In this document: piece by piece, positions 1 to 64,000 of the stretch
Layout of the letters: each line of letters starts with the position of its first letter
Numbering within the stretch: position 1 is the first letter of the stretch
Source: an uncultured virus (IMG/VR IMGVR_UViG_3300002219_000864)
Lineage: Duplodnaviria > Heunggongvirae > Uroviricota > Caudoviricetes
DNA: 64,000 bases
Direction: 5' to 3' (one strand)
Virus record (IMG/VR): IMGVR_UViG_3300002219_000864
Coordinates: 1-64,000 of that record
Program-made: the position numbers and the translations under genes
The notes under the pieces: model-generated
Databases searched by the model: none
Told to the model about the DNA's origin: nothing
The model's input: only the letters and a program-made list of their open reading frames with translations

Positions 1-120
1 ATGAATTTTCAGCATATGCCTGAACTGAATTGGTTGCTTGGCTATCCTTGGGCAATTGTGCTGATGATAGCCTCAGGCATTGCTCCATATTTGTATTTCA
101 AACGAAAATGGTGGCTTTGA
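1..120 (+). CDS. corA: CorA-family Mg/Co transporter, C-terminal fragment (5' truncated by window)
   Basis: Frame 1 reads [39 protein letters not shown]: the (G)MN...MPEL loop, the last TM helix and the F(K/R)RK.WL end typical of CorA. Confidence 0.9.
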
Positions 121-340
121 TTGACGTCAGGCACATATCAATTTAAACAGGCCGACCATCCTAGAGACGACAGCTTGGACTTAAAGGTCATGCTGCATTT
201 CAACCTGTAATTCTTAGAATATCATTTCAACAAAGCTATTTAGTTGAAGGTGGAGCATGGGTGCGTATAGCAGTTGGATTCTGCACATCGTAAAAAAAGA
301 CTGATATGGCAACTACTGCACAAAAAAAAGAAAACCCATG

Positions 341-369
341 TTGCCAAAGTGCACACAATGTAGTAAATT
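341..369 (+). promoter_or_regulatory. sigma70-like promoter of the TA pair, probably giving a leaderless mRNA
   Basis: TTGCCA (341-346), 17 bp spacer, TAAATT (364-369). ATG at 376 with no Shine-Dalgarno sequence. Confidence 0.6.
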
Positions 370-375
370 TAATAC

Positions 376-660
376 ATGAAAAGTATAAACTGGAGTACAG
401 AAAAAAGTCAGGCACTGAAAGAGTCACGAGGTATCTGTTTCGAGGATGTGATTTTTTACATTGAGAGGGGTGATATTTTGGATGATTATCTACATCCCAA
501 TCAGAAGGCGTACCCAGGACAAAGAATCATGGTCATTAACGTTGCCAATTATGCATATCTCGTACCCTATGTTGAGAATGAGGAAGAACTATTTCTAAAA
601 ACAATTATTCCGAGCAGGAAAGCAACACAACAATATATTGGAGACAAACATGAAGACTAA
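376..660 (+). CDS. BrnT-like type II toxin (ribonuclease)
   Basis: 94 aa; INWSTEKSQALKESRGICFE and LKTIIPSRKAT match the BrnT-like pattern; overlaps the downstream antitoxin start. Confidence 0.8.
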   Translation: MKSINWSTEKSQALKESRGICFEDVIFYIERGDILDDYLHPNQKAYPGQRIMVINVANYAYLVPYVENEEELFLKTIIPSRKATQQYIGDKHED

Positions 661-967
661 GCTAACAAAAGAAGAGAAAAAGATACTTGACAGCTTCGAG
701 AAAGGGGAATGGGTTCCTGTCAGTGATCTTTCAAAAAGAAAGAAAGAATTGGCGGCGTATGCCCGGAACACATTGCGAAAAGACAAGAGGCTGAACATAC
801 GGATTTCCGAAAGAGACCTCCTGGAACTACAGAGAAAGGCCATCAAGGAAGGCTTACCATACCAGACCTATGTGTCAAGCATCATTCACAAATTCATCAA
901 CGGCACCCTAATCGACGAAGGCAGGGGACGGACGGGACGTTCAGGCAATGTTAAACGTGATGATTAA
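650..967 (+). CDS. CopG/RHH-like antitoxin
   Basis: ATG at 650 overlapping the toxin end; KDKRLNIRISERDL...EGLPYQTYVSSIIHKF is the RHH antitoxin signature of this TA family. Confidence 0.8.
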   Translation: MKTKLTKEEKKILDSFEKGEWVPVSDLSKRKKELAAYARNTLRKDKRLNIRISERDLLELQRKAIKEGLPYQTYVSSIIHKFINGTLIDEGRGRTGRSGNVKRDD

Positions 968-1003
968 TTCGTTGATTGGTTGAAGCTGTCTACTCCTATT
1001 CCA

Positions 1004-4000
1004 TCATTCCCCAACCCTAAGCAACTCCCGTTTCGTCGGTACCATGACTCCCTTTATCTGTCTGCTCATCTCCGATGACCGGATGAGTGGCACCCTGCCT
1101 GCCAGACCTGCATTGATAAGGGCCTTGTTGTATTCACCCTGCTTTTTGTATATCTTCGTCAACCCAGTATTTGTCCTGTTCGGGTTAACTGCCCAGGTCC
1201 GCAGCTCTTCATAGAGAGCGTCTTTCCTTTTTACAAAACCCTGTTCTTCCTGATACATCTCGTTGCTTCTTTCCCGTGTTAACGATTGCCGGGAACTCTG
1301 AAAACCTATGACCCTTGCTGCTGTTTCTCCTACTGTCGGTTTGTACGGCTTTATTCCCTTGTCCCACAGGACACGGGTCTTTTCTGTTACGACACCTGTT
1401 TTGGCTTCCCGTATCCCCCGTAGGATGTTTGCCGCAGCTGTGGGCAGTGTTTTCTCCAGCGCCCTTCCAGTCTGTCCAGTGCTCACGAAATGACTGGCTT
1501 TCGCGATATCCTCGGCAACACCACCTATTGCACCCGTCAGGCCCAATAGCCCTGTCGGGATACCAAGTCCAATCCCCAGCGATCCTGAAATATCGACACC
1601 GGCCAAGCCAAACGTTCCTCTACGCCCTAAAACTTCAGCGTGCTCACCAAGGTATTTCCTCGTCTTGTCCCACACGAACTTGTCCACCCCTGTGGTGATG
1701 CCCAGCATTCGGAGCATGCCGTTGATAAGCCACAGTAACTCATCTTTGAACGGCCACGCAGCTCCACCGGCGATAATCAGCGGTGCAGCCAGCGCCCAGG
1801 TAAAACCAACAATGTTGTGTTTCTTTGCGCCGAGATCATATAAGAGCTCGACATAGTTGTGGCCAAAGTTGCCATAGACATACATGGCCTGCCCTACCCG
1901 TGCACTTGCCGATGTTCCCTGAGCCCATTCCGGCATGTTTGCCTTGCCATATGCTGCATGCGCCTTATCGGTGGCCTCGATCGCCGCACTGTAAGATGCC
2001 TCCACGAGTTCCTCACCGGTCAGCCCTTCCCGTTCAAAGCGCTGTTTTGCCACCTTGTATGCCGCGAGGATCGTCGTGCCCCTGTTCCACTGCTCGGTTT
2101 TGCTGAACATGAACATGGCCACTTTCATCATCCGGTCCCACGAGCGTTCAAGACCTCCCTGCATGGCACCCAACGCATCCCTGGTGAGTTGCGGGGCGTC
2201 GTACCCTTCCCGTGTGATACGCTCGGCTACAACCTGATCCTCTGCCACCAGGGTCCTTCCCGCCATGTGTTTCGCATAGGAACGGCCCGCACTCGCGATC
2301 TCTTTGTGCACGGTCACCATACTCACCTTCCCGCCACCGGCATACTGGTGGATGGCGGCAGGGGCGGATGTCACGATGGCCGTCAGGTTGACGACTGCTG
2401 AGCGCGGGTTGAACCCTAAGAATTTCAAGGTCGCAACTGCTTTTGCATACGCCATAACCCTGTCGGCGATATCGCTGTTTCTCAGGTTCTCCTCGATGTA
2501 CCGCTTCGCGGTGTCGTATGCCTTCGGTTCATTTGTAGGGTCGATCTGCTGGAGAAGCTCGGTCGCTTTCTGAGAGACCTCGCCTTTTGCCATGCCCCCG
2601 GCAACGCCCGACGTGTAGCGCAGGTATGCCTCGATGGGGTCTTCGATGTACCCCTTGACCACCCTCCCCTTGGGAACACGGTGTATCTTGGTGGATTCGA
2701 TGCCCCGCTCGCGGATCATGGTGGCGGCCTGCTCAATCAGGTCTTCGTTGAACTTCGCGAGCAGATCGGCGCTTATCGTGCTCTTCATGCCGGTCACGGC
2801 ATAGTCAATAGACTTCTGCACGTCGATCGTCCTGATGTTCAGGTAGACCGATTCCGGCAGCCTCTGGGAATCTCTCACCTTTACCTCATGGTACCCTTCC
2901 CGCTCAAGCTCCTTTGACCGCAGCTCACTCCAGTATTTGCTCCCCTGTTCGCGGATGTAGTGACGGTCCCCAAATTCGTCTTCCTTGTACGCGGTTATGA
3001 CTATGGATCCGGTCTTTCTCAACCGCGGGAAGTAGTAACCCCGCCACTGGTCCATGACCTGCAAGGCCCCCATAATGGTCTGCCTCAGCTCGGCCTTGTA
3101 ATCCTTGTGGGCCTTCCGGAAGGACTGCTTGTGGTCGTTCCACCAGTCTTCCGCTGTCTGTTCGGTGAACGCTTCCTTCGAGAAATGGATGGCCTGGACC
3201 TCCACACCCCCGGCCCGGCTGTGCCCCATGATATAATTGATCCCTTGGTGGTAGGGCAGCCCTGCCCGCTCCTGCCTCTCCTTCCCCGAAGCGGTCCAGA
3301 AACTGTCGAATTCCTTCGTGGGCCTCACGGTAAAAATGTGGAAATTCTTGGTCCCTTCCTCTTCAAGTGCAAATGGGTCCTCTTCGTATCCCTGCTCTTC
3401 GAGCTTCTTGAGCAGTTCCTTCATGGGTGCCTGCCGTGCGTCGAGCATCTTGTCGAAAGCTGCCCTGATGAGTAGAGCAACCCTTTTGACATCCTCGGAA
3501 ACCTTCATGTTTTTGATGCGGTCTTCAAAGGTCCACTCCTTCTCACGGACCCACTCAGTGTCAGCCACGATCAGGATACGCGAAAGGTCCTCGTAACCCT
3601 TCCTGTCAGTCTTTCGAAGCCTGGCCACTTCCTCGGATACGGTCGTAGCTTTCCCGGTGTCGTTGAAATCGTAAAATAACTCGTGATACGTTTCCTGGCG
3701 GTGGTGGGCCATGACGTTGAAGAGCTGCTTCAACACCGGATGTTCATACCATAAGGGGTTCTTCAGCACCCGTTCAAGGAAATGGGCGTGCGGAAGGTTC
3801 TCCGGCATGTGTGCCATGATGGTTGCCGCTGCCGCCTTCGCGTGATCACGCAGCCATCCCTTGATCTCCAAAGGCGACGCCTTGGGCTCCGGTGGGGCAA
3901 TCGCCTCGATCTGGCGCAAGATGTCATCTAGGACCGTGCTGCCCGTCGAATGACTTTCCATCGCCTTCTTGAAGTACGTCCCGGTGGTAGCCTTCGGCAT

Positions 4001-7000
4001 GACCCCGGAATAGCTTCGCGCCCGGTCAATCAGATGGAGGATGTCGGCATCAGTCCACGCAAGGTTCGGAGCTATCCTTCTCAGCGCTGCCCGAATGATC
4101 CCAAAGACCCTGGTCCATACCGGCGTGGCTTCCCGTGCCTCCGCCATGTGGGCGATGAATTCATTGACGGCAACCCTGCGGTCATCCCTGTCGTTTAAGT
4201 CGAGGGGAAGCCTCAAGGTCCCCATTTTCTGGCCGTACCCTGTGACGATGCGATCCATGAGCGGCGTCCCCTGGTATGCTTTCGCGATCTGCTGCCAGAT
4301 GAGATCCACATCGGCATTCCGAAGAATTGCGGTGATCCCCCGATGCCCGATTGTCTCATGGATGAGGGTAACGATTGCAGACCGTGCGTTCGGGATGGAG
4401 TCAGCGATGATATAGGTGGTGTCCGTTTCCTGATCGTAGGCCCCGAAGATGGTGTCCCCCTCCTGCACATACCGCATGAACCGAACCGGCAGCTCACGAC
4501 CAGACTTGATGACCTGTACCTTCCCGATGTTCTTCCACTGATTCAAGGGCAGTGCAAGGAACTGTCTCACCTGGTCCACTGAGAACCGTGGCGTCTTCGG
4601 CGGTCGGATGTCAAAGGAGAGGTTCTTCATGTCATCCGCGGTGGTCAGCTTGAGGAACGTCGGGTCTGCGTCGGGGGTTACCATGCCCCGCTTCATCATG
4701 CTACCGCCAGCATCGATGACGTCCAAAACCTGGAGGTTGGCTGCCTTCCCAAAATTGGAAATATTCCGAGCTTCCTCTTCGAGAAGCGCTCGCTGCGGGG
4801 CATATACGATCATGTTTGAGGCGTTCCTCCGCTCAGCTTCCTTAAGCAGCATGCGCTGGATCTCTCCCCGTATCGGCGTCAGCCTCTCTATCGCAATGGT
4901 ACTGATTAATTTATTGCGAACGTCGAAAAAACCTACGGTAATATTCGGGTTATCTTCTTTGATCCCGGCGAGGTTGAATATTTTTACCGCCTCGGCAGGG
5001 GATGACGCGGCCAGTCTTCCGGTCTTCTGTTTGCTGTAACGCCGCTCAACAACGGGGATCGTTTCCGTCTGCGGGCGTTTTTTTAGCATTTTGCCGGTCG
5101 TATCCCTTACCCCGCCCTCGTAGTAGTTCATTGCCACATATTCCGTCGGTGTGACGGCCATGATCCCGTGGACCGTCGCTCCCGACCCCTGGGCGAGTCG
5201 AAACAACCTATCCCCTACATTTTTGTCCTCTTCGGACAACTCCGCTACGCCAGACGGGTGGTTGTGGATAAACCATAGCCCCGTCACTCCCTCGGTGTTG
5301 AGGGCTTGCCCGACGGCCACGACAGGCTGCACGATCGACGAGGATATACCGCCCCTGCTTATGCGGTGGACGCTGTGGACAGTACCGTCGTCTTTGGTGA
5401 GGATTGCTGCGAATGTTTCCTGGGGATCGTCGAGAAGGTTGCGGGCTATCTCACTAACATCGTCAATGCTTCTAATCTTGCTTGTTCCAGCGCGATAGCT
5501 GCCGATTCTTTCAGTGAAAACTTCTTGTTTACGCGATACGGCGCTGGGTCTTCGACGAGAAGTTCGTCCGGATTCGGCGGTGTCGGTATTGAATAGCGCA
5601 CCCTGTTCTTGTGCTTTGTCGCCATACCCAAGTTTATTCTCTGCGATACTGGTTGTCAACTGGCCGCCCCCGCCTTCCACATCGAAGATGGGGCTGATGG
5701 CCAGGATTTCTTTCATTACCGCGATCCCGTCGTCGCCGGTGGGGATAAATACCCGTGTCTTATAGCTGATGCGCTCGATGAGTGCACCGCTGTGTTCAAG
5801 CTGCGTCTCGAACCGCCACAGGGTTTCGCCGGTGACTTCGATCCGGTCCATACCCTGGGTTCTCACGCGCTTCAGCGTCCAATCGTTCGCAAGCTGTATC
5901 GTTTCCCCATTGTCCAGGATGGCGTTGTATGCCTGTTCCGGCGTGTACGCTGCAGTTGACTTGTCAACATTGAGCTTTTTCAGCACACCGTTGAGGCTCC
6001 TGTCAGGAATCAGCCGGCCCAGCAGCTTTTCGCCCGTGTTGAGCTTGAGCCGCATCACCCTGACGTGTTCCTGGGGGAGCCGGTCCCATATGGGCAAGAG
6101 GGCACCGGTAATAAGGTGGATCTTTCTCGTTTTCGTCTTCGGCACCTTGTCGTGCTGTTCACCCCATATCGCTTCGGCCTTCGCCATGTCATCAATCCGT
6201 TCGTATTTTTCCCCGTCCTTAAGGTCTTGCGCTTCCACAACATGTACAGTGCCCCGGGGACTCGTGAGGGTTACGACAGCCGTCACTTCGCCGGTGCCGG
6301 TATCGGTGGTGATCCGCTCCCTGTTTGCCGCCCATACAACACCACTCTTTTTGTTCACCACATATCCGGAGGCTGCCCACATTTTACTTGTCCGAAAATC
6401 AACGGTTACAGCGTCCTCGGAGAGTTCGATCTCGTTGTACTTTGTCTGCTCTCCCTGGGGACCGGTGTACACAATTTCTTCCCGGGTCCGTTTCGCCCCC
6501 TTTGCTAAAATGGTTTCCATGCCCGCGTCGAGGGTACCGTCTGCAGCAGCCTTTTCGATGATCTTGTCAAGGTGGGCGTCGAAGGCATTAAAAACTTCCT
6601 CTTGCCGGTCCACGGTCAGCGAAAGCAGCCTGTTCAAAAATTGGGTTATCTCGGGGATGTCGTCCCTGAGCTGACCCTGGTCGTCGGTCAGCCTCATGCC
6701 CGTTTCTTGTTCAAATTCCGCCATAGACATGTTCTCAATTCCGCCGCGGTAAATCGTGTGGATGAGCCGGATGAACGCCTGCCGCGCGTGCGAATTTTCA
6801 AGGTTGTCCTTCAGCTTGAAGATGCCCTGCGTCGCCGTGTCGCGCTGCCCCTTAGTGAGCGATCCCAATTGTTCGAGACGTCGCGCAATAGAGGAGATGA
6901 ACCGTTTCTGCCCCTTCAGGTTTGTTGTGACCAGGTGAACGTAAGGAGGCTGTTTCTGGTTGCTCCGGTGGGTCCGGCCCAACCCCTGGATAGCCCGGTC

Positions 7001-10000
7001 GGCCCTCCAGCCAGGTTGCAGTAAATAATGGTGCCGCAGCCGCTGGTTCTTCTCTGTCTTGTCCGCGTGGAAGCTCCTGCCGGTTCCAGCCGCGTCGGAA
7101 AAAACGAGAAGCTGTTTCTTGTCATTCATGAAAGCATGGATGTCGTTGAGCCCTTTCGCCTTGCTCCACCGTTCCACGACCCGCTCTTTCTCGCCCTGGT
7201 CGTTTGTTTTGTCTACAAGCCTTTTCGACCGGCCCGTTGCCTCCGCTGCCTTCTCGATGCCAAAATGGCGGATAATCATGTCAAGGGGTGCATCCGGCAC
7301 CTTCAGCATGCCGAGCCTCCGCAGCAGCGCGTCGCGCATGGCCACGGCTTCCCGGTTGATGACGGGGTTCCCCTTCGAGTCGAGGACAGGGCGCGAACGA
7401 ATATTTCCGTTGTCGTCGGTGTACTCTTCATATTGCTGGACAGGGAAGCTGTGTTCCAGGTAGTTCATCAGCCCCTCACGCGGGGTGAGATCGAGGTCTT
7501 CCAGACGTTCCCCCTCCTCCCGTCTGGCCATCGCCCGGTCGGTTTGTGCCTCGTTTGTGTTCACGAGCTGCACCACGGCTGCGTCGCCGTCGGCGAGGTT
7601 CTTCTCTATAGCCTTGATGACTGTCGGGGTCTGCATGGACGTGATGATCTGGTTGAAAAACCGCTGATGCGCGCCCCAGAATGCGCCCATGACATTCTTT
7701 CTGGCGTTGCCGTTCCTCGTGATGACCTGCCCGGTGTGGTTGGTCGCGGTTACGCCTGTCGCCTGGAGTGCGGCGTGGATGTTCTGCAACACGATCTGCC
7801 ATGACCGGGCCATCTCATCGTAAATGGCCTTCTGGTTCTCGGTCAACTCGTGCTCGATAGTTTCGTACTTCACCCCGTCAAAGGAAAGGTTCCGGGCACT
7901 ATAGGATCCCATGGCCTTGAGCCCCTGGGCGATCATTTCCATGCCGGCGATACCAGCACCGGAAATCTGCTCGATGAAATTCCGCTTGTTGGAAAAAGGC
8001 GTTCCCTTCCCCCACAACCCGAGGTGATCGCAGTAGGAAAGGTTCGCAACTTCCGTTGCACCCGTTGCTGACGCATAGACAACCCGCGAATTGTATAGAC
8101 GCGACTGCAGCTCAACGCCAACGACCGCCTTCATGGACGGCTTTTTCGTCCCCCGCTTCCCCCTGGTAGACAGAGCGTTTCCCATGTTGTGGGATTCGTC
8201 AAATGCTATGACACCGTCGAAATCCTCACCAGTCCACTCGACGACGGGGTCAATCCGGCGCGCCGCGCCTTTTTTGTACTTTAACGTGTCGTAGCTTATG
8301 AAAAGGATACCCTCTTTCTGCTTGATGGGCTGGCCGAATTTCACGGTGGCATAATCTATTACCAGGTTCGGGTCCATGCCGAGTGCTATAAGATCGCGCT
8401 TTGCGTCGTGGATAAGGTCCGTATTCTGGCTTATCCAGAGAGCCCTGCGCCGGCCCCGATTCCAGTTATCGAGGATGATGCCGGCGATCTCCCGGCCCTT
8501 GCCCACTCCGGTGCCATCACCGATGAAGAATCCCTTGCGGAATGTGTGGAACGTTTTGCCTTCCTGGCTCCCGCTGCTTGCAACGTTGCCTTGTGCGTCA
8601 AGATAGACGCCGGAGTCGAGGGTTTCCCCGTGGGCCTGTCCGGCCATGGTGATAGCTTCGAGCTGGACGTCGCTTAATGCACCGGTTTCAGCGAGTTTCT
8701 TGTCGATATTTGGCACATACCGAGTTTTTGGAGCTTTTACGGTGGCCATCGCCGCACTTTCAACAAGTTCCGCCGGGTGCGGCTGCGCCCCATCAATTTT
8801 TATGGAGGGCGTGTATTCCTCGAAGATGTTGCCCGATTCGAGGTCTTCGTCTGAATATTCTTCGGTTTGTTGAACGGTAAGGGCTGGCTCGGGGGTTAGT
8901 AATTTGCCGCTTCCAGCATGCTCGTCAGCTGGTCTACTACCGCCCACGCCAGGTCTTCCGCTGATATCGTCGGCAGCTCTCTCTGGTCCGCCAGGTCCCC
9001 GTCCCTCTGGAGCAGTCTCCAGGCCCGTTTCGGTTCCAGCCCCGCCAGCTCCTCGAAGAAGGGGTATACCTCCTGGCCCCGGACGCTGTTGAGCGGGACC
9101 CTGCCCGCGTTCCACTGTTCCTCCACCAGCTGGAGGCAATACAGCATCGACGGGTCGGGATCCTTGAGAAACTTCTTCGCTGCCTGGTTGAGCGGATGGT
9201 TGTTCTGTGACACTGTTTCTCGCATCGCGTACTCCTTTCAGGAGGGCAACGGCATGTTTGATGTCGCTGACTTCCTCTTGTATTACTGTAGCATTCATTT
9301 TCGATTTGTCAATCACGATCAAGCGGTTGTCATAGGTGGTGCCGTATTTTTTGTAGCCCTCGCCGGAGATGGTGATATCGGCGATTACGTCATTGGTGAC
9401 ATCGATGTTGTCCAGCCACTCGTTGAAAGTTTTCGATTCGCCGAACAACCCCTTGCCGGTGAGCACCACAAGACGCCCACCTGGCTTAAGCCTCGACAAC
9501 GCCTGGCCAATATGCCTGATGAGGTTCTCGGGGCTTCTGCGCCCCTGCATCCGGCCTGCCGTTGCAGAAAAGGGCGGGTTCATGATGATTACGGTGGGCT
9601 TTATGTGATCTGGAAGGATGTTATTGAGCTGCTCGCCGTTCTCGGTGAACACCTGCCCGAAACCCATCTGCCGCAACATGCTTGCCCTCCGCTGCGAAAG
9701 TTCATTAACGTACACCTTCGCCCCTGCGTTCCGGGCAAACACCGCGAGGCCGCCCACACCTGCCGATGGCTCCAGGACCGTCTCCCCCGGCTTGATGTTC
9801 GCCACCCATGCCATGAGGAAAGCCAAATCCGGGGGTGTCGAGAACTGCTGGTACTCGTCCATCTCCTTTGTTCTGAAGCCATGCTGCGAGGGGATCTTGT
9901 CAAGGACGTGTTCCCGTATGCTGTCAATCGTGTCACGGGCGTCGATGACCATGCCTCTCGTGGGATCGTATAAGCGCTGGCCCTGTCCGAGGTAGCGGTT

Positions 10001-13000
10001 TATACCCAGCTCCATGGCATCGAAGAGGTCCTTCCAGGTGAACGCTCCGCTGGCAATGGTGCCGCCGTACGCCTCTTCCCCCCACTTCATGAGCTGCTCA
10101 CGGGTGAACGTTTCCTGGTTGGCGAGCGCGGCATCGACCTTTGCCATGATGGCGCGGGCGGCCTTTATCTTGTCGGCGTCCATGCGTTCTTCGGTTGGTG
10201 ATGGTGCCTGCGGTTGCTTGGGTTGGGTTCCTTGCCCGGTTGCATTTGGTGCGGCTGTTGTTTGTGTGCTCTCGTCTGTTGTTAGAAATCGAGGATCTTT
10301 ACGCTCTACATCAAACGTTATTCCGTTTCTGGTAGGAGTAAGGCCAACTGGTTCGGTTATCCGGATGGGTCCCTCCATGATGGAGCGGACGCCCTTCTCG
10401 TCCTCGAATATCTCCTGGCCATACTTGTTCTTCCCGATAGCCTTTGGTATCAGTGCCCCCCTGCCCGTCGTTAAGGGTGACTTCTCCGTTCCCCCTTTCT
10501 TGGATTGCCATGGCACCATGTCCGGGTGACTATACATAGCATCGAAAGCCTTGGTGATCTTCTCCGCCGGATCCTCGGTACCGTAAAATGACCATACCTT
10601 CTTAGGGCCGTACCATATTCCTCTCGCCTTCTTGATCGCGTCCTTGTAGTTCCTGGTGTTGCCCCCAAGGTTCCACACGGGATGCCCGTTCTTGGTCGTT
10701 GTCTTTACCAGGGTCAACCCGACGCTTTTCAGCTTGTCGTAAGCGTCTGATGTGCCGGTAACGGTTCCGGTTTCCGGTGTGTGCGCCGCCTGTTGCTGCG
10801 GTGGCTGTTCCTTCGGCTTTGGCCTGATTTTCTCCGCCTCTTCCGGGTATTGACTCGCCCACGCATCAAAAGCGTCCTGGTACTTCTGCGCGTCCTTGTC
10901 GTAGCTTGCAGCGACACGTAAATGAGAAGCCCTGTTAGAATCTTTTCGTGCCCGGGTAGCTGCTTCCCGTGAGTTCTGCGCGTGTTTCTTGCTGTACGAG
11001 ATCATGCCAAAGACGTTCTCGGGTGTCTGCCACCGGCCATCGAAGTAAATATCCTTCACGAGCTTGCCGGTAAACGGTTCTGTTTCGCGTTCAAGTTCCT
11101 TTGCCTGCATGGACGGAAAGCTCAATCCGTTGTCGGTTTCCACTTCATAGGTGACGGTGTGCGATGATTGTCCCCCGAAAATGGGTGTCATGGTGTAGCC
11201 TCCTACCGCCTTGACGACGCCGTGCCTGCCTCGCATGGACAAACCGTAATGCTTATCGTTGATTACAACCCGGTCGCCGGCTTTGTACGTTTCGGGCTTC
11301 GGTGTCTCCTTTGGTGCCTCCGCTTCCTGTTTTTTGGTCATAAGGTCGTGGCGTTTGATGTACTTGAGTACCGCCTCGGCGAAACTCTTGGCGTCCCAGG
11401 TGTTCAGATATACCCTTTGCGATTCCGACAGTGGCGCATTACTGCTCAATATCTCATTAACCACGTCGCCGTGTGCTTCATTAGCCCATTTTTCAAGGGC
11501 TATCAATATATTTCGTTCGCCATTGTCAGCGTTCAGATACGGCTTTGCCTTCTCTATTGTTAGGTCGCGGATCCTCTCGGAAAGAGACATGTCAAACGTT
11601 TTGCCCTTTCCCGCTGGCTTCCCTGCATCTGCCATCAGCTTCTTGTCGATGGCCTCGACGATCTTCGAGGTGTACCAGTTTCCCTCGAATTTCACGCCCA
11701 ACATTCCGGCATACATACGGGCCTTGATAAGATGGTCGCGCCAGCCGTCGGGAGGATCTATTTTGGCTTTCTTCCCCTGGGCGATCTCTGCGGCCACGTC
11801 CCACGCCTTTTTTTCCGACGGGAATATCATTACAGTCGGCAAGAATTCCATGGAGTCATTGTCTCTGATGGATACGGAAAAGCTATTGCCGTTGATGTTA
11901 CCAGCGACGAATATTTCGAGGTTGTTTTCCTTGTCTGGTATGGTGCCAAGAAGTTCTGTCGGGCCAAAAGGCGGCTTCTTTGCCCCGGTTTCGGAGGTTG
12001 TGCCCGTGGGATTTATACCCACGGGCGTTTCCTTTCCTTCCATCGCCCTAGATGCTGCCCGCTGTTCTGCCGTCGGCATCCTCAAATTTCCTGTTGTTGT
12101 ATGCAGTTCATCCTTTATATTGTTGGCTTTTTCTGTTTCTCCCCCCTCGATCGCTTCTTTTATGGCCTTCTTGGTTTCGTCAACCACCGCCTCGTAATCG
12201 GAGAACCTTGGGCCAACCAACTTCTTGAGCCTCGCCCCCAACTCTTCGTCAACATCCCCTATGTTTTCTGCAAGAGCGCTGGACACCGGCCCCCACGAAA
12301 ATCCCTCCTCGGCGGGGCCTTCTTCGATTTCCTTCGGGGCTTCCGTTTTTGCCACTTCCGGTACAGGCTTATTTTGTTCCTCGGCATACTGCGCGGCTGC
12401 CGCTTCGTAAAACTGTTTCGCCTTCCCTTCCGGCTGCGCGTCAACGGCACCAAAGAGATACGCCTTCACATCGAGGCCCTTAGTCGTGGCCCGCTTTGCG
12501 ATCTCTTCAAGGATCGGCCGTAGCTTCTGGTACAGCTCCTGCTTGATACCCTCAGTCTTACCGTAGTCGATACGGGTATCCGATACCTTTCCCTCATCTT
12601 CTTCGATGAAGTGGTTGATTATATCGAATGCGTCTGTGACCAGCTCGTTGATTGATTTCTTTGAAAGGTCCTCGGTTGGTGGAACGTTGATCTTTTGAGG
12701 CTTATTCTTTGCCGCGAGGGCTTCCGCCAGCTTCTTCTTCTGCTCTTCTTCTTTTTCCCGCTCGGTTTGAAATACTGGCTTGGGCCGTGTGAACAGTTCC
12801 GCTTTCGGTTCTTTTGTGGTTTTGAATTCCCCCTGCTTCACGGGCTGGTTGCCGGAGAGGGTGAAGATGTCGTTGGTGTTGAAAAGTTCCCCGTCTGTCG
12901 TGGGGGCTGGCCGCTCGGTTTTGGATTTCTTTACTTGTTCTTTGAGGGCCGCAAGTCTTTCAGCAAACTCTTTGCCAGCGATTTGATTATCACTTGCTGC

Positions 13001-16000
13001 TTCAAGGCCGCTAACAATTTGGCCGATCTCGGTGTCACTGAACCCTTCTTCATATAATTCCTCCTTTAAACCTATAATATTGATCTCAGTTGTGTCAACA
13101 ATCGCCTCAATATCCTTTTCCGGGATAAAACCGTCATCCTGGAGCTGCTCTTCGGTCAGCGGTATTGCTGCCGTTTCAATCTCCTGTTCCTGTTCCTGTG
13201 CTTTCCCGCCCTTATTCTGAAAACGCGCCATTTCGTCCGTTATAAGGTCGAACACCTCCGACTCGGTCCACTCCACCGTGCCCCGTTCCTGTCCAGCCAA
13301 ACCCGAAGGCGGCTGTTTCATGGGAATTTCCCCGTTGTTCATGGCCTCGTTGAACAATTGGGTAAATGAGTTCCAGCGGGAATCGCTGCCGCCGGCAAGG
13401 TCCTGTCCTTTCCTTATTTTCTGCAAAAGCGGTAAAAAGTACCGGTATTGTTTAAAAAACGTGTAGCATGGAAAGGGGGTATCTTCGGTGATAGCCTTGG
13501 GCTTCTTTGTTGTCTTCGGCGTTTTCTCCTTCGCCTCGGCTGCCGCTGACCCTATCTTTTCACGCTCCTTGATATTGCGCATCAAATCGTCACGGGCACC
13601 CCGTTCCGTCATGGCAACACCGATCACATCCTTATGCGGCCCTTCGGTAACGGTCGCCATATACCCGCCTTTATATGTGTCGCCGGTCGTAATTTTCCTG
13701 AGAGTATGGGGTGGAAGCTCTTTCTTCTTCGCCTTGGCCTGCGCTGCCTCTTCCTCTTTCGTTACTTCGTGGATCCCCATTTTAGCGGGTGCTTTTTTTG
13801 TCTGTGCCCCGGCCTCAAGGCTGGATAACCAGGAACGTAAAATGTTGGCTTCTTTTTTCACGGTCGCTGATGATTCGTCTTTCACGCGCTTCTCTAAGGC
13901 ATTCCGATAGTCCTGTATGGCTCCAAGCAAGGCAGCCTCGCGGGTGTCATATTGCTTGCGTTCGTAGATCCCGGGGTGCCGGCCGTGGCCGCCGTTGGCA
14001 ATGTTGATATTATACCCATACGTCCAGGTGCCGTTCGGGGCTTTGCCGAGGGTTATGCCGTTCGACGAAACATAGCCCTTTTTGGATGGTGGCGCCTCTA
14101 TCTCTTCGGTTTGTAGCTTATACTTTGCCCTGCCTAAATTGTCTCTCTGCTTTTCGGTAAATCCCCATATCGTTTCTGCAAGTTCGTCAGCCTGGGCGTT
14201 GTCAGCTTCCGTGTGAGTTAATCCTTCCGGCATTTTCGTTGTTGACATAGCGCCGGCATAGGGGTGCTTTTGTCTGATTGCTTTAACGGCGGCAGAAATA
14301 TCCCCATTTTCTTGCTTGGCGGTCTGCGATTCTTTCGGCACTTTCCCGCCGAATTGCCGTGCTATATCGGGATATTTGGCAAGGACATCCGGCGGAATAG
14401 GATGCTTGAGCTGCAATGCTACCGCCAGCGATGTTTCGCTCCATTCTCCTTTATTTTCTTTGTCAGTAACGGCTTTCTGGTCAGTTATTTTCTTAAATTC
14501 ACTTTCCGGGGCTGCGCTGGCCATCGAAATTAATTCATTCGGCTGCTTATTTGGGTCTTCATCCCACTTTACGTATAGTCTTATGGTGGGCTGGTCTTTG
14601 GTGGGCTGATATATTTGAGCCACCGTTCCGGTTCGCCCTCCCCGTGTTACCCTGTCTCCTATTGAAAAAGCCGAGCTGGTCGATTTATCGGCCGATTCTT
14701 GTTTAGTGCCACTAAACTTTTCGTCATCTTTTAAATTGGTCGTTGCCGTGGTGTCAGAGGAAGGTGCTTCTGCCCCCTGCTCGCCTGTGTCGCTCGCGAG
14801 AGAGAGTAGTTTATTTGACCGTTCAATTTCTTTTTCATCCGGTGCTATATATCCGCCGGGAGTAAGAGCTTTTCCCTCAATGGTTTTCGTGTCAAGCTCC
14901 AAAACATCGTCTGAAGACACTGTCGATTGCGGTTCAACGATATCCGGTACGGTCATCTCATCGAGTTCGTCCATGGGTTCGCTTGGCAATATCGCTGCCT
15001 CTTCCGCTGCTTTTTGCGCTTCCTGTGCCATCCGTATCCCGTCAGCCATGCCTGATGGAAGGTTGGCCATACGCGCGTTGTCGAGAATGACACGGTCCAT
15101 GCGCTGTATTTCCGGGTGTTGTTCACCCAGAACTGCCGCTGCCTTCTGTCTGATGACTCCTGCCTGCTCGGTCGTGATCTGTCCGTTTTCTAAAGAGTTT
15201 TTTACCTGTTCGACAATAGCGGTTGCCTGCTGGTCGCCAGGTGGTAACGGCGGTGTCGGCTGTGGAGATGGTGGCATCGTTGGCGGCTGCGTTCCTGGTG
15301 GGGTCATCGGGGGTTGTACTGCTGGCTGTCCCATTATTGGCGGTTGCGTTGCCGGTTGCCCGCCCAATTCTCCCGTGACTGGTTCGCCGGCCTTTGTTAC
15401 ATCCTTCGTTCCAGCTTCATAAGTCTTCCGAGCGATTGCCCCAGTTGCTCCGCCGATACCAAAGCCACCCACTGCCCCGGCTGCCGCTGCATCGACCGCC
15501 TCCAGAAATTGTTTCCTGGTCAACAAGTCGCTTGGGTCAATACCGTATTGTTCTGCATATGCCTGGAAGAATTCCTCCGATCCTTCACCGAGCATCTGTG
15601 TCAGCGCGGACTGGCTTATGCGGTTCCACAACCCCTTCTTCGCAAATTCAGCAACGTCGGGACCAAATTTGAGCAGCTTGGCCGTTGCTTTCTCAGTGCC
15701 GAGTTCCTCGAACTTCGACGCGATGAATATTGCGGCCAGTCCCCGAAGTGGGCTGAGCTCCCTGGTTTCCCCTTTCTCAAGGCGTTCAATCTGGCCACCG
15801 AGGATCTCTCCCCCTTCCATCATGGCAATGGGTACGTCCATGGGTTTGAGCTTCGCCCAATCCACAAGATACGACAATGCCTTCTTGCCCAGGGTCGTCT
15901 TCGCCACCTCCGGCGCAACCTTGGCCATCTGGACAGCCCTGCCCTGGAGCATAAACGGTGCGGTTATCGCTACCTGCGCCCCCATCTGCCCCAGTGCCCC

Positions 16001-16525
16001 GGCCCCCCACTTGAAAAAGCCTTCCGGATCCTTTATGTCATAAATGGACCCGACTTCCGGCTCAACTTTCTTTAACGGCTCATCCCAATACTGCCGCACC
16101 TGTTTCCCGAACCGCGTCGTCGCACCTTCCTTTGGTGGCCCAGGAGGCGGTTCATAGGTCGGCCCGTTCGGATCCGCTTTTGGTATAGGTGTCCCTAAAT
16201 GCTCCGGCCCAATCTCGTCTATACCCCACTCCGGAGGCGAGCCTGTGTACTGGTCGCCTATTCGTCCGAGGTACTCGATGGCAGAGCCTATGCCCTTGTT
16301 CGCCTGGAGCCATCCGCGGGCAATGCCTTTGACGCCTTCCCGCGTGATGCCCACCATGCTCTCCCCGATCTTCCGGTAGATGCTTCGGTCGTCCGTGTCG
16401 GGGCCGAACGTTTCCGTTGTCCCGGCCAGTTCATCAAGAAATCCTCGTTTTGCCGGTTTTTCTGCTTTTTTTCCCTCTATTGTCGTTGTTCCAGCGAGTT
16501 CATCAAGAAAGTTGTCGTTAGCCAC
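1004..16525 (-). CDS. Giant (5173 aa) DarB-like polyvalent virion/ejection protein: N6-adenine MTase, Strawberry-notch SF2 helicase, RadC/JAB, zincin-like HExxH peptidase, helical C-terminal region
   Basis: GTG start with GGAGG SD. MTase motifs VLEPSAGVGG (~9780) and NPPF (~9575). SBNO motifs GDGTGVGKGRE (~8510), DESH (~8195), QGLGRTHRSNQ (~6975). JAB HNHPSG...S.ED (~5260). HETIGH (~4350). Last gene of the structural module. Confidence 0.9.
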   Translation of the reverse strand: MANDNFLDELAGTTTIEGKKAEKPAKRGFLDELAGTTETFGPDTDDRSIYRKIGESMVGITREGVKGIARGWLQANKGIGSAIEYLGRIGDQYTGSPPEWGIDEIGPEHLGTPIPKADPNGPTYEPPPGPPKEGATTRFGKQVRQYWDEPLKKVEPEVGSIYDIKDPEGFFKWGAGALGQMGAQVAITAPFMLQGRAVQMAKVAPEVAKTTLGKKALSYLVDWAKLKPMDVPIAMMEGGEILGGQIERLEKGETRELSPLRGLAAIFIASKFEELGTEKATAKLLKFGPDVAEFAKKGLWNRISQSALTQMLGEGSEEFFQAYAEQYGIDPSDLLTRKQFLEAVDAAAAGAVGGFGIGGATGAIARKTYEAGTKDVTKAGEPVTGELGGQPATQPPIMGQPAVQPPMTPPGTQPPTMPPSPQPTPPLPPGDQQATAIVEQVKNSLENGQITTEQAGVIRQKAAAVLGEQHPEIQRMDRVILDNARMANLPSGMADGIRMAQEAQKAAEEAAILPSEPMDELDEMTVPDIVEPQSTVSSDDVLELDTKTIEGKALTPGGYIAPDEKEIERSNKLLSLASDTGEQGAEAPSSDTTATTNLKDDEKFSGTKQESADKSTSSAFSIGDRVTRGGRTGTVAQIYQPTKDQPTIRLYVKWDEDPNKQPNELISMASAAPESEFKKITDQKAVTDKENKGEWSETSLAVALQLKHPIPPDVLAKYPDIARQFGGKVPKESQTAKQENGDISAAVKAIRQKHPYAGAMSTTKMPEGLTHTEADNAQADELAETIWGFTEKQRDNLGRAKYKLQTEEIEAPPSKKGYVSSNGITLGKAPNGTWTYGYNINIANGGHGRHPGIYERKQYDTREAALLGAIQDYRNALEKRVKDESSATVKKEANILRSWLSSLEAGAQTKKAPAKMGIHEVTKEEEAAQAKAKKKELPPHTLRKITTGDTYKGGYMATVTEGPHKDVIGVAMTERGARDDLMRNIKEREKIGSAAAEAKEKTPKTTKKPKAITEDTPFPCYTFFKQYRYFLPLLQKIRKGQDLAGGSDSRWNSFTQLFNEAMNNGEIPMKQPPSGLAGQERGTVEWTESEVFDLITDEMARFQNKGGKAQEQEQEIETAAIPLTEEQLQDDGFIPEKDIEAIVDTTEINIIGLKEELYEEGFSDTEIGQIVSGLEAASDNQIAGKEFAERLAALKEQVKKSKTERPAPTTDGELFNTNDIFTLSGNQPVKQGEFKTTKEPKAELFTRPKPVFQTEREKEEEQKKKLAEALAAKNKPQKINVPPTEDLSKKSINELVTDAFDIINHFIEEDEGKVSDTRIDYGKTEGIKQELYQKLRPILEEIAKRATTKGLDVKAYLFGAVDAQPEGKAKQFYEAAAAQYAEEQNKPVPEVAKTEAPKEIEEGPAEEGFSWGPVSSALAENIGDVDEELGARLKKLVGPRFSDYEAVVDETKKAIKEAIEGGETEKANNIKDELHTTTGNLRMPTAEQRAASRAMEGKETPVGINPTGTTSETGAKKPPFGPTELLGTIPDKENNLEIFVAGNINGNSFSVSIRDNDSMEFLPTVMIFPSEKKAWDVAAEIAQGKKAKIDPPDGWRDHLIKARMYAGMLGVKFEGNWYTSKIVEAIDKKLMADAGKPAGKGKTFDMSLSERIRDLTIEKAKPYLNADNGERNILIALEKWANEAHGDVVNEILSSNAPLSESQRVYLNTWDAKSFAEAVLKYIKRHDLMTKKQEAEAPKETPKPETYKAGDRVVINDKHYGLSMRGRHGVVKAVGGYTMTPIFGGQSSHTVTYEVETDNGLSFPSMQAKELERETEPFTGKLVKDIYFDGRWQTPENVFGMISYSKKHAQNSREAATRARKDSNRASHLRVAASYDKDAQKYQDAFDAWASQYPEEAEKIRPKPKEQPPQQQAAHTPETGTVTGTSDAYDKLKSVGLTLVKTTTKNGHPVWNLGGNTRNYKDAIKKARGIWYGPKKVWSFYGTEDPAEKITKAFDAMYSHPDMVPWQSKKGGTEKSPLTTGRGALIPKAIGKNKYGQEIFEDEKGVRSIMEGPIRITEPVGLTPTRNGITFDVERKDPRFLTTDESTQTTAAPNATGQGTQPKQPQAPSPTEERMDADKIKAARAIMAKVDAALANQETFTREQLMKWGEEAYGGTIASGAFTWKDLFDAMELGINRYLGQGQRLYDPTRGMVIDARDTIDSIREHVLDKIPSQHGFRTKEMDEYQQFSTPPDLAFLMAWVANIKPGETVLEPSAGVGGLAVFARNAGAKVYVNELSQRRASMLRQMGFGQVFTENGEQLNNILPDHIKPTVIIMNPPFSATAGRMQGRRSPENLIRHIGQALSRLKPGGRLVVLTGKGLFGESKTFNEWLDNIDVTNDVIADITISGEGYKKYGTTYDNRLIVIDKSKMNATVIQEEVSDIKHAVALLKGVRDARNSVTEQPSAQPGSEEVSQGSRPVDAVLPPAGGGTVERGQGPAQQRPGPGGIPLLRGAGGAGTETGLETAPEGRGPGGPERAADDISGRPGVGGSRPADEHAGSGKLLTPEPALTVQQTEEYSDEDLESGNIFEEYTPSIKIDGAQPHPAELVESAAMATVKAPKTRYVPNIDKKLAETGALSDVQLEAITMAGQAHGETLDSGVYLDAQGNVASSGSQEGKTFHTFRKGFFIGDGTGVGKGREIAGIILDNWNRGRRRALWISQNTDLIHDAKRDLIALGMDPNLVIDYATVKFGQPIKQKEGILFISYDTLKYKKGAARRIDPVVEWTGEDFDGVIAFDESHNMGNALSTRGKRGTKKPSMKAVVGVELQSRLYNSRVVYASATGATEVANLSYCDHLGLWGKGTPFSNKRNFIEQISGAGIAGMEMIAQGLKAMGSYSARNLSFDGVKYETIEHELTENQKAIYDEMARSWQIVLQNIHAALQATGVTATNHTGQVITRNGNARKNVMGAFWGAHQRFFNQIITSMQTPTVIKAIEKNLADGDAAVVQLVNTNEAQTDRAMARREEGERLEDLDLTPREGLMNYLEHSFPVQQYEEYTDDNGNIRSRPVLDSKGNPVINREAVAMRDALLRRLGMLKVPDAPLDMIIRHFGIEKAAEATGRSKRLVDKTNDQGEKERVVERWSKAKGLNDIHAFMNDKKQLLVFSDAAGTGRSFHADKTEKNQRLRHHYLLQPGWRADRAIQGLGRTHRSNQKQPPYVHLVTTNLKGQKRFISSIARRLEQLGSLTKGQRDTATQGIFKLKDNLENSHARQAFIRLIHTIYRGGIENMSMAEFEQETGMRLTDDQGQLRDDIPEITQFLNRLLSLTVDRQEEVFNAFDAHLDKIIEKAAADGTLDAGMETILAKGAKRTREEIVYTGPQGEQTKYNEIELSEDAVTVDFRTSKMWAASGYVVNKKSGVVWAANRERITTDTGTGEVTAVVTLTSPRGTVHVVEAQDLKDGEKYERIDDMAKAEAIWGEQHDKVPKTKTRKIHLITGALLPIWDRLPQEHVRVMRLKLNTGEKLLGRLIPDRSLNGVLKKLNVDKSTAAYTPEQAYNAILDNGETIQLANDWTLKRVRTQGMDRIEVTGETLWRFETQLEHSGALIERISYKTRVFIPTGDDGIAVMKEILAISPIFDVEGGGGQLTTSIAENKLGYGDKAQEQGALFNTDTAESGRTSRRRPSAVSRKQEVFTERIGSYRAGTSKIRSIDDVSEIARNLLDDPQETFAAILTKDDGTVHSVHRISRGGISSSIVQPVVAVGQALNTEGVTGLWFIHNHPSGVAELSEEDKNVGDRLFRLAQGSGATVHGIMAVTPTEYVAMNYYEGGVRDTTGKMLKKRPQTETIPVVERRYSKQKTGRLAASSPAEAVKIFNLAGIKEDNPNITVGFFDVRNKLISTIAIERLTPIRGEIQRMLLKEAERRNASNMIVYAPQRALLEEEARNISNFGKAANLQVLDVIDAGGSMMKRGMVTPDADPTFLKLTTADDMKNLSFDIRPPKTPRFSVDQVRQFLALPLNQWKNIGKVQVIKSGRELPVRFMRYVQEGDTIFGAYDQETDTTYIIADSIPNARSAIVTLIHETIGHRGITAILRNADVDLIWQQIAKAYQGTPLMDRIVTGYGQKMGTLRLPLDLNDRDDRRVAVNEFIAHMAEAREATPVWTRVFGIIRAALRRIAPNLAWTDADILHLIDRARSYSGVMPKATTGTYFKKAMESHSTGSTVLDDILRQIEAIAPPEPKASPLEIKGWLRDHAKAAAATIMAHMPENLPHAHFLERVLKNPLWYEHPVLKQLFNVMAHHRQETYHELFYDFNDTGKATTVSEEVARLRKTDRKGYEDLSRILIVADTEWVREKEWTFEDRIKNMKVSEDVKRVALLIRAAFDKMLDARQAPMKELLKKLEEQGYEEDPFALEEEGTKNFHIFTVRPTKEFDSFWTASGKERQERAGLPYHQGINYIMGHSRAGGVEVQAIHFSKEAFTEQTAEDWWNDHKQSFRKAHKDYKAELRQTIMGALQVMDQWRGYYFPRLRKTGSIVITAYKEDEFGDRHYIREQGSKYWSELRSKELEREGYHEVKVRDSQRLPESVYLNIRTIDVQKSIDYAVTGMKSTISADLLAKFNEDLIEQAATMIRERGIESTKIHRVPKGRVVKGYIEDPIEAYLRYTSGVAGGMAKGEVSQKATELLQQIDPTNEPKAYDTAKRYIEENLRNSDIADRVMAYAKAVATLKFLGFNPRSAVVNLTAIVTSAPAAIHQYAGGGKVSMVTVHKEIASAGRSYAKHMAGRTLVAEDQVVAERITREGYDAPQLTRDALGAMQGGLERSWDRMMKVAMFMFSKTEQWNRGTTILAAYKVAKQRFEREGLTGEELVEASYSAAIEATDKAHAAYGKANMPEWAQGTSASARVGQAMYVYGNFGHNYVELLYDLGAKKHNIVGFTWALAAPLIIAGGAAWPFKDELLWLINGMLRMLGITTGVDKFVWDKTRKYLGEHAEVLGRRGTFGLAGVDISGSLGIGLGIPTGLLGLTGAIGGVAEDIAKASHFVSTGQTGRALEKTLPTAAANILRGIREAKTGVVTEKTRVLWDKGIKPYKPTVGETAARVIGFQSSRQSLTRERSNEMYQEEQGFVKRKDALYEELRTWAVNPNRTNTGLTKIYKKQGEYNKALINAGLAGRVPLIRSSEMSRQIKGVMVPTKRELLRVGE
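5446..5625 (-). CDS. Candidate overprinted 59-aa ORF inside the giant gene (+1 frame), probably leaderless
   Basis: MATKHKNRVRYSIPTPPNPDELLVEDPAPYRVNKKFSLKESAAIALEQARLEALTMLVR*; ATG lies 5 nt after a TTGACA-17-TAAACT promoter. Confidence 0.5.
   Translation of the reverse strand: MATKHKNRVRYSIPTPPNPDELLVEDPAPYRVNKKFSLKESAAIALEQARLEALTMLVR
5631..5659 (-). promoter_or_regulatory. Intragenic sigma70-like promoter
   Basis: Minus strand TTGACA (5659-5654), 17 bp ACCAGTATCGCAGAGAA, TAAACT (5636-5631). Confidence 0.65.
8896..9225 (-). CDS. Candidate overprinted 109-aa protein in the MTase-helicase linker of the giant gene (+1 frame)
   Basis: SD AAAGGAG (9238-9232) 6 nt before ATG. Product has globular helical composition, while the host frame here is low-complexity G/P/R-rich. 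Confidence 0.65.
   Translation of the reverse strand: MRETVSQNNHPLNQAAKKFLKDPDPSMLYCLQLVEEQWNAGRVPLNSVRGQEVYPFFEELAGLEPKRAWRLLQRDGDLADQRELPTISAEDLAWAVVDQLTSMLEAANY
9285..9312 (-). promoter_or_regulatory. Intragenic sigma70-like promoter with extended -10
   Basis: Minus strand TTGACA (9312-9307), 16 bp spacer ending in TGC, TACAGT (9290-9285); about 60 nt upstream of the nested ATG at 9225. Confidence 0.6.
12931..13053 (-). CDS. Candidate overprinted 40-aa basic peptide inside the giant gene (+1 frame)
   Basis: AAAGGAGG (13067-13060), 6 nt, then ATG: MKKGSVTPRSAKLLAALKQQVIIKSLAKSLLKDLRPSKNK*. TTGTTGACA at 13101-13093 and TATTAT at 13079-13074 upstream. Confidence 0.4.
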   Translation of the reverse strand: MKKGSVTPRSAKLLAALKQQVIIKSLAKSLLKDLRPSKNK

Positions 16526-16539
16526 GCTTTGTCCTCCCG

Positions 16540-17910
16540 TTACCGTACACCCTTAAATTGTTTCCAGCCCTGCTTTATGCTGTCCTCGCTGTAGCCTGCC
16601 GCTATGAGCCTGTCATACATGGCTTTTTGGCCAAGTGTGCCGGCATTATCGCGGAAATAATCAGCCGCTTTGGAAATGTTGCCGGTTTTATTTGCCTTGT
16701 AATCCTGTTTCCCGTTTCCGCCGATAGCTCCGCCGGCCTTGGGCTGTTTGCGGTACCGTGCCCAGTGATCGGGGTAGTCTTCTTGCATGAGTGATTCAAG
16801 GCTGTTGATCTGCCCCTGGATCGTGGCCTTTGCCGCCTCGATCTGATCTTGCGGTATGATCTGTTGCGTAATCGGGTCAACGCCCTTCTGGATGCCGGCC
16901 ATGGATTTGTAGAGGCCGTTGAGCTGGCCCAGGTGCATTCTAAATTCCCGTGTATCAGCCGCGCTGCCCCTGCCATTTCCGCCGCTCCCTCCACCGCCGT
17001 CGGGTTTATGGATGCGGTATGGTGCGCCGAATGGTACGTCGTGGTTGCCCGTCTGCGGGTTCCACTGGAATTTCTGCTGCATATTCGGGCCGATGGGCTT
17101 CTCGACGTACATCTGCGGTGTCGGCACCTTCCCTCCGGCTGCGGTTGGCTTCTGGACCATCTCAAACGTTCCGTTTTTGTTCCAGCGGACAAGGCCGTCG
17201 CCGCCTATTTTCATGAAGCTCCACTCACCCTTTTGGGTAATATCCCCCGGCTTGACCTGGCCATATTTCTTTGTGATCCACGGGTTGGAGTTCCATGCCT
17301 TCATGGCTCCCTGTGGTGATATCTTCGCAATCGCAAAAATGTTGTCGAGTTCGGCCTTCTGAATCTTATTGGCCGCGTCAAACTGGCCATTCGCCAGGAG
17401 CGTGTCATGGATCTTCATCATCATCTTGCCGCGTTCTTGAAGTGCCGGTTCGTTTTGCGGCGGGTTCGTCACCGGGTCGTTGTTCTGGAGTTCTACTGGC
17501 CCCGGTATGGATTGCTGCCCTGGTGCCTGCGGTGGTGCTTGAGGTGGTGGCTGCGCTATGGCCGTTCCGGACCCGCTGTCAACGTTCGGCTGTCCGATTG
17601 TCGTCACGGTTGGTACCGATGGAGCAGGGGTACCCGACGTCAGCAACAATGGAGACACCTGGGGTTGCTGTGGCTGCCCGCCGCCGATAGCCGGACCTGG
17701 CGGAAGGTTCGCCACCGCGTTCCGGTATTCGTCAACGTGGCCCTTTATTGTCGCCAGGAGTTCCTCTTCCCGCTGCGCTTTTCTCAGCTGGAGGGCGTGG
17801 GTGTCTTTTCTCATTCCCAGTTCTTCGTTGCGGATCGCGCGTTCATCTATTTCGGGGATCCCCTTGTTGAGTGCGTGGGTAAAACCTATGGACACGTCTT
17901 TTAAATTCAT
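16540..17910 (-). CDS. Putative internal virion/ejection protein
   Basis: 456 aa, Q/G/P-rich with helical stretches; position between tail genes and the giant gene is typical of podoviral ejection proteins. Confidence 0.6.
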   Translation of the reverse strand: MNLKDVSIGFTHALNKGIPEIDERAIRNEELGMRKDTHALQLRKAQREEELLATIKGHVDEYRNAVANLPPGPAIGGGQPQQPQVSPLLLTSGTPAPSVPTVTTIGQPNVDSGSGTAIAQPPPQAPPQAPGQQSIPGPVELQNNDPVTNPPQNEPALQERGKMMMKIHDTLLANGQFDAANKIQKAELDNIFAIAKISPQGAMKAWNSNPWITKKYGQVKPGDITQKGEWSFMKIGGDGLVRWNKNGTFEMVQKPTAAGGKVPTPQMYVEKPIGPNMQQKFQWNPQTGNHDVPFGAPYRIHKPDGGGGSGGNGRGSAADTREFRMHLGQLNGLYKSMAGIQKGVDPITQQIIPQDQIEAAKATIQGQINSLESLMQEDYPDHWARYRKQPKAGGAIGGNGKQDYKANKTGNISKAADYFRDNAGTLGQKAMYDRLIAAGYSEDSIKQGWKQFKGVR

Positions 17911-19298
17911 TAGTACACCTCCCCGGTTATTCTTTCATATTGTGGAACCAACGCGCCGAATATACTGCATAATCCAAGAAATGCCTTGGTTACGAAATAG
18001 CTCGTCACGGACGGCCATCTGGTTGTCTTTCCTGTAGCCCACATTCCGTATGGTATGAGCCGGTCAACGAGGAGCCGCTTTACTGCTTTTTTCAGCCCGG
18101 GCTTTTGCGTCATGCGAGGCACGAGCAGTTCAGCCATAACATAATAGCCGCGGATCTGCCGCTTTGACATGAACCGGTCGCGGTATTCTTTGGCGATCTG
18201 AACCTCTTTTGAATTACTTCCATGGCAGCACGTGACGATGATGCAGTCATCCTCGAAGGCCGTGGCTACACCTCCGGCTATGCCGCCGAGAAGCCCGCCG
18301 ACCGCTGTTCCTACCCCTGGGAAAACCCATGTTCCCGCTGCGGCCCCTGCCGCTGCTCCGCCTGTAACACCTCCGGCGATGTCCTGTTCGTTTTCTCCGC
18401 CCTGGCCCAAAAGCATGGCCTTTCCCACGTCGTCCCTGACGCCCGTGGCTCCCATGATACCGGATGCAATGGATCCTGCGCCAGCCGGCCCAAGTGCGGA
18501 CGTTGCCGAGAAGGCTGGTGCCGTCGATGCAACCTGGCTGCCTATCTGCGTCGCCCCTGTTTCCGCCAGCGCGCTTCCCCCAAGTTCTGCCACCGGCTCT
18601 ATCAAGTTTGTTCCCAGTTCCGCTACCGGTGTTGCTATTCCCTGCCCTCCGAGTTGGCTTGAAGGAAGGATCGCCCCGCCGGTTTCCACGGTCGGCCCGA
18701 CAAGCGGACCAGGTGTTACCGGTGGTGCCGTTACCGGCCCCGGCCCCGGCAGTGTTGACGGTGCAAGCTCAAGCGATTCCATGTTGGCCGCGCTTCCATA
18801 CCCGGCCAAGGGGTTCCCCTCCGGCATGAGCGTGGGTTGTCCGCCGAGGCTTACGTTTTCTCCGCCAAGCGTCTTCATTCTGCCAAGCTCCATGGGCTGT
18901 CCGCCGATGGTGTTCAGCTCTCCCGATACCGACGCGCCGGGCGTTGCCCCTGGCTTTGCTGTTTCCGGGAAGAATTTTTTATCAACGTATTTGGCCCCGT
19001 AACGAAGGCCGATGTTCCCGAGGGTGCCGCCGATCCCTTTGGCCATCTCCGCGTCCTGTGCCTTTCTCGCGGCGTGTTCCTGGCGTCTCGTCTCGTAAGC
19101 CTCTTTCATCCCGGTCACGTTCTCCGCTCCCTGGAGCCTGTTCAGATCGGTGCCGGTCTTCAGCGCGGCACTGTACATGGCCTCCATCATTTCGGGGGTA
19201 ACCACGGTCCCGGTAGCCTGCATCTGCCGCATCTTCGCCTCGATCTGCTTGAGTGCGTCCGGTTGTAAGCTGTAATTTGTAGTATTTGGTGTTCTCAT
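17910..19298 (-). CDS. Putative ejection protein with glycine-zipper segment and C-terminal CFI-box-CTERM-like domain
   Basis: GGAAAGAAAGTWVFPGVGTAVGGLLGGIAGG followed by DDCIIVTCCHGSNSKEVQIAKEYRDRFM...GYY; translationally coupled (TAATG) to the next gene. Confidence 0.6.
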   Translation of the reverse strand: MRTPNTTNYSLQPDALKQIEAKMRQMQATGTVVTPEMMEAMYSAALKTGTDLNRLQGAENVTGMKEAYETRRQEHAARKAQDAEMAKGIGGTLGNIGLRYGAKYVDKKFFPETAKPGATPGASVSGELNTIGGQPMELGRMKTLGGENVSLGGQPTLMPEGNPLAGYGSAANMESLELAPSTLPGPGPVTAPPVTPGPLVGPTVETGGAILPSSQLGGQGIATPVAELGTNLIEPVAELGGSALAETGATQIGSQVASTAPAFSATSALGPAGAGSIASGIMGATGVRDDVGKAMLLGQGGENEQDIAGGVTGGAAAGAAAGTWVFPGVGTAVGGLLGGIAGGVATAFEDDCIIVTCCHGSNSKEVQIAKEYRDRFMSKRQIRGYYVMAELLVPRMTQKPGLKKAVKRLLVDRLIPYGMWATGKTTRWPSVTSYFVTKAFLGLCSIFGALVPQYERITGEVY

Positions 19299-19311
19299 TG
19301 TCCGTCTCCTT

Positions 19312-22178
19312 CTATTGCCGTAATGTCATACCGGTGACGTCTTTCCATTCGCCCCCCGTTTGTACCTGTATTGCGGTTACGTCCTTCCACTCACCGTCAA
19401 TTTGGATTATGGCCCCTAAATTCCCGTACGCTATCCCGCCCAGGGCAATGTTCGGCATCGTCAACGCATGGGCCGCGTCGTTGATGGTGAGCGTCCCGGG
19501 CATGACAAGGCCAACGTTCGGCATGGTGAGGCCATGGGTCGCGTCGGCAATCGTCAGCGTGTCCGGCATCGTGAGGGTTACATTTCCCATGGTCAACGCG
19601 TGTGCGCTGTCCTCGATCACGAGCTCTTGTGCTGTTGACACGATCAGAACGATACCCGTCATGGTAATGCCGTGCGCCGTGTCGTGGATCGTCATTTCGA
19701 CAATCTTGAGCAGGGTCGCGGCGGATCCGGTGATAGTAAATATGTTCCGGAAGGCCGGCTGCTGGAATACGGTGGCGATGTGGACTTTGTCGCCGTTTAC
19801 GCCCTGGAATGACCATGTAAAATCCACGTCTCCTGTGTCGCCGTAACGATGCGACAGGCCATGGGCGAAATGCCCGGTGTTCAAATTGGCTATTACGGTC
19901 TGATCCACCCCTGGCGTGATCGCGTACCAGGCAATCGTGTGAACCAGCCAGTCGAAGGGGAATTGTCCCGGCTGCACGTCCTCGACCGTGTTGGATATTT
20001 CAGCGCCGTAATTAACAAACGATGCCGCAACGTCGCCGAACGGGTCATATTGGTTGACGTTATAGTAATGTTCAACCCGGTAGATGGTCCATGTGCCTTG
20101 CGAGTCGTTCAGCGTGATCGCAAACTCCGATTCTACGTGGGGCGGGTTTACAAGGCACCACAGTTCACCCCGGTGGTAGCCCGATCCTGTTCCCTCGACT
20201 TCGGCAAGTTTCGTGAATTCTCTTCCCCCGAGGGTAACGGACGCGATCTCCGCGCGGCTGTCCAGGCCAAACAATACGATCGCGATGTCGTCCGGCAGAT
20301 CTGTCGGAGTCCATGTGGTTGTCAGCGACGCCTGGGCGAATTCCCCTTCCCATGCGTCGGCAGCATAGCGCGTGATAACGGTTTCGCTTTTGTCGGGATC
20401 CGCGGCAAGGATATGGTCTTTTAAAAGCCCCGTTCCCGTTCCCGTGACGGCTAACGTTCCCGGCGAGGCCAGGACGCCCTGCGTTCTTTCAAATGTCGCC
20501 ACTGTGCCGGTGACGGCGAAGGTGCCCTTTGAGACGCTGAAAAGGTATGATCGGCATAGGTCTGCTGCCGAGCCGGTGACTGCNNCGCTGCCGCAATACC
20601 CATTCCCGCCACAAAATCAACTGCCGTGCAGGTTATGGCATACGATCCCGCGCTCGCGCCGAGTATTCTGCTGTACAGAAATGTCGCCGCTGTTCCGGTG
20701 ACGGTATATTCGTCGGATGACGCGGCCAGGACGTGCGAGCGAATGAAGCCCGCCGCAGTGCCCGTAACGGCAAATGAGCCTTCCGAAGCCGGCACAAGGC
20801 TCAATGACTTCTTGAGGGTCTTACCGCCGACGGGACCCATTATGTAGAAATCAGCGGATTCCGCTGTCAGTGTCCGCACTGTTTGTGTGTACGTCAGGGT
20901 GGCTGCTGTCCCGGATACGACGTACGATCCAGCCCCGGCGCCTACCAGGCTGCTTTTTTTAAGGGTGGCTGCTGTCCCGGTGACGGAGTACGATGAACCG
21001 GTTGCATCAAGGGTCCTGTTAACCGGAAGGGTAAACTCGACTTGCAGCCCATACTGATAACAAGTGCAGCTTCCAGTACCTTCAAGATCATAACCCCATA
21101 CCCAAGCCCGATAATCTTGTGTTGCATCCAAAGAAGCATAAATGTCATCAGCATCAACTGCCTGGTCTTGGGGAACGCTGCCTGACGTTAATTCACCACC
21201 ACCCAGTGACAGAGATGCAACATTACCAGTACCATTCCATTCCCTTAGAATAACTCCGAAAGAAACATCTGTTTGACCACCACCAAAGGCATGGGCGAAG
21301 AACTTAGCCGTTATCGTCTTACATGACCAATCTGCCTTGGTAAACTCAAAATAAATTGGTACATATATACCAGTGGGTAAAGAACCTGACATTTGCGGAA
21401 CAGCTATGAGCGAACAGCTTTTAGAGAAGTTTTGCTGTACGATGATAAGTGAGGCTCCACTGGTGTAACCAGTTCCAGCGCCACCGTCTTTCTGCCGAAT
21501 ACCATATTCTTTTGCATCGGCAATGCTTGCCTTTATATCGGCTGACCTGTTTCTGCCATACGTTGTGCTGTTGGAAGTTAGCTCTACAATTTGTGCTGAA
21601 TTGCTCTTGTTGTAAAGCTCACAGCCCATGCTGACAGCCCCAGTGCTGTGCATCAGCTCTGCTTCAAAAAAGATTCCCGTAATGCCATCATACATATCGG
21701 CATCGTACATCCATGAATATGAATTGCCTACATAGCCATAAGAGCCAGCCGTTGTGCCATCGGGCATACCAGCAAGGTCAATGTAGGTGGCAGTCTTGGT
21801 AATCGTTCCTGACTGCTTGATGACCAGTCGGCATCCGCCAAGCTGGCCGTTTCCTACTGCTCTTTTAGCCCTTACATGGTATTCGGTGTTGTCGGTGAGG
21901 GTGATAGCCCCAGAACGGACAAGGGTAGGGGTAGTTGTTCCTGTCAGTGAGATTTCAGAGCCTTCTACTTGATTGCCAGCCCCATCGTAGAGGGCTGCAT
22001 AGATAGTTCTTGCAGCACCCACTGGATCGAGGGTAGCGTCAAAGAAAACTTCTATCGTACCGTCATACAGGTCGGCATCCCAATATCTGTGGACGATATT
22101 GCCAATGGCCGCATAAGAGGTTGCAGATATGGCCTCTATATCTGTCTGAAGCGATATCTGTTGGACAATACTGGCCAT
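19312..22178 (-). CDS. Repeat-rich fibre/virion protein; probably one ~955-aa gene split by N bases at 20584-20585
   Basis: GS(Y/F)xVTGTAA ~22-aa repeats continue across the NN in the other frame (AVTGSAADLCRSYLFSVSKGTFAVTGTVATFERT...), joining ORFs 20451-22178 and 19312-20502. Confidence 0.7.
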
Positions 22179-22213
22179 TTCACTCCCTTTTTACTCCCCC
22201 TGCATGGCGGTTA

Positions 22214-22245
22214 TGCCGGGTACGGGCTTGAACCCGCACCCGGCA
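22214..22245 (-). other. GC-rich intergenic stem-loop
   Basis: Minus strand TGCCGGGTGCGGG-TTCAAG-CCCGTACCCGGCA, 13-bp stem with one G-U pair; no U-tract. Confidence 0.5.
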
Positions 22246-22255
22246 CCTGTGATTC

Positions 22256-22666
22256 TTACGTTATGGTGAATATGGAGGCCCCGAAATCGACCTTGAACTT
22301 CTCGCCATTGGCAAGGGAAATGCTTGAGCCGTAATCCCACCAGCCGATAAGCGCATCATTACCATGGGTATCATTATAGAGGACTGCGTATCTGAACGGC
22401 CCCACTGCCCCCGTCGCAGTCCACTCCACGTCGACGCCGGTCACCGAAGCGGTGCCGCTTGATTCTGCCACGTCATTCTGGATGTCTGCGGCGGCATAGC
22501 CGTTCTGCTCGGTAATGCCTGCAAGGTCGGTCAAGACGGCATCGTCAGCGGCGCTTGGCGCGTTGTTCGTCAGGTATACCTTGACGACATCCCCTGCCGC
22601 ATGGAGGTGGTGCGCCCCCTTTGCCAGTTCTTCCACAAATTTGTTAAACTTGTTGAAATCAGCCAT
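22256..22666 (-). CDS. Small phage structural protein
   Basis: 136 aa; KVYLT...NGY...FRYAVLYNDT...LIGWWDYGSSISLANGE pattern recurrent in phage structural regions; AAAGGAG SD. Confidence 0.65.
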   Translation of the reverse strand: MADFNKFNKFVEELAKGAHHLHAAGDVVKVYLTNNAPSAADDAVLTDLAGITEQNGYAAADIQNDVAESSGTASVTGVDVEWTATGAVGPFRYAVLYNDTHGNDALIGWWDYGSSISLANGEKFKVDFGASIFTIT

Positions 22667-22679
22667 GATTGTTCTCCTT

Positions 22680-23087
22680 TTATGCTGGTAGTGATGGGTC
22701 TGCCACTTCTATGTCCCACGCCGGAAAGGTGATGGTGCCGCCCGCCACGAGCGTTAATTCTTCGCACGTTGTGACGTACACCAATTTCTGGTCCGTGTAC
22801 GTACCGTTGTAATACGCTGTCAAAGCGACGTGCGTCGCCAGCCCGCTGTTCGTTATGGGCGCATCTGCCACCTCGGGGATCGTCATCTTCCGTCCCCAAG
22901 TATCACCGTCCTCCTGTGTCACGGATGACAAGTCAACCACTGTCTCGGCGAGCATATACGTTGTCCTGGCCTCGTCGAAGGTCAGCGGCTGCGCGCTACA
23001 TGCGCTGAGCCTCGTGTCATACGGAAGCCCCGCGCGAATAATCTCCAAAAAAAAATCCAGGATCTCGTCAGTTATCCACTGGGCCAT
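22680..23087 (-). CDS. Phage structural protein, paralogue of 23241-23615
   Basis: CSAQPLTFDEARTTYMLAE...SGLATHVAL...VTTC..LVAGGTITFPAWDI. Confidence 0.65.
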   Translation of the reverse strand: MAQWITDEILDFFLEIIRAGLPYDTRLSACSAQPLTFDEARTTYMLAETVVDLSSVTQEDGDTWGRKMTIPEVADAPITNSGLATHVALTAYYNGTYTDQKLVYVTTCEELTLVAGGTITFPAWDIEVADPSLPA

Positions 23088-23229
23088 GGCCTTTCTCCTG
23101 TTTTGGTTTGGTTGTTGTGCCGATCGAGATGCTGTGTACCTTCAAGACTACCGGTTTTTGTTCTTCCTTGAGGATTTCCTTGAACCTGGTCTCTAATCTG
23201 CAAATCCTACATTTTAAAGATTCTTTCAT
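23068..23229 (-). CDS. Hypothetical 53-aa protein
   Basis: GAGGAG SD before MKESLKC; fills the gap between the two paralogues. Confidence 0.4.
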   Translation of the reverse strand: MKESLKCRICRLETRFKEILKEEQKPVVLKVHSISIGTTTKPKQEKGHGPVDN

Positions 23230-23240
23230 CGTCGTCTCCT

Positions 23241-23615
23241 CTATGTCGGCTGCCCCAGGATGATCTCCCACGAGGGCACCGTGACCTTTCCGCCGCTTAC
23301 CAGTGCTTGCGTGTCGCACGTGGTGACGGCAACAAGGGCAAACGTGGTTGCGGGGTTCTCCCTCACCAGCGCGATGTGCGTTGCATCCCCTGATCCGGTT
23401 ATGTCGAGTCCCTCGGCCACGGGTATGGTGAGTTTTCCCGCGTCGTCGGGTACAATATCCGCGTAGTCAAATTCTTTTTCCGCAAGGTTGTACGTTGTCC
23501 GCGCCTCTTCAACCGTGGCGGGCTGCGCGCTGCATACACACTCGTAAACCTTGTAATTTCCTCTGATAAGCCCTATTCCCAGGGCCAAATACAACTCCAA
23601 GCAATGCTTTGCCAT
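23241..23615 (-). CDS. Phage structural protein, paralogue of 22680-23087
   Basis: CSAQPATVEEARTTYNLAE...SGDATHIAL...VTTC..LVSGGKVTVPSWEI. Confidence 0.65.
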   Translation of the reverse strand: MAKHCLELYLALGIGLIRGNYKVYECVCSAQPATVEEARTTYNLAEKEFDYADIVPDDAGKLTIPVAEGLDITGSGDATHIALVRENPATTFALVAVTTCDTQALVSGGKVTVPSWEIILGQPT

Positions 23616-23627
23616 TACCGGCCTCCC

Positions 23628-24275
23628 TTATGGAGTGTACTGAAAGTAAATGGACCCTTCCGGGACCGTTGACGCATCCGGCGGATCACCCGTGCCATAG
23701 AACAGCGTCACCCGCTTGTAAACCAGCGGCCAGGTTATGGCCGCGATCGCCGATCTCGCCTTTGCTTCCGCAGCCGCTCCGGTGCCGAACCATGAAGGGC
23801 AGCACTCTTTCACCGCTCCCGGGCCGAAGACGACCGAGCCGGCACCCGTGAACACCGGGTACAGCCCTGCCGAAAAGGATCCGGTAAAGGTGAGCGTCTT
23901 CCCGGTTGCCACGTTGTAAGTAACTCCCTTGGGCGGGGCTACATTTGTTGTTACCGTCCTGTCTGCCGCGACGGCATATTCCCCGAGGACGATGTCCTCG
24001 ATGTACACGTTGTCAATGGTAAGGGCCGTCATGGTGCCCTTGGAGCATACGATCTTGAAGGTTTGATCAACATCGTAGTCGAAGGCGTCAACATAAAAGG
24101 TGTACCGCCCGGCCTCGTCGGACACGATTCCGTTGACGGCTGTTTCCCCGGTCAGCGTCGTGTAGATGTCCGCCGGGGTTGTCGTCCCTGCCAGGAAGAC
24201 AGAAACCGACGCGCTGGCTACGATGTTCCCGTGTCGGTCACGGACGGTTGCGCTGTATTTTCTCCGCATCGTCAA
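23628..24275 (-). CDS. Virion structural protein resembling a tail-spike N-terminal anchor domain
   Basis: V.VFLAGTTTPADIY...SDEAGRYTFYV pattern of tail-spike N-termini; overlaps the upstream stop. Confidence 0.55.
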   Translation of the reverse strand: MTMRRKYSATVRDRHGNIVASASVSVFLAGTTTPADIYTTLTGETAVNGIVSDEAGRYTFYVDAFDYDVDQTFKIVCSKGTMTALTIDNVYIEDIVLGEYAVAADRTVTTNVAPPKGVTYNVATGKTLTFTGSFSAGLYPVFTGAGSVVFGPGAVKECCPSWFGTGAAAEAKARSAIAAITWPLVYKRVTLFYGTGDPPDASTVPEGSIYFQYTP

Positions 24276-27055
24276 TCTCCTTCGTTATAGAGCCATGACC
24301 TGGCCAAAGCCCCGTAAGGCTGGTTGGGCTTGACCCGCTGGTGTTCGATCTCGTAGTGGTACATCCACAAGAGCGGCTCGAAGGCTATGTCCTCGTCGTC
24401 GCAGGAAAAGGACGCTTTGCCGGAATGGAAGACTGCATAGGGTGACTTCACCTTGGCGATCATGTTCGCCACCCGTTTCCCGTCCGCCCTGGGGGCCAGG
24501 GTAATATCCCGGTCCATGACTGTCACGTTCGTGTCGAGGTAATGGTCGTACGTCACGTTGTCGGTGGACACTTCCTTGGCCATGCAGAGGATCTGCACCT
24601 GTTCGCATCGTGTCTCGATGGTAGGATCCCCCGTAAGGGCGACGTCGCCGGGCCACATGGTACATACAATGTCGTCTCCGTCGAAGCTGGTGCCGTATTC
24701 AAGGCGCTTGACATAAGCGTCGCTGCACGTGCCGTAGGTGTAGTGCTTTTTATAGGTGTCCTTCACGGAAAAGCCGAATTCGAGGAGGTGGCTCCCCCGG
24801 TCGATCTCGAACCATTCCATGGTTTGGAGGTTGAGGACCATTTCCTTTCTTGTTTCTGCCGTGCCGGAAAGAAAAAGCCAGTGGTATTCGAGAAGGTCGT
24901 AGTCCATGAAGCCCACTGATTTGTCCAAATTGTAAGGGAGGATGTAGTCGTCGTGCCTCGGGTCAAAATATTGCTCGATGTCCTTGCTCACGATCCGTGG
25001 CGGGCGCCCGTCACTAATGAAGATGCCGGTGGCTCCCTGGCCGATGGCGACGGTTGTGCCGAATCCAGGTATGGATATGGGGAGGTTGGCGACAACCAGC
25101 GTGTCGGGGGCGGCCAGCCCGTCGTAGCGGGAAAGCTCATGGCGTTTCCAATCGGGTCCGGTGCCGGTGAGAAGAAAGGTTGCCGTCTTCTTGAAGATAA
25201 GGATGGGGCTGTAATACTCCGATCCCTGGATGCTGAAGAGGTGACAGCCTCCCGTTATGGGGCTTTCATCTCCCATGGTAAACGTGACGTGTTCGGACCC
25301 GTTTATGACCGACGGCCTGCTCACGGGGGAGCATTCGAGCGTGTTCTCCTTCACAAGGAAGAGTCGGTCCTGGGCAACGAAGGCGCTGGTGCTTCCGGTC
25401 AGCGGCACCGGCATAGGGATACCGACAATCTTGTCTACCCACACGTCGCTGTCCGATAGGTATGTTGACCAATACACGCAGTAATAGAACAGCTCAACAT
25501 CGTTGTTGACGCACGTCTTGAATTCTACTGATGCCGCCGGGGGCGTCCACGTGACCGTGCCCGACAACCAGAGCGATTTGCCGTCGTTCACTGTTCCGTC
25601 CCGGATGTCCGCGCAGCGCACCCAGGTTGTGCCGTTGAAGTAATCGACGCGAATGATCGCCGCCCTTCTGTTCCGGTCATCCTGTGACATGGTAATCTGC
25701 AATCCCGTCAGCCTCACTGCGCTGCCAAAGTACATTCTGTCGGCCGCCTTGAAGCCGCTGAGATTCATGGCGAAAGACGGGTTGCTTCTCCAGCTCCCGA
25801 CATACACCTTGACGTTATCTTGTTCTGCCACCACGGTGGTGTAGTCGATGTACTTATCTGTCGAGGGGCTTTTCCATGCCGCGAGAAGCGGCGTTGGCGT
25901 TCCGTCCCATATATTCGTCAATAATTGCATGGGCGCGTCGATGGTGACAAAATACAGTATGGGCCTGCTCGTTCCCGAGTTCGGCACGTTCTTGAAGCGG
26001 AAGCGATACCAATAAAGCATCCTTCCGAAGATTAGGGCCGGTTCAACCAGGGCGGTTGTGTCGGACAAGAACGTAACGGATCCTGTTTGTGTCAGCGTGT
26101 TGGTGCCGGTCTTGGTGCCGTCGGTGTTCAAAACATCCTGCATCCCGCCGTTGGCCCAATAGGCCGTCTCGCAGTTTTGGGTTGCCGGGGTGTAGCCCAC
26201 GGGATTCTGAACGTAAAACTTCGCCCCGTTGATGCGGTAGGGCGACCCGATGTACACATCCGCGCTGTACACGCCGAGGCTGTATGAGAGGCCGGTCACG
26301 ATGGCAACATTCCGGTCGTCGGTGAAGGTGTTCTGAAGATGGTCGGTGAAATCGAACATGTCGTCCATGTCCGGCATGGGAAAAGCTGCCGTGCTTGCGT
26401 TCACCACTGCTCCGGCCCTGTGTTCCGTTCCCGGCCATATGAGGATCTTGGCGCTGTTGGCGTAAACGAGCGAGCCGTCCGTTGTAAGGGAAAATGCCCC
26501 GTGAAGGGTCCCCTCCCGGCATATCCACACGGACGTATTGTCAAGGATTGTAGCCAGCGGAGTTGTCGGCCACGTGGGTTCGGTGGTTCCATGGGTGGTA
26601 CCGGCCTTGACGCACTCGTAATGGTATCCGCTGTGCGTCGTCGGGAAGACGATGGTGCCCTTCGTGACTGCCGTTGCCGCTGCCCATTTCTCGGCCACGC
26701 TGTAAAGCATGGTGCCGAAGGTGTCGGCACTGGGGATGGCGCCGTCGAGGGTGTACAGGCGCAGGGAGTTCTCCGCGTAATTGTACGCCTCGACAACGAT
26801 GTGGCTTTCGTAGGGTTCCTCTTTGACGAAATGGATGGCGTTTCGTATCTTTGCGGCGCGGTTCTGCGCATCCTCGAAGGTCAGGGCCGCAGTCGTAACT
26901 TTCGTCATGCCCCCCACTGCCCTCTTGTGCGTCGCGGTGGGCCTCAAGTTCTTCAGCTCACGGAAGTTCTCGCCAACCATGATAGGATCAACGGCCTCGA
27001 TGAGCCTTCCCGTCATGGGGATCGAGCGTATCTTGTAGGGAATTGCTTCCGGCAT
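24272..27055 (-). CDS. Tail tubular protein B / nozzle-like protein
   Basis: 927 aa, beta-rich, directly after the adaptor gene; contains a WAAATAV..G...YEC.KAGT..TEPTWPT module. Confidence 0.65.
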   Translation of the reverse strand: MPEAIPYKIRSIPMTGRLIEAVDPIMVGENFRELKNLRPTATHKRAVGGMTKVTTAALTFEDAQNRAAKIRNAIHFVKEEPYESHIVVEAYNYAENSLRLYTLDGAIPSADTFGTMLYSVAEKWAAATAVTKGTIVFPTTHSGYHYECVKAGTTHGTTEPTWPTTPLATILDNTSVWICREGTLHGAFSLTTDGSLVYANSAKILIWPGTEHRAGAVVNASTAAFPMPDMDDMFDFTDHLQNTFTDDRNVAIVTGLSYSLGVYSADVYIGSPYRINGAKFYVQNPVGYTPATQNCETAYWANGGMQDVLNTDGTKTGTNTLTQTGSVTFLSDTTALVEPALIFGRMLYWYRFRFKNVPNSGTSRPILYFVTIDAPMQLLTNIWDGTPTPLLAAWKSPSTDKYIDYTTVVAEQDNVKVYVGSWRSNPSFAMNLSGFKAADRMYFGSAVRLTGLQITMSQDDRNRRAAIIRVDYFNGTTWVRCADIRDGTVNDGKSLWLSGTVTWTPPAASVEFKTCVNNDVELFYYCVYWSTYLSDSDVWVDKIVGIPMPVPLTGSTSAFVAQDRLFLVKENTLECSPVSRPSVINGSEHVTFTMGDESPITGGCHLFSIQGSEYYSPILIFKKTATFLLTGTGPDWKRHELSRYDGLAAPDTLVVANLPISIPGFGTTVAIGQGATGIFISDGRPPRIVSKDIEQYFDPRHDDYILPYNLDKSVGFMDYDLLEYHWLFLSGTAETRKEMVLNLQTMEWFEIDRGSHLLEFGFSVKDTYKKHYTYGTCSDAYVKRLEYGTSFDGDDIVCTMWPGDVALTGDPTIETRCEQVQILCMAKEVSTDNVTYDHYLDTNVTVMDRDITLAPRADGKRVANMIAKVKSPYAVFHSGKASFSCDDEDIAFEPLLWMYHYEIEHQRVKPNQPYGALARSWLYNEGD

Positions 27056-27066
27056 GGCTTACCCTT

Positions 27067-28026
27067 TTATATGCGGTATTTGCTGCTTGCTCCGCGTCCT
27101 TTGAGCTGCGTAGCAACTCTCATTTGTTCGATCGATGCCGTTTTCCTGGGACCGAATACGGCGGTGAACAATTCCAGGTGCGTCATGGACCGTTGAAGGT
27201 CGAGGGTCTTCTTCCCGTTCTTCTTGTATGCCAAATAGCATATGTAGTCGATCAGATCGCGGTGGTACTGCTCCGGGATCTCCGGCGAGGACGATACAAC
27301 CACGGGTTCCCCTGCTGCCTCGTTTATGATCGTTTCCGAAACGGTCAGCACGGTTTTGGCAACGGTGGTAATAGTGTAGTCTCCGTCATTACTTACCGAG
27401 CCTTTGATGTTCACCGTTCCCCCCGCCTGGTAGCCATCGGTTGTAAACGAACCGGCAGCGCGGCGGATCTGCTTGGTTGTCTCGTCAAAAGAGATGTCCG
27501 TTCCGTATTCTGGTACAGCCATGGGAAAGCGTGGGAGAATGGCAACGGTGAAATAGGCGGTGTACGCAGCGTCCGGTATGGGCCAAAAGAGCAATTCGGT
27601 GCCGATCTCGGCAATGAGATACTCGGGCACCCCGGAAATAGATGCTGCGGCAAGCGTCAAAGCATCCTCGCCTTCCACGTTCATAAGCTGTTGCCTGGTT
27701 ACTATGGAAAGGGGGTACTCTTCGTCTTTTAACCGCGCCGAAATGATCTCGATGATCTTCGGGTTCCTGACATACTCGGCAATGCCTGTCGTGATGGCGA
27801 CCGTGCAATAGGCGTCGGCCTCTTTGCTTGGCAAGGCAGGGTTTGCCGTGCCGAATATGTCGCTCGTATGCCGGTAGCGCAAACAAAGGGAGCGGGCTGC
27901 TGCCTCCCGTTCGGCCTTGTTGAAATAGTTGGTCAGTTCCTCGATGCCCCAAAAGTGTTCGGTGGCCTCGTCTTCCAGGGCTGTCCATGCTCCGTCATAG
28001 TCAACGATCAATTCGTAGAGGGTCAT
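27067..28026 (-). CDS. Head-tail adaptor (tail tubular protein A-like)
   Basis: W..EELTNYFNKAERE, LLFWPIPDAAY and PEIPEQYHRDLIDY motifs typical of podoviral adaptors. Confidence 0.75.
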   Translation of the reverse strand: MTLYELIVDYDGAWTALEDEATEHFWGIEELTNYFNKAEREAAARSLCLRYRHTSDIFGTANPALPSKEADAYCTVAITTGIAEYVRNPKIIEIISARLKDEEYPLSIVTRQQLMNVEGEDALTLAAASISGVPEYLIAEIGTELLFWPIPDAAYTAYFTVAILPRFPMAVPEYGTDISFDETTKQIRRAAGSFTTDGYQAGGTVNIKGSVSNDGDYTITTVAKTVLTVSETIINEAAGEPVVVSSSPEIPEQYHRDLIDYICYLAYKKNGKKTLDLQRSMTHLELFTAVFGPRKTASIEQMRVATQLKGRGASSKYRI

Positions 28027-28422
28027 CTATTTCTTCCCTTTTTTGATCGTTACCTTTGGCCCTTCCGGTGCAGGTGTTATTTCAGCTTCCTTTATGGCGG
28101 GAATAGGCCCATCATCTTCCACACTGTCTCCGACAAGTGATACTGACGCCGTGTCCCCGCTCGGGCTCTTTTCCATCATTGTTGGTTCAGGCACACTCTG
28201 CTCTTCCTGGTTCTTTAGTGTGGGCTGTGATTCTGATTCGAAAGGTCCGCCAACAACCTTGAAAATGGCTATATTTGTTCGTAACAGATAGGCAGCGTCG
28301 CCATACTCGACTGGTGCAGTCATTTCGTTGCCTTTATCAAAGGTATATTCTGCCTTGAGGCGAGCCATGGTCAGGTGCAGGGATGGTTTCTTTCCAATGT
28401 ACTGCAGTCTCACGTATTTCAT
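28027..28422 (-). CDS. Hypothetical phage protein
   Basis: ATG at 28422 after GAGGAG; co-directional and tightly packed. Confidence 0.55.
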   Translation of the reverse strand: MKYVRLQYIGKKPSLHLTMARLKAEYTFDKGNEMTAPVEYGDAAYLLRTNIAIFKVVGGPFESESQPTLKNQEEQSVPEPTMMEKSPSGDTASVSLVGDSVEDDGPIPAIKEAEITPAPEGPKVTIKKGKK

Positions 28423-28426
28423 AATA

Positions 28427-28738
28427 TTATTTCTCCTCGACGACATTTATTTCAGGGGCTTCGAGGATCCTTCGGACGAATTCCACGTCCTCTTTCCCAT
28501 ACCCCCTCACAGTTTCGCAGGCTTTTTTCAACTCAGCATAGTCGGCCTCTTCGAGAAGCATGTGGCCCTCTGCCGCCATGATCCGTTGGGCCAGCGTGTT
28601 AGTCTTGAGCAGTTCAACTGCACTTAACTTTCTGTCCGGGTTAAAAAGTACAGTCACCGCCGAATCCTTCACGCGGTATGGCATGGTCTGCCCGTTCTGT
28701 ATGGTCACTTCATACTCCGATACGTCAAATTTCCGCAT
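28427..28738 (-). CDS. Hypothetical phage protein
   Basis: ATG at 28738 after AAAGGAG; 103 aa. Confidence 0.6.
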   Translation of the reverse strand: MRKFDVSEYEVTIQNGQTMPYRVKDSAVTVLFNPDRKLSAVELLKTNTLAQRIMAAEGHMLLEEADYAELKKACETVRGYGKEDVEFVRRILEAPEINVVEEK

Positions 28739-28763
28739 GGTTTTCTCCTTTCGTACAATAAGT

Positions 28764-28782
28764 GGGGGAGTCACCCTCCCCC
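28764..28782 (-). terminator. Possible terminator/stabilising hairpin
   Basis: GGGGGAG-GGTGA-CTCCCCC followed by ACTTATTGT on the minus strand, just after the 28787 stop. Confidence 0.4.
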
Positions 28783-28786
28783 GTTG

Positions 28787-29479
28787 TTATGCCAGTGTTG
28801 CAATCAGGTACAGGGCGCGGTTGCCTGTTTCGTCCCAGCATCTGATCTTGACGGTGTTGCCGGTAGCCCACGTTGGTTCATCTCCTGCCGCGCCGATCAC
28901 GTTGCCGGACCCCCCGGTGAACCCCGAGAAGCTCAAGGCATAGGCAGTGTCGTCAATGGCCGCGATACCGGTTGCGTTTCCGCCGTTCACGAGTCTCACG
29001 CAGGCCCACTTTCCCCCGATGGTCGAGCTTGCGCCATCGGAGTATAGCTCGGCCTGGAGCGCTGCCCCGGTACCTCCGAGGGACCTGTTCGGCACATGCA
29101 CCGTTGCCCTCACTGCTGTCCCGAGGCCGGTGACGTTCCCGGCTGAGGATCCGAAGTTCAGAGATATATGAGCCCCGTTGACCGTGTCCACCGGCGTGTT
29201 GCTGCTCACCGTGCAGAAGGCGCGTAACGCTTCTCCGCCTGCACCGCCGGTGAGATAAAGCCGCAAATACATGCCCCGGGATGTGCCGGATGGCGCAGAT
29301 GATCCCAGGTAAAATGAAATGAAATTCTTGTCTGCCAGTGACGTAGACTTGTATGAAGTCGATTTGCCCGACCCGAGGATAAGCCCGTCGTGCTGATAGA
29401 GCCCAAGGGTAATGGCGTTGAGCGCGTTCTTGTCGGGATCGCTGCTGCGCCATGTTGGTCTTCCGATAAGTAATGACAT
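28787..29479 (-). CDS. Hypothetical virion protein
   Basis: 230 aa, G/S/T-rich beta-type composition; AAAGGAGG SD. Confidence 0.6.
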   Translation of the reverse strand: MSLLIGRPTWRSSDPDKNALNAITLGLYQHDGLILGSGKSTSYKSTSLADKNFISFYLGSSAPSGTSRGMYLRLYLTGGAGGEALRAFCTVSSNTPVDTVNGAHISLNFGSSAGNVTGLGTAVRATVHVPNRSLGGTGAALQAELYSDGASSTIGGKWACVRLVNGGNATGIAAIDDTAYALSFSGFTGGSGNVIGAAGDEPTWATGNTVKIRCWDETGNRALYLIATLA

Positions 29480-29548
29480 GATAGCCCTCCTTTATAAGGG
29501 GACCGGGGCGCGGAATCATGTCCCGTTAACGCCCCGGTTTATACACGG

Positions 29549-30007
29549 TTATGCGTAGGTGTTTAGCTCGTCTTCGATGGTGTCTCCCATCTTGTAGAAG
29601 ACGTTCATGAAGATCGTCTGATTCACCTCAAGGGTATCACCGAGCCACTTCACGTCGATGGTGTCGTCGGCGGCATACTGATAGTTTTCAACGCACGCCA
29701 TGTCGCCATCTTCGTGGTAGTCGCTTCTGATCGGGCCACTCGACGGGTCAATCCCATCGAGAAACCTGTCAACGGTGGTTCCGTCGCCCACGTCGAAGGT
29801 CCTGCCTGCGCCTGAGTCGCCCACGAACATGTGGATGTCGAGGATCTGCGCCCCCTTCGGTACCGGAACCATCTGAACGACGCTGTTCGCATCGAGGGCG
29901 GCTGCTGCCTTGTAATACCCGGTCCTGCACAAAACAACGCCGGCCCTTCTGTCGTCGGGTTTGATCCCGGCTAATACTGCACTTGACTGCACGGTTACTG
30001 CTGCCAT
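29549..30007 (-). CDS. Putative head decoration/cement protein
   Basis: 152 aa directly after the capsid gene; VPKGAQILDI...DVGD...DRF.DG pattern. Confidence 0.6.
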   Translation of the reverse strand: MAAVTVQSSAVLAGIKPDDRRAGVVLCRTGYYKAAAALDANSVVQMVPVPKGAQILDIHMFVGDSGAGRTFDVGDGTTVDRFLDGIDPSSGPIRSDYHEDGDMACVENYQYAADDTIDVKWLGDTLEVNQTIFMNVFYKMGDTIEDELNTYA

Positions 30008-30024
30008 GGTATCACCCCCTTATC

Positions 30025-31104
30025 CTATGCGTTCGGGTTGATGCAGTAAGTGTCCACTGCAACGACCCCGAAGTCTTTGCTGTTGTACCGGGACTTCTTC
30101 ACGCCGTAGATGGTGCCTGCAGTAATAGCCAGCGCGTTGCCCCTGTCGTCCGTCTCCTCGTTCCAGGTGTACCGTCCGGGGGCGTTGTTCCCGCCCCAGG
30201 CGATGATCCCCGCCTGCGCGCCGAGCAGAAGCGCCCTGGCTGCGGGCTGTGCTCCGTCGGAGCCGTAGTCGGAAAAGCGGATCACGTTCCGGTGCTTGTG
30301 CATGACAATTCCGTTGTAGCTGCCCAAAGCGTTCTTGTAGATCAGGCTGTCCTTGCCGTCGGTGTTCTTGTGGATGTCGATCCAGTCGTTGGCGCTCACC
30401 GAAGCCCTGAGATCAAACGCCTGCCACACGTGCATGAGCAGCACGTATTCAAGCTCTCCGTCCACGGAGAAGGGGAGCATGACCGGGTCAACCGTTTCCA
30501 CGGAGGCCACGGCCTTGTCGCAGATGGTGAGGTCCATCTTGTCGCCTGAGTCGAGGTCAGCCTTGCCGGTTGCGTTCCCTCCGTAGAAGATGTGGTTTGA
30601 GTCCGGCACGGTCAGCGCATTGCTCGCCCGACCGGTGAAGCCCAGCGGCGCGTGCAGCGACGCATCGATCCCTCTGGCGCCGGCGAGGTACATCATGATC
30701 TGCTCGTCATAGTCCTCTGCCCACCACGTGGCAAGGGCGTCGCGGCCTTCTTTCCTCATGTTGTAGGGGACGCGCTGCTCGGACATCTGGCCCTTGGACT
30801 TGGTGCCCTTCCTCCTCTGGTCGATGTAGAGCGCATCGTAGAAGAAGTTGAGGGCCTCTTCCGCACTCGTTCCCTCGATGATGTTGTCGCCCTCGGTGCC
30901 GTCCCCGGCCAGTTTCATTCTGAGGCCCACGGTGATCATCTCACCGGCCTTCTTGGACAATTCCTGCTGAATCTTGATCAGCGCATTCTCGTCGGTGCCC
31001 ATGAACTTCCGGAAGTACTGCTTCTTCTCGGCTTCCACGGCCAGCGACGTGCTCCACCGGCGCACTGCCAATGGGTCGTTTAATGGAAAATCTGTTGCTG
31101 CCAT
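30025..31104 (-). CDS. Major capsid protein, N4-gp56/DUF4043 family
   Basis: ELSKKAGEMITVGLRMKLAGDG.EG, IDQRR, RALLLGAQA, EE.DDRGN, G.KKSRYNSKDFGVVAVDT. Confidence 0.9.
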   Translation of the reverse strand: MAATDFPLNDPLAVRRWSTSLAVEAEKKQYFRKFMGTDENALIKIQQELSKKAGEMITVGLRMKLAGDGTEGDNIIEGTSAEEALNFFYDALYIDQRRKGTKSKGQMSEQRVPYNMRKEGRDALATWWAEDYDEQIMMYLAGARGIDASLHAPLGFTGRASNALTVPDSNHIFYGGNATGKADLDSGDKMDLTICDKAVASVETVDPVMLPFSVDGELEYVLLMHVWQAFDLRASVSANDWIDIHKNTDGKDSLIYKNALGSYNGIVMHKHRNVIRFSDYGSDGAQPAARALLLGAQAGIIAWGGNNAPGRYTWNEETDDRGNALAITAGTIYGVKKSRYNSKDFGVVAVDTYCINPNA

Positions 31105-31127
31105 GTTCGTTCTCCTTATTTAGGGTC

Positions 31128-32213
31128 TTATCTGCCCTGGAGGTACCGCTCCTGTTCTTCCGTTGACATCCGCGCCATTTCCGCCTCGGTAACGACCCGG
31201 TTGGGGTCGTTCGGCACGGACGATCCGCCGGGAGGGGTGCCCCCGATATTGCGATAGCCCGTTGTTGTGTTGTGTATTTTCCCCAGGAGCTCTGCTGCCC
31301 CCTGGGCCTTCAGTAAATCTTCCTTTGTTAAATCAGGCTTCACAGCCTTGTATGCGTTGTTGAGCAGGGTGAGCATCTGCACCGCCCCTTTCCCGAGGAG
31401 TACTACGCGCCCGTCCTCCCCGACGATGCGGGTGGTGGGGTCGGTCAGGACGGAGACGAACGTCTCGTCCATGCCGTTGTCAGCCGCAAACCTGGTGAGT
31501 GACTTGTTGACGTCACCATCCTCGGCGAATATCCCCGGCACCGCCTGTTCCATCTCGGTGTAGCGCTGCTGGATCAGGGCCTTCGTCTGGTGCTCAGCGG
31601 CCTTCCTCTGCTGCTCTTCCTTCTGGTTCTGTTCCTCCTGCTTCTGAAACCGGTTCAGGTTGTGGAGGTAGATCTGGGCTTCCACCAGGTCGTTCTCGGC
31701 AAGCTCGCGGTACTCTTTTGCGCTCAATACCTTGAAATCCTGGGGCAATCCTTCCTCTTCCCTGGCCTGCACCTCTTCTTTCTGCGGCTGTTGTTCCTCT
31801 GCCGGTTTCCCCTGGGACAGGGTCGCAACCGCTGCCTCAAGTTCCTGAATCCGTGAGGACATTGCCTGCCGTTTGCCCCGTTCCTCGTGGAGCGCTGCCA
31901 GCGGCACGTATCCCGTTGGAGGCTTCACCGCCTCTTTTGTTTCTCCTTCCCGGGGGGCATCATTGCGTTCCTCGGGGGGCGGCTCTGCGTCCTCCGCGTT
32001 TTCGGGTTGTTCCCCGCTTTCCGCTGGTTCTTCCAGGGTTTCCCCTGCTGGTTCCTCGCCCATGAGTTCGGCGTCGGTCACGGTCTCCCCGAACAGCGAG
32101 GATGTTACGGTTTCGTTCTCGGGCGCACGGCTCTCTGCTGCGTCCTGAACGCTCGGGTCATCACGCTGATCCGCGGCGTCGGTTGGTGCTTCTACTGCTG
32201 TGTTTGTTTCCAT
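31128..32213 (-). CDS. Capsid scaffolding protein
   Basis: Acidic N-terminus, VPLAALHEERGKRQ, coiled coil, C-terminal MSTEEQERYL; immediately upstream of the capsid gene. Confidence 0.8.
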   Translation of the reverse strand: METNTAVEAPTDAADQRDDPSVQDAAESRAPENETVTSSLFGETVTDAELMGEEPAGETLEEPAESGEQPENAEDAEPPPEERNDAPREGETKEAVKPPTGYVPLAALHEERGKRQAMSSRIQELEAAVATLSQGKPAEEQQPQKEEVQAREEEGLPQDFKVLSAKEYRELAENDLVEAQIYLHNLNRFQKQEEQNQKEEQQRKAAEHQTKALIQQRYTEMEQAVPGIFAEDGDVNKSLTRFAADNGMDETFVSVLTDPTTRIVGEDGRVVLLGKGAVQMLTLLNNAYKAVKPDLTKEDLLKAQGAAELLGKIHNTTTGYRNIGGTPPGGSSVPNDPNRVVTEAEMARMSTEEQERYLQGR

Positions 32214-32306
32214 GTGTCACTCCTTTTTCTGCCTGCTCTTTTCCGGGTTGCAGGCCCCCGAATGTATGGTGCCGGTATTCGCTACCGGGAAAGCGTCACA
32301 ACGAAA

Positions 32307-32371
32307 AGCCCCCTGAAGACCGGTACGTCACGAAGGGAAGTGTTTCCCATGCGTACCGGTTCCAGGGGGCT
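32307..32371 (-). other. Long intergenic stem-loop before the scaffold-capsid genes
   Basis: AGCCCCCTG(GA)ACCGGTACG...CGTACCGGT(CTT)CAGGGGGCT enclosing GGGAAACACTTCCC, followed by TTTCGTT on the minus strand. Confidence 0.6.
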
Positions 32372-32439
32372 CATTTTAAGCGCGCTGGCTGCCCTTGATA
32401 CCGCTTACTTTTGCGGCGGGCGATATGTGCGTTTTTGTC

Positions 32440-32760
32440 TTATTTCATGGTTGCGGTCTCCCTGGCCGCTTTCACCTTATTCACAACGTCCTTGACTACA
32501 GACACGATCGCCATGATTGCCCCGTGGGCCTGGATGCCGATGGTAGTGAGCAGGACGATGGCGTCACTGGTTTCGTTCAGCGCGGTCTCATCGATGGACA
32601 CGCCGAAGAACTCCCGCACTATCTGTCCTATCAGAATAAGGACTGGCCCCACCGCCTTCCTTGACAGCAGCACGCCGAAGATCTTCCCGATGGAATACTC
32701 TGCCGCGATGGCGGCCCTGGCGTCTTTAAACTTCGCATACAGCTTGAGATATTTCATCAT
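32440..32760 (-). CDS. Holin-like membrane protein
   Basis: 106 aa, two hydrophobic segments, LLSRK motif, in the lysis cluster. Confidence 0.5.
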   Translation of the reverse strand: MMKYLKLYAKFKDARAAIAAEYSIGKIFGVLLSRKAVGPVLILIGQIVREFFGVSIDETALNETSDAIVLLTTIGIQAHGAIMAIVSVVKDVVNKVKAARETATMK

Positions 32761-32763
32761 TGC

Positions 32764-33063
32764 CTATTCCTCTGTCTTGAGCTTCTGGACCGCTGCCTCG
32801 ATCGCTGCATAGATCATGGAGGTCGTCACCTGGACGCCGAGGGTGATGCCCTGCCCTTTCAGGTCGGTTACTATGGCATCGAATGCCGCTTTCCTCTTGT
32901 CGTTGCCGTCAGCGTCTCCCATGGTTTGGGCCATGGTCTTCACTGCCGCTATGGCCGACGCTGCCAGTATGTTCCCCGCGCTCGACAGAAACACCCTGAC
33001 GAAGGGCGCAAGAAAGTCCCATATCCTGGAAAACACGAGCTTCAGTTTCTCTGAAAATGTCAT
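32764..33063 (-). CDS. Holin-like protein (LL-H-like)
   Basis: DGNDKRKAAF...IYAAIEAAVQKLK pattern; near the endolysin. Confidence 0.55.
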   Translation of the reverse strand: MTFSEKLKLVFSRIWDFLAPFVRVFLSSAGNILAASAIAAVKTMAQTMGDADGNDKRKAAFDAIVTDLKGQGITLGVQVTTSMIYAAIEAAVQKLKTEE

Positions 33064-33065
33064 GG

Positions 33066-33206
33066 TTATTCTCCTTTGCGAAACAGTTTCTTGAAGAATT
33101 TCGCGATGGTGTCGTCCCAGTTCCAGCGGAAAGTCTTGCCGATCCTGACAACAAATCCACCGTTTTTGAGGTCATCACGTTTCGCTATCTCTTCTATTAC
33201 ATTCAT
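33066..33206 (-). CDS. Hypothetical 46-aa protein
   Basis: MNVIEEIAKRDDLKNGGFVVRIGKTFRWNWDDTIAKFFKKLFRKGE*, GGGAG SD; below the ORF-track cutoff. Confidence 0.45.
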   Translation of the reverse strand: MNVIEEIAKRDDLKNGGFVVRIGKTFRWNWDDTIAKFFKKLFRKGE

Positions 33207-33222
33207 GGAGTTGCTCCCCTGT

Positions 33223-33810
33223 TCATCCATTCAGCACGCTCCGCACCTTCTCGCGGAAGATGCCGCGAAATGTCGTATCTTTGTCAGCCTCTGCCAGCAT
33301 CAACCGAATCCGCGTTATGGCCTGGCTGGTCTCGTACCACTCACAGAGTGCAGCCGATGCTGCCAGGACAGACAGAGCCCGCCTGGTCAGCCCCCGGAAG
33401 AATCCCACGTATCCCGGCAGCCGGTCCGCAAGGGACAGGTAGTAGGTGATCTGGTGGAGGGCAAACCCGTTGATGTTCGGTGATTTCCTTAATAATTCCT
33501 TAGCCCTGAAGGGGCCGGAATTGAATGCGAAGTCCGTCGTCTGAACATCCTGGCCGGGTGGTAATGTATCCGCCTTTACCCGGTTCCAGAATTCCTTCTG
33601 GTACACGTCGAGGACAACGTTGTCCGTCACGAGGTAAACATCGTCCACGGTCACACATCCGTCATGGTTGAGGTCCAGCCGCAAGTTTTTCATCAGCCCC
33701 AGGGTGAGACCCATCTTGGTAGGGCCACCCCGGTCGTTCGGGTCGTTCACAAACACGACGCCCTCAGCGAGCATGGTGGTTCTGAATCCGTATACAAGGT
33801 TTTCCTTCAT
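33223..33810 (-). CDS. Endolysin, glycoside hydrolase family 108
   Basis: EG..FVNDPNDRGGPTKMGLT, Y..EFW, D.AFNSG motifs. Confidence 0.85.
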   Translation of the reverse strand: MKENLVYGFRTTMLAEGVVFVNDPNDRGGPTKMGLTLGLMKNLRLDLNHDGCVTVDDVYLVTDNVVLDVYQKEFWNRVKADTLPPGQDVQTTDFAFNSGPFRAKELLRKSPNINGFALHQITYYLSLADRLPGYVGFFRGLTRRALSVLAASAALCEWYETSQAITRIRLMLAEADKDTTFRGIFREKVRSVLNG

Positions 33811-33991
33811 GTGCTATCCTCCTGCACTCCGGACACAAGGTATGGTGTTCGCTGTACCCGTTCCTTGTAATCTCACCCCACTCATCATCTGTAAGATGAG
33901 CCCAGTGAGGCAACCGGTCACCCCTGCGGTACTTCTGGACGCGCCCGCACACGGAACAAATTTTGAGAACAATCCGGAATACCCCATGTCG

Positions 33992-34216
33992 CTATCCTTT
34001 CTGCGGGATTACCACGTTCCCGCCTCCGTTGTGCCGGTGGTAGTTGACCCTGTCCCACAGTTCCCGGTGGGCTTCTTCATTTTGCCTGCACATTTCCTTC
34101 ACGTGATCCCGCAGCTCCTTTTTCCATGCCCGCAGCGATGTGAGCATGATGCCGAGCAGCGCCACCCCTGTCGCAGAAAACCCTGTCAGCAATGCCAGCC
34201 ATGCGTTCTCCCCCAT
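33992..34216 (-). CDS. Small membrane protein with coiled coil
   Basis: N-terminal TM segment then CRQNEEAHRELWDRVN. Confidence 0.5.
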   Translation of the reverse strand: MGENAWLALLTGFSATGVALLGIMLTSLRAWKKELRDHVKEMCRQNEEAHRELWDRVNYHRHNGGGNVVIPQKG

Positions 34217-34224
34217 AGCCGCTC

Positions 34225-34458
34225 CTATTCGCACGGCCTGTTATAGTCAAGTCGGAGCCTCGCATGGTCGGTGAACTCAACCGTTTCACCGTTTGACAGT
34301 GTGACGCGCCACTTGCTGCCCACCTTTGCCACCTTGGTGGCGCAGTACTTCTCGTAGGTGACCTGGTGACCATCCTCTGTCTGGGTGATGGTGTCGATCC
34401 GGTCGCCCACGAGGATGAACCCGGCAAATCCGACAAGGAACAGTGCCAGCTGCTTCAT
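34225..34458 (-). CDS. Hypothetical exported 77-aa protein
   Basis: MKQLALFLVGFAGFILV...; coupled to the upstream gene (TGATG). Confidence 0.5.
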   Translation of the reverse strand: MKQLALFLVGFAGFILVGDRIDTITQTEDGHQVTYEKYCATKVAKVGSKWRVTLSNGETVEFTDHARLRLDYNRPCE

Positions 34459-34850
34459 CACCTGGCCCCCTGAAGGATCGCAGCAACCTCTGCTGCCTTC
34501 AACCCGGTCGGTGCCGGGAGGGGAATAGTGGTGGAAATCTCGTTCGAGGGACCCGACTCCAGCGAGCCAAGGTACGCTGTCATCACGAAAAACTTTGTGC
34601 CCGGTGATACGTTGGCCAGGGTGTATGTGGTCGCAGTCTTCGGCGTGATGGTTGCCACGCGGTTGGCCGCAACAATCTGGACCCCTGCAGCTGTCCCCAT
34701 GTAAAGGTGAAACCCGTCGGCCTCGGAGGTGTAGCTGTCCCACGCAAATTTGAGATCCGCTGCGTGTGCCATCACAGCCACGAGAAGGGCAATCATGATG
34801 GCGAAGAGCGCTGCACAAAATATCCTGTTCATCATCCTGTTTGTGTCCAT
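34458..34850 (-). CDS. Secreted fibronectin type III domain protein
   Basis: Signal peptide ending AHA, then FAWD...GFHLY...TYTL.N..PG..FFVMTAY..LESGPSNE; AAAGGAG SD. Confidence 0.7.
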   Translation of the reverse strand: MDTNRMMNRIFCAALFAIMIALLVAVMAHAADLKFAWDSYTSEADGFHLYMGTAAGVQIVAANRVATITPKTATTYTLANVSPGTKFFVMTAYLGSLESGPSNEISTTIPLPAPTGLKAAEVAAILQGAR

Positions 34851-34863
34851 AGTGGTTCTCCTT

Positions 34864-35049
34864 TCATATCCCAACGCCTGGGGCGCTGGGGAAGATTCGG
34901 TCAAAGTTGTGCCGGTAGTGCGCTAAATCCGCCTCGTTGTTAAACCGAAACGTGTTCCACCGGAAATCCCGTCCATGGGGCAGCTCCCGGTGGCTGCGAA
35001 AATGCCGCTCTGCCCTTGCCTCGAATACTGCTTCCTCGTGTCGTGTCAT
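34864..35049 (-). CDS. Hypothetical 61-aa phage protein
   Basis: YRHNFDRIF motif; ATGA overlap with the reconstructed portal stop. Confidence 0.55.
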   Translation of the reverse strand: MTRHEEAVFEARAERHFRSHRELPHGRDFRWNTFRFNNEADLAHYRHNFDRIFPSAPGVGI

Positions 35050-37143
35050 GCTGTGCCTCCTGCTGCCATTGCCTTCCGGTATCCGTTGCCGATAGCCGCC
35101 TTCTTTGCTGTTTCCGGGTTATATCCGGTCCTTGTGGCGATCATGTCTTTCTGCATGTCATACCCGGCCCGGATTCCTCGCAGGNNGGGCCGCGTCGTCA
35201 CGCTTCACCCTGTCGCCTGCCCTGAGCGACTCGATCTCGGCAGTGAGCTTTTGGTTGACGAGCTGGAGGTTCTCAAGCTTGAGCCGCAGCGCCGCCTCCT
35301 CTACCTGGGCAGCTTTTGCCTGTGCCGCCTTCTGCGCCTCCAGCTGCTGCGCAACCTGGGCCTTGATCTCTTCCGGGCTCCTGTTCTGGTCGTCGCCCTC
35401 GATGCCGATGATGGGCCTGATCCGCGCCATGAGCTGGTCCTTGTTGGGGAGGTTCGATATCTCCATGGCCGCGTTCATGAGGTACGGGATGATCTCGGGC
35501 GGGCTCTTCTTCACCCACTCGATGAGCATGTTGAGGTGCTGTTCTCTCACGGTGTCGGTTGCCGGTGCCTCGGAGACGACGCAATCGAACTTGCCCTGGG
35601 TGATGTTGTTGTGCAGGACGACCTCGCCCATGGGACCCTGCTCGCGCTTGTTCAGGTGCACCCACTTTCTGGCACCCGTGAGCCTGTCGGTGACCCGGAG
35701 GATCTTCTCCCCCCTCCACTGGCTCTGGACCTCGGGGATGATCAGCTCTCCAAGACGCTTCTCAGACCGTCTCTTGTTCCCAAAGATGGGCGCGAGGATG
35801 GTGTTGCCCTGCTGCTGTTTGCGCTCGATGGCCACACCGGAAACCTGGCTGGATTTGTACCCGAGGGAATCAGCGTTCGCCCCGGACACCTCCTGGATCT
35901 CCCGCTCCGATTGCAACAACAAATCGACCTGGGGGCGGTACAGTTCGGCCATCTCCTCAACCTTGACGGCGTTGATCTTGCCTTCCTTGACCACGATGAA
36001 CCCGTCGAGCTTGTTCGCCTCTTCGTAGATGTCCTGGAGCTTGGTGGCGTCGTCCACCACCTTCTCCTCCACGGTCACCCGCCTGCTCTTGAGCAGCGCC
36101 AAAGCCATTGACCGGCGCTTGTTGATCTCCTCGTTCTGGCCCCGGAGGTTGCGCGGGACACCGTAGGGGTAGTTGAACCGGTCAAGATATCCGTAGAACG
36201 GTATGAAGGGATACTCGTCGTGTCTGTACGGGCTGTACCCCCAGTTAAGCACGATGTCGCCGAGGAAGGTGATGGTTTTGATCTTCGGGACCTGCGCCTT
36301 GACGACCTCCTGTGCGGACAGGACAGCCTGCCGCAGGAAAAGGGGGTCGGCGTCTCTCGTGAGCTCAATGGAATCCCCGTTGGCGAACCTGGCCCAGAGG
36401 CCTTCCTCGTACACGCAATACCACAGCTCCACAGGCCTGACCCGCTTCCTGCCATAGGCGTTGATGGCAACCCGTTCCTTCATCTCTTCGATCAACGTTG
36501 ACTCATCCACAACAGCTCCGCGGGACATGCTGCCCCTGCGGGACAGCTCGTGATACTCCTCAAAGGCATCCCGTAATTCCTGCTTTTTCTCGGGGAACTG
36601 CGTGATCAGCCAGTCCAGGTCCTTCCAGGGCTGGTAGTAGACGTAGCGGCACCCGTTGGCCGACAGCCACGGGTCTCCGAAGGGGTCCCACCCCATGTCC
36701 TTCCAGTCGTGATACTGAACCCACACACGCTCCCTGCGGGGGTCAGGGTTATGACTGATTGACAGGAACCCTGCTCCCGGTATGACACTGTCCTTGAATG
36801 CCTGCGATACCAGCGCTGGGCCGTTGTACTGCTCCATGATGTAGCGGACCGCCTCGGTCATGGTGGTGCTGATCTCCGCGTCGTCCTGGGTGCGTCCCTC
36901 GATGGTGATGTCGTTCTTGTTTATCTGCTCTGACCCTAAAAGAAGATTGACCACGGGGAATGTCCGGTTGATGGTCAGGGGGTCAATGCCCGCTTCTTTC
37001 GCCTTTCGATAGTCTTCTTCAGTCCACTGCTTGCCGTCGTAGATCTCACAGTCCCGCCATGCCTCTGCGCGCCACGCCTCAGACACAAGCATGGACTCGT
37101 AGACGAAGTCCTGGATCTCTTTTAACGTGTAGTCGCCGGTCAT
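35046..37143 (-). CDS. Portal protein (P22/N4-like)
   Basis: YDGKQW, PLTINR..P.VN...G, PFIPFYG, Q.EINKRRS, SGVAI. Start MTGDY overlaps the terL stop. Past the NN at 35185-35186 the alternative frame runs to TGA at 35046. Confidence 0.9.
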
Positions 37144-38648
37144 CGGCTTCTCCTGGGGACGAAACCGGAATTGCTTGTGCCTCCCATGCTGCCGGAGGCA
37201 ACCGCAAGGGTAAGGAAGGCGTCTGCGGGGTTGCTGGCCCAATCGTGGAGGGGCTCCTGCTTGTAGCAGCCATTTTTGTCGTCCCATGCCTTCCGGTATG
37301 CTTCCAAGCCCTTGATGCCGTCACTGCAATGCACCTCGTCGAACCAGCAGAACTGGAGGAAGTTCCTGGCCGCCTCGATCTGGTCTGCCTTGGCCAGCTT
37401 CGGGGCGACGGTAAAGTCGATGCCGTAGGTGGCTGCCTGCTCCTTCCTGGTCTTGCCGGTGCCAAGCTCGTGGACCTCGATGTCGTGAGGGGCGAAGTGG
37501 CCGCCGTAGTGGTACTCACGGTCGCGCAGCACCTGGGCATAGTGGGCGAGGCCCTCACCGTTGTTCTCATAGAAGTCGATGATCCTCCACTGGTGGCCGT
37601 GGTGTTGGGCGAACCAGATATCGGTGGTGTCATCCATGCCGAGGTCCCACGCGGTGTAGACCGTCAGGCCCTCCTCGTAGGGGACGACGGTGATGCGGTT
37701 CTCCCGGTAGACGCGCTCAAACTGGTGGGCGAAATATGCCCCCTCCAGGCTCGCCTCGAAGGCCTCGTCGAAGGTCGAGGGGTACTCGCGTTTCATGTCG
37801 GTTCCCTGGAGTTTCCACTTGAGGTAATACCAGGCTTTCTGTCCTTCGGTCAGGGTAATGCTCTCGCTCGCTTCGATGGAGCGGAAGTATACGTTCATGG
37901 ACTCGGGGATGACGATGTTTTTCGGATCGACGCTGTTCTTGGCGTCGTGGTACCAGGGGAAGAAAAAAAGCCGCCATTCGAGGGAGGCGAGCTTGCCGCC
38001 CCGCATGCCGCTCTTGTGGGCATCGGTGCAGTAGTCGTAAAAGTAGCCGGACTTGCCTTCAGCCGTCGACTCGATGGTGATGACCTGTCCCGGGTGGACC
38101 GTGTTCAGCGATCCGGTGACAATCTCCTTTGCCTTGTCCGGGTACTTCGCGCAGATCTTGCCGAACTCCGATATGTGCAAAAGCTGCAACGTAGAACCGC
38201 GAAGCGAGGTGCCGACACGGATCGCGCTGTTGTTGCCAAACGATAGCTCTCGTGCGCTCCGGGAATCAGCAGGAACCATTCCTTTGACCTGGTCCGGGAG
38301 GTTGTCGTAAGCGTACTTGATCTTGTCGTTGAAGAAGATCTCCGCGTCGTCGCGGGTATGGGCGATGATGCCGGCCCGGATGTTCGGGGTGAAGAGGCAG
38401 TAATCGAGGTAAAGGATGCAGATGTCGGTGGTGATGCCGTGCTGGCGTGACTTCAAGATCAGGTTGAGGTACCAGAGGCTGTGGTTGAGGTGGTGCTGGA
38501 TGCCGTTGGGCTGGAACAAAACGCGGTTGCCCTTGGCGTCGATAATGTAATAGAGGTTGTTCAGGCGCCACTCACGGTCGCCCAGGCGGTCGAGTGATTC
38601 ATCATGATAAAACTGCTGCAACGCTTCCGCTTCTTCAGTCATTGTCAT
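37140..38648 (-). CDS. terL: Terminase large subunit
   Basis: LKSRQHGITT (Walker A), LHISEFG (Walker B), ESTAEG, AWDLGMDD and SNPADAF nuclease motifs. Confidence 0.93.
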   Translation of the reverse strand: MTMTEEAEALQQFYHDESLDRLGDREWRLNNLYYIIDAKGNRVLFQPNGIQHHLNHSLWYLNLILKSRQHGITTDICILYLDYCLFTPNIRAGIIAHTRDDAEIFFNDKIKYAYDNLPDQVKGMVPADSRSARELSFGNNSAIRVGTSLRGSTLQLLHISEFGKICAKYPDKAKEIVTGSLNTVHPGQVITIESTAEGKSGYFYDYCTDAHKSGMRGGKLASLEWRLFFFPWYHDAKNSVDPKNIVIPESMNVYFRSIEASESITLTEGQKAWYYLKWKLQGTDMKREYPSTFDEAFEASLEGAYFAHQFERVYRENRITVVPYEEGLTVYTAWDLGMDDTTDIWFAQHHGHQWRIIDFYENNGEGLAHYAQVLRDREYHYGGHFAPHDIEVHELGTGKTRKEQAATYGIDFTVAPKLAKADQIEAARNFLQFCWFDEVHCSDGIKGLEAYRKAWDDKNGCYKQEPLHDWASNPADAFLTLAVASGSMGGTSNSGFVPRRSR

Positions 38649-39060
38649 TCACCAGTCCCGTTGCCTGTCCGACGATCTCTTCGTAGAGCATCTGGAGGGG
38701 TCCGCCGCCTGCCCCGGTGATCTCCCGCTTCTCAGCCGGATAGTCCCCGCGAAGCTTGTGGGCGTCCATGCGGGCGCGTTGCCGTATATCCCAGGCTATC
38801 TCATCCCACTCGATGACAGTTTCCCCGTCGCCGAATGAATCTTTGTCCTTTGTCTGTATGATTGTTCCTGACGCAGCCACTATACGCCGGCCCTTAACAA
38901 GCTGGTCGGCATTGACGGCACCCTTAACTTTGATTGATTTCGTGACCTTGGCCCTGAGCTCCCTCTTGAGCAGCTTCGTCAATGTGGGCAATGTGAGCCC
39001 GTTCTGTTCGAAATACTCAAGGGCTGATGGTCCATGTACTTCGTCAAGTGTCGCAGGCAT
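38635..39060 (-). CDS. terS: Probable terminase small subunit
   Basis: 141 aa overlapping the terL start; C-terminal KREITGAGGGPL typical of TerS. Confidence 0.7.
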   Translation of the reverse strand: MPATLDEVHGPSALEYFEQNGLTLPTLTKLLKRELRAKVTKSIKVKGAVNADQLVKGRRIVAASGTIIQTKDKDSFGDGETVIEWDEIAWDIRQRARMDAHKLRGDYPAEKREITGAGGGPLQMLYEEIVGQATGLVNDND

Positions 39061-39067
39061 GATTGCG

Positions 39068-39096
39068 AGGATAAAACAACGCTCTTACCCCGTCAA
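39068..39096 (-). promoter_or_regulatory. sigma70-like promoter directly upstream of terS (probably leaderless)
   Basis: TTGACG (39096-39091), 17 bp, TATCCT (39073-39068), 7 nt, ATG; no SD. Confidence 0.6.
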
Positions 39097-39107
39097 AAGG
39101 CTATAGT

Positions 39108-39146
39108 GGCGGCAATAAGAGCGGTAGCTCAAGGGCGGCAATCAGA
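39108..39146. repeat. 13-bp direct repeat pair upstream of the terS promoter
   Basis: GGCGGCAATAAGA (39108-39120) and GGCGGCAATCAGA (39134-39146), 12/13 identical. Confidence 0.55.
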
Positions 39147-39704
39147 AATGGCAGAAAAGCATAAATAAAATATTTTTGTGTGGTTACGACGATATCAGAA
39201 CAGATAAGGCTTCATGCAGATCAAAACTACACTTTTACAAGACGCTTTTACTGAAAGATAAAATTTTTACAACACGCCGTACAATATAAAATACTTATAG
39301 TTTACAAACCGATTTATGTAAAAGATATACGTAGCCTCAATGAGGTATGATAATAGATCATTCTTTTCTCCGGGAGGCATATACACCATTGTTGAAAATA
39401 AGGGTGGGTTGATTGTAACTGGCATGGGTCCCGTACACATATTTTATGCTCTTAAAAAAACTCTGGTGGCTTGCAAAGTCTTCCTAAGCTGTTGTTTTAT
39501 GTTATATTTTTTCAATATATAATAGTATTACAAATGACATTTAATAATTCACTAAGTGGTGATTCACTGCTGCTCGGCTGATTGTCTTAAAAGGCATCTG
39601 TTCAACTTCGGTTTTTTAACCATAATATCGACATGTTAGTATTGATAGTTTGCCTCTCTTGTGTTATTCGTATCGTATGATGAAAAGGAACTTCCTATCA
39701 ATTT

Positions 39705-42566
39705 ATGTATAGTAATGTCCTTGCCCCCGGTGCCCGGGTTCTGATCCGGGATGCAGAATGGCTCGTCCGGAAGGTGGATCGCACCGATACGGGCCGACAG
39801 GCTATCTCTGTCATCGGTCTTTCCCAGATCGTCAAAGATCGGGAGGCCATTTTTCTGGAAGAGATCGATCAGATCGAGCTTCTCAATCCTGCCGACACGG
39901 ACCTCGTCGCCGATACCTCCAGCTTCTACCGGGATTCCATCCTTTTCATGGAAAGTCTCCTGCGTCAAACCCCGCCAACGGATGAGAATCTCTACATCGG
40001 CTATCAGGGCGCTATGGACGTAGTGCCCTATCAGCTCGATCCTGCCATACAGGCCCTGCAGCAACCTCGGCAGCGCATCCTGATGGCCGACGCTGTCGGT
40101 CTCGGCAAGACCATCGAGGCGGGCATTCTTCTGTCAGAACTCATTCGCCGGGGCAAGGGCAAACGCATTCTAGTTCTGACGGTAAAAAGCATGCTCACAC
40201 AGTTTCAGAAGGAACTCTGGAGCCGCTTTACTATCCCGCTGACGCGCCTAGATTCCGTGGGCATTCAGCGGGTTCGCTCCTGCATCCCCACGAATCACAA
40301 TCCCTTCTATTATTTTGACCGGGCCATCATCTCCATCGACACCCTCAAACAAGACGCCGAATATCGGACGTATCTGGAGAAATGCTACTGGGATATCATC
40401 GTCATTGACGAGGCCCATAATGTCGCCGCCCGTGGAACAGACTCCGCCTCCCTTTCCATGCGTTACCGTCTGGCCAACCTCCTCAAACACCGCTCAGATA
40501 CCCTGATTATGCTCTCCGCTACACCACATGATGGCAAACCAAGGGCCTTCGCTAGCCTGATGAACATGCTTAATCCAACGGCCATTGCTAATCAGGAAGA
40601 ATATGGCCCCGAAGATATCAAGGGCCTCTTCATTCGCCGCTTCAAAAAGGATATCAAGGATCAGGTAGCAAAATCATTCATGGAGAGGAAGATTTCCGTG
40701 GCCAAGTGCCAGGCTTCACCGGAAGAAGAAACCGCCTTCGAAGTTTTTACTCGGATGAATTTTATCCGTCTGGACCAGCGGCGCACGGCTGGTAAGCTCT
40801 TCAAGACCACCCTGGAAAAGTCACTTTTTTCCAGTCCTGCGGCCTGCCTGCAGACGATTCAACACCGGATCGACCGGCTTCAAAAAGAAGAGAGCGAAGA
40901 GCCAACAAAAGACATACAATCCCTCGAAGAACTGGCCAACACCCTCCAGCAAATCACTTCTAACAATTTCAGCAAGCACCAGAAACTCCTATCCGTCATC
41001 CAGGATCCGCTTTACGGTTTTGGCTGGACGGGCAAAGATACTCAGGATCGCCTGGTCATCTTTACTGAACGGATCGAGACACTGATATTTCTGAACGAAC
41101 ATTTACCGAAAGATCTAGGACTCAAAGAAGACCAAATCACCATCCTTCACGGCGGTCTGCCCGATGTGGACCAGACGAAGATCGTGGAAGACTTTGGTCG
41201 TGAAGAGGCACCCGTCCGCCTGCTGTTGGCCTCCGATGTGGCTTCCGAGGGGATCAACCTTCATTTTCTCTGTCACAAGATGATCCACTTCGATATTCCC
41301 TGGTCCTTCATGTGTTTCCAGCAGCGTAACGGCCGGATTGACCGCTACGGGCAGGAGCGCGAGCCCCGGATCGTATATCTGATGACGGAAAGCGTCAGCG
41401 AAAAAATCAAGGGAGACAACCGGATACTGGAATTGCTGATCACGAAAGACGAACAGGCCGTGAAGAACATCGGCGACCCATCGGCCTTGATGGGCGTGTA
41501 TGATATGGAGGAAGAGGAAAACATCACCGCTGCTGCCATTGAAGGTAGCGCAGACGTCGATGATTTCGAAAAGCTGCTTGCGAAAGCGCCCAAAGATCCC
41601 TTGGGACTCCTCATGGGCGACGAAGCCATTCCCATGGGTGAAGACACAGCCAAGGCCGAGCGACGCATGCCCTCCCTCTTTTCAAGCGATTATGCATTTT
41701 TCCGGGAAGCTATCGCGTATCTCAAGGGGTCTCAGCCCCTCCAGGCGGAATTCGACGACGACGCCCGGACGGTCAACTTCGCCGTCCCTCTGGAGATGAA
41801 ACGGGAACTGGAACATAGGTTTCGCTTTCTCCCCCGGGAGATCTGGCCGGAAAGCGGCGAGTTCACCCTTTCCGGCGACCGTGACCTGATTATGGCGGAG
41901 ATCAGTAGAACCCGCAAAGAGGATGACACCTGGCCAAAGCTCCAGCTTCTCTGGGATCTCCACCCCCTGATGCGGTGGCTGACAGATAAACTCCTCGCCA
42001 TCTTTGGCCGTCAGCAGGCGTCAGTCCTGACCCTTTCCGGTAAATTAAAGACAGGGGAAACCATTTTCATCCTCTACGGGATCATCCCCAACCGGAAAAG
42101 CCAGCCCCTGATTGCCTCCTGGATGGGGGTGCGTTTTCTGGCCGGGCAATTCGACGGGATAATAGACTTTCAGGATATCCTAGCGCAGACAGGACTGGAC
42201 CGTAACAAAATACCGAATCAGAACAAACCATTTGACAAAGAAACCCTGAAAAGGATGCTTTCCGTCGCCATTGCCAAAAGTAAAGAACGGATGCATGAAC
42301 ACCGTCAAGCTTCTGAAGCGGCCATCAATGTGAAACTGAATGCACAACTCAAGGAACTGGACCGTCTGAAGCAGAAGCAATACTGCCAATTGGAATTTGA
42401 CTTTGGTGATGCAGCGCCAGCTTCCCGCATACTTGACAAGAAACAACAAAAACAACGGGAAATAGACCGTATCTTCGACGAATACTGGAGCTGGATCGAA
42501 AACTCCCTGCTCACGGAAGACATCCCCTATATCCGGGTAGTCGCCGTCCTGAAGGGAGACGACTAA
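39705..42566 (+). CDS. SNF2-family helicase (DrmD-like) of a DISARM-related defence operon
   Basis: ADAVGLGKT, DEAH, LSATPHDG, SEGINL, QRNGRIDRYGQ; 953 aa; coupled to the MTase (TAATG). Confidence 0.9.
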   Translation: MYSNVLAPGARVLIRDAEWLVRKVDRTDTGRQAISVIGLSQIVKDREAIFLEEIDQIELLNPADTDLVADTSSFYRDSILFMESLLRQTPPTDENLYIGYQGAMDVVPYQLDPAIQALQQPRQRILMADAVGLGKTIEAGILLSELIRRGKGKRILVLTVKSMLTQFQKELWSRFTIPLTRLDSVGIQRVRSCIPTNHNPFYYFDRAIISIDTLKQDAEYRTYLEKCYWDIIVIDEAHNVAARGTDSASLSMRYRLANLLKHRSDTLIMLSATPHDGKPRAFASLMNMLNPTAIANQEEYGPEDIKGLFIRRFKKDIKDQVAKSFMERKISVAKCQASPEEETAFEVFTRMNFIRLDQRRTAGKLFKTTLEKSLFSSPAACLQTIQHRIDRLQKEESEEPTKDIQSLEELANTLQQITSNNFSKHQKLLSVIQDPLYGFGWTGKDTQDRLVIFTERIETLIFLNEHLPKDLGLKEDQITILHGGLPDVDQTKIVEDFGREEAPVRLLLASDVASEGINLHFLCHKMIHFDIPWSFMCFQQRNGRIDRYGQEREPRIVYLMTESVSEKIKGDNRILELLITKDEQAVKNIGDPSALMGVYDMEEEENITAAAIEGSADVDDFEKLLAKAPKDPLGLLMGDEAIPMGEDTAKAERRMPSLFSSDYAFFREAIAYLKGSQPLQAEFDDDARTVNFAVPLEMKRELEHRFRFLPREIWPESGEFTLSGDRDLIMAEISRTRKEDDTWPKLQLLWDLHPLMRWLTDKLLAIFGRQQASVLTLSGKLKTGETIFILYGIIPNRKSQPLIASWMGVRFLAGQFDGIIDFQDILAQTGLDRNKIPNQNKPFDKETLKRMLSVAIAKSKERMHEHRQASEAAINVKLNAQLKELDRLKQKQYCQLEFDFGDAAPASRILDKKQQKQREIDRIFDEYWSWIENSLLTEDIPYIRVVAVLKGDD

Positions 42567-45500
42567 TGTCGCTTGATCTGACCGGCATCAGCAACGAAAA
42601 CGAATTCTATACCCATCACTACCTGACTGCCATTCTGGAAAACGATCTGAATGGCCTCTTCGGCCAGTGGGAGGAACAGGAAGCACAATCAGGCATTAAG
42701 CCTCCATACGAACTCCTAGCCCGCCTGCACAGGGATTATTTTGCCTTGCGCAACCGGATGGAACGTCTCCGCAAACCGGAAGAAATCCTGGCAGCTCAGC
42801 GGGAATTTCTCCCTGAACTTCTCACCACCCTAGGTTATGATTTCGCTCCTGATCTAAAGGAACTCGATTCCGGGGCCGTGATTCCCATCATCGTTGATGT
42901 TCGTAAGAAAAACGGGGCGCCGGACCTCTGGATTATGGAGACAATCAGCCCGGTTACGGAAAATACAGATCCCCTCGAAAGCTCATTTCTGTCAGCCCAG
43001 TATGGAACCATTGAGGCAGACAGCATGTTTATTGATATTTCACTGACGGAGATCATCACGAAACTGATCTTTACCCTGGCAGAGCCACCCCGCTGGATTA
43101 TCCTCCTGAGTTTATCCCACATAATCCTTCTGGATCGGAGCAAATGGAACGAGCGGCGCTTCCTACGCTTCGACCTGGCGGAAATTCTCAGTCGCCGCGT
43201 ACCGGCCACCCTGCGAGCCATGTCAGCCCTCCTGCACCGCGAGAGTATATGTCCGGAATACGGAATAAGCCTCTTAGACACCCTGGATGAGAGTTCCCAC
43301 AAGCACGCCTTCGCCGTTTCAGAGGATCTGAAATACTCAGCCAGGGAGGCTGTGGAGATCCTGGGAAACGAGGCCCTCTACTATATCCGCAATGTCCGCA
43401 AAGAGGGCATTTATGGCAAGGACATGGCAGAGCAGCTCACCCGTGAATGTCTCCGCTATCTCTATCGGCTCCTATTCCTCTTCTATATCGAGGCCCGTCC
43501 TGAGTTAGGTTATGCCCCCATGAACAGCGAGGAATACCGCACTGGCTATAGTCTGGAAGACCTTAGAAACCTGGAATTGCAGCCCTTGACGGAAGAACCC
43601 TCACAGAACGGTTTTTTTATCCACGACTCCCTCCAGATGCTTTTTCGTCTCATCTTCGAGGGGTTCAATTATGAGCAAAAACCGAGTGCCCTTGCTTTCG
43701 AGGAACAGCACCCAGTCTTTCGCCTCTTTCCTTTGAACAGCCACCTCTTCGACCTTGCCCGGACGGCACTGCTCAATGGCGTGAAATTTCGGAATGTCGT
43801 CCTCCAGAAAGTCATCGATCTTCTCTCCCTCTCCCGCGGTGGAAGCGGCAACAAACGACGCGGCCGGATCAGCTACGCCCAGCTTGGCATCAACCAGCTT
43901 GGGGCTGTCTATGAGGGACTCCTCTCCTACACCGGCTTTTTTGCCGAAACGGACCTATATGAAGTCAAAAAGGCAGGGACAGATGTCAACGAACTGGAAC
44001 CCGCCTTTTTTGTCGGTGCCGAGGACTTCCAGCAATATGAGGAATCCGAGAGGGTGTACAATAACAACGGCACCTTGAAAATCTACTCCCGTGGAACTTT
44101 TATCTACCGTCTGGCCGGTCGGAACCGTGAAAAGACGGCGTCTTACTATACTCCAGAGGTTCTAACCCGCTGCCTTATCAAATACGCACTGAAGGAGCTT
44201 CTGAAAGACAAACAAGCCGAGGATATTTTGAAACTGACTGTTTGTGAGCTTGCCATGGGAAGCGCTGCCTTCCTCAACGAGGCCATCAACCAGTTGGCCG
44301 AGGCCTATCTGGACAGAAAGCAAAAAGAAACGGGTAAAACCATCGCCCATGATGCATACGGAAAGGAAAAGCAGAAGGTGAAGGCTTTCATTGCCGACAA
44401 CAATGTTTTTGGCGTGGACTTAAACCCGGTGGCGGTGGAACTGGCAGAGGTCTCTCTTTGGCTCAATGCCATGTACGTGCAGGATGACGGTGCTCCGCCT
44501 GTCATTCCCTGGTTCGGGAACCAGCTTGTCTGCGGCAACTCCCTCGTCGGCGCGAGGCGCCAGGTCTTCGACGCCGAACTCCTCGCAGAAAACCGCAAGG
44601 GCAAAGAGACTTGGCTGGATGTCGTCCCTGAACGGGTCCCAGTTGGACAACCTCGACAGCCAAAAACGGTTTATCATTTCCTTCTTCCCGACGAAGGCAT
44701 GGCCAAATACACGGATAAGGTTGTTCGGGGAATGGCAAAAAAAGAAACAGAGAAGATGAAGCAATGGCGAAAAGATTTCATCAGGCCATTTAATAATGGA
44801 GAGATCGACACCTTACTCAGACTCTCCAATGCTGTGGACAATCTCTGGAAGCGGCACACGGCCCAATCAGCCAGGATCCGTTTTCAGACCCGTTCCGCAT
44901 ACCAATTTTTCGGCTATGACGATACAAATGTCTACAAACAGCCCCTGACAACCAAAGAAAAAGACGAACTTTACAACCGGGAACTCCTGTCGCAAAACGC
45001 TCCTAATTCCAGCCCCTTTCGGCGGCTCAAACTTGTCATGGACTACTGGTGCGCCCTGTGGTTCTGGCCTATCCAGGAGGCGGACATGCTCCCTTCCAGG
45101 GACGAATTTTTCTTGGATCTAAGCCTGATTCTTGAGGGGACAGTCTATGAAGCATTTCCGGTTGCGGGCGAACAGATGTCTCTGATCCCCGATAATCGCC
45201 CCAGGCAGCAGGAGCTGGATTTCACAAATGAATTCGGTCATGTGAATGTGGACGCCCTTTGCGACAGTATCGAGCGGTTGTCCGTCGTCCGTAACCTGGT
45301 AGCCAAGCACCACTTTCATCACTGGGAACTGGTCTTCGCCGACATCTTCGCCGACCGTGGCGGTTTTGATCTCAATGTCGGTAATCCACCGTGGATCAAG
45401 ATTGAATGGAACGAAGGTGGTCTTTTAGGCGATTACGATCCATTGTTCGTCATCCGGAATATGTCGGCTTCTCAAATGGCCGTCATAAGGGAGGAAACGA

Positions 45501-47275
45501 TTGCCAAACGGAGGATCCGCGATGAATATTTCGGCGAATATGTGTCCTTTGAAGGGACCCAGAGCTTCCTGAACGCCTATCAGAATTACCCGATCCTGAA
45601 GGGTATTCAGTCGAACCTCTATAAGTGCTTCCTTCCCCATGCATGGCATATCGGGTCAGAGCAGGGTGTATCAGGTTTTCTTCACCCGGAAGGGGTTTAC
45701 GATGACCCAAATGGGGGAAGGTTAAGGGAGGCAATCTATCCACGCCTCAAATATCATTTCCAGTTCGAGAATGAGTTTTCACTATTTGTGGGTACCAATG
45801 ATCATGGTCGCATGCGTTTTGGCCTCCATATTTACCAAAACAGTCCCAATTCTGACATCAGCTTTACTCACATAAGCAATCTTTTCAATCCGAGAACCGT
45901 TGATTCTTGTTTTAACCATGCTGGTGAAGGATTGGTTGGCGGGATCAAGAATGATGAAAATGATTGGAACACACAGGGGCATCTTCATCGTCTCATTCTT
46001 GTTGATTATTCAACCTTGGACCTTTTTTCTCGACTTTACGACGACATGGGTACTCCGGCTACCCAAGCCCAACTCCCCGTTATCCATTCCCGACAGGTTA
46101 TAGAGGTGCTTCGGAAATTAGCCGTCCATCCGAGGCGCTTAGCCGATCTTGAAGGTGAGTATTTCTCGACAGAAATGTGGCATGAAACAAACGCCGAGAA
46201 GGACGGCACAATCAAACGATCAACCCGGTTCGCAGAAAAGCCGGAAAACTGGATCCTCTCAGGACCCCATTTTTACGTGGGTAACCCATTTAATAAAACA
46301 CCACGTAGAAGCTGCACTGCAAATAGTCATTACGATCCTCTTGATTTAACAGGTCTTTCCGATGATTACCTTCCTCGGACTAATTACATCCTTGCCTGTG
46401 ATACAAAAGTATATTTGAAAAGGACTCCGAAGGTCACATGGGATGAGAATAATCCTGTTACGGAATACTATCGTCTTGTTTTTCGAGGAATGATAGGGCC
46501 AATGGCTGAACGGACCTTGATCGGTGCAATAATACCGCCGAATGCCGCGCACATCAACGGTGCACAAACGACCGCCTTCAAAGGCTCCACTAACCTGCTG
46601 AAAAGCGCTTTCATAGCAATGGCGCTGGTCAGTGACTTCTACATCAAGTCCACCGGTCGAAGCAATCTTCACTACATTTGGGAAAACCTCCCGCTTATCG
46701 ATATTTCACCCGTCGGTATCGGACGAATCCTCCAGCTCAACTGCCTCACCACCCACTACGCCGAACTTTGGGAGGAATGCTGGGACGAGTCCTTCCGGCA
46801 GGAACGCTGGACCAAGGATGATCCACGTCTGGTCAACGGCAAATTCGCCAACTTGACCCCGAAATGGCAGCGCAACTGCGCACTCAGGACGGATTACGAG
46901 CGGCGTCAGGCCTTTGTGGAAATCGACGTCCTGGCGGCGATGGCCCTGGGCCTTACCCTCGATGAGCTCTGCACGATCTACCGGATTCAGTTTCCTGTCC
47001 TGCGTCAGAACGAAAACGACACCTGGTACGACCAAAACGGACGCATCGTCTTCACGTGCAGCAAGGGCCTTCCCGGCGTAGGATTCTCCCGCCCGGAATG
47101 GAACGACATTAAGGATATGAAATCAGGGGCCGTCTCCCGGACGATTATGGACGACACCCTCCCCGGTGGCCCCCGGGAGCGCACCATCACCTACGCCGCT
47201 CCCTTCGACCGCTGCGACCGTGAAACTGACTACACCACCGCGTGGGCAGTTTTTGAGCAGAGAGGGGTCAGATAA
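42566..47275 (+). CDS. Large N6-adenine DNA methyltransferase (DrmMI/type IIG-like)
   Basis: SYYTPEVL, CELAMGSAAFL (motif I), GVDLNP, GNPPW (motif IV); 1569 aa. Confidence 0.9.
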   Translation: MSLDLTGISNENEFYTHHYLTAILENDLNGLFGQWEEQEAQSGIKPPYELLARLHRDYFALRNRMERLRKPEEILAAQREFLPELLTTLGYDFAPDLKELDSGAVIPIIVDVRKKNGAPDLWIMETISPVTENTDPLESSFLSAQYGTIEADSMFIDISLTEIITKLIFTLAEPPRWIILLSLSHIILLDRSKWNERRFLRFDLAEILSRRVPATLRAMSALLHRESICPEYGISLLDTLDESSHKHAFAVSEDLKYSAREAVEILGNEALYYIRNVRKEGIYGKDMAEQLTRECLRYLYRLLFLFYIEARPELGYAPMNSEEYRTGYSLEDLRNLELQPLTEEPSQNGFFIHDSLQMLFRLIFEGFNYEQKPSALAFEEQHPVFRLFPLNSHLFDLARTALLNGVKFRNVVLQKVIDLLSLSRGGSGNKRRGRISYAQLGINQLGAVYEGLLSYTGFFAETDLYEVKKAGTDVNELEPAFFVGAEDFQQYEESERVYNNNGTLKIYSRGTFIYRLAGRNREKTASYYTPEVLTRCLIKYALKELLKDKQAEDILKLTVCELAMGSAAFLNEAINQLAEAYLDRKQKETGKTIAHDAYGKEKQKVKAFIADNNVFGVDLNPVAVELAEVSLWLNAMYVQDDGAPPVIPWFGNQLVCGNSLVGARRQVFDAELLAENRKGKETWLDVVPERVPVGQPRQPKTVYHFLLPDEGMAKYTDKVVRGMAKKETEKMKQWRKDFIRPFNNGEIDTLLRLSNAVDNLWKRHTAQSARIRFQTRSAYQFFGYDDTNVYKQPLTTKEKDELYNRELLSQNAPNSSPFRRLKLVMDYWCALWFWPIQEADMLPSRDEFFLDLSLILEGTVYEAFPVAGEQMSLIPDNRPRQQELDFTNEFGHVNVDALCDSIERLSVVRNLVAKHHFHHWELVFADIFADRGGFDLNVGNPPWIKIEWNEGGLLGDYDPLFVIRNMSASQMAVIREETIAKRRIRDEYFGEYVSFEGTQSFLNAYQNYPILKGIQSNLYKCFLPHAWHIGSEQGVSGFLHPEGVYDDPNGGRLREAIYPRLKYHFQFENEFSLFVGTNDHGRMRFGLHIYQNSPNSDISFTHISNLFNPRTVDSCFNHAGEGLVGGIKNDENDWNTQGHLHRLILVDYSTLDLFSRLYDDMGTPATQAQLPVIHSRQVIEVLRKLAVHPRRLADLEGEYFSTEMWHETNAEKDGTIKRSTRFAEKPENWILSGPHFYVGNPFNKTPRRSCTANSHYDPLDLTGLSDDYLPRTNYILACDTKVYLKRTPKVTWDENNPVTEYYRLVFRGMIGPMAERTLIGAIIPPNAAHINGAQTTAFKGSTNLLKSAFIAMALVSDFYIKSTGRSNLHYIWENLPLIDISPVGIGRILQLNCLTTHYAELWEECWDESFRQERWTKDDPRLVNGKFANLTPKWQRNCALRTDYERRQAFVEIDVLAAMALGLTLDELCTIYRIQFPVLRQNENDTWYDQNGRIVFTCSKGLPGVGFSRPEWNDIKDMKSGAVSRTIMDDTLPGGPRERTITYAAPFDRCDRETDYTTAWAVFEQRGVR
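47181..47257 (+). repeat. Direct repeat copy 1 (3' end of the MTase gene)
   Basis: 66/77 nt identical to 52879-52955 by manual alignment; 35/36 in the core gctcccttcgaccgctgcgaccgNgaaactgactac. Confidence 0.9.
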
Positions 47276-50200
47276 TGAACCAGCGGGATTTTCAAAACGA
47301 GATTATACGGAAGACGACAGGGGAGATAAGAACCTTTCTGTCCCAGTTAGCTTATGAAACATCAGGATACAAGAGTTTGCACAATCTCACCGAGCAGGTC
47401 GAGCATCAATATCACGGACGTTTTCTGATCGAGCTTATTCAAAATGCCCATGATGCCATGAATGAACACAATGAACCCGGCGATCATGGTCGGCTGGATA
47501 TCCTCGTTGACCGTGATGAAACACCTTATGGAGCACTATATGTTGCCAATGACGGTTCGCCTTTCACAAGATCGAACTTCGAACACCTTTCACAATTGGG
47601 GCAGAGCGATAAAGATCCCGAAAAATCGATTGGCAATAAAGGTATCGGGTTCCGTAGTGTTCTGGAAATATCTAATGCACCGGAGATTTATTCGCGTAGT
47701 ACTAAAAATAGCGTGCAATTTGACGGCTACTGCTTTTATTTTAGCCCAAGCGTCACAAAAATGTTTGAAAAACCAATCCTTGACCTTATCAAAGGCGACG
47801 ACAAACCATGCTCGCCGATCGATAGTACAGTGCCGCTTATTGAATGGGGTCGTGAACAGTTAACAAACTTCCGGAATCTCTATTGCTCTAGGGACGATCA
47901 TTGGCTAACTAAGGAGCTGAAATACCTTTCCCCGTACCTTCTTCCGATTCCAATCCAGCCATCAAATAAAACAAAAGCGATCAAAGCTTTTGAAGACAAA
48001 GGCTTCGCGTCCGTTATCCGACTTCCTTTTAAAAGTGATGCCGCATGTGCCCTTGCAATGAAGATGACTGAGGCGCTCGACGAGAACACCATCCTGTTTC
48101 TTGATCGGGTCAAGTTCCTCTCTTTGAACTCCGGAATAAAACTACGACTCATTGAAAGAAAACCTCAAGCCCTGAACGATCCAAATAACGGCCACGAAAT
48201 TAAGTTGGAAGTGGTCGAAGATGGAGAAGAGGGATATACCAAGAAAAAGTACTGGCTGTGGTCGATTACACTCGGCGAGGAAAACAATCTGGAGGAAAGA
48301 GAAGAGATAAAAAAGGCCATACTTGAAGACGAACTTCCCGGCCGTTGGCCTGAATTGTCAAAGGCGACGGTCTCTATCGCCATAAGGATAGATAAAGAAG
48401 CGGAAGAGGGCCGGATTAATATCTATCTTCCTACGCAGCTGCCAACAGGATGTGCTGCTCATTTCAATGGGCCATTCTACGGGGATATGAGCCGTACGGC
48501 TATTGATTTTGAAAAACGTTTTAACAAGCTTTTATTGCGTAGAATTGGAAGCAAGGCGATCGAAATTATCTTAGAAAGCCTCGCCGGTAAAGGCGTGGAC
48601 GATGCAAGAGCAATTTTGGATATTTTATCGCCTTCACCATATGAGACACATGCGGGTAGTGAGTGGTTTAATATTGTTAAGGAAGCCTGCAAAGAAAAGA
48701 AAATCAATCTTTCTGAACAGCCAATTATGCTGACCGATGAAGGCTGGAAAGCTATCGGTTACGCAAAACTTATCCCGGGAATTCATTCACCGAATGTTCT
48801 AACTCCCGATAAAATACGTGACTGTGCCGCTTTTGATGTGGTCCATAAAGATTTGATGAGCAGACAGAGAGAAATCACATCTCTTTTTGAGGCAATTGGT
48901 ATAAGACTTTTTCCGCTTGATGAAGATCTGGCAGCAACTGTGGAAAATATCGCTGGAGAACAACTTAAAGCAGGGGAAGATGCCAATTGGAATGGGTTCT
49001 GGCATGATCTCATTAAACTTTTCAAAAACAACGCTGAGCCGCTAAAAGAAAAGAAAATTCTTTTAGGAAGTGACGGGGAACTCCATTCATGCGATCAAAG
49101 TTGCACGATCTTTTTTCCACCCAGGCAAGGTTTAGATGATGACGAGATACAGATTGAAGGAGATTCAGGCGATATTCCTCAAACCCTTAGGGCTCATATT
49201 GCATTTCTGAATGAAAAAATAGAGATTTATAATCCGAAAGATGCGAGACAACAAACAGTCATTCGTAAATTTGTGGAATTATCACTGGTGCAGCGCTATC
49301 GTGTCATGGAGATCATCAAATCTGTTTTAATCCCCAAAATCCCATCACTACCAGTGCCATTGCGTGGTGACCAAAGTAGAATTTGTCAGGATATTCTTCT
49401 ATGGGCATTAAAACTGGTAGCAGGCATGCCTGATAGAGGTAAGGGTCGAAGTGGAACATTGCAACTATTGCGACAGATCCCGGTACCTTGTTATGGCGGA
49501 TGGTATCCCATTGAACTGAGCTTATTCGGTCCAAGTTGGCAGCGTACGGCGGGAACGGATGTATTTGACTATCTGAATGGAGCGAATACTAGAGAATGTC
49601 AGGAACATTTAAAAAAGATGCTTTTACCGCCTATCGATAAGTTATGGGATGGAAAAGGTGAAATGTATCAAGATCTTTTGGAATCGGCCGGTGTAATTGA
49701 TGGACTGAGACTTGTATCAATAGAACCAAAAGACTGGGACGCGGGGACAATGGCATATAAGTCTTCGTACCAACTTCCAGATATATCGCCACCTTGCATG
49801 CCTGATGATTTATGGAAAAAATATACAGAAGTTTACTCTCCAAAGGTTCGAGACCAAATGTATTATTCAGGTTATTTTTCTTATGAGGTTCAATCATTGT
49901 CTATGGTTCCGGGCCTTGAGCGATACGCTATTTTCGATGAAAAGACTCGCATAGCATTAATGAATTCACTTTTTGCCGGTATGCATCGATGGAAAGAATC
50001 GTGGCTTACTTCTGATATCAAGAAAGTTGATGGTCTAGAACAACATATTAAGGTAGAATCGCCACTGGCATATTGTCTCAAGTCGTTGCCTTGGATTGAA
50101 ATTGAATCGGATGGGAATAAGGAATGGGCGATTCCTTCGCAACGCTGGTATATTCCAAAAAAACATTTGTTGGTAGGCAGAAGCTGGCGGTATGGCCATT

Positions 50201-52779
50201 TAAGACCATTGCCCGGCATACTGGCCGATAAAATAGACCGATGTCCCCAGTTATATGATCAGGCACTTGCTCATCTCGGCATGCCGAAATTCGATCCCGA
50301 TGCCGACGAAAGATCTGGCAATACAAGACTTTTAGACGACTTAGCTTCGGCATTAGCTTCCGATATTCCAGACCCAAATATGTTTCTTAATCATATTCGT
50401 CTCGCCTGGAGTAATTATGCAACGGTTGATAGTGATACTTTTCCGAAATACATCATCATCAGTAATGCGCAAAAACAACTTGAAGCTGTTAAACCAGATG
50501 CAGGATTACCGATCTATCTTCCTGATAGTTCCTCTTCATTTGCGAGTGAACTAAATTTGTTTTCCTTGTCGGTCATTGAAATTGAAACGATGGATGCAAA
50601 GAGATTGGCTCCAGATTTTAAACGTTCCTATGGCGATGCTGTTCGTTTGGCTTCTGAGTTGGATGTTTGGCCAATAGTGGAGGGAAAGCGTTGGGAAAAA
50701 GAACCAGGGACACAATTTGTTGAGGACAAATTTGCTTGGTTACCTTCTGTTCTATTAACTTTGTATGCATTTGTCGGCTCTTCACCCCCAGGTCTTTATG
50801 CTAAAAAAATGTCTGGTTCGGTGCAAATCATGCGCGATGCTAAAATTTGCTGGGTTGACTCTCTCAATGCTGGTTTATGGATGGGGGATGAATCCATTGC
50901 CACTCCCGCTGTGACAGCAATGTGGTTATCACAAGAAAAGGTCCTTGTCTGCGACATCGCATTCAAAGATCAAATGAGCAAATACGCTGAAGCATTGAAG
51001 ACAATTATCGACAGAGATGATCTTGAATTACCTCTTAGGCATGTTCTCGAAAAACTGGAATACTTCGATGCGCCCACACATGATAATATCTGTACTGCTC
51101 TTGAATCCCTAAAGATTAAACCAGCGCAATATGACCAAGCCCTTGATTTATGGCAAGGTGATATTGGCCAAATGATCAGAATGACAATGCCTGTTGTTGC
51201 GTTACTAAATCCTGCGATGGAGATTGGTGCAATAGCAGATATTAAGAATGAAGAGAATTTAGAAATTTATCTGCAAAAATTAGAAATTAGCAATCTGACG
51301 CCACAAAAAATCTTAAGCCTTATCCGATCCGCAGACGACTATTATACACTTGGCAATAATCTATATGAAATACTTGGCGAAACAGCTCAGTTGGACCGGT
51401 GGAACGTGGCGCTTGTCAGAGTTGGAGAAAGACAAGTGTCCAATAGTAATGCTGAAGAGGAATTTCGCAACCAGCTAAGAAGCGCAAAAGGTCTCTTACT
51501 GGCAACATTAGCACATATTATACGGCGCCATAGTGCTGGATTACCATTTGAGGAAATAACGGAGCAACTGGAAAGGATTCCGTTTCCAGCGGTCTTAGCA
51601 TTCCAATTATGGGACGTCGAATTTGAACATGCCCTGCAAAACATTGTACCCTTCTTCGAAACCCTGAACGCCCTGCCTGATGAACTATCAGCCTTGAAAG
51701 ACTCAGACACACTTGAAGACCTGAAAAGTAATCTTCTGTCTGCCGGGGTAGAAGCAAATATCAACCCTATTTTGATACACAAAAAAAACCATGAGAATTT
51801 CAAAAATGTCCTGTTTGAATTTATGAAGATTGCCGTTGCTTTTTGCCTTCGGGAAAATATCAGCCCTTTGTCTTGGGAAAAATCACCCGAAGAGTCACTT
51901 TCTAATTTTGCAGAATTTTTCAAACATAAGGCATATTTGCATTTATGTAACAATGAGGAATATTATGAATTGATTCAATATCTCCCACGTGAAGAAACCC
52001 ATATAAATTTCTGGAATCATGTGGACCATTCAACAAATCTACAGACCCTGGCTGCATCACTATCGTTATCACCCGAACAAATAGAAGGGGCTGATATAGA
52101 ACTCGAAAAATATAAAGAGTTGAAGAGAAAACAAAATAGGTTGACACCTGTCTGCGAAAAGGAATTTGACTATACCGATGAAAACCTTTCACAACTTTGG
52201 AATCACATTATTGGGCAAATTCAAGAAGAATCTCTACCTGAAATTAATTTGAAAAGCATTTCTTCATTAGATTCAATAGCAAAGAGAAAAAAGAGACAAC
52301 ATGAAGAGACAAAAAAAACAAGTAAGCCAAAAGGCAGGACAAACAAAGAAATGGAACACCTGATAGGGTTTGCAGGTGAAATACACTCTTATCGGATGTT
52401 AAATAAAACCTATGGTAATGAGGTTGTTCATCCGGGAACGTGGAAATCATCATATAGCAAAAGAGTGTTTCCGGGCAATAGTTCGGACGATGAGATAGGT
52501 TGTGACTTTATTATTAATCAAAAGAAAATTAACTACTATATAGAAGTTAAAGCGTCTATGGAGGAGAACGATTCTTTTGAACTTGGCTCAAGCGAGATCC
52601 GTAAAGCAATGGATCTTGTAAAAAAGAAAAAACATATTTTCGTGATCATGCACGTACAAAATGCACTTTCAAAGAATCCAAAATTTCGACTGCTTCCAAA
52701 TCCTTATGACCCAAAATGCCACGGGGTTTACTCTATTGAAGATGCAGGAGCTCGAATACGATATCGCCTGAAGTCATGA
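47275..52779 (+). CDS. Sacsin/No-vein-like GHKL ATPase with C-terminal DUF3883-like PD-(D/E)XK nuclease
   Basis: ELIQNAHDA, V.NDG, IGNKGIGFRSV at the N-terminus; G.AGE...GCDF...YIEVKAS at the C-terminus; visibly more AT-rich than its neighbours. Confidence 0.85.
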   Translation: MNQRDFQNEIIRKTTGEIRTFLSQLAYETSGYKSLHNLTEQVEHQYHGRFLIELIQNAHDAMNEHNEPGDHGRLDILVDRDETPYGALYVANDGSPFTRSNFEHLSQLGQSDKDPEKSIGNKGIGFRSVLEISNAPEIYSRSTKNSVQFDGYCFYFSPSVTKMFEKPILDLIKGDDKPCSPIDSTVPLIEWGREQLTNFRNLYCSRDDHWLTKELKYLSPYLLPIPIQPSNKTKAIKAFEDKGFASVIRLPFKSDAACALAMKMTEALDENTILFLDRVKFLSLNSGIKLRLIERKPQALNDPNNGHEIKLEVVEDGEEGYTKKKYWLWSITLGEENNLEEREEIKKAILEDELPGRWPELSKATVSIAIRIDKEAEEGRINIYLPTQLPTGCAAHFNGPFYGDMSRTAIDFEKRFNKLLLRRIGSKAIEIILESLAGKGVDDARAILDILSPSPYETHAGSEWFNIVKEACKEKKINLSEQPIMLTDEGWKAIGYAKLIPGIHSPNVLTPDKIRDCAAFDVVHKDLMSRQREITSLFEAIGIRLFPLDEDLAATVENIAGEQLKAGEDANWNGFWHDLIKLFKNNAEPLKEKKILLGSDGELHSCDQSCTIFFPPRQGLDDDEIQIEGDSGDIPQTLRAHIAFLNEKIEIYNPKDARQQTVIRKFVELSLVQRYRVMEIIKSVLIPKIPSLPVPLRGDQSRICQDILLWALKLVAGMPDRGKGRSGTLQLLRQIPVPCYGGWYPIELSLFGPSWQRTAGTDVFDYLNGANTRECQEHLKKMLLPPIDKLWDGKGEMYQDLLESAGVIDGLRLVSIEPKDWDAGTMAYKSSYQLPDISPPCMPDDLWKKYTEVYSPKVRDQMYYSGYFSYEVQSLSMVPGLERYAIFDEKTRIALMNSLFAGMHRWKESWLTSDIKKVDGLEQHIKVESPLAYCLKSLPWIEIESDGNKEWAIPSQRWYIPKKHLLVGRSWRYGHLRPLPGILADKIDRCPQLYDQALAHLGMPKFDPDADERSGNTRLLDDLASALASDIPDPNMFLNHIRLAWSNYATVDSDTFPKYIIISNAQKQLEAVKPDAGLPIYLPDSSSSFASELNLFSLSVIEIETMDAKRLAPDFKRSYGDAVRLASELDVWPIVEGKRWEKEPGTQFVEDKFAWLPSVLLTLYAFVGSSPPGLYAKKMSGSVQIMRDAKICWVDSLNAGLWMGDESIATPAVTAMWLSQEKVLVCDIAFKDQMSKYAEALKTIIDRDDLELPLRHVLEKLEYFDAPTHDNICTALESLKIKPAQYDQALDLWQGDIGQMIRMTMPVVALLNPAMEIGAIADIKNEENLEIYLQKLEISNLTPQKILSLIRSADDYYTLGNNLYEILGETAQLDRWNVALVRVGERQVSNSNAEEEFRNQLRSAKGLLLATLAHIIRRHSAGLPFEEITEQLERIPFPAVLAFQLWDVEFEHALQNIVPFFETLNALPDELSALKDSDTLEDLKSNLLSAGVEANINPILIHKKNHENFKNVLFEFMKIAVAFCLRENISPLSWEKSPEESLSNFAEFFKHKAYLHLCNNEEYYELIQYLPREETHINFWNHVDHSTNLQTLAASLSLSPEQIEGADIELEKYKELKRKQNRLTPVCEKEFDYTDENLSQLWNHIIGQIQEESLPEINLKSISSLDSIAKRKKRQHEETKKTSKPKGRTNKEMEHLIGFAGEIHSYRMLNKTYGNEVVHPGTWKSSYSKRVFPGNSSDDEIGCDFIINQKKINYYIEVKASMEENDSFELGSSEIRKAMDLVKKKKHIFVIMHVQNALSKNPKFRLLPNPYDPKCHGVYSIEDAGARIRYRLKS

Positions 52780-52878
52780 TGAGGACTAGATTAAAGCATT
52801 TCGAGCATTTAGGAATAAATAAAACAGCTGACTCATATATTGTCCACAGCATCACCGTGCTCGGTGAACAAAGGGGAG

Positions 52879-52955
52879 GCGCCATCGCCTACAAAGCTCC
52901 CTTCGACCGCTGCGACCGGGAAACTGACTACGCCACCGCCTGGTCAGTCTTTGAA
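52879..52955 (+). repeat. Direct repeat copy 2: orphan duplicate of the MTase C-terminus (within the 64-aa ORF 52776-52970)
   Basis: Encodes AIAYKAPFDRCDRETDYATAWSVFE versus TITYAAPFDRCDRETDYTTAWAVFE in the MTase. Confidence 0.9.
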
Positions 52956-53051
52956 AAAAAGGTATTATAATGATGTGTATTCATAATACCCTTTGTGCAA
53001 AAAAAACATGCATCGAAACGACCCGATGGTTGAATAATCTATAGGAGGGAA

Positions 53052-54119
53052 ATGATGGCACATGAACTCTATATCAGAAAAGACGGCAAGGCTGCGATGA
53101 TGTATGTAGGCGAAGTTCCCTGGCATGGCCTGGGCATAAAACTTGACAAGCCTCCCAATTCATTAGAAGCAATAAAAGCGGCAGGACTGGATTGGGAAGT
53201 CGCCAAGTATCCTTTATTTGTTCAGTTTGGGAAAGATACTCAATTCATGAAGAAGGTTGACCGATATGGTCTCATGCCTGTCGATCGGATAAACTTGCCT
53301 GATTGTCCTGTATTTGGTGTTGTCGGCCAGGATTACGGAATCGTTCAAAATCGGGATGCGTTTTCTTTTTTTGACCCTATCATCTCTGACACACTTGCCT
53401 TTTATGAAACAGCGGGTGCTTTAGGAGAGGGTGAGCGGGTATGGGTACTTGCTAGACTCCCGGGAGACGTTGTTGTTTACAAAGACGACCGGTTGATGAA
53501 ATACCTCCTGTTGGTCAATTCCCATACGGGCATGGCGTCCGTTCAGATCAAACTGACCCCGGTCCGTGTCGTCTGCAATAATACGCTGACAATGGCGCTT
53601 TCTTTCGGCGAATCCATGAGGATTCCTCACTTTCCAGATGTGAAAAAGCGGCTGGACTTCGCCAGCACCACCATAAAAAAGGTCTTTGATAATTATCGTA
53701 TTGTGGAAGAGAGCTTCAAAAAAATGGCGTCAAAACCATTTAAGGAACAAGACTACAGAAACTACCTGGATGGCGTCCTGCCCGTTCCGAAATTGAATCC
53801 CGGCGACGGTAAGCAGAAGGAGCAACGAATCGAAAGAATCGTCGGACAAAGAGAAGACTGCACCCGCATGTTCGAAATTGGCCATGAAAATGATCCTCCA
53901 GAAATAAAACATACCCTTTGGACCGCATACAACAGCATCGTTTATTTTGCCGATTACATTCTTCCGTTGTCGGATAGGATTGAAATCTCCAATTTAAATG
54001 ACTTATGGAAAAAGTATGAAAAAGAAGACCTGGAGAGGCGCATCAAAAGAATCTGGTTCGGGGATGCAGCGAATTTGAAAGTGCGAGCTTATGATACAGC
54101 AGTTGGATTTATGAATTAA
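53052..54119 (+). CDS. DUF932 / TIGR03299-like mobile-element protein
   Basis: MAHEL...PWHGLG, AGLDWEV, QN.DAF.FFD, YETAGAL, NSH.G, TPVRVVCNNTL; AGGAGG SD. Confidence 0.85.
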   Translation: MMAHELYIRKDGKAAMMYVGEVPWHGLGIKLDKPPNSLEAIKAAGLDWEVAKYPLFVQFGKDTQFMKKVDRYGLMPVDRINLPDCPVFGVVGQDYGIVQNRDAFSFFDPIISDTLAFYETAGALGEGERVWVLARLPGDVVVYKDDRLMKYLLLVNSHTGMASVQIKLTPVRVVCNNTLTMALSFGESMRIPHFPDVKKRLDFASTTIKKVFDNYRIVEESFKKMASKPFKEQDYRNYLDGVLPVPKLNPGDGKQKEQRIERIVGQREDCTRMFEIGHENDPPEIKHTLWTAYNSIVYFADYILPLSDRIEISNLNDLWKKYEKEDLERRIKRIWFGDAANLKVRAYDTAVGFMN

Positions 54120-54134
54120 ATGAAAGCAGGTTAG

Positions 54135-57100
54135 ATGATACCATCCGTCTTATCTAGTCAAGTTCAAAAGGGCGTTGAGGATTTTCTCAAGACGACCTTC
54201 CCCGTTTCTACTCCGTTTTTCCGCGGGGTGATGGACCGGTTTTTGGGGGAGGCCGGCGGTATTTTCAAGGGACCTTACATCTCAATAAAGCTTCCCTACC
54301 GAATCGCGTCCATCAGCCCGTTTTTTTTTCCGGACATTCCCCTTCCCTTTCCGCCCTACCTGCACCAAGAACAGTCATTTCGAAGGCTCTCCGGGGAGCA
54401 CCCCATCTCCACTATCATCGCCACAGGCACCGGTTCGGGAAAGACGGAATGTTTTCTCTATCCGATCCTAGATTACTGCCGACGACACCGGGGGGAACCG
54501 GGCATTAAGGCTATCATCATCTACCCCATGAATGCCTTGGCCACAGACCAGGCGAAGCGCATTGCCCGGCTTATTCATGATAACCCTAATCTCAAAAACC
54601 AGATTAAGGCGGGGCTTTACATCGGCGGTCAGCAGGGAACTCACACCATCCCGGTTATGGGCCTTGAGAATATCATCACCGACCGTGATACCCTCCGTCT
54701 TTCACCGCCCGATATCCTGCTAACTAACTACAAAATGTTGGATTACCTGCTAATCCGCCCCAGAGACTTCCCCCTGTGGAAGGAAAACGACCCAGAAACA
54801 TTGAAATATCTGGTGGTTGATGAAATCCACACCTTCGACGGCGCACAGGGGACAGACCTGGCTTGCCTGATCCGCCGTCTCAAAAGCAGATTGAAATTGG
54901 AGAAGGAGCGCCTTTGTTGTGTAGGGACCTCCGCCACCTTAGGCGAGAAGGAAACGCAAAGGATCTGTGCATATGCAGGGAAGGTTTTTGGCGAAACTTT
55001 TGACACGGATGCAGTTATCGCGGAATCCCTTGTGTCCTCAGAAGAATTCCTGTCGGACAGCCAGATTGAGCGCAGCAACGTCATTTCGCCGGACCATACG
55101 GAAGCGCTCAACCCGGAGAGCTATGAGAATGATCAGACCTATCTCAAGGCCCAGTATAAGCTTTGGTTCGGGGATGTCGTTGACACGGACGACGAGAGGT
55201 GGCCTGTTTCTTTGACAGAAATGTTTAGAAAACACGGTTTCTTCTGGAAGCTCATTCTCTCGCTTAATAACCGAATTGTCCCTCTCGATGAACTTATCCT
55301 GCTCTTTGATCGGTTCACCCCTGAGTTTGCCGATGCTCCAGAGGAATATAAGCGCTACGTCATGGACAGCATGATCGCCTTGATCTCGGCGGCCCGGGTA
55401 AAAAGGGGTAACGGCCTGGCGCCTTTCCTCAATGTCCGGCTGCATCTCTGGCTCCGGGAACTCCGACGGATTGTTGGCAATATCGAGCATCCACCTGCAC
55501 TTCATTTTTCCGATGATTTGAAAGAAGAGGATCAAAGCTGTCATCTGCCCATTATCCACTGCCGGGAGTGCGGCGCCATGGGATGGGGTGGCACAAAACG
55601 GGAGCAAGATCAGCAGATCAATCCCGATTTGCAGCATTTTTACACCACTTTCTTCCACTACAGTCCCACGATTGTTGTGCTCTTTCCCGACGTCGCACAG
55701 GTGGAGCAAGGAGGCCAGGACGAGTTCGGGTGGGTTTTTTGCGGCAATTGCCTTCATGTTGCAATGGGCAAGCACGTCAAGAACGCCTGTTCCGCATGCG
55801 GCGACAAGGATCACCTGATACCGGTCTTTATGCCAAACTTAAGACGAAAAAAGGAACACGCCGTGGTGGGAAGCCATGACTGTCCTTACTGCCAGGGTTA
55901 CAACAGCCTGACTATTCTCGGTTCACGGGCCGCAAGCCTTACCAGTGTTGTCATCAGTCAGCTTTATGCCTCAACCTTCAATAAAGACAAAAAGCTCCTG
56001 ACCTTCTCAGACTCTGTTCAGGATGCCGCCCATCGGGCCGGGTTTTTCGCTGCCCGGACATATCGCTTCAATCTGCGCGGGGCGATTCAGAAATTCCTGA
56101 ATGAACAGGCAACGGAACTGCCACTGACGGAAATCCCTGCCGCTTTTGTCCGTTTCTGGCGGGAACGCCTGGGTGAGGAGAAATTTGTCGCCACGTTCCT
56201 TCCCCCTGATATGGCATGGTTCAACGACTACGAAACACTGGTGGAGACAGGGAAATTACCGTCGGGATCAGCCCTTTTGGACGATCTGAAAAGGCGCATC
56301 GATTGGGAAATCATTAGCGAATACGGTTTCAACGGACGTATCGGCCGTACCCTGGAGAAGACGGGATCATCCGTGGCCTGCGTGGACCGTGAGAAGCTCC
56401 GGGACGCGGCGGATACGCTTTGTGAGACCCTTCGTAACGAAATAGGGATTCTGCAGGACCTCGATCAAGAGATCGTCTCAAGGTTTATGGTCGGCCTTCT
56501 GAACCAGATGAGGACAAAAGGTGCCCTTTTTCACCCGGCACTGAAGAACTACATAGAAGACTGGGGCAACACCTATTTCATCAATAAAATATTACAATGG
56601 ATGCCCAATTTTGGTAAGTTTTCTCGAACACCAGCATTTTTGACCACAAAGCGGGGGACCCGTTTTGACGTCCTTCTCAGTTCCGGTCGCTCTCTTCTAA
56701 CCTGGTACGAAGATTGGCTCTTAAAATCCCTCAGCCCGATCCATCCCCAACTCATTGAATACCGTGAACCCATTTTCAACCTGGTGATCAAGGCACTCTT
56801 GAATAGCGGGATATTGGGTGAGAGGCAGGTGAAGGGCTTCCCTGTCTGGGGGATGAACGCGGAGTATTTCCGCGTCACCAGCCGGGTAGTTCAGTTTCGG
56901 TGTCAGGTATGCAGCCACAACGTTTCGGTCGCCGCTGATGAAGAAGACCTCTGGCAGGACAATGCGTGTCAGCGTTTCTCATGCCGGGGCAGGTATTTCC
57001 GGGAAGCGCCTTCCCGCGACTATTACGGCCTCCTCTATGCCACCGGCGATGTACAAAGGATCTTCACGGCGGAACATACGGGGCTTTTGCAACGGGACAA

Positions 57101-60100
57101 GCGGGAGACACTTGAGAAGCGTTTCATGGTCGAGAATCCACCCCCCGGTGCTCCTAATCTTCTTTCCTGTACACCTACCCTGGAGCTTGGGATCGATATC
57201 GGTGACCTTTCCTCCGTGATTCTCTGTTCCGTCCCGCCTGCCGAATCCAACTATATGCAGCGTATCGGGCGCTCGGGACGTAAGAACGGGAACTCATTTA
57301 ACCTTACCGTAGCTAACGGCCGCCCCCACGACCTCTATTTCTATTCGGAACCGGAAGCGATGATCTCCGGGAACATCGAACCACCTGGATGCTTTCTCGA
57401 CGCTCCGGCTGTTCTAGAAAGGCAGATGACGGCCTTCTGTTTTGATCATTGGATCGAGTCGGATATTCCAGTGACGGCTATCCCCGACCATCTCGGCCAG
57501 GTGCTTAGTCAGCTTAGCGATCATGGTAACAAGAAAAAATTTCCCTTCAATTTCATATCTCATATTGAGCTACACCGAAGTCAACTCTTGGCGGATTTTA
57601 TTGCCATGTTTCATGATTCCCTGACTGACCACTCCCACGAGCACCTCCGCGGCTTTATTTATGGCAGTGCCGACGGCAAGCAGGGCTTGATCTACCGCAT
57701 TATCGAGTGTTTGAACGGCATCCATAAAGAACGTGACAATCTCCGCAAGCGGGTCCAGAAATTAAACCAGCTAATCAAGGAAAAAGAACGTAACCCGATC
57801 AAAGATCAGAATTATGAAAGCGAGATGGATGAGCTCTTCCGGGAAAAGGAGGCCCTCAACAGCATCATTAGAAGAATGAACGAAAAAGAAACGTATAACT
57901 TCTTCACCGACGAGGGGCTTTTGCCAAATTATGCTTTTCCGGAGGCGGGGATAGTATTGCAGTCCATCATCTACAAACGGAAACAGAAACCTGACAAAGA
58001 GGGAAAATACCAAACGACAACGTATGATTACGAGCGCCCGGCAGTCTCAGCGATACACGAACTGGCTCCGGACAGTCATTTCTATGCCGAAGGCCGTAAG
58101 GTGAAAGTTGACCAGATCAATTTAAGTCTATCTGAAATCGAGGAATGGCGGTTCTGTGACAAATGCTCCCATATGGAACTGGTAGTGGGCGATACATCAT
58201 CCACCTGTCCATCCTGCGGCAGCGTCCTTTGGTGCGATGATGGTCAGAAAAAGCGGATGATTAGAATGCGACAGGTTATGGCCACAACCTCTGACTACAC
58301 AAGCCGCATCCAGGATGACAGTGACGAACGGGAACCAGAATTTTTTCACAAGCAGATTCTTCTTGATATGGATGAATCATCAGTGGAATCGGCTTTCAAA
58401 GTCAGCGACGAGGTCTTTCCTTTTGGAATGGAATTTGTCCGGAAGGTTACGTTCCGGGAGATGAATTTTGGAAAACAGGGAAATACCGGTGAGACCGTAA
58501 TGATTGCGGGACGGGAAATCCCGAAGAATGGATTTGCTGTTTGCCGGGGCTGCGGCAAGGTTCAGGGGGGTGAGAGGCCCGTTCATACTATGACCTGCAG
58601 CAAGAGGGATGCAGATCCTGCAAAAAACATTCTTGATTTTCTTTATCTCTATCGTGAATTCTCCTCGGAAGCCCTGCGAATTCTCTTGCCGGCGAAACCC
58701 CTTTCCTGGCCGGACAGGAAGCTCCATTCCTTCACGGCGGCGTTCTACCTAGGATTGAAGAAAAAATTCGAGGGCAATATAGACCATATCCGGGCGACTA
58801 TCCATGAAGAACCGTCGCCGGATCATCAATACAGGAAAAGATACCTTGTCCTGTATGACATGGTTCCGGGAGGCACCGGGTATCTTAAGGAACTCATGCA
58901 GGATGAACAACCGCTTATGGACGTCTTCCAGATGGCCCTGGATGTTCTTAAGGCATGTGACTGCAATCAGGATCCCGAAAAAGACGGCTGTTATCGATGC
59001 CTCTATGCCTACCGGAACAATTATGAACGAAACAACACTTCGCGGGATTCTGCCATCGAGTTACTATCCGAGATTCTCAAATATCGTGATCGACTGGTCA
59101 AAACTGACTCTTTGAAAAACCTGTCAATAAACCCCCTTTTGGACAGTGAATTGGAGGAGCGCTTCATTGAGGCACTTCGATCATTCCAAGCGCAGGATAT
59201 CGAAATTACCCTGCGTAAGGAAGTCGTCAAGGGGAAACCCGGCTGGTACCTCAAAGTCAATGATCGAGGTTATTTCATCGTTCCCCAAGTGGAACTGGGA
59301 TTCGGGGAGGGAATTGTCGTTCCGTCGCGGGCAGATTTTATCTTTTATCCGGAATTGTCCCGCGATGGTAAACCAGTTGTGGTTTTTACTGATGGGTTCA
59401 TGTACCACGCCGGGAAAGGCAACCATAATCGCATCGGCAAGGACCTTGCCCAACGGATGGCCATTGCCCGAAGCGGTAAGTATGTCGTCTGGTCTCTTTC
59501 CTGGGACGACGTGGACAACAGTATCCATAAGAAGGACTGCCACTATGATAATTTTCTCGGCGATGGGAATGAAAAAATCAATGGCTTCCATGCCCATTAC
59601 GATGCCCAATTCAACGTCAAAAAATTGGGAGCAATACGATATCAAGCAAGTTTTGACATACTGATGACATATCTTGCCGATCCCAATTCTAACATGTGGC
59701 GGATGTATGCCCTCATCCACGGACTGGTTCATCTGGACTGTGTCTGTAAGGATGAGGTGATTCGTTCTGCTACTGATGAACTGTGGGAAGATTTATCATG
59801 GCGCGATATCCAAGTGGGCATTAATCCCGACAAGTCAGGGTCTTCTTTTGTCGGGCTGTACCAAAAAAACTGCGAGGATAACCCCTTAATAAAGCTGGTT
59901 GTCTACATTGGCAAGGATGATTATAGAGAAAATCGTTTCCATAGTATATCAGTTATTTGCCGTTTTTTTGATGACGACGATCTTGCGGACAAAACCTATT
60001 TCAAGGGGGCATGGAATGGTTTTATTAGGATGTACAACGTCTATCAATTTATCCCGGACGCCGTTTTTATTACGACAAAAGGAATTTCCGAAGGTCAGTA

Positions 60101-60449
60101 TCTATGGCTAATGGCCGACTCAGCCACGCAAAAAGATCAATCGTCCGAAGAATCCAATGCACTGGTCACATTGCAAACCGTTACCGATGCACGCATTCAT
60201 CCGCTCCTGTCTTTTCTCGTAACACACAACTTGCCGCTTCCCGAAGCGGGATTTGAATTATGTGATGAAAAGGGTGAAATCATCGCAACCGCCGAACTCT
60301 CCTGGCCTGCCAAGAAGATCGCTTTTCTGAGAGAGAATGAACAGGGATACGAGCATGTCTTTACTGCTAATGGCTGGCGGTCTGCTGCGCTTAATACTGT
60401 GATTGCCAGTCCATCAATATGTATTTCCATCTTTAATGAGGAGAAATAA
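54135..60449 (+). CDS. YprA-like DEAD/DEAH helicase with DUF1998 and C-terminal nuclease-like region
   Basis: TGTGSGKTE, YPMNALATDQ, DEIH, TPTLELGIDIG, QRIGRSGR, several CxxC clusters, YDMVPGGTGYL, DGCYRCL, ADF...VFTDG..YH; 2104 aa. Confidence 0.9.
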   Translation: MIPSVLSSQVQKGVEDFLKTTFPVSTPFFRGVMDRFLGEAGGIFKGPYISIKLPYRIASISPFFFPDIPLPFPPYLHQEQSFRRLSGEHPISTIIATGTGSGKTECFLYPILDYCRRHRGEPGIKAIIIYPMNALATDQAKRIARLIHDNPNLKNQIKAGLYIGGQQGTHTIPVMGLENIITDRDTLRLSPPDILLTNYKMLDYLLIRPRDFPLWKENDPETLKYLVVDEIHTFDGAQGTDLACLIRRLKSRLKLEKERLCCVGTSATLGEKETQRICAYAGKVFGETFDTDAVIAESLVSSEEFLSDSQIERSNVISPDHTEALNPESYENDQTYLKAQYKLWFGDVVDTDDERWPVSLTEMFRKHGFFWKLILSLNNRIVPLDELILLFDRFTPEFADAPEEYKRYVMDSMIALISAARVKRGNGLAPFLNVRLHLWLRELRRIVGNIEHPPALHFSDDLKEEDQSCHLPIIHCRECGAMGWGGTKREQDQQINPDLQHFYTTFFHYSPTIVVLFPDVAQVEQGGQDEFGWVFCGNCLHVAMGKHVKNACSACGDKDHLIPVFMPNLRRKKEHAVVGSHDCPYCQGYNSLTILGSRAASLTSVVISQLYASTFNKDKKLLTFSDSVQDAAHRAGFFAARTYRFNLRGAIQKFLNEQATELPLTEIPAAFVRFWRERLGEEKFVATFLPPDMAWFNDYETLVETGKLPSGSALLDDLKRRIDWEIISEYGFNGRIGRTLEKTGSSVACVDREKLRDAADTLCETLRNEIGILQDLDQEIVSRFMVGLLNQMRTKGALFHPALKNYIEDWGNTYFINKILQWMPNFGKFSRTPAFLTTKRGTRFDVLLSSGRSLLTWYEDWLLKSLSPIHPQLIEYREPIFNLVIKALLNSGILGERQVKGFPVWGMNAEYFRVTSRVVQFRCQVCSHNVSVAADEEDLWQDNACQRFSCRGRYFREAPSRDYYGLLYATGDVQRIFTAEHTGLLQRDKRETLEKRFMVENPPPGAPNLLSCTPTLELGIDIGDLSSVILCSVPPAESNYMQRIGRSGRKNGNSFNLTVANGRPHDLYFYSEPEAMISGNIEPPGCFLDAPAVLERQMTAFCFDHWIESDIPVTAIPDHLGQVLSQLSDHGNKKKFPFNFISHIELHRSQLLADFIAMFHDSLTDHSHEHLRGFIYGSADGKQGLIYRIIECLNGIHKERDNLRKRVQKLNQLIKEKERNPIKDQNYESEMDELFREKEALNSIIRRMNEKETYNFFTDEGLLPNYAFPEAGIVLQSIIYKRKQKPDKEGKYQTTTYDYERPAVSAIHELAPDSHFYAEGRKVKVDQINLSLSEIEEWRFCDKCSHMELVVGDTSSTCPSCGSVLWCDDGQKKRMIRMRQVMATTSDYTSRIQDDSDEREPEFFHKQILLDMDESSVESAFKVSDEVFPFGMEFVRKVTFREMNFGKQGNTGETVMIAGREIPKNGFAVCRGCGKVQGGERPVHTMTCSKRDADPAKNILDFLYLYREFSSEALRILLPAKPLSWPDRKLHSFTAAFYLGLKKKFEGNIDHIRATIHEEPSPDHQYRKRYLVLYDMVPGGTGYLKELMQDEQPLMDVFQMALDVLKACDCNQDPEKDGCYRCLYAYRNNYERNNTSRDSAIELLSEILKYRDRLVKTDSLKNLSINPLLDSELEERFIEALRSFQAQDIEITLRKEVVKGKPGWYLKVNDRGYFIVPQVELGFGEGIVVPSRADFIFYPELSRDGKPVVVFTDGFMYHAGKGNHNRIGKDLAQRMAIARSGKYVVWSLSWDDVDNSIHKKDCHYDNFLGDGNEKINGFHAHYDAQFNVKKLGAIRYQASFDILMTYLADPNSNMWRMYALIHGLVHLDCVCKDEVIRSATDELWEDLSWRDIQVGINPDKSGSSFVGLYQKNCEDNPLIKLVVYIGKDDYRENRFHSISVICRFFDDDDLADKTYFKGAWNGFIRMYNVYQFIPDAVFITTKGISEGQYLWLMADSATQKDQSSEESNALVTLQTVTDARIHPLLSFLVTHNLPLPEAGFELCDEKGEIIATAELSWPAKKIAFLRENEQGYEHVFTANGWRSAALNTVIASPSICISIFNEEK

Positions 60450-62597
60450 ATGTTTACCACACCGAAGCAAAAATTGATTGTCGCCATATCAAACGATTTT
60501 CTAAAATCTTTTTCGGGGATTCCCAAAAAAGAACAGGGTAAGGTCCGAGAGTTTTTTGAGAAATTCCGCGTGAACCCCGCATCGCCTGCCATTCAGTATG
60601 AGAAAATTCAGAAAGCAAAGGATGAAAACATTCGATCTGTCAGGATTGATCAGGATTATCGAGGAATCATTTTAAAACCGTCCTCTGGAAACGTTTACAT
60701 GCTCCTTTGGGTGGACCATCATGACAAAGCCTATGCCTGGGCAGAAAACCGACTTTTTTCTATTAACGCAGAGACGGGCGGCCTCCAGGTGATGAATATT
60801 GAAGAACAAAGCCTACCCGAAAAAGCGGCTCAATTGAAGGATTCAGGCTGGAATCTCTTCGATTCTTACAAAGATATGGACTTGATGCGGCTGGGCGTCC
60901 CCGAAATCCTTTTGCCGCTTGTGCGCCAACTTAAGTTAAAGGAAGATCTGGATGCATTTGAAAACCAATTGCCCCAGGAAGCCTATGAAGCCCTCTTTTT
61001 TTTGGCCGAAGGATTTTCCATGGAGGATGTCCTCAAGGATCTTGAAAAAGAACAAACACCGCTACAAGTAGATACCGCTGATTTTGTTACAGCGCTTGAA
61101 AATCCAGACAGCAAGCGAAGGTTCCATGTTGTTGAAGGGGCTTTGGAACTGGCGGAAATTTTGAATTCACCATTGGAGTTGTGGCGAATATTTCTCCATC
61201 CTTCTCAGAGAAGCATTGTAGAAAAGGAATATAATGGTCCCGTCCGTGTCCTTGGCGGAGCAGGGACCGGCAAAACAGTTGTTGCGATGCATAGAGCACG
61301 ATGGTTAGCGGAAAAGGTATTCGTAAGGGAGAACGATCGCATATTGTTTACGACTTTCACCAAGAATCTGGCGGCGGATATCAAAGAAAATCTCAGGAAG
61401 CTGTGTTCGTCCGATACCATGAAGAAAATCGATGTTATCAATCTAGATGCATGGGTGATTCAGTTCCTGAAAAAACATGGCTATAGCTATACTTTGATTT
61501 TCCAGGACAATACTGGGGGGTACTGGCAGAACGCCCTAAATATGGCTCCGGCAGATATGGATATAGACGAATCCTTTTATCCTCAGGAGTGGTCGCAGGT
61601 TATTCAAGCACAAGGAATAACGACTTCCGATGAATACCTGAAAGCTTCTCGGGTAGGACGGCAGAGAAAATTGACCCGTCCCATGAAACAAAAAATATGG
61701 TCTGTATTTGAGGAATATCGGGCACAATTGAATGCAAAAGGCCTGAAGGAAATGACGGATGCCGTGAGAGACGCCCGGATCATCTTACAAAACAAAGGTG
61801 ATGTTTTGCCTTATCAAGCCATTATTGTGGATGAGGCCCAGGATATGGGCATGGAAGCCTTTAAGCTTATACGGCAAATGATACCCGAGTCGAGGGGGGA
61901 ATCGAAAAATGAACTTTTCATTGTCGGGGATGCCCACCAGAGAATCTATCGGCACAAAGTTGTCTTGAGCCGCTGCGGTATCAATATCAGGGGGCGAAGC
62001 AAGAAACTTAAAATCAATTATCGCACAACGGAAGAAACTCGCAAATGGGCCACTAAGCTGTTGGAGGGTACAGCCGTTGACGATCTTGACGGCGGTGTGG
62101 ACTCGCAAAAAGGTTACAAATCGCTGCTTCACGGTGATTCACCGGAGGTCCAATGCTTCAATTCCTTTACAGAGGAAATACAGTACATTGCTGCCTACCT
62201 GAATGAATTGGTCAAGGAGGGGGTTGATGTGAGTACGGTTTGTCTTGTGGCGAGAACAAATGATCTTATGAAGCAATACGAATCAGCCCTTCAGGAAAGG
62301 GGTGTCAAAACATATCTGGTCAAACGGAGCGTCGCCGAGGACCGAAAAACAGCTGGTTTGCGCCTGTCCACTATGCATCGCGTCAAGGGACTGGAGTTCG
62401 ATCATGTGATCATTGCAAGCATCAATGATGGTGTGGTGCCATTGCAATCGTCTTCATTTTGGGATCCTTCTTCCGATCGGGCGGAAGAGAGCGAGAATTT
62501 AGAGAGAGCCCTGCTTTACGTTTCCGCGACACGGGCTAAGAAAAAGGTACTGATGACCAGTTATGGGGTAAAGAGCAGATTTTTAAACAATGGTTGA
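60450..62597 (+). CDS. UvrD-like SF1 helicase with N-terminal RelE-like domain
   Basis: GGAGTGKT, DEAQD, GD..QRIY, NYR, STMHRVKGLEFD, LYVSATRA; N-terminal YEKI...RSVRIDQDYRGII. Confidence 0.88.
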   Translation: MFTTPKQKLIVAISNDFLKSFSGIPKKEQGKVREFFEKFRVNPASPAIQYEKIQKAKDENIRSVRIDQDYRGIILKPSSGNVYMLLWVDHHDKAYAWAENRLFSINAETGGLQVMNIEEQSLPEKAAQLKDSGWNLFDSYKDMDLMRLGVPEILLPLVRQLKLKEDLDAFENQLPQEAYEALFFLAEGFSMEDVLKDLEKEQTPLQVDTADFVTALENPDSKRRFHVVEGALELAEILNSPLELWRIFLHPSQRSIVEKEYNGPVRVLGGAGTGKTVVAMHRARWLAEKVFVRENDRILFTTFTKNLAADIKENLRKLCSSDTMKKIDVINLDAWVIQFLKKHGYSYTLIFQDNTGGYWQNALNMAPADMDIDESFYPQEWSQVIQAQGITTSDEYLKASRVGRQRKLTRPMKQKIWSVFEEYRAQLNAKGLKEMTDAVRDARIILQNKGDVLPYQAIIVDEAQDMGMEAFKLIRQMIPESRGESKNELFIVGDAHQRIYRHKVVLSRCGINIRGRSKKLKINYRTTEETRKWATKLLEGTAVDDLDGGVDSQKGYKSLLHGDSPEVQCFNSFTEEIQYIAAYLNELVKEGVDVSTVCLVARTNDLMKQYESALQERGVKTYLVKRSVAEDRKTAGLRLSTMHRVKGLEFDHVIIASINDGVVPLQSSSFWDPSSDRAEESENLERALLYVSATRAKKKVLMTSYGVKSRFLNNG

Positions 62598-62719
62598 AAC
62601 AGTGCTATGAAGCTTTTAGTGGACAACAAGTTTGATATCATATCCGATTATTGTGGAGAGAATACAAAGCAATCCATCCGACGTCTCACAGCCGCCGCTT
62701 ATTTTTGTGTTAGATGCAG

Positions 62720-63277
62720 ATGAAAACAATCGCTGACATAGAGCATTACTTCCGCGACCGAGCAAAGGAGCTGAAAGCGTTCTCACAAAATGGTACGCCA
62801 TGGGAATTTCTCTGTATGGCCGCCTTCGTCGAATACTTATCCAAACTCGTGTATGGTCAAGATAATGGTGCTCTCGGATTCAAAAATTTCGTCATAGATT
62901 ACTTGGCTAAAATCAATCCCCTGTATCAGAACTTCAAATATAAGAACGGCGAATCCGACTTGAACAAACAGATGTATCATATATTGCGATGTGGCATTGT
63001 GCATTCGTTCTCACTTGTTCCTGACAAAAAAAGCATCAAGGAGGGTGGCCGGCTGCGGTCTATCGTTCTAGCCCACAAGAAATCTGGTCAATCCCATCTC
63101 AGCGCTTACTCTTCCTGCGATGCTCATGACGCCGCCATATTTATTTCAGAGGATTTTGCCTGCGATATTGAGCTCGTAGTTGACCACATATTCGGTGAAG
63201 CAAAGACTTGCCCCGCTTTGAGGCGCAATATTGAAACATGGTTAAGCACCCAACCTCCAATAACTGGAGGTATCTAA
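62720..63277 (+). CDS. Hypothetical protein with HEPN-like RxxxxH motif
   Basis: YHILRCGIVH; start at ATG 62714 or 62720. Confidence 0.55.
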   Translation: MKTIADIEHYFRDRAKELKAFSQNGTPWEFLCMAAFVEYLSKLVYGQDNGALGFKNFVIDYLAKINPLYQNFKYKNGESDLNKQMYHILRCGIVHSFSLVPDKKSIKEGGRLRSIVLAHKKSGQSHLSAYSSCDAHDAAIFISEDFACDIELVVDHIFGEAKTCPALRRNIETWLSTQPPITGGI

Positions 63278-63330
63278 TGATGCTATGCGCGCCTCATCGC
63301 GCACCGCTCCAGTTGATGGCCATGTTATGT
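63272..63330 (+). other. Degenerate attC-like site (59 bp)
   Basis: ATCTAAT overlapping the stop codon and GTTATGT at 63324-63330; ATCTAA is complementary to TTAGAT of the GTTAGAT at 62709-62715. L boxes pair poorly. Confidence 0.35.
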
Positions 63331-63353
63331 ACGTAAGGTGGAGTCCATAAACT

Positions 63354-64000
63354 ATGGAGCAGGAAAAAATTAGATTCGGTCTTTGTGATGAATGGGTAAT
63401 TTTTCTGGAAAGGCACGGGAAGTTTGTAGAGAAACAAAAACGGCTCATTGATACTTTTCATAACATTTTTATAAGAGACGTGGAAACAAGCAACTCAGCC
63501 GATTGCGTTGTGTTTATGTTGGGTCGCCTCGCTGTCGAGGATTTCATGGAGATTCTTCTGCTCTGCGGGAATGGCTATGGCATAGGCGGTATGAAGCTTC
63601 TGCGGGGGCTCTATGAAAAAGCTGTTACTTTAGGCTACATTGCAAAAAATCCTGACAAGGCGGAGCAGTTTCTTGAATACTATTACGTTCATCAGGGCAA
63701 GCATTTCAATCATGCAAAGAAGGTATTTGCCATGGATGAGTTTTTGTCCTCTTCTCAAATCGAGCAGATTGAAAGTGCCTACGAGAAAGCCAAACAGAAG
63801 TATCAAGAAGTGCTATGCAAGAAGTGCGGGACCACACGAACACGGATTTCATGGTCGGAGTTGGACCTTCTCTCAATGGCACGTAAAGCCGGTCTTGATA
63901 AATTGTACCTGCAATGCTATTACGATCCGACGCTTCAGGCACACACAACTTTTTCCTCGCTTGCATCTAAGTTGAAAGTTAAGGAAAACGGGCATGTAAG
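63354..64000 (+). CDS. DUF5677-like protein, 3' truncated by window
   Basis: Open from MEQEKIRFG to the window end; LLCGNGYG...LLRGLYE...WS...MARKAGL..Y...H pattern. Absent from the ORF track because it has no stop. Confidence 0.6.
   Translation, partial: MEQEKIRFGLCDEWVIFLERHGKFVEKQKRLIDTFHNIFIRDVETSNSADCVVFMLGRLAVEDFMEILLLCGNGYGIGGMKLLRGLYEKAVTLGYIAKNPDKAEQFLEYYYVHQGKHFNHAKKVFAMDEFLSSSQIEQIESAYEKAKQKYQEVLCKKCGTTRTRISWSELDLLSMARKAGLDKLYLQCYYDPTLQAHTTFSSLASKLKVKENGHV

What the first reader, a model, noticed from the sequence alone, without database searches (positions are those of the whole stretch)
47181..52970. MTase 3'-end duplication brackets a 5.5 kb effector gene: possible cassette-exchange site in a defence operon
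Seen: 25 codons from the extreme 3' end of the MTase reappear 5.7 kb downstream (66/77 nt, in frame, followed by a stop), enclosing the AT-rich GHKL-DUF3883 gene, which is translationally coupled to the MTase. Inference: a circle carrying an MTase 3' segment plus cargo integrated by single crossover. Recombination between the copies would delete the effector and regenerate an intact MTase. The conserved MTase tail may therefore act as a landing pad for swapping accessory effectors, possibly together with the specificity domain.
Basis: partly seen in the sequence, partly recalled or inferred. Interest (0 to 1): 0.8.

Follow-up and report, generated by a model that had tools for sequence, protein, structure and literature searches.

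The report
Methyltransferase tail relic in ARMADA operon
A short leftover copy of the end of a DNA-methylase gene sits behind an extra anti-phage gene inside a known phage-defence operon, marking a past recombination at a spot where such operons often hold guest defence genes.

Summary
The repeat is real: 47155-47256 recurs at 52853-52954 (81/102 nt; 66/77 over 47181-47257), in frame and followed by a stop. Shuffled sequence gives at most 45/102.

The operon is ARMADA type II (armA-armB-armC-armD), carried as cargo inside a prophage. A Tiamat gene (tmtA) and a DUF932 gene lie between armB and armC. The downstream copy is the last ~41 codons of a second, diverged armB allele, not a fresh copy of the resident tail. 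The resident tail is closer to orthologues from other species (87 and 85/102) than to the relic.

The armB-tmtA junction, with the same TAATG overlap, also occurs in a diverged activated-sludge contig that has no relic and different cargo after tmtA.

The armB-armC junction is a general cargo slot. Of 27 related loci, 18 carry 0.85-7.8 kb there, including Zorya, Gabija, AbiL, short pAgo, Zac, toxin-antitoxin pairs and Tiamat. Orphan armB tails in front of cargo genes recur in other genomes, but only where ARMADA has decayed. None sits behind an intact armB.

Best reading: a recombination scar between two ARMADA loci. The route (circle or linear DNA) is unresolved. The system is ordinary; the slot is moderately interesting.

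The parts
39705..42566 (+). armA: SNF2/BrxHII-like helicase (953 aa)
   Evidence: Pfam SNF2-rel_dom and Helicase_C. PADLOC DrmD E 6e-102 and BrxHII E 4e-66. It precedes the methyltransferase in the related loci that extend upstream.
42566..47275 (+). armB: PglX-like N6-adenine methyltransferase (1569 aa), intact
   Evidence: Pfam Eco57I. PADLOC PDLC03614 matches over the whole length, E 4e-300. N940-P941-P942-W943 is invariant in 38 homologues. Residues ~976-1350 are mosaic.
47155..47256 (+). Resident copy of the repeat: armB codons ~1531-1564 (a beta-strand plus the C-terminal helix)
   Evidence: The AlphaFold model of the C-terminal 420 aa has block-mean pLDDT 92-97 over its last 60 residues.
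47275..52779 (+). tmtA: Tiamat GHKL ATPase with a NOV_C (DUF3883) C-terminal domain (1834 aa); guest gene, 41.5% GC
   Evidence: PADLOC TmtA PDLC03971 E 3e-252, residues 5-1833 against model positions 12-1781 of 1782. Pfam SACS, HATPase_c_3 and NOV_C. TAATG overlap with armB.
52780..52845 (+). AT-rich 66-nt stretch (33% GC) between the tmtA stop and the start of armB-tail homology; it holds the recombination joint
   Evidence: Nucleotide homology to L071 stops at 52780.
52776..52970 (+). 64-codon ORF. Its last ~41 codons (52846-52970) are the relic of a second armB allele; the repeat copy is 52853-52954
   Evidence: (tail profile E 6e-13).
53052..54119 (+). DUF932 gene (355 aa), second guest gene, with a strong AGGAGG ribosome-binding site
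   Evidence: Pfam DUF932 E 1.6e-47. No PADLOC match. Sequence.
54135..60449 (+). armC: YprA/DruE-like DEAD helicase with an MrfA Zn-binding (DUF1998) domain (2104 aa)
   Evidence: Pfam DEAD, Helicase_C and MZB. PADLOC DruE E 3e-109, with a ZorE2-type HNH match at residues 2000-2090.
60450..62597 (+). armD: GajB-like UvrD helicase (715 aa)
   Evidence: Pfam UvrD-helicase and UvrD_C. PADLOC GajB E 6e-36.

Best explanation
The downstream copy is a relic, most likely non-functional. It is the last ~41 codons of a second, diverged armB allele. It was left when two related ARMADA type II loci recombined at the cargo slot between armB and armC.

One partner supplied armA-armB-tmtA, a unit that already had its TAATG junction. 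The other supplied (armB tail)-DUF932-armC-armD. At least one of the two joins was illegitimate. It lies in the 66 AT-rich bases right after the tmtA stop (52780-52845), so the replaced allele's tail survived instead of being exchanged.

Shown: the repeat, its family membership, its divergence from the resident tail, the older shared armB-tmtA junction, the general cargo slot, and the recurrence of tail relics in decayed loci.

Inferred: which partner was resident, and whether the incoming DNA was linear or circular.
For: 1. Relic against resident tail is 81/102. The resident tail is nearer to orthologues L024 (87/102) and L056 (85/102). The relic matches L056 at 77/102.
2. In the 62-nt core the relic matches its own tail at 54/62 and L056 at 53/62. 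In the 21 core codons I count 3 synonymous and 2 conservative changes (read). That pattern fits divergence inside working genes.
3. L071, an activated-sludge contig, has ArmB 75%, TmtA 65% and ArmC 78% identical, with the same TAATG junction. Unbroken nucleotide homology runs over window 46736-52780 and ends at the tmtA stop. After tmtA it carries ZacABC plus two genes, and it has no tail relic.
4. tmtA relatives L068 (64%) and L069 (44%) have no ArmB match in the 14.0 and 17.6 kb fetched around them, so tmtA is a guest.
5. Slot: 9 of 27 loci have 6-93 bp between armB and armC, and 18 have 848-7,781 bp. The cargo is toxin-antitoxin pairs and whole defence systems. The armC-armD junction is tight, 36-377 bp in the loci that show both genes.
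6. Relics of the armB tail, twice together with the armC head (aa 1-46 and 1-52), flank cargo genes in decayed loci.
7. No other 35-112 aa protein among 5.8 billion shares words with the ORF.
8. The tail is a strand plus a helix packed in a confident domain model. A 64-aa fragment is therefore unlikely to fold alone.
Against: - The relic's 5' third (ITVLGEQRGGAIAY) departs from DDTLPGGPxERTIxY at residues that are at least 90% conserved in my sample. Its 3' two-thirds are pristine. A uniformly drifting pseudogene would not show that contrast. Either the source allele was unusual there, as in L038 and L061 which also lack PGGP, or the two parts have different histories.
- The frame is open, with an ATG overlapping the tmtA stop, so expression cannot be excluded.
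- No donor or recipient allele that carries the relic's exact tail was found.
- The sliding identity of ArmC shows no breakpoint that would date or place a second crossover.
- Only one such configuration exists in my sample.
Confidence: 0.7

Rival explanations
1. A circle carrying an armB 3' segment plus tmtA, cut out of an armB-tmtA locus such as L071, integrated by one homologous crossover inside the resident armB tail. This duplicated the ~125-nt segment as two reciprocal hybrids.
For: The end product is what such an event predicts: direct, in-frame copies bracketing the cargo. Donor-type loci with armB-tmtA do exist (L071). A 23-nt identical run lies in the copies. By recall, not read here, that is about the minimal length for RecA-dependent exchange.
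Against: The homology available would be at most 125 nt at 79-87% identity, a poor substrate. It also needs an extra step to form the circle. None of the other loci with an intact armB shows a duplicated tail, so this is not the common route. The contigs show no circle or deletion junction, although contigs cannot show rare forms. The final sequence cannot separate this route from linear one-sided recombination.
Confidence: 0.15
2. The 64-codon ORF is a working small protein. It would be translationally coupled to tmtA, and its ArmB-like C-terminal strand and helix would mimic or compete with the ArmB tail, for example to tune ARMADA or link it to Tiamat.
For: The frame is open with an ATG in an ATGA overlap with the tmtA stop. 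The C-terminal 22 residues keep every family-conserved residue while the N-terminal part is free to vary. A second relic (G228) has an ATG behind an AGGAGG site.
Against: No homologous small ORF exists in 5.8 billion proteins. L071, with the same armB-tmtA pair, lacks it. There is no clear Shine-Dalgarno sequence in front of the ATG. The tail is an integral part of a folded domain. Other relics carry stops and broken motifs.
Confidence: 0.07
3. In-situ duplication of the resident armB tail during insertion of tmtA in this lineage, followed by neutral drift of the downstream copy.
For: Among all tails compared, the relic's best nucleotide match is the resident tail: 81/102, against 77 for the next.
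Against: The resident tail is closer to orthologues from other species than to the relic. The armB-tmtA junction is shared with the diverged L071, which has no relic. The divergence is concentrated in the 5' third, and in the core it is largely synonymous or conservative (3 synonymous, 2 conservative changes). That is not the pattern of drift.
Confidence: 0.05
4. Assembly chimera joining two ARMADA loci of the metagenome.
For: The source metagenome holds at least one other ArmB tail, on a different contig (record 5).
Against: One Logan unitig of 9,920 nt covers 46800-53300 with no differences and even depth. The ORF stands on two contigs. X1 is probably the source sample, so this support is not fully independent.
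Confidence: 0.03

Closest known systems
ARMADA type II (armABCD), Bell et al., bioRxiv 10.1101/2025.09.15.676423 (passages read); EHEC OI-172 study, mBio PMC13463889 (passages read)
   Same: The same four genes in the same order: a BrxHII-like SNF2 helicase, a PglX-like methyltransferase with NPPW, a YprA-like DEAD/DUF1998 helicase and a GajB-like UvrD helicase. The system is carried on a mobile element. armB is its most variable gene.
   Different: Here two guest genes (tmtA, DUF932) and an armB tail relic lie between armB and armC. The preprint speaks of a 'strict gene order'. In the passages I searched, neither paper mentions genes between armB and armC. Their supplements were not seen.
Tiamat (TmtA), a single-gene anti-phage system. 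The name comes from PADLOC models PDLC03964-03972. The 2022 paper that named it is recalled, not read.
   Same: A full-length match to the TmtA model: GHKL ATPase at the N-terminus and NOV_C/DUF3883 at the C-terminus.
   Different: It does not stand alone. It is translationally coupled behind armB inside another system's operon. The same pairing occurs in L071, and a distant TmtA sits in the same slot in L059.
Auxiliary effectors embedded in core BREX and BREX-related loci (NAR 2026, PMC12839542; passages read)
   Same: Guest defence genes sit inside the operon of a methyltransferase-based defence system.
   Different: The host system is different (ARMADA II), the slot is defined (armB-armC), and here there is a visible recombination scar.
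Homology-facilitated illegitimate recombination, and locus switching between conserved flanking genes such as capsule or O-antigen loci (recalled from general knowledge, no paper read)
   Same: Foreign DNA enters through homology on one or both sides. A one-sided event leaves a partial duplicate of the anchor.
   Different: The flanks here are the ends of two defence genes. Identical runs of 20 nt or more in the armB tail occur in only 2-5% of locus pairs, so exchange should work only between close relatives.

Membership tests
ARMADA type II | ArmA: BrxHII/RapA-like Swi2/Snf2 helicase as the first gene | tested here: met
   Pfam SNF2-rel_dom plus Helicase_C; PADLOC DrmD and BrxHII.
ARMADA type II | ArmB: PglX-like adenine methyltransferase with an NPPW motif | tested here: met
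   Pfam Eco57I. N940 P941 P942 W943 are invariant in the 38-sequence alignment. The C-terminal model weakly resembles the CamA, M.BseCI, BrxX and MmeI DNA-recognition parts (E >= 1e-3).
ARMADA type II | ArmC: YprA-like DEAD/DEAH helicase with DUF1998 | tested here: met
   Pfam DEAD, Helicase_C and MZB. PADLOC DruE.
ARMADA type II | [quoted passage not shown] | tested here: inconclusive
   The UvrD and GajB parts are met, from residue ~250. The N-terminal ~250 residues gave no Pfam match, and a RelE-like fold was not tested.
ARMADA type II | Strict order armA-armB-armC-armD | tested here: met
   The order is kept. It is interrupted by 6.9 kb between armB and armC, as in 18 of 27 related loci.
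Tiamat (TmtA) | A single large protein with an N-terminal GHKL ATPase and a C-terminal DUF3883/NOV_C domain | tested here: met
   (PDLC03971, E 3e-252, full length).
Tiamat (TmtA) | Protects against phage on its own | not testable with these tools
   Needs expression and plaque assays.
Site-specific cassette-exchange system (integron-like) | A recombinase gene at the locus | tested here: not met
   No integrase or recombinase family among the operon's products.
Site-specific cassette-exchange system (integron-like) | A repeated site at each cassette boundary across loci | tested here: not met
   A second tail occurs in 0 of 44 other loci and not in L071. No genome had two hits among the 30 tail-bearing genomes found in three searches totalling 1,141 genomes.
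Gene relic (pseudogene fragment) | Only a terminal piece of the parent gene, with no catalytic part and no conserved homologous small ORF | tested here: met
   Covers ArmB positions ~1528-1569 only. It is unique among 35-112 aa proteins.

The most novel reading that the evidence does not exclude
The conserved last ~40-110 codons of armB and the first ~50 codons of armC act as homology arms of a recombination-based cassette slot. On this reading, defence cargo travels between ARMADA loci, and sometimes out of them, tagged with these arms. The orphan 'tail-cargo-(head)' units in genomes without ARMADA would be such cassettes rather than debris. The window would show a cassette caught after a one-armed integration.
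Probability: 0.15. Interest if true: 0.7.

Novelty: new variant of a known kind. Interest (0 to 1): 0.4.

Why it matters
ARMADA type II was described in 2025 as a four-gene system with a strict gene order. This window and its relatives show that the armB-armC junction is a frequent docking place for other defence systems and toxin-antitoxin pairs. The relic gives one concrete footprint of how such composite operons are rebuilt by recombination between related loci.

This bears on how defence islands diversify and on how to annotate and test ARMADA loci. Guest genes such as Tiamat are co-transcribed and could act together with the host system.

The relic itself is an ordinary gene fragment.

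Tried and rejected
- Viral-contig scans with the ArmB C-terminus and with TmtA found no relatives.
- A megablast of 42566-54119 against plasmids gave only a ~90-nt conserved methyltransferase patch in 11 enterobacterial plasmids.
- TmtA was not found in the genomes of L024, L056, L003, L022 or L059 at E <= 1e-10.
- Runs: no RNA holder is listed. X2, from another study, holds only two short contigs identical to parts of tmtA and covers neither junction. X3 and X4 gave nothing. No joint was seen, but all the data are contigs, which cannot show rare deletion or circle forms.
- The promoter and terminator scan of 52400-54300 gave no more sites than shuffles do.
- Synonymous-codon identity in the tail is higher than elsewhere (0.52 against 0.37, p = 0.01). 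The tail columns are mostly two-fold degenerate residues, so I draw nothing from it.
- No solved structure matches the ArmB C-terminus by sequence.
- The sliding identity of ArmC showed no breakpoint.
- The shared start of several short relics near profile position 31-34 looked like a recombination hot spot. I reject that reading, because divergent full-length ArmB proteins (G237, G220) also align only from there. It reflects where conservation begins.
- No tRNA gene lies in the window.
- Earlier-findings look-ups by place and by eight words returned nothing.
Full report
**Observation.** The repeat is there as described. The repeat finder reports 47155-47256 and 52853-52954, 102 nt, 79% identical, 5,698 nt apart. 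The longest identical run is 23 nt (47198-47220). Twenty shuffles of the intervening DNA never gave more than 45/102, against 81 observed. The downstream copy is in frame in a 64-codon ORF (52776-52970). Its ATG overlaps the stop of the preceding gene, and it ends in TAA. It is the only second match to the methyltransferase C-terminus in the 78,958-nt record (E 1.1e-11). It also matches the end of the PADLOC family model (positions 1532-1575 of 1584). A Logan unitig of 9,920 nt from run X1 spans 46800-53300 without a difference. The ORF is on record on two contigs, one of 303,628 nt. X1 is probably the source sample, so this rules out a gross misassembly but is not independent confirmation.

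**What the locus is.** The genes on the + strand are:
- an SNF2 helicase (39705-42566);
- a 1,569-aa Eco57I/PglX-like methyltransferase (42566-47275);
- a 1,834-aa GHKL plus NOV_C protein (47275-52779);
- the 64-codon ORF;
- a DUF932 gene (53052-54119);
- a 2,104-aa DEAD/DUF1998 helicase (54135-60449);
- a 715-aa UvrD helicase (60450-62597).

Apart from the GHKL protein, the 64-codon ORF and the DUF932 gene, this is the four-gene ARMADA type II system, armABCD. It was named and tested in E. coli in a 2025 preprint and an mBio paper. I read passages of both. Earlier notes of this scan reached the same name on other DNA. The GHKL protein is a full-length TmtA of the single-gene Tiamat system (PADLOC PDLC03971, E 3e-252).

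The whole block lies on the opposite strand inside a prophage. On one side are packaging and head genes: a P22-like portal, a capsid protein and a GH108 lysin. On the other side are replication genes: SSB and a primase-helicase. IMG/VR classes the record as a provirus.

**The slot.** A scan of one genome per species returned 62 loci with this methyltransferase. In 27 of them both the end of armB and the start of armC are present. Nine have 6-93 bp between the two genes, and 18 have 848-7,781 bp. The inserts hold:
- toxin-antitoxin pairs (ParE, PIN, HepT/MNT, Gp49);
- AbiL, a Septu PtuA, Gabija GajAB, LeoA/BC dynamins and a short pAgo pair;
- ApeA/PDC-S58, GmrSD-type nucleases, Zorya I and Zorya II;
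- in L059, a distant TmtA.

By contrast, armC-armD is tight, at 36-377 bp in the loci that show both genes. armA-armB is mostly tight, with some inserts of 0.2-2.6 kb and one of 8.3 kb.

So variable cargo at this point is the rule. An earlier scan note (e1-1951447) already spoke of a cargo slot in ARMADA II. I tested that here independently. In the ARMADA preprint the terms 'between armB', 'intervening' and 'Tiamat' gave nothing, and the passages with 'inserted' or 'insertion' concern protein domains or whole islands. The mBio paper has no 'embedded', 'intergenic' or 'inserted'. I did not see the supplements of either paper. Guest effectors inside BREX loci are in print.

**What the relic is.** It is not a fresh copy of the resident tail.
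- Relic against resident tail is 81/102. The resident tail matches the orthologous tails of L024 and L056 better (87 and 85/102). The relic matches L056 at 77/102.
- In the 62-nt core (…APFDRCDRETDY.TAW..FE) the relic matches its own tail at 54/62 and L056 at 53/62.
- The core differences are three synonymous and two conservative codon changes, the pattern of two working alleles.
- The 40 nt before the core are only 27/40 identical. They encode ITVLGEQRGGAIAY where nearly all family members have DDTLPGGPxERTIxY.
- None of the 8 longer proteins found with the relic as query, nor the 3 closest ArmB relatives I printed beside them, carries that left part.
- A few divergent members also lack PGGP (L038, L061). 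I therefore cannot say whether this part has decayed or came from an unsampled subfamily. This contrast remains unexplained.

**The pairing armB-tmtA is older than the relic.**
- The one metagenome relative of this TmtA, L071 from an activated-sludge contig, has ArmB 75%, TmtA 65% and ArmC 78% identical. It has the same one-base TAATG overlap. Nucleotide homology to window 46736-52780 is unbroken and stops at the tmtA stop.
- Behind tmtA it carries ZacABC and two more genes, and it has no tail relic.
- Two other TmtA relatives (64% and 44%) have no ArmB match in the 14.0 and 17.6 kb fetched around them.
- tmtA is 41.5% GC here and 42.1% in L071, against about 51% for armB in both.

So tmtA is a guest that has travelled with armB for some time. 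The relic marks the right-hand border of that unit in this lineage only.

**How common are second tails?** A profile built from 103 family tails finds a second tail only in the window (E 6e-13). The other 44 loci with a tail have none (L048's second hit is a frameshift within one tail). The tail profile was run over three genome samples of 401, 339 and 401 (1,141 in all, a few genomes in two samples). It hit 30 genomes, each once. Of these:
- 13 have long frames;
- 5 have frames of 311-875 aa, of which I examined two. G237 is cut by the contig end. G220 keeps only the C-terminal 430 aa, then cargo, then armC;
- 12 have frames of 235 aa or less.

I examined all 12:
- G553 lies at a contig end;
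- G791 is an internal deletion;
- G050 and G856 are collapsed loci with scraps of armA, armB and armC;
- G347 and G578 keep 88 and 111 codons;
- G228, G699, G638, G823, G799 and G739 keep only about 24-37 codons, several with stops or broken motifs.

G228 and G699 share the sequence after the relic, so they are one old event.

Where downstream DNA is available, the relic is followed by co-oriented cargo-type genes: an AAA_21 pair, HigB, AbiEi/AbiEii, a DUF4143 ATPase and a DUF4258 protein. Twice an ArmC head relic follows (aa 1-46 in G050, 1-52 in G553). In G799 and G739 the neighbours on both sides are housekeeping genes.

They lie in loci where ARMADA is gone, and none lies behind an intact armB.

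**Mechanism.** The simplest account is recombination between two related ARMADA loci at the slot. One contributed armA-armB-tmtA. The other contributed (armB tail)-DUF932-armC-armD. An illegitimate join in the 66 AT-rich bases after the tmtA stop preserved the tail of the replaced allele.

Linear DNA anchored by the long armA-armB homology (or by armC-armD) would do this. The final sequence does not separate the two. The circle needs a crossover in at most 125 nt of 79-87% identity with one 23-nt identical run.

The short tails next to retained cargo in other genomes are what stepwise deletion would leave next to genes under selection. They could also be cassettes carrying homology arms. The last ~135 codons of armB are the best-conserved DNA of its C-terminal 420 codons (63-70% pairwise identity, against 42-60% for most of the rest). 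Even so, identical runs of 20 nt or more occur in only 2-5% of the 406 locus pairs. Arm-mediated exchange could therefore work only between close relatives.

**Is the ORF functional?** Probably not.
- It is unique among short proteins of a 5.8-billion-sequence collection.
- It is absent from L071.
- It has no clear ribosome-binding site.
- It corresponds to a beta-strand plus the terminal helix of a confidently modelled domain (overall mean pLDDT 88.1; block means 92-97 over the last 60 residues). That domain weakly resembles DNA-recognition parts of gamma-class adenine methyltransferases.

An open frame and the intact C-terminal motif keep a small probability alive.

**Verdict.** The system is known (ARMADA II with Tiamat). 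The relic is an ordinary recombination scar. The documented cargo slot between armB and armC is the part worth keeping.

Noticed in passing
window 1-39060 and record 66900-78958 (L086): The ~24-kb ARMADA/Tiamat block lies on the opposite strand in the middle of a prophage. On one side are packaging and head genes (P22-like portal 35158-37287, capsid 30025-31104, SU10 adaptor, GH108 lysin). On the other are replication genes (SSB, primase-helicase, Gp3-like, DUF5131). The phage genes have ~58% GC and the island ~50%.
   Followed up: partly
window 1004-16525 (- strand): A giant 5,173-codon ORF lies in the prophage's structural region. Its N-terminal 1,000 residues gave no Pfam match.
   Followed up: no
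window ~45490-46615 (ArmB residues ~976-1350): This is a mosaic segment of armB. It is 45-65% identical to L071 and L024 but 73-84% to P0003, while the flanks are 70-93% to all of them. GC dips to 46-47% there. It fits the swappable DNA-recognition module noted earlier in this scan for ArmB.
   Followed up: partly
L059:15056-20042: A second, distant TmtA (1,553 aa; PADLOC PDLC03966/03972) occupies the same armB-armC slot in an Endozoicomonas MAG. A transposase HTH gene follows it. This is an independent arrival of Tiamat in ARMADA.
   Followed up: partly
L081:9391-11280 (G050): A collapsed ARMADA locus: ArmA aa 5-106 is fused in one ORF to ArmB aa 1457-1566. Small cargo ORFs follow, then ArmC aa 1-46. 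It is wedged between two other large helicase/methyltransferase systems.
   Followed up: partly
L083:70-260 (G228): A MITE-like inverted repeat (arms around 80-106 and 229-255) lies just upstream of a 39-codon armB tail relic that has its own ATG and an AGGAGG site. The same relic and downstream sequence occur in G699 (L094).
   Followed up: no
window 62714-63998 and L086:1355-2173: Behind armD lie a 187-aa ORF with no family and a DUF5677 gene. They may be further cargo of the island.
   Followed up: no
L010:4862-9438: armA is split by a ~1.7-kb insert in a Desulfatiglandales genome (ArmA aa 4-333 and 311-951 lie on separate stretches).
   Followed up: no
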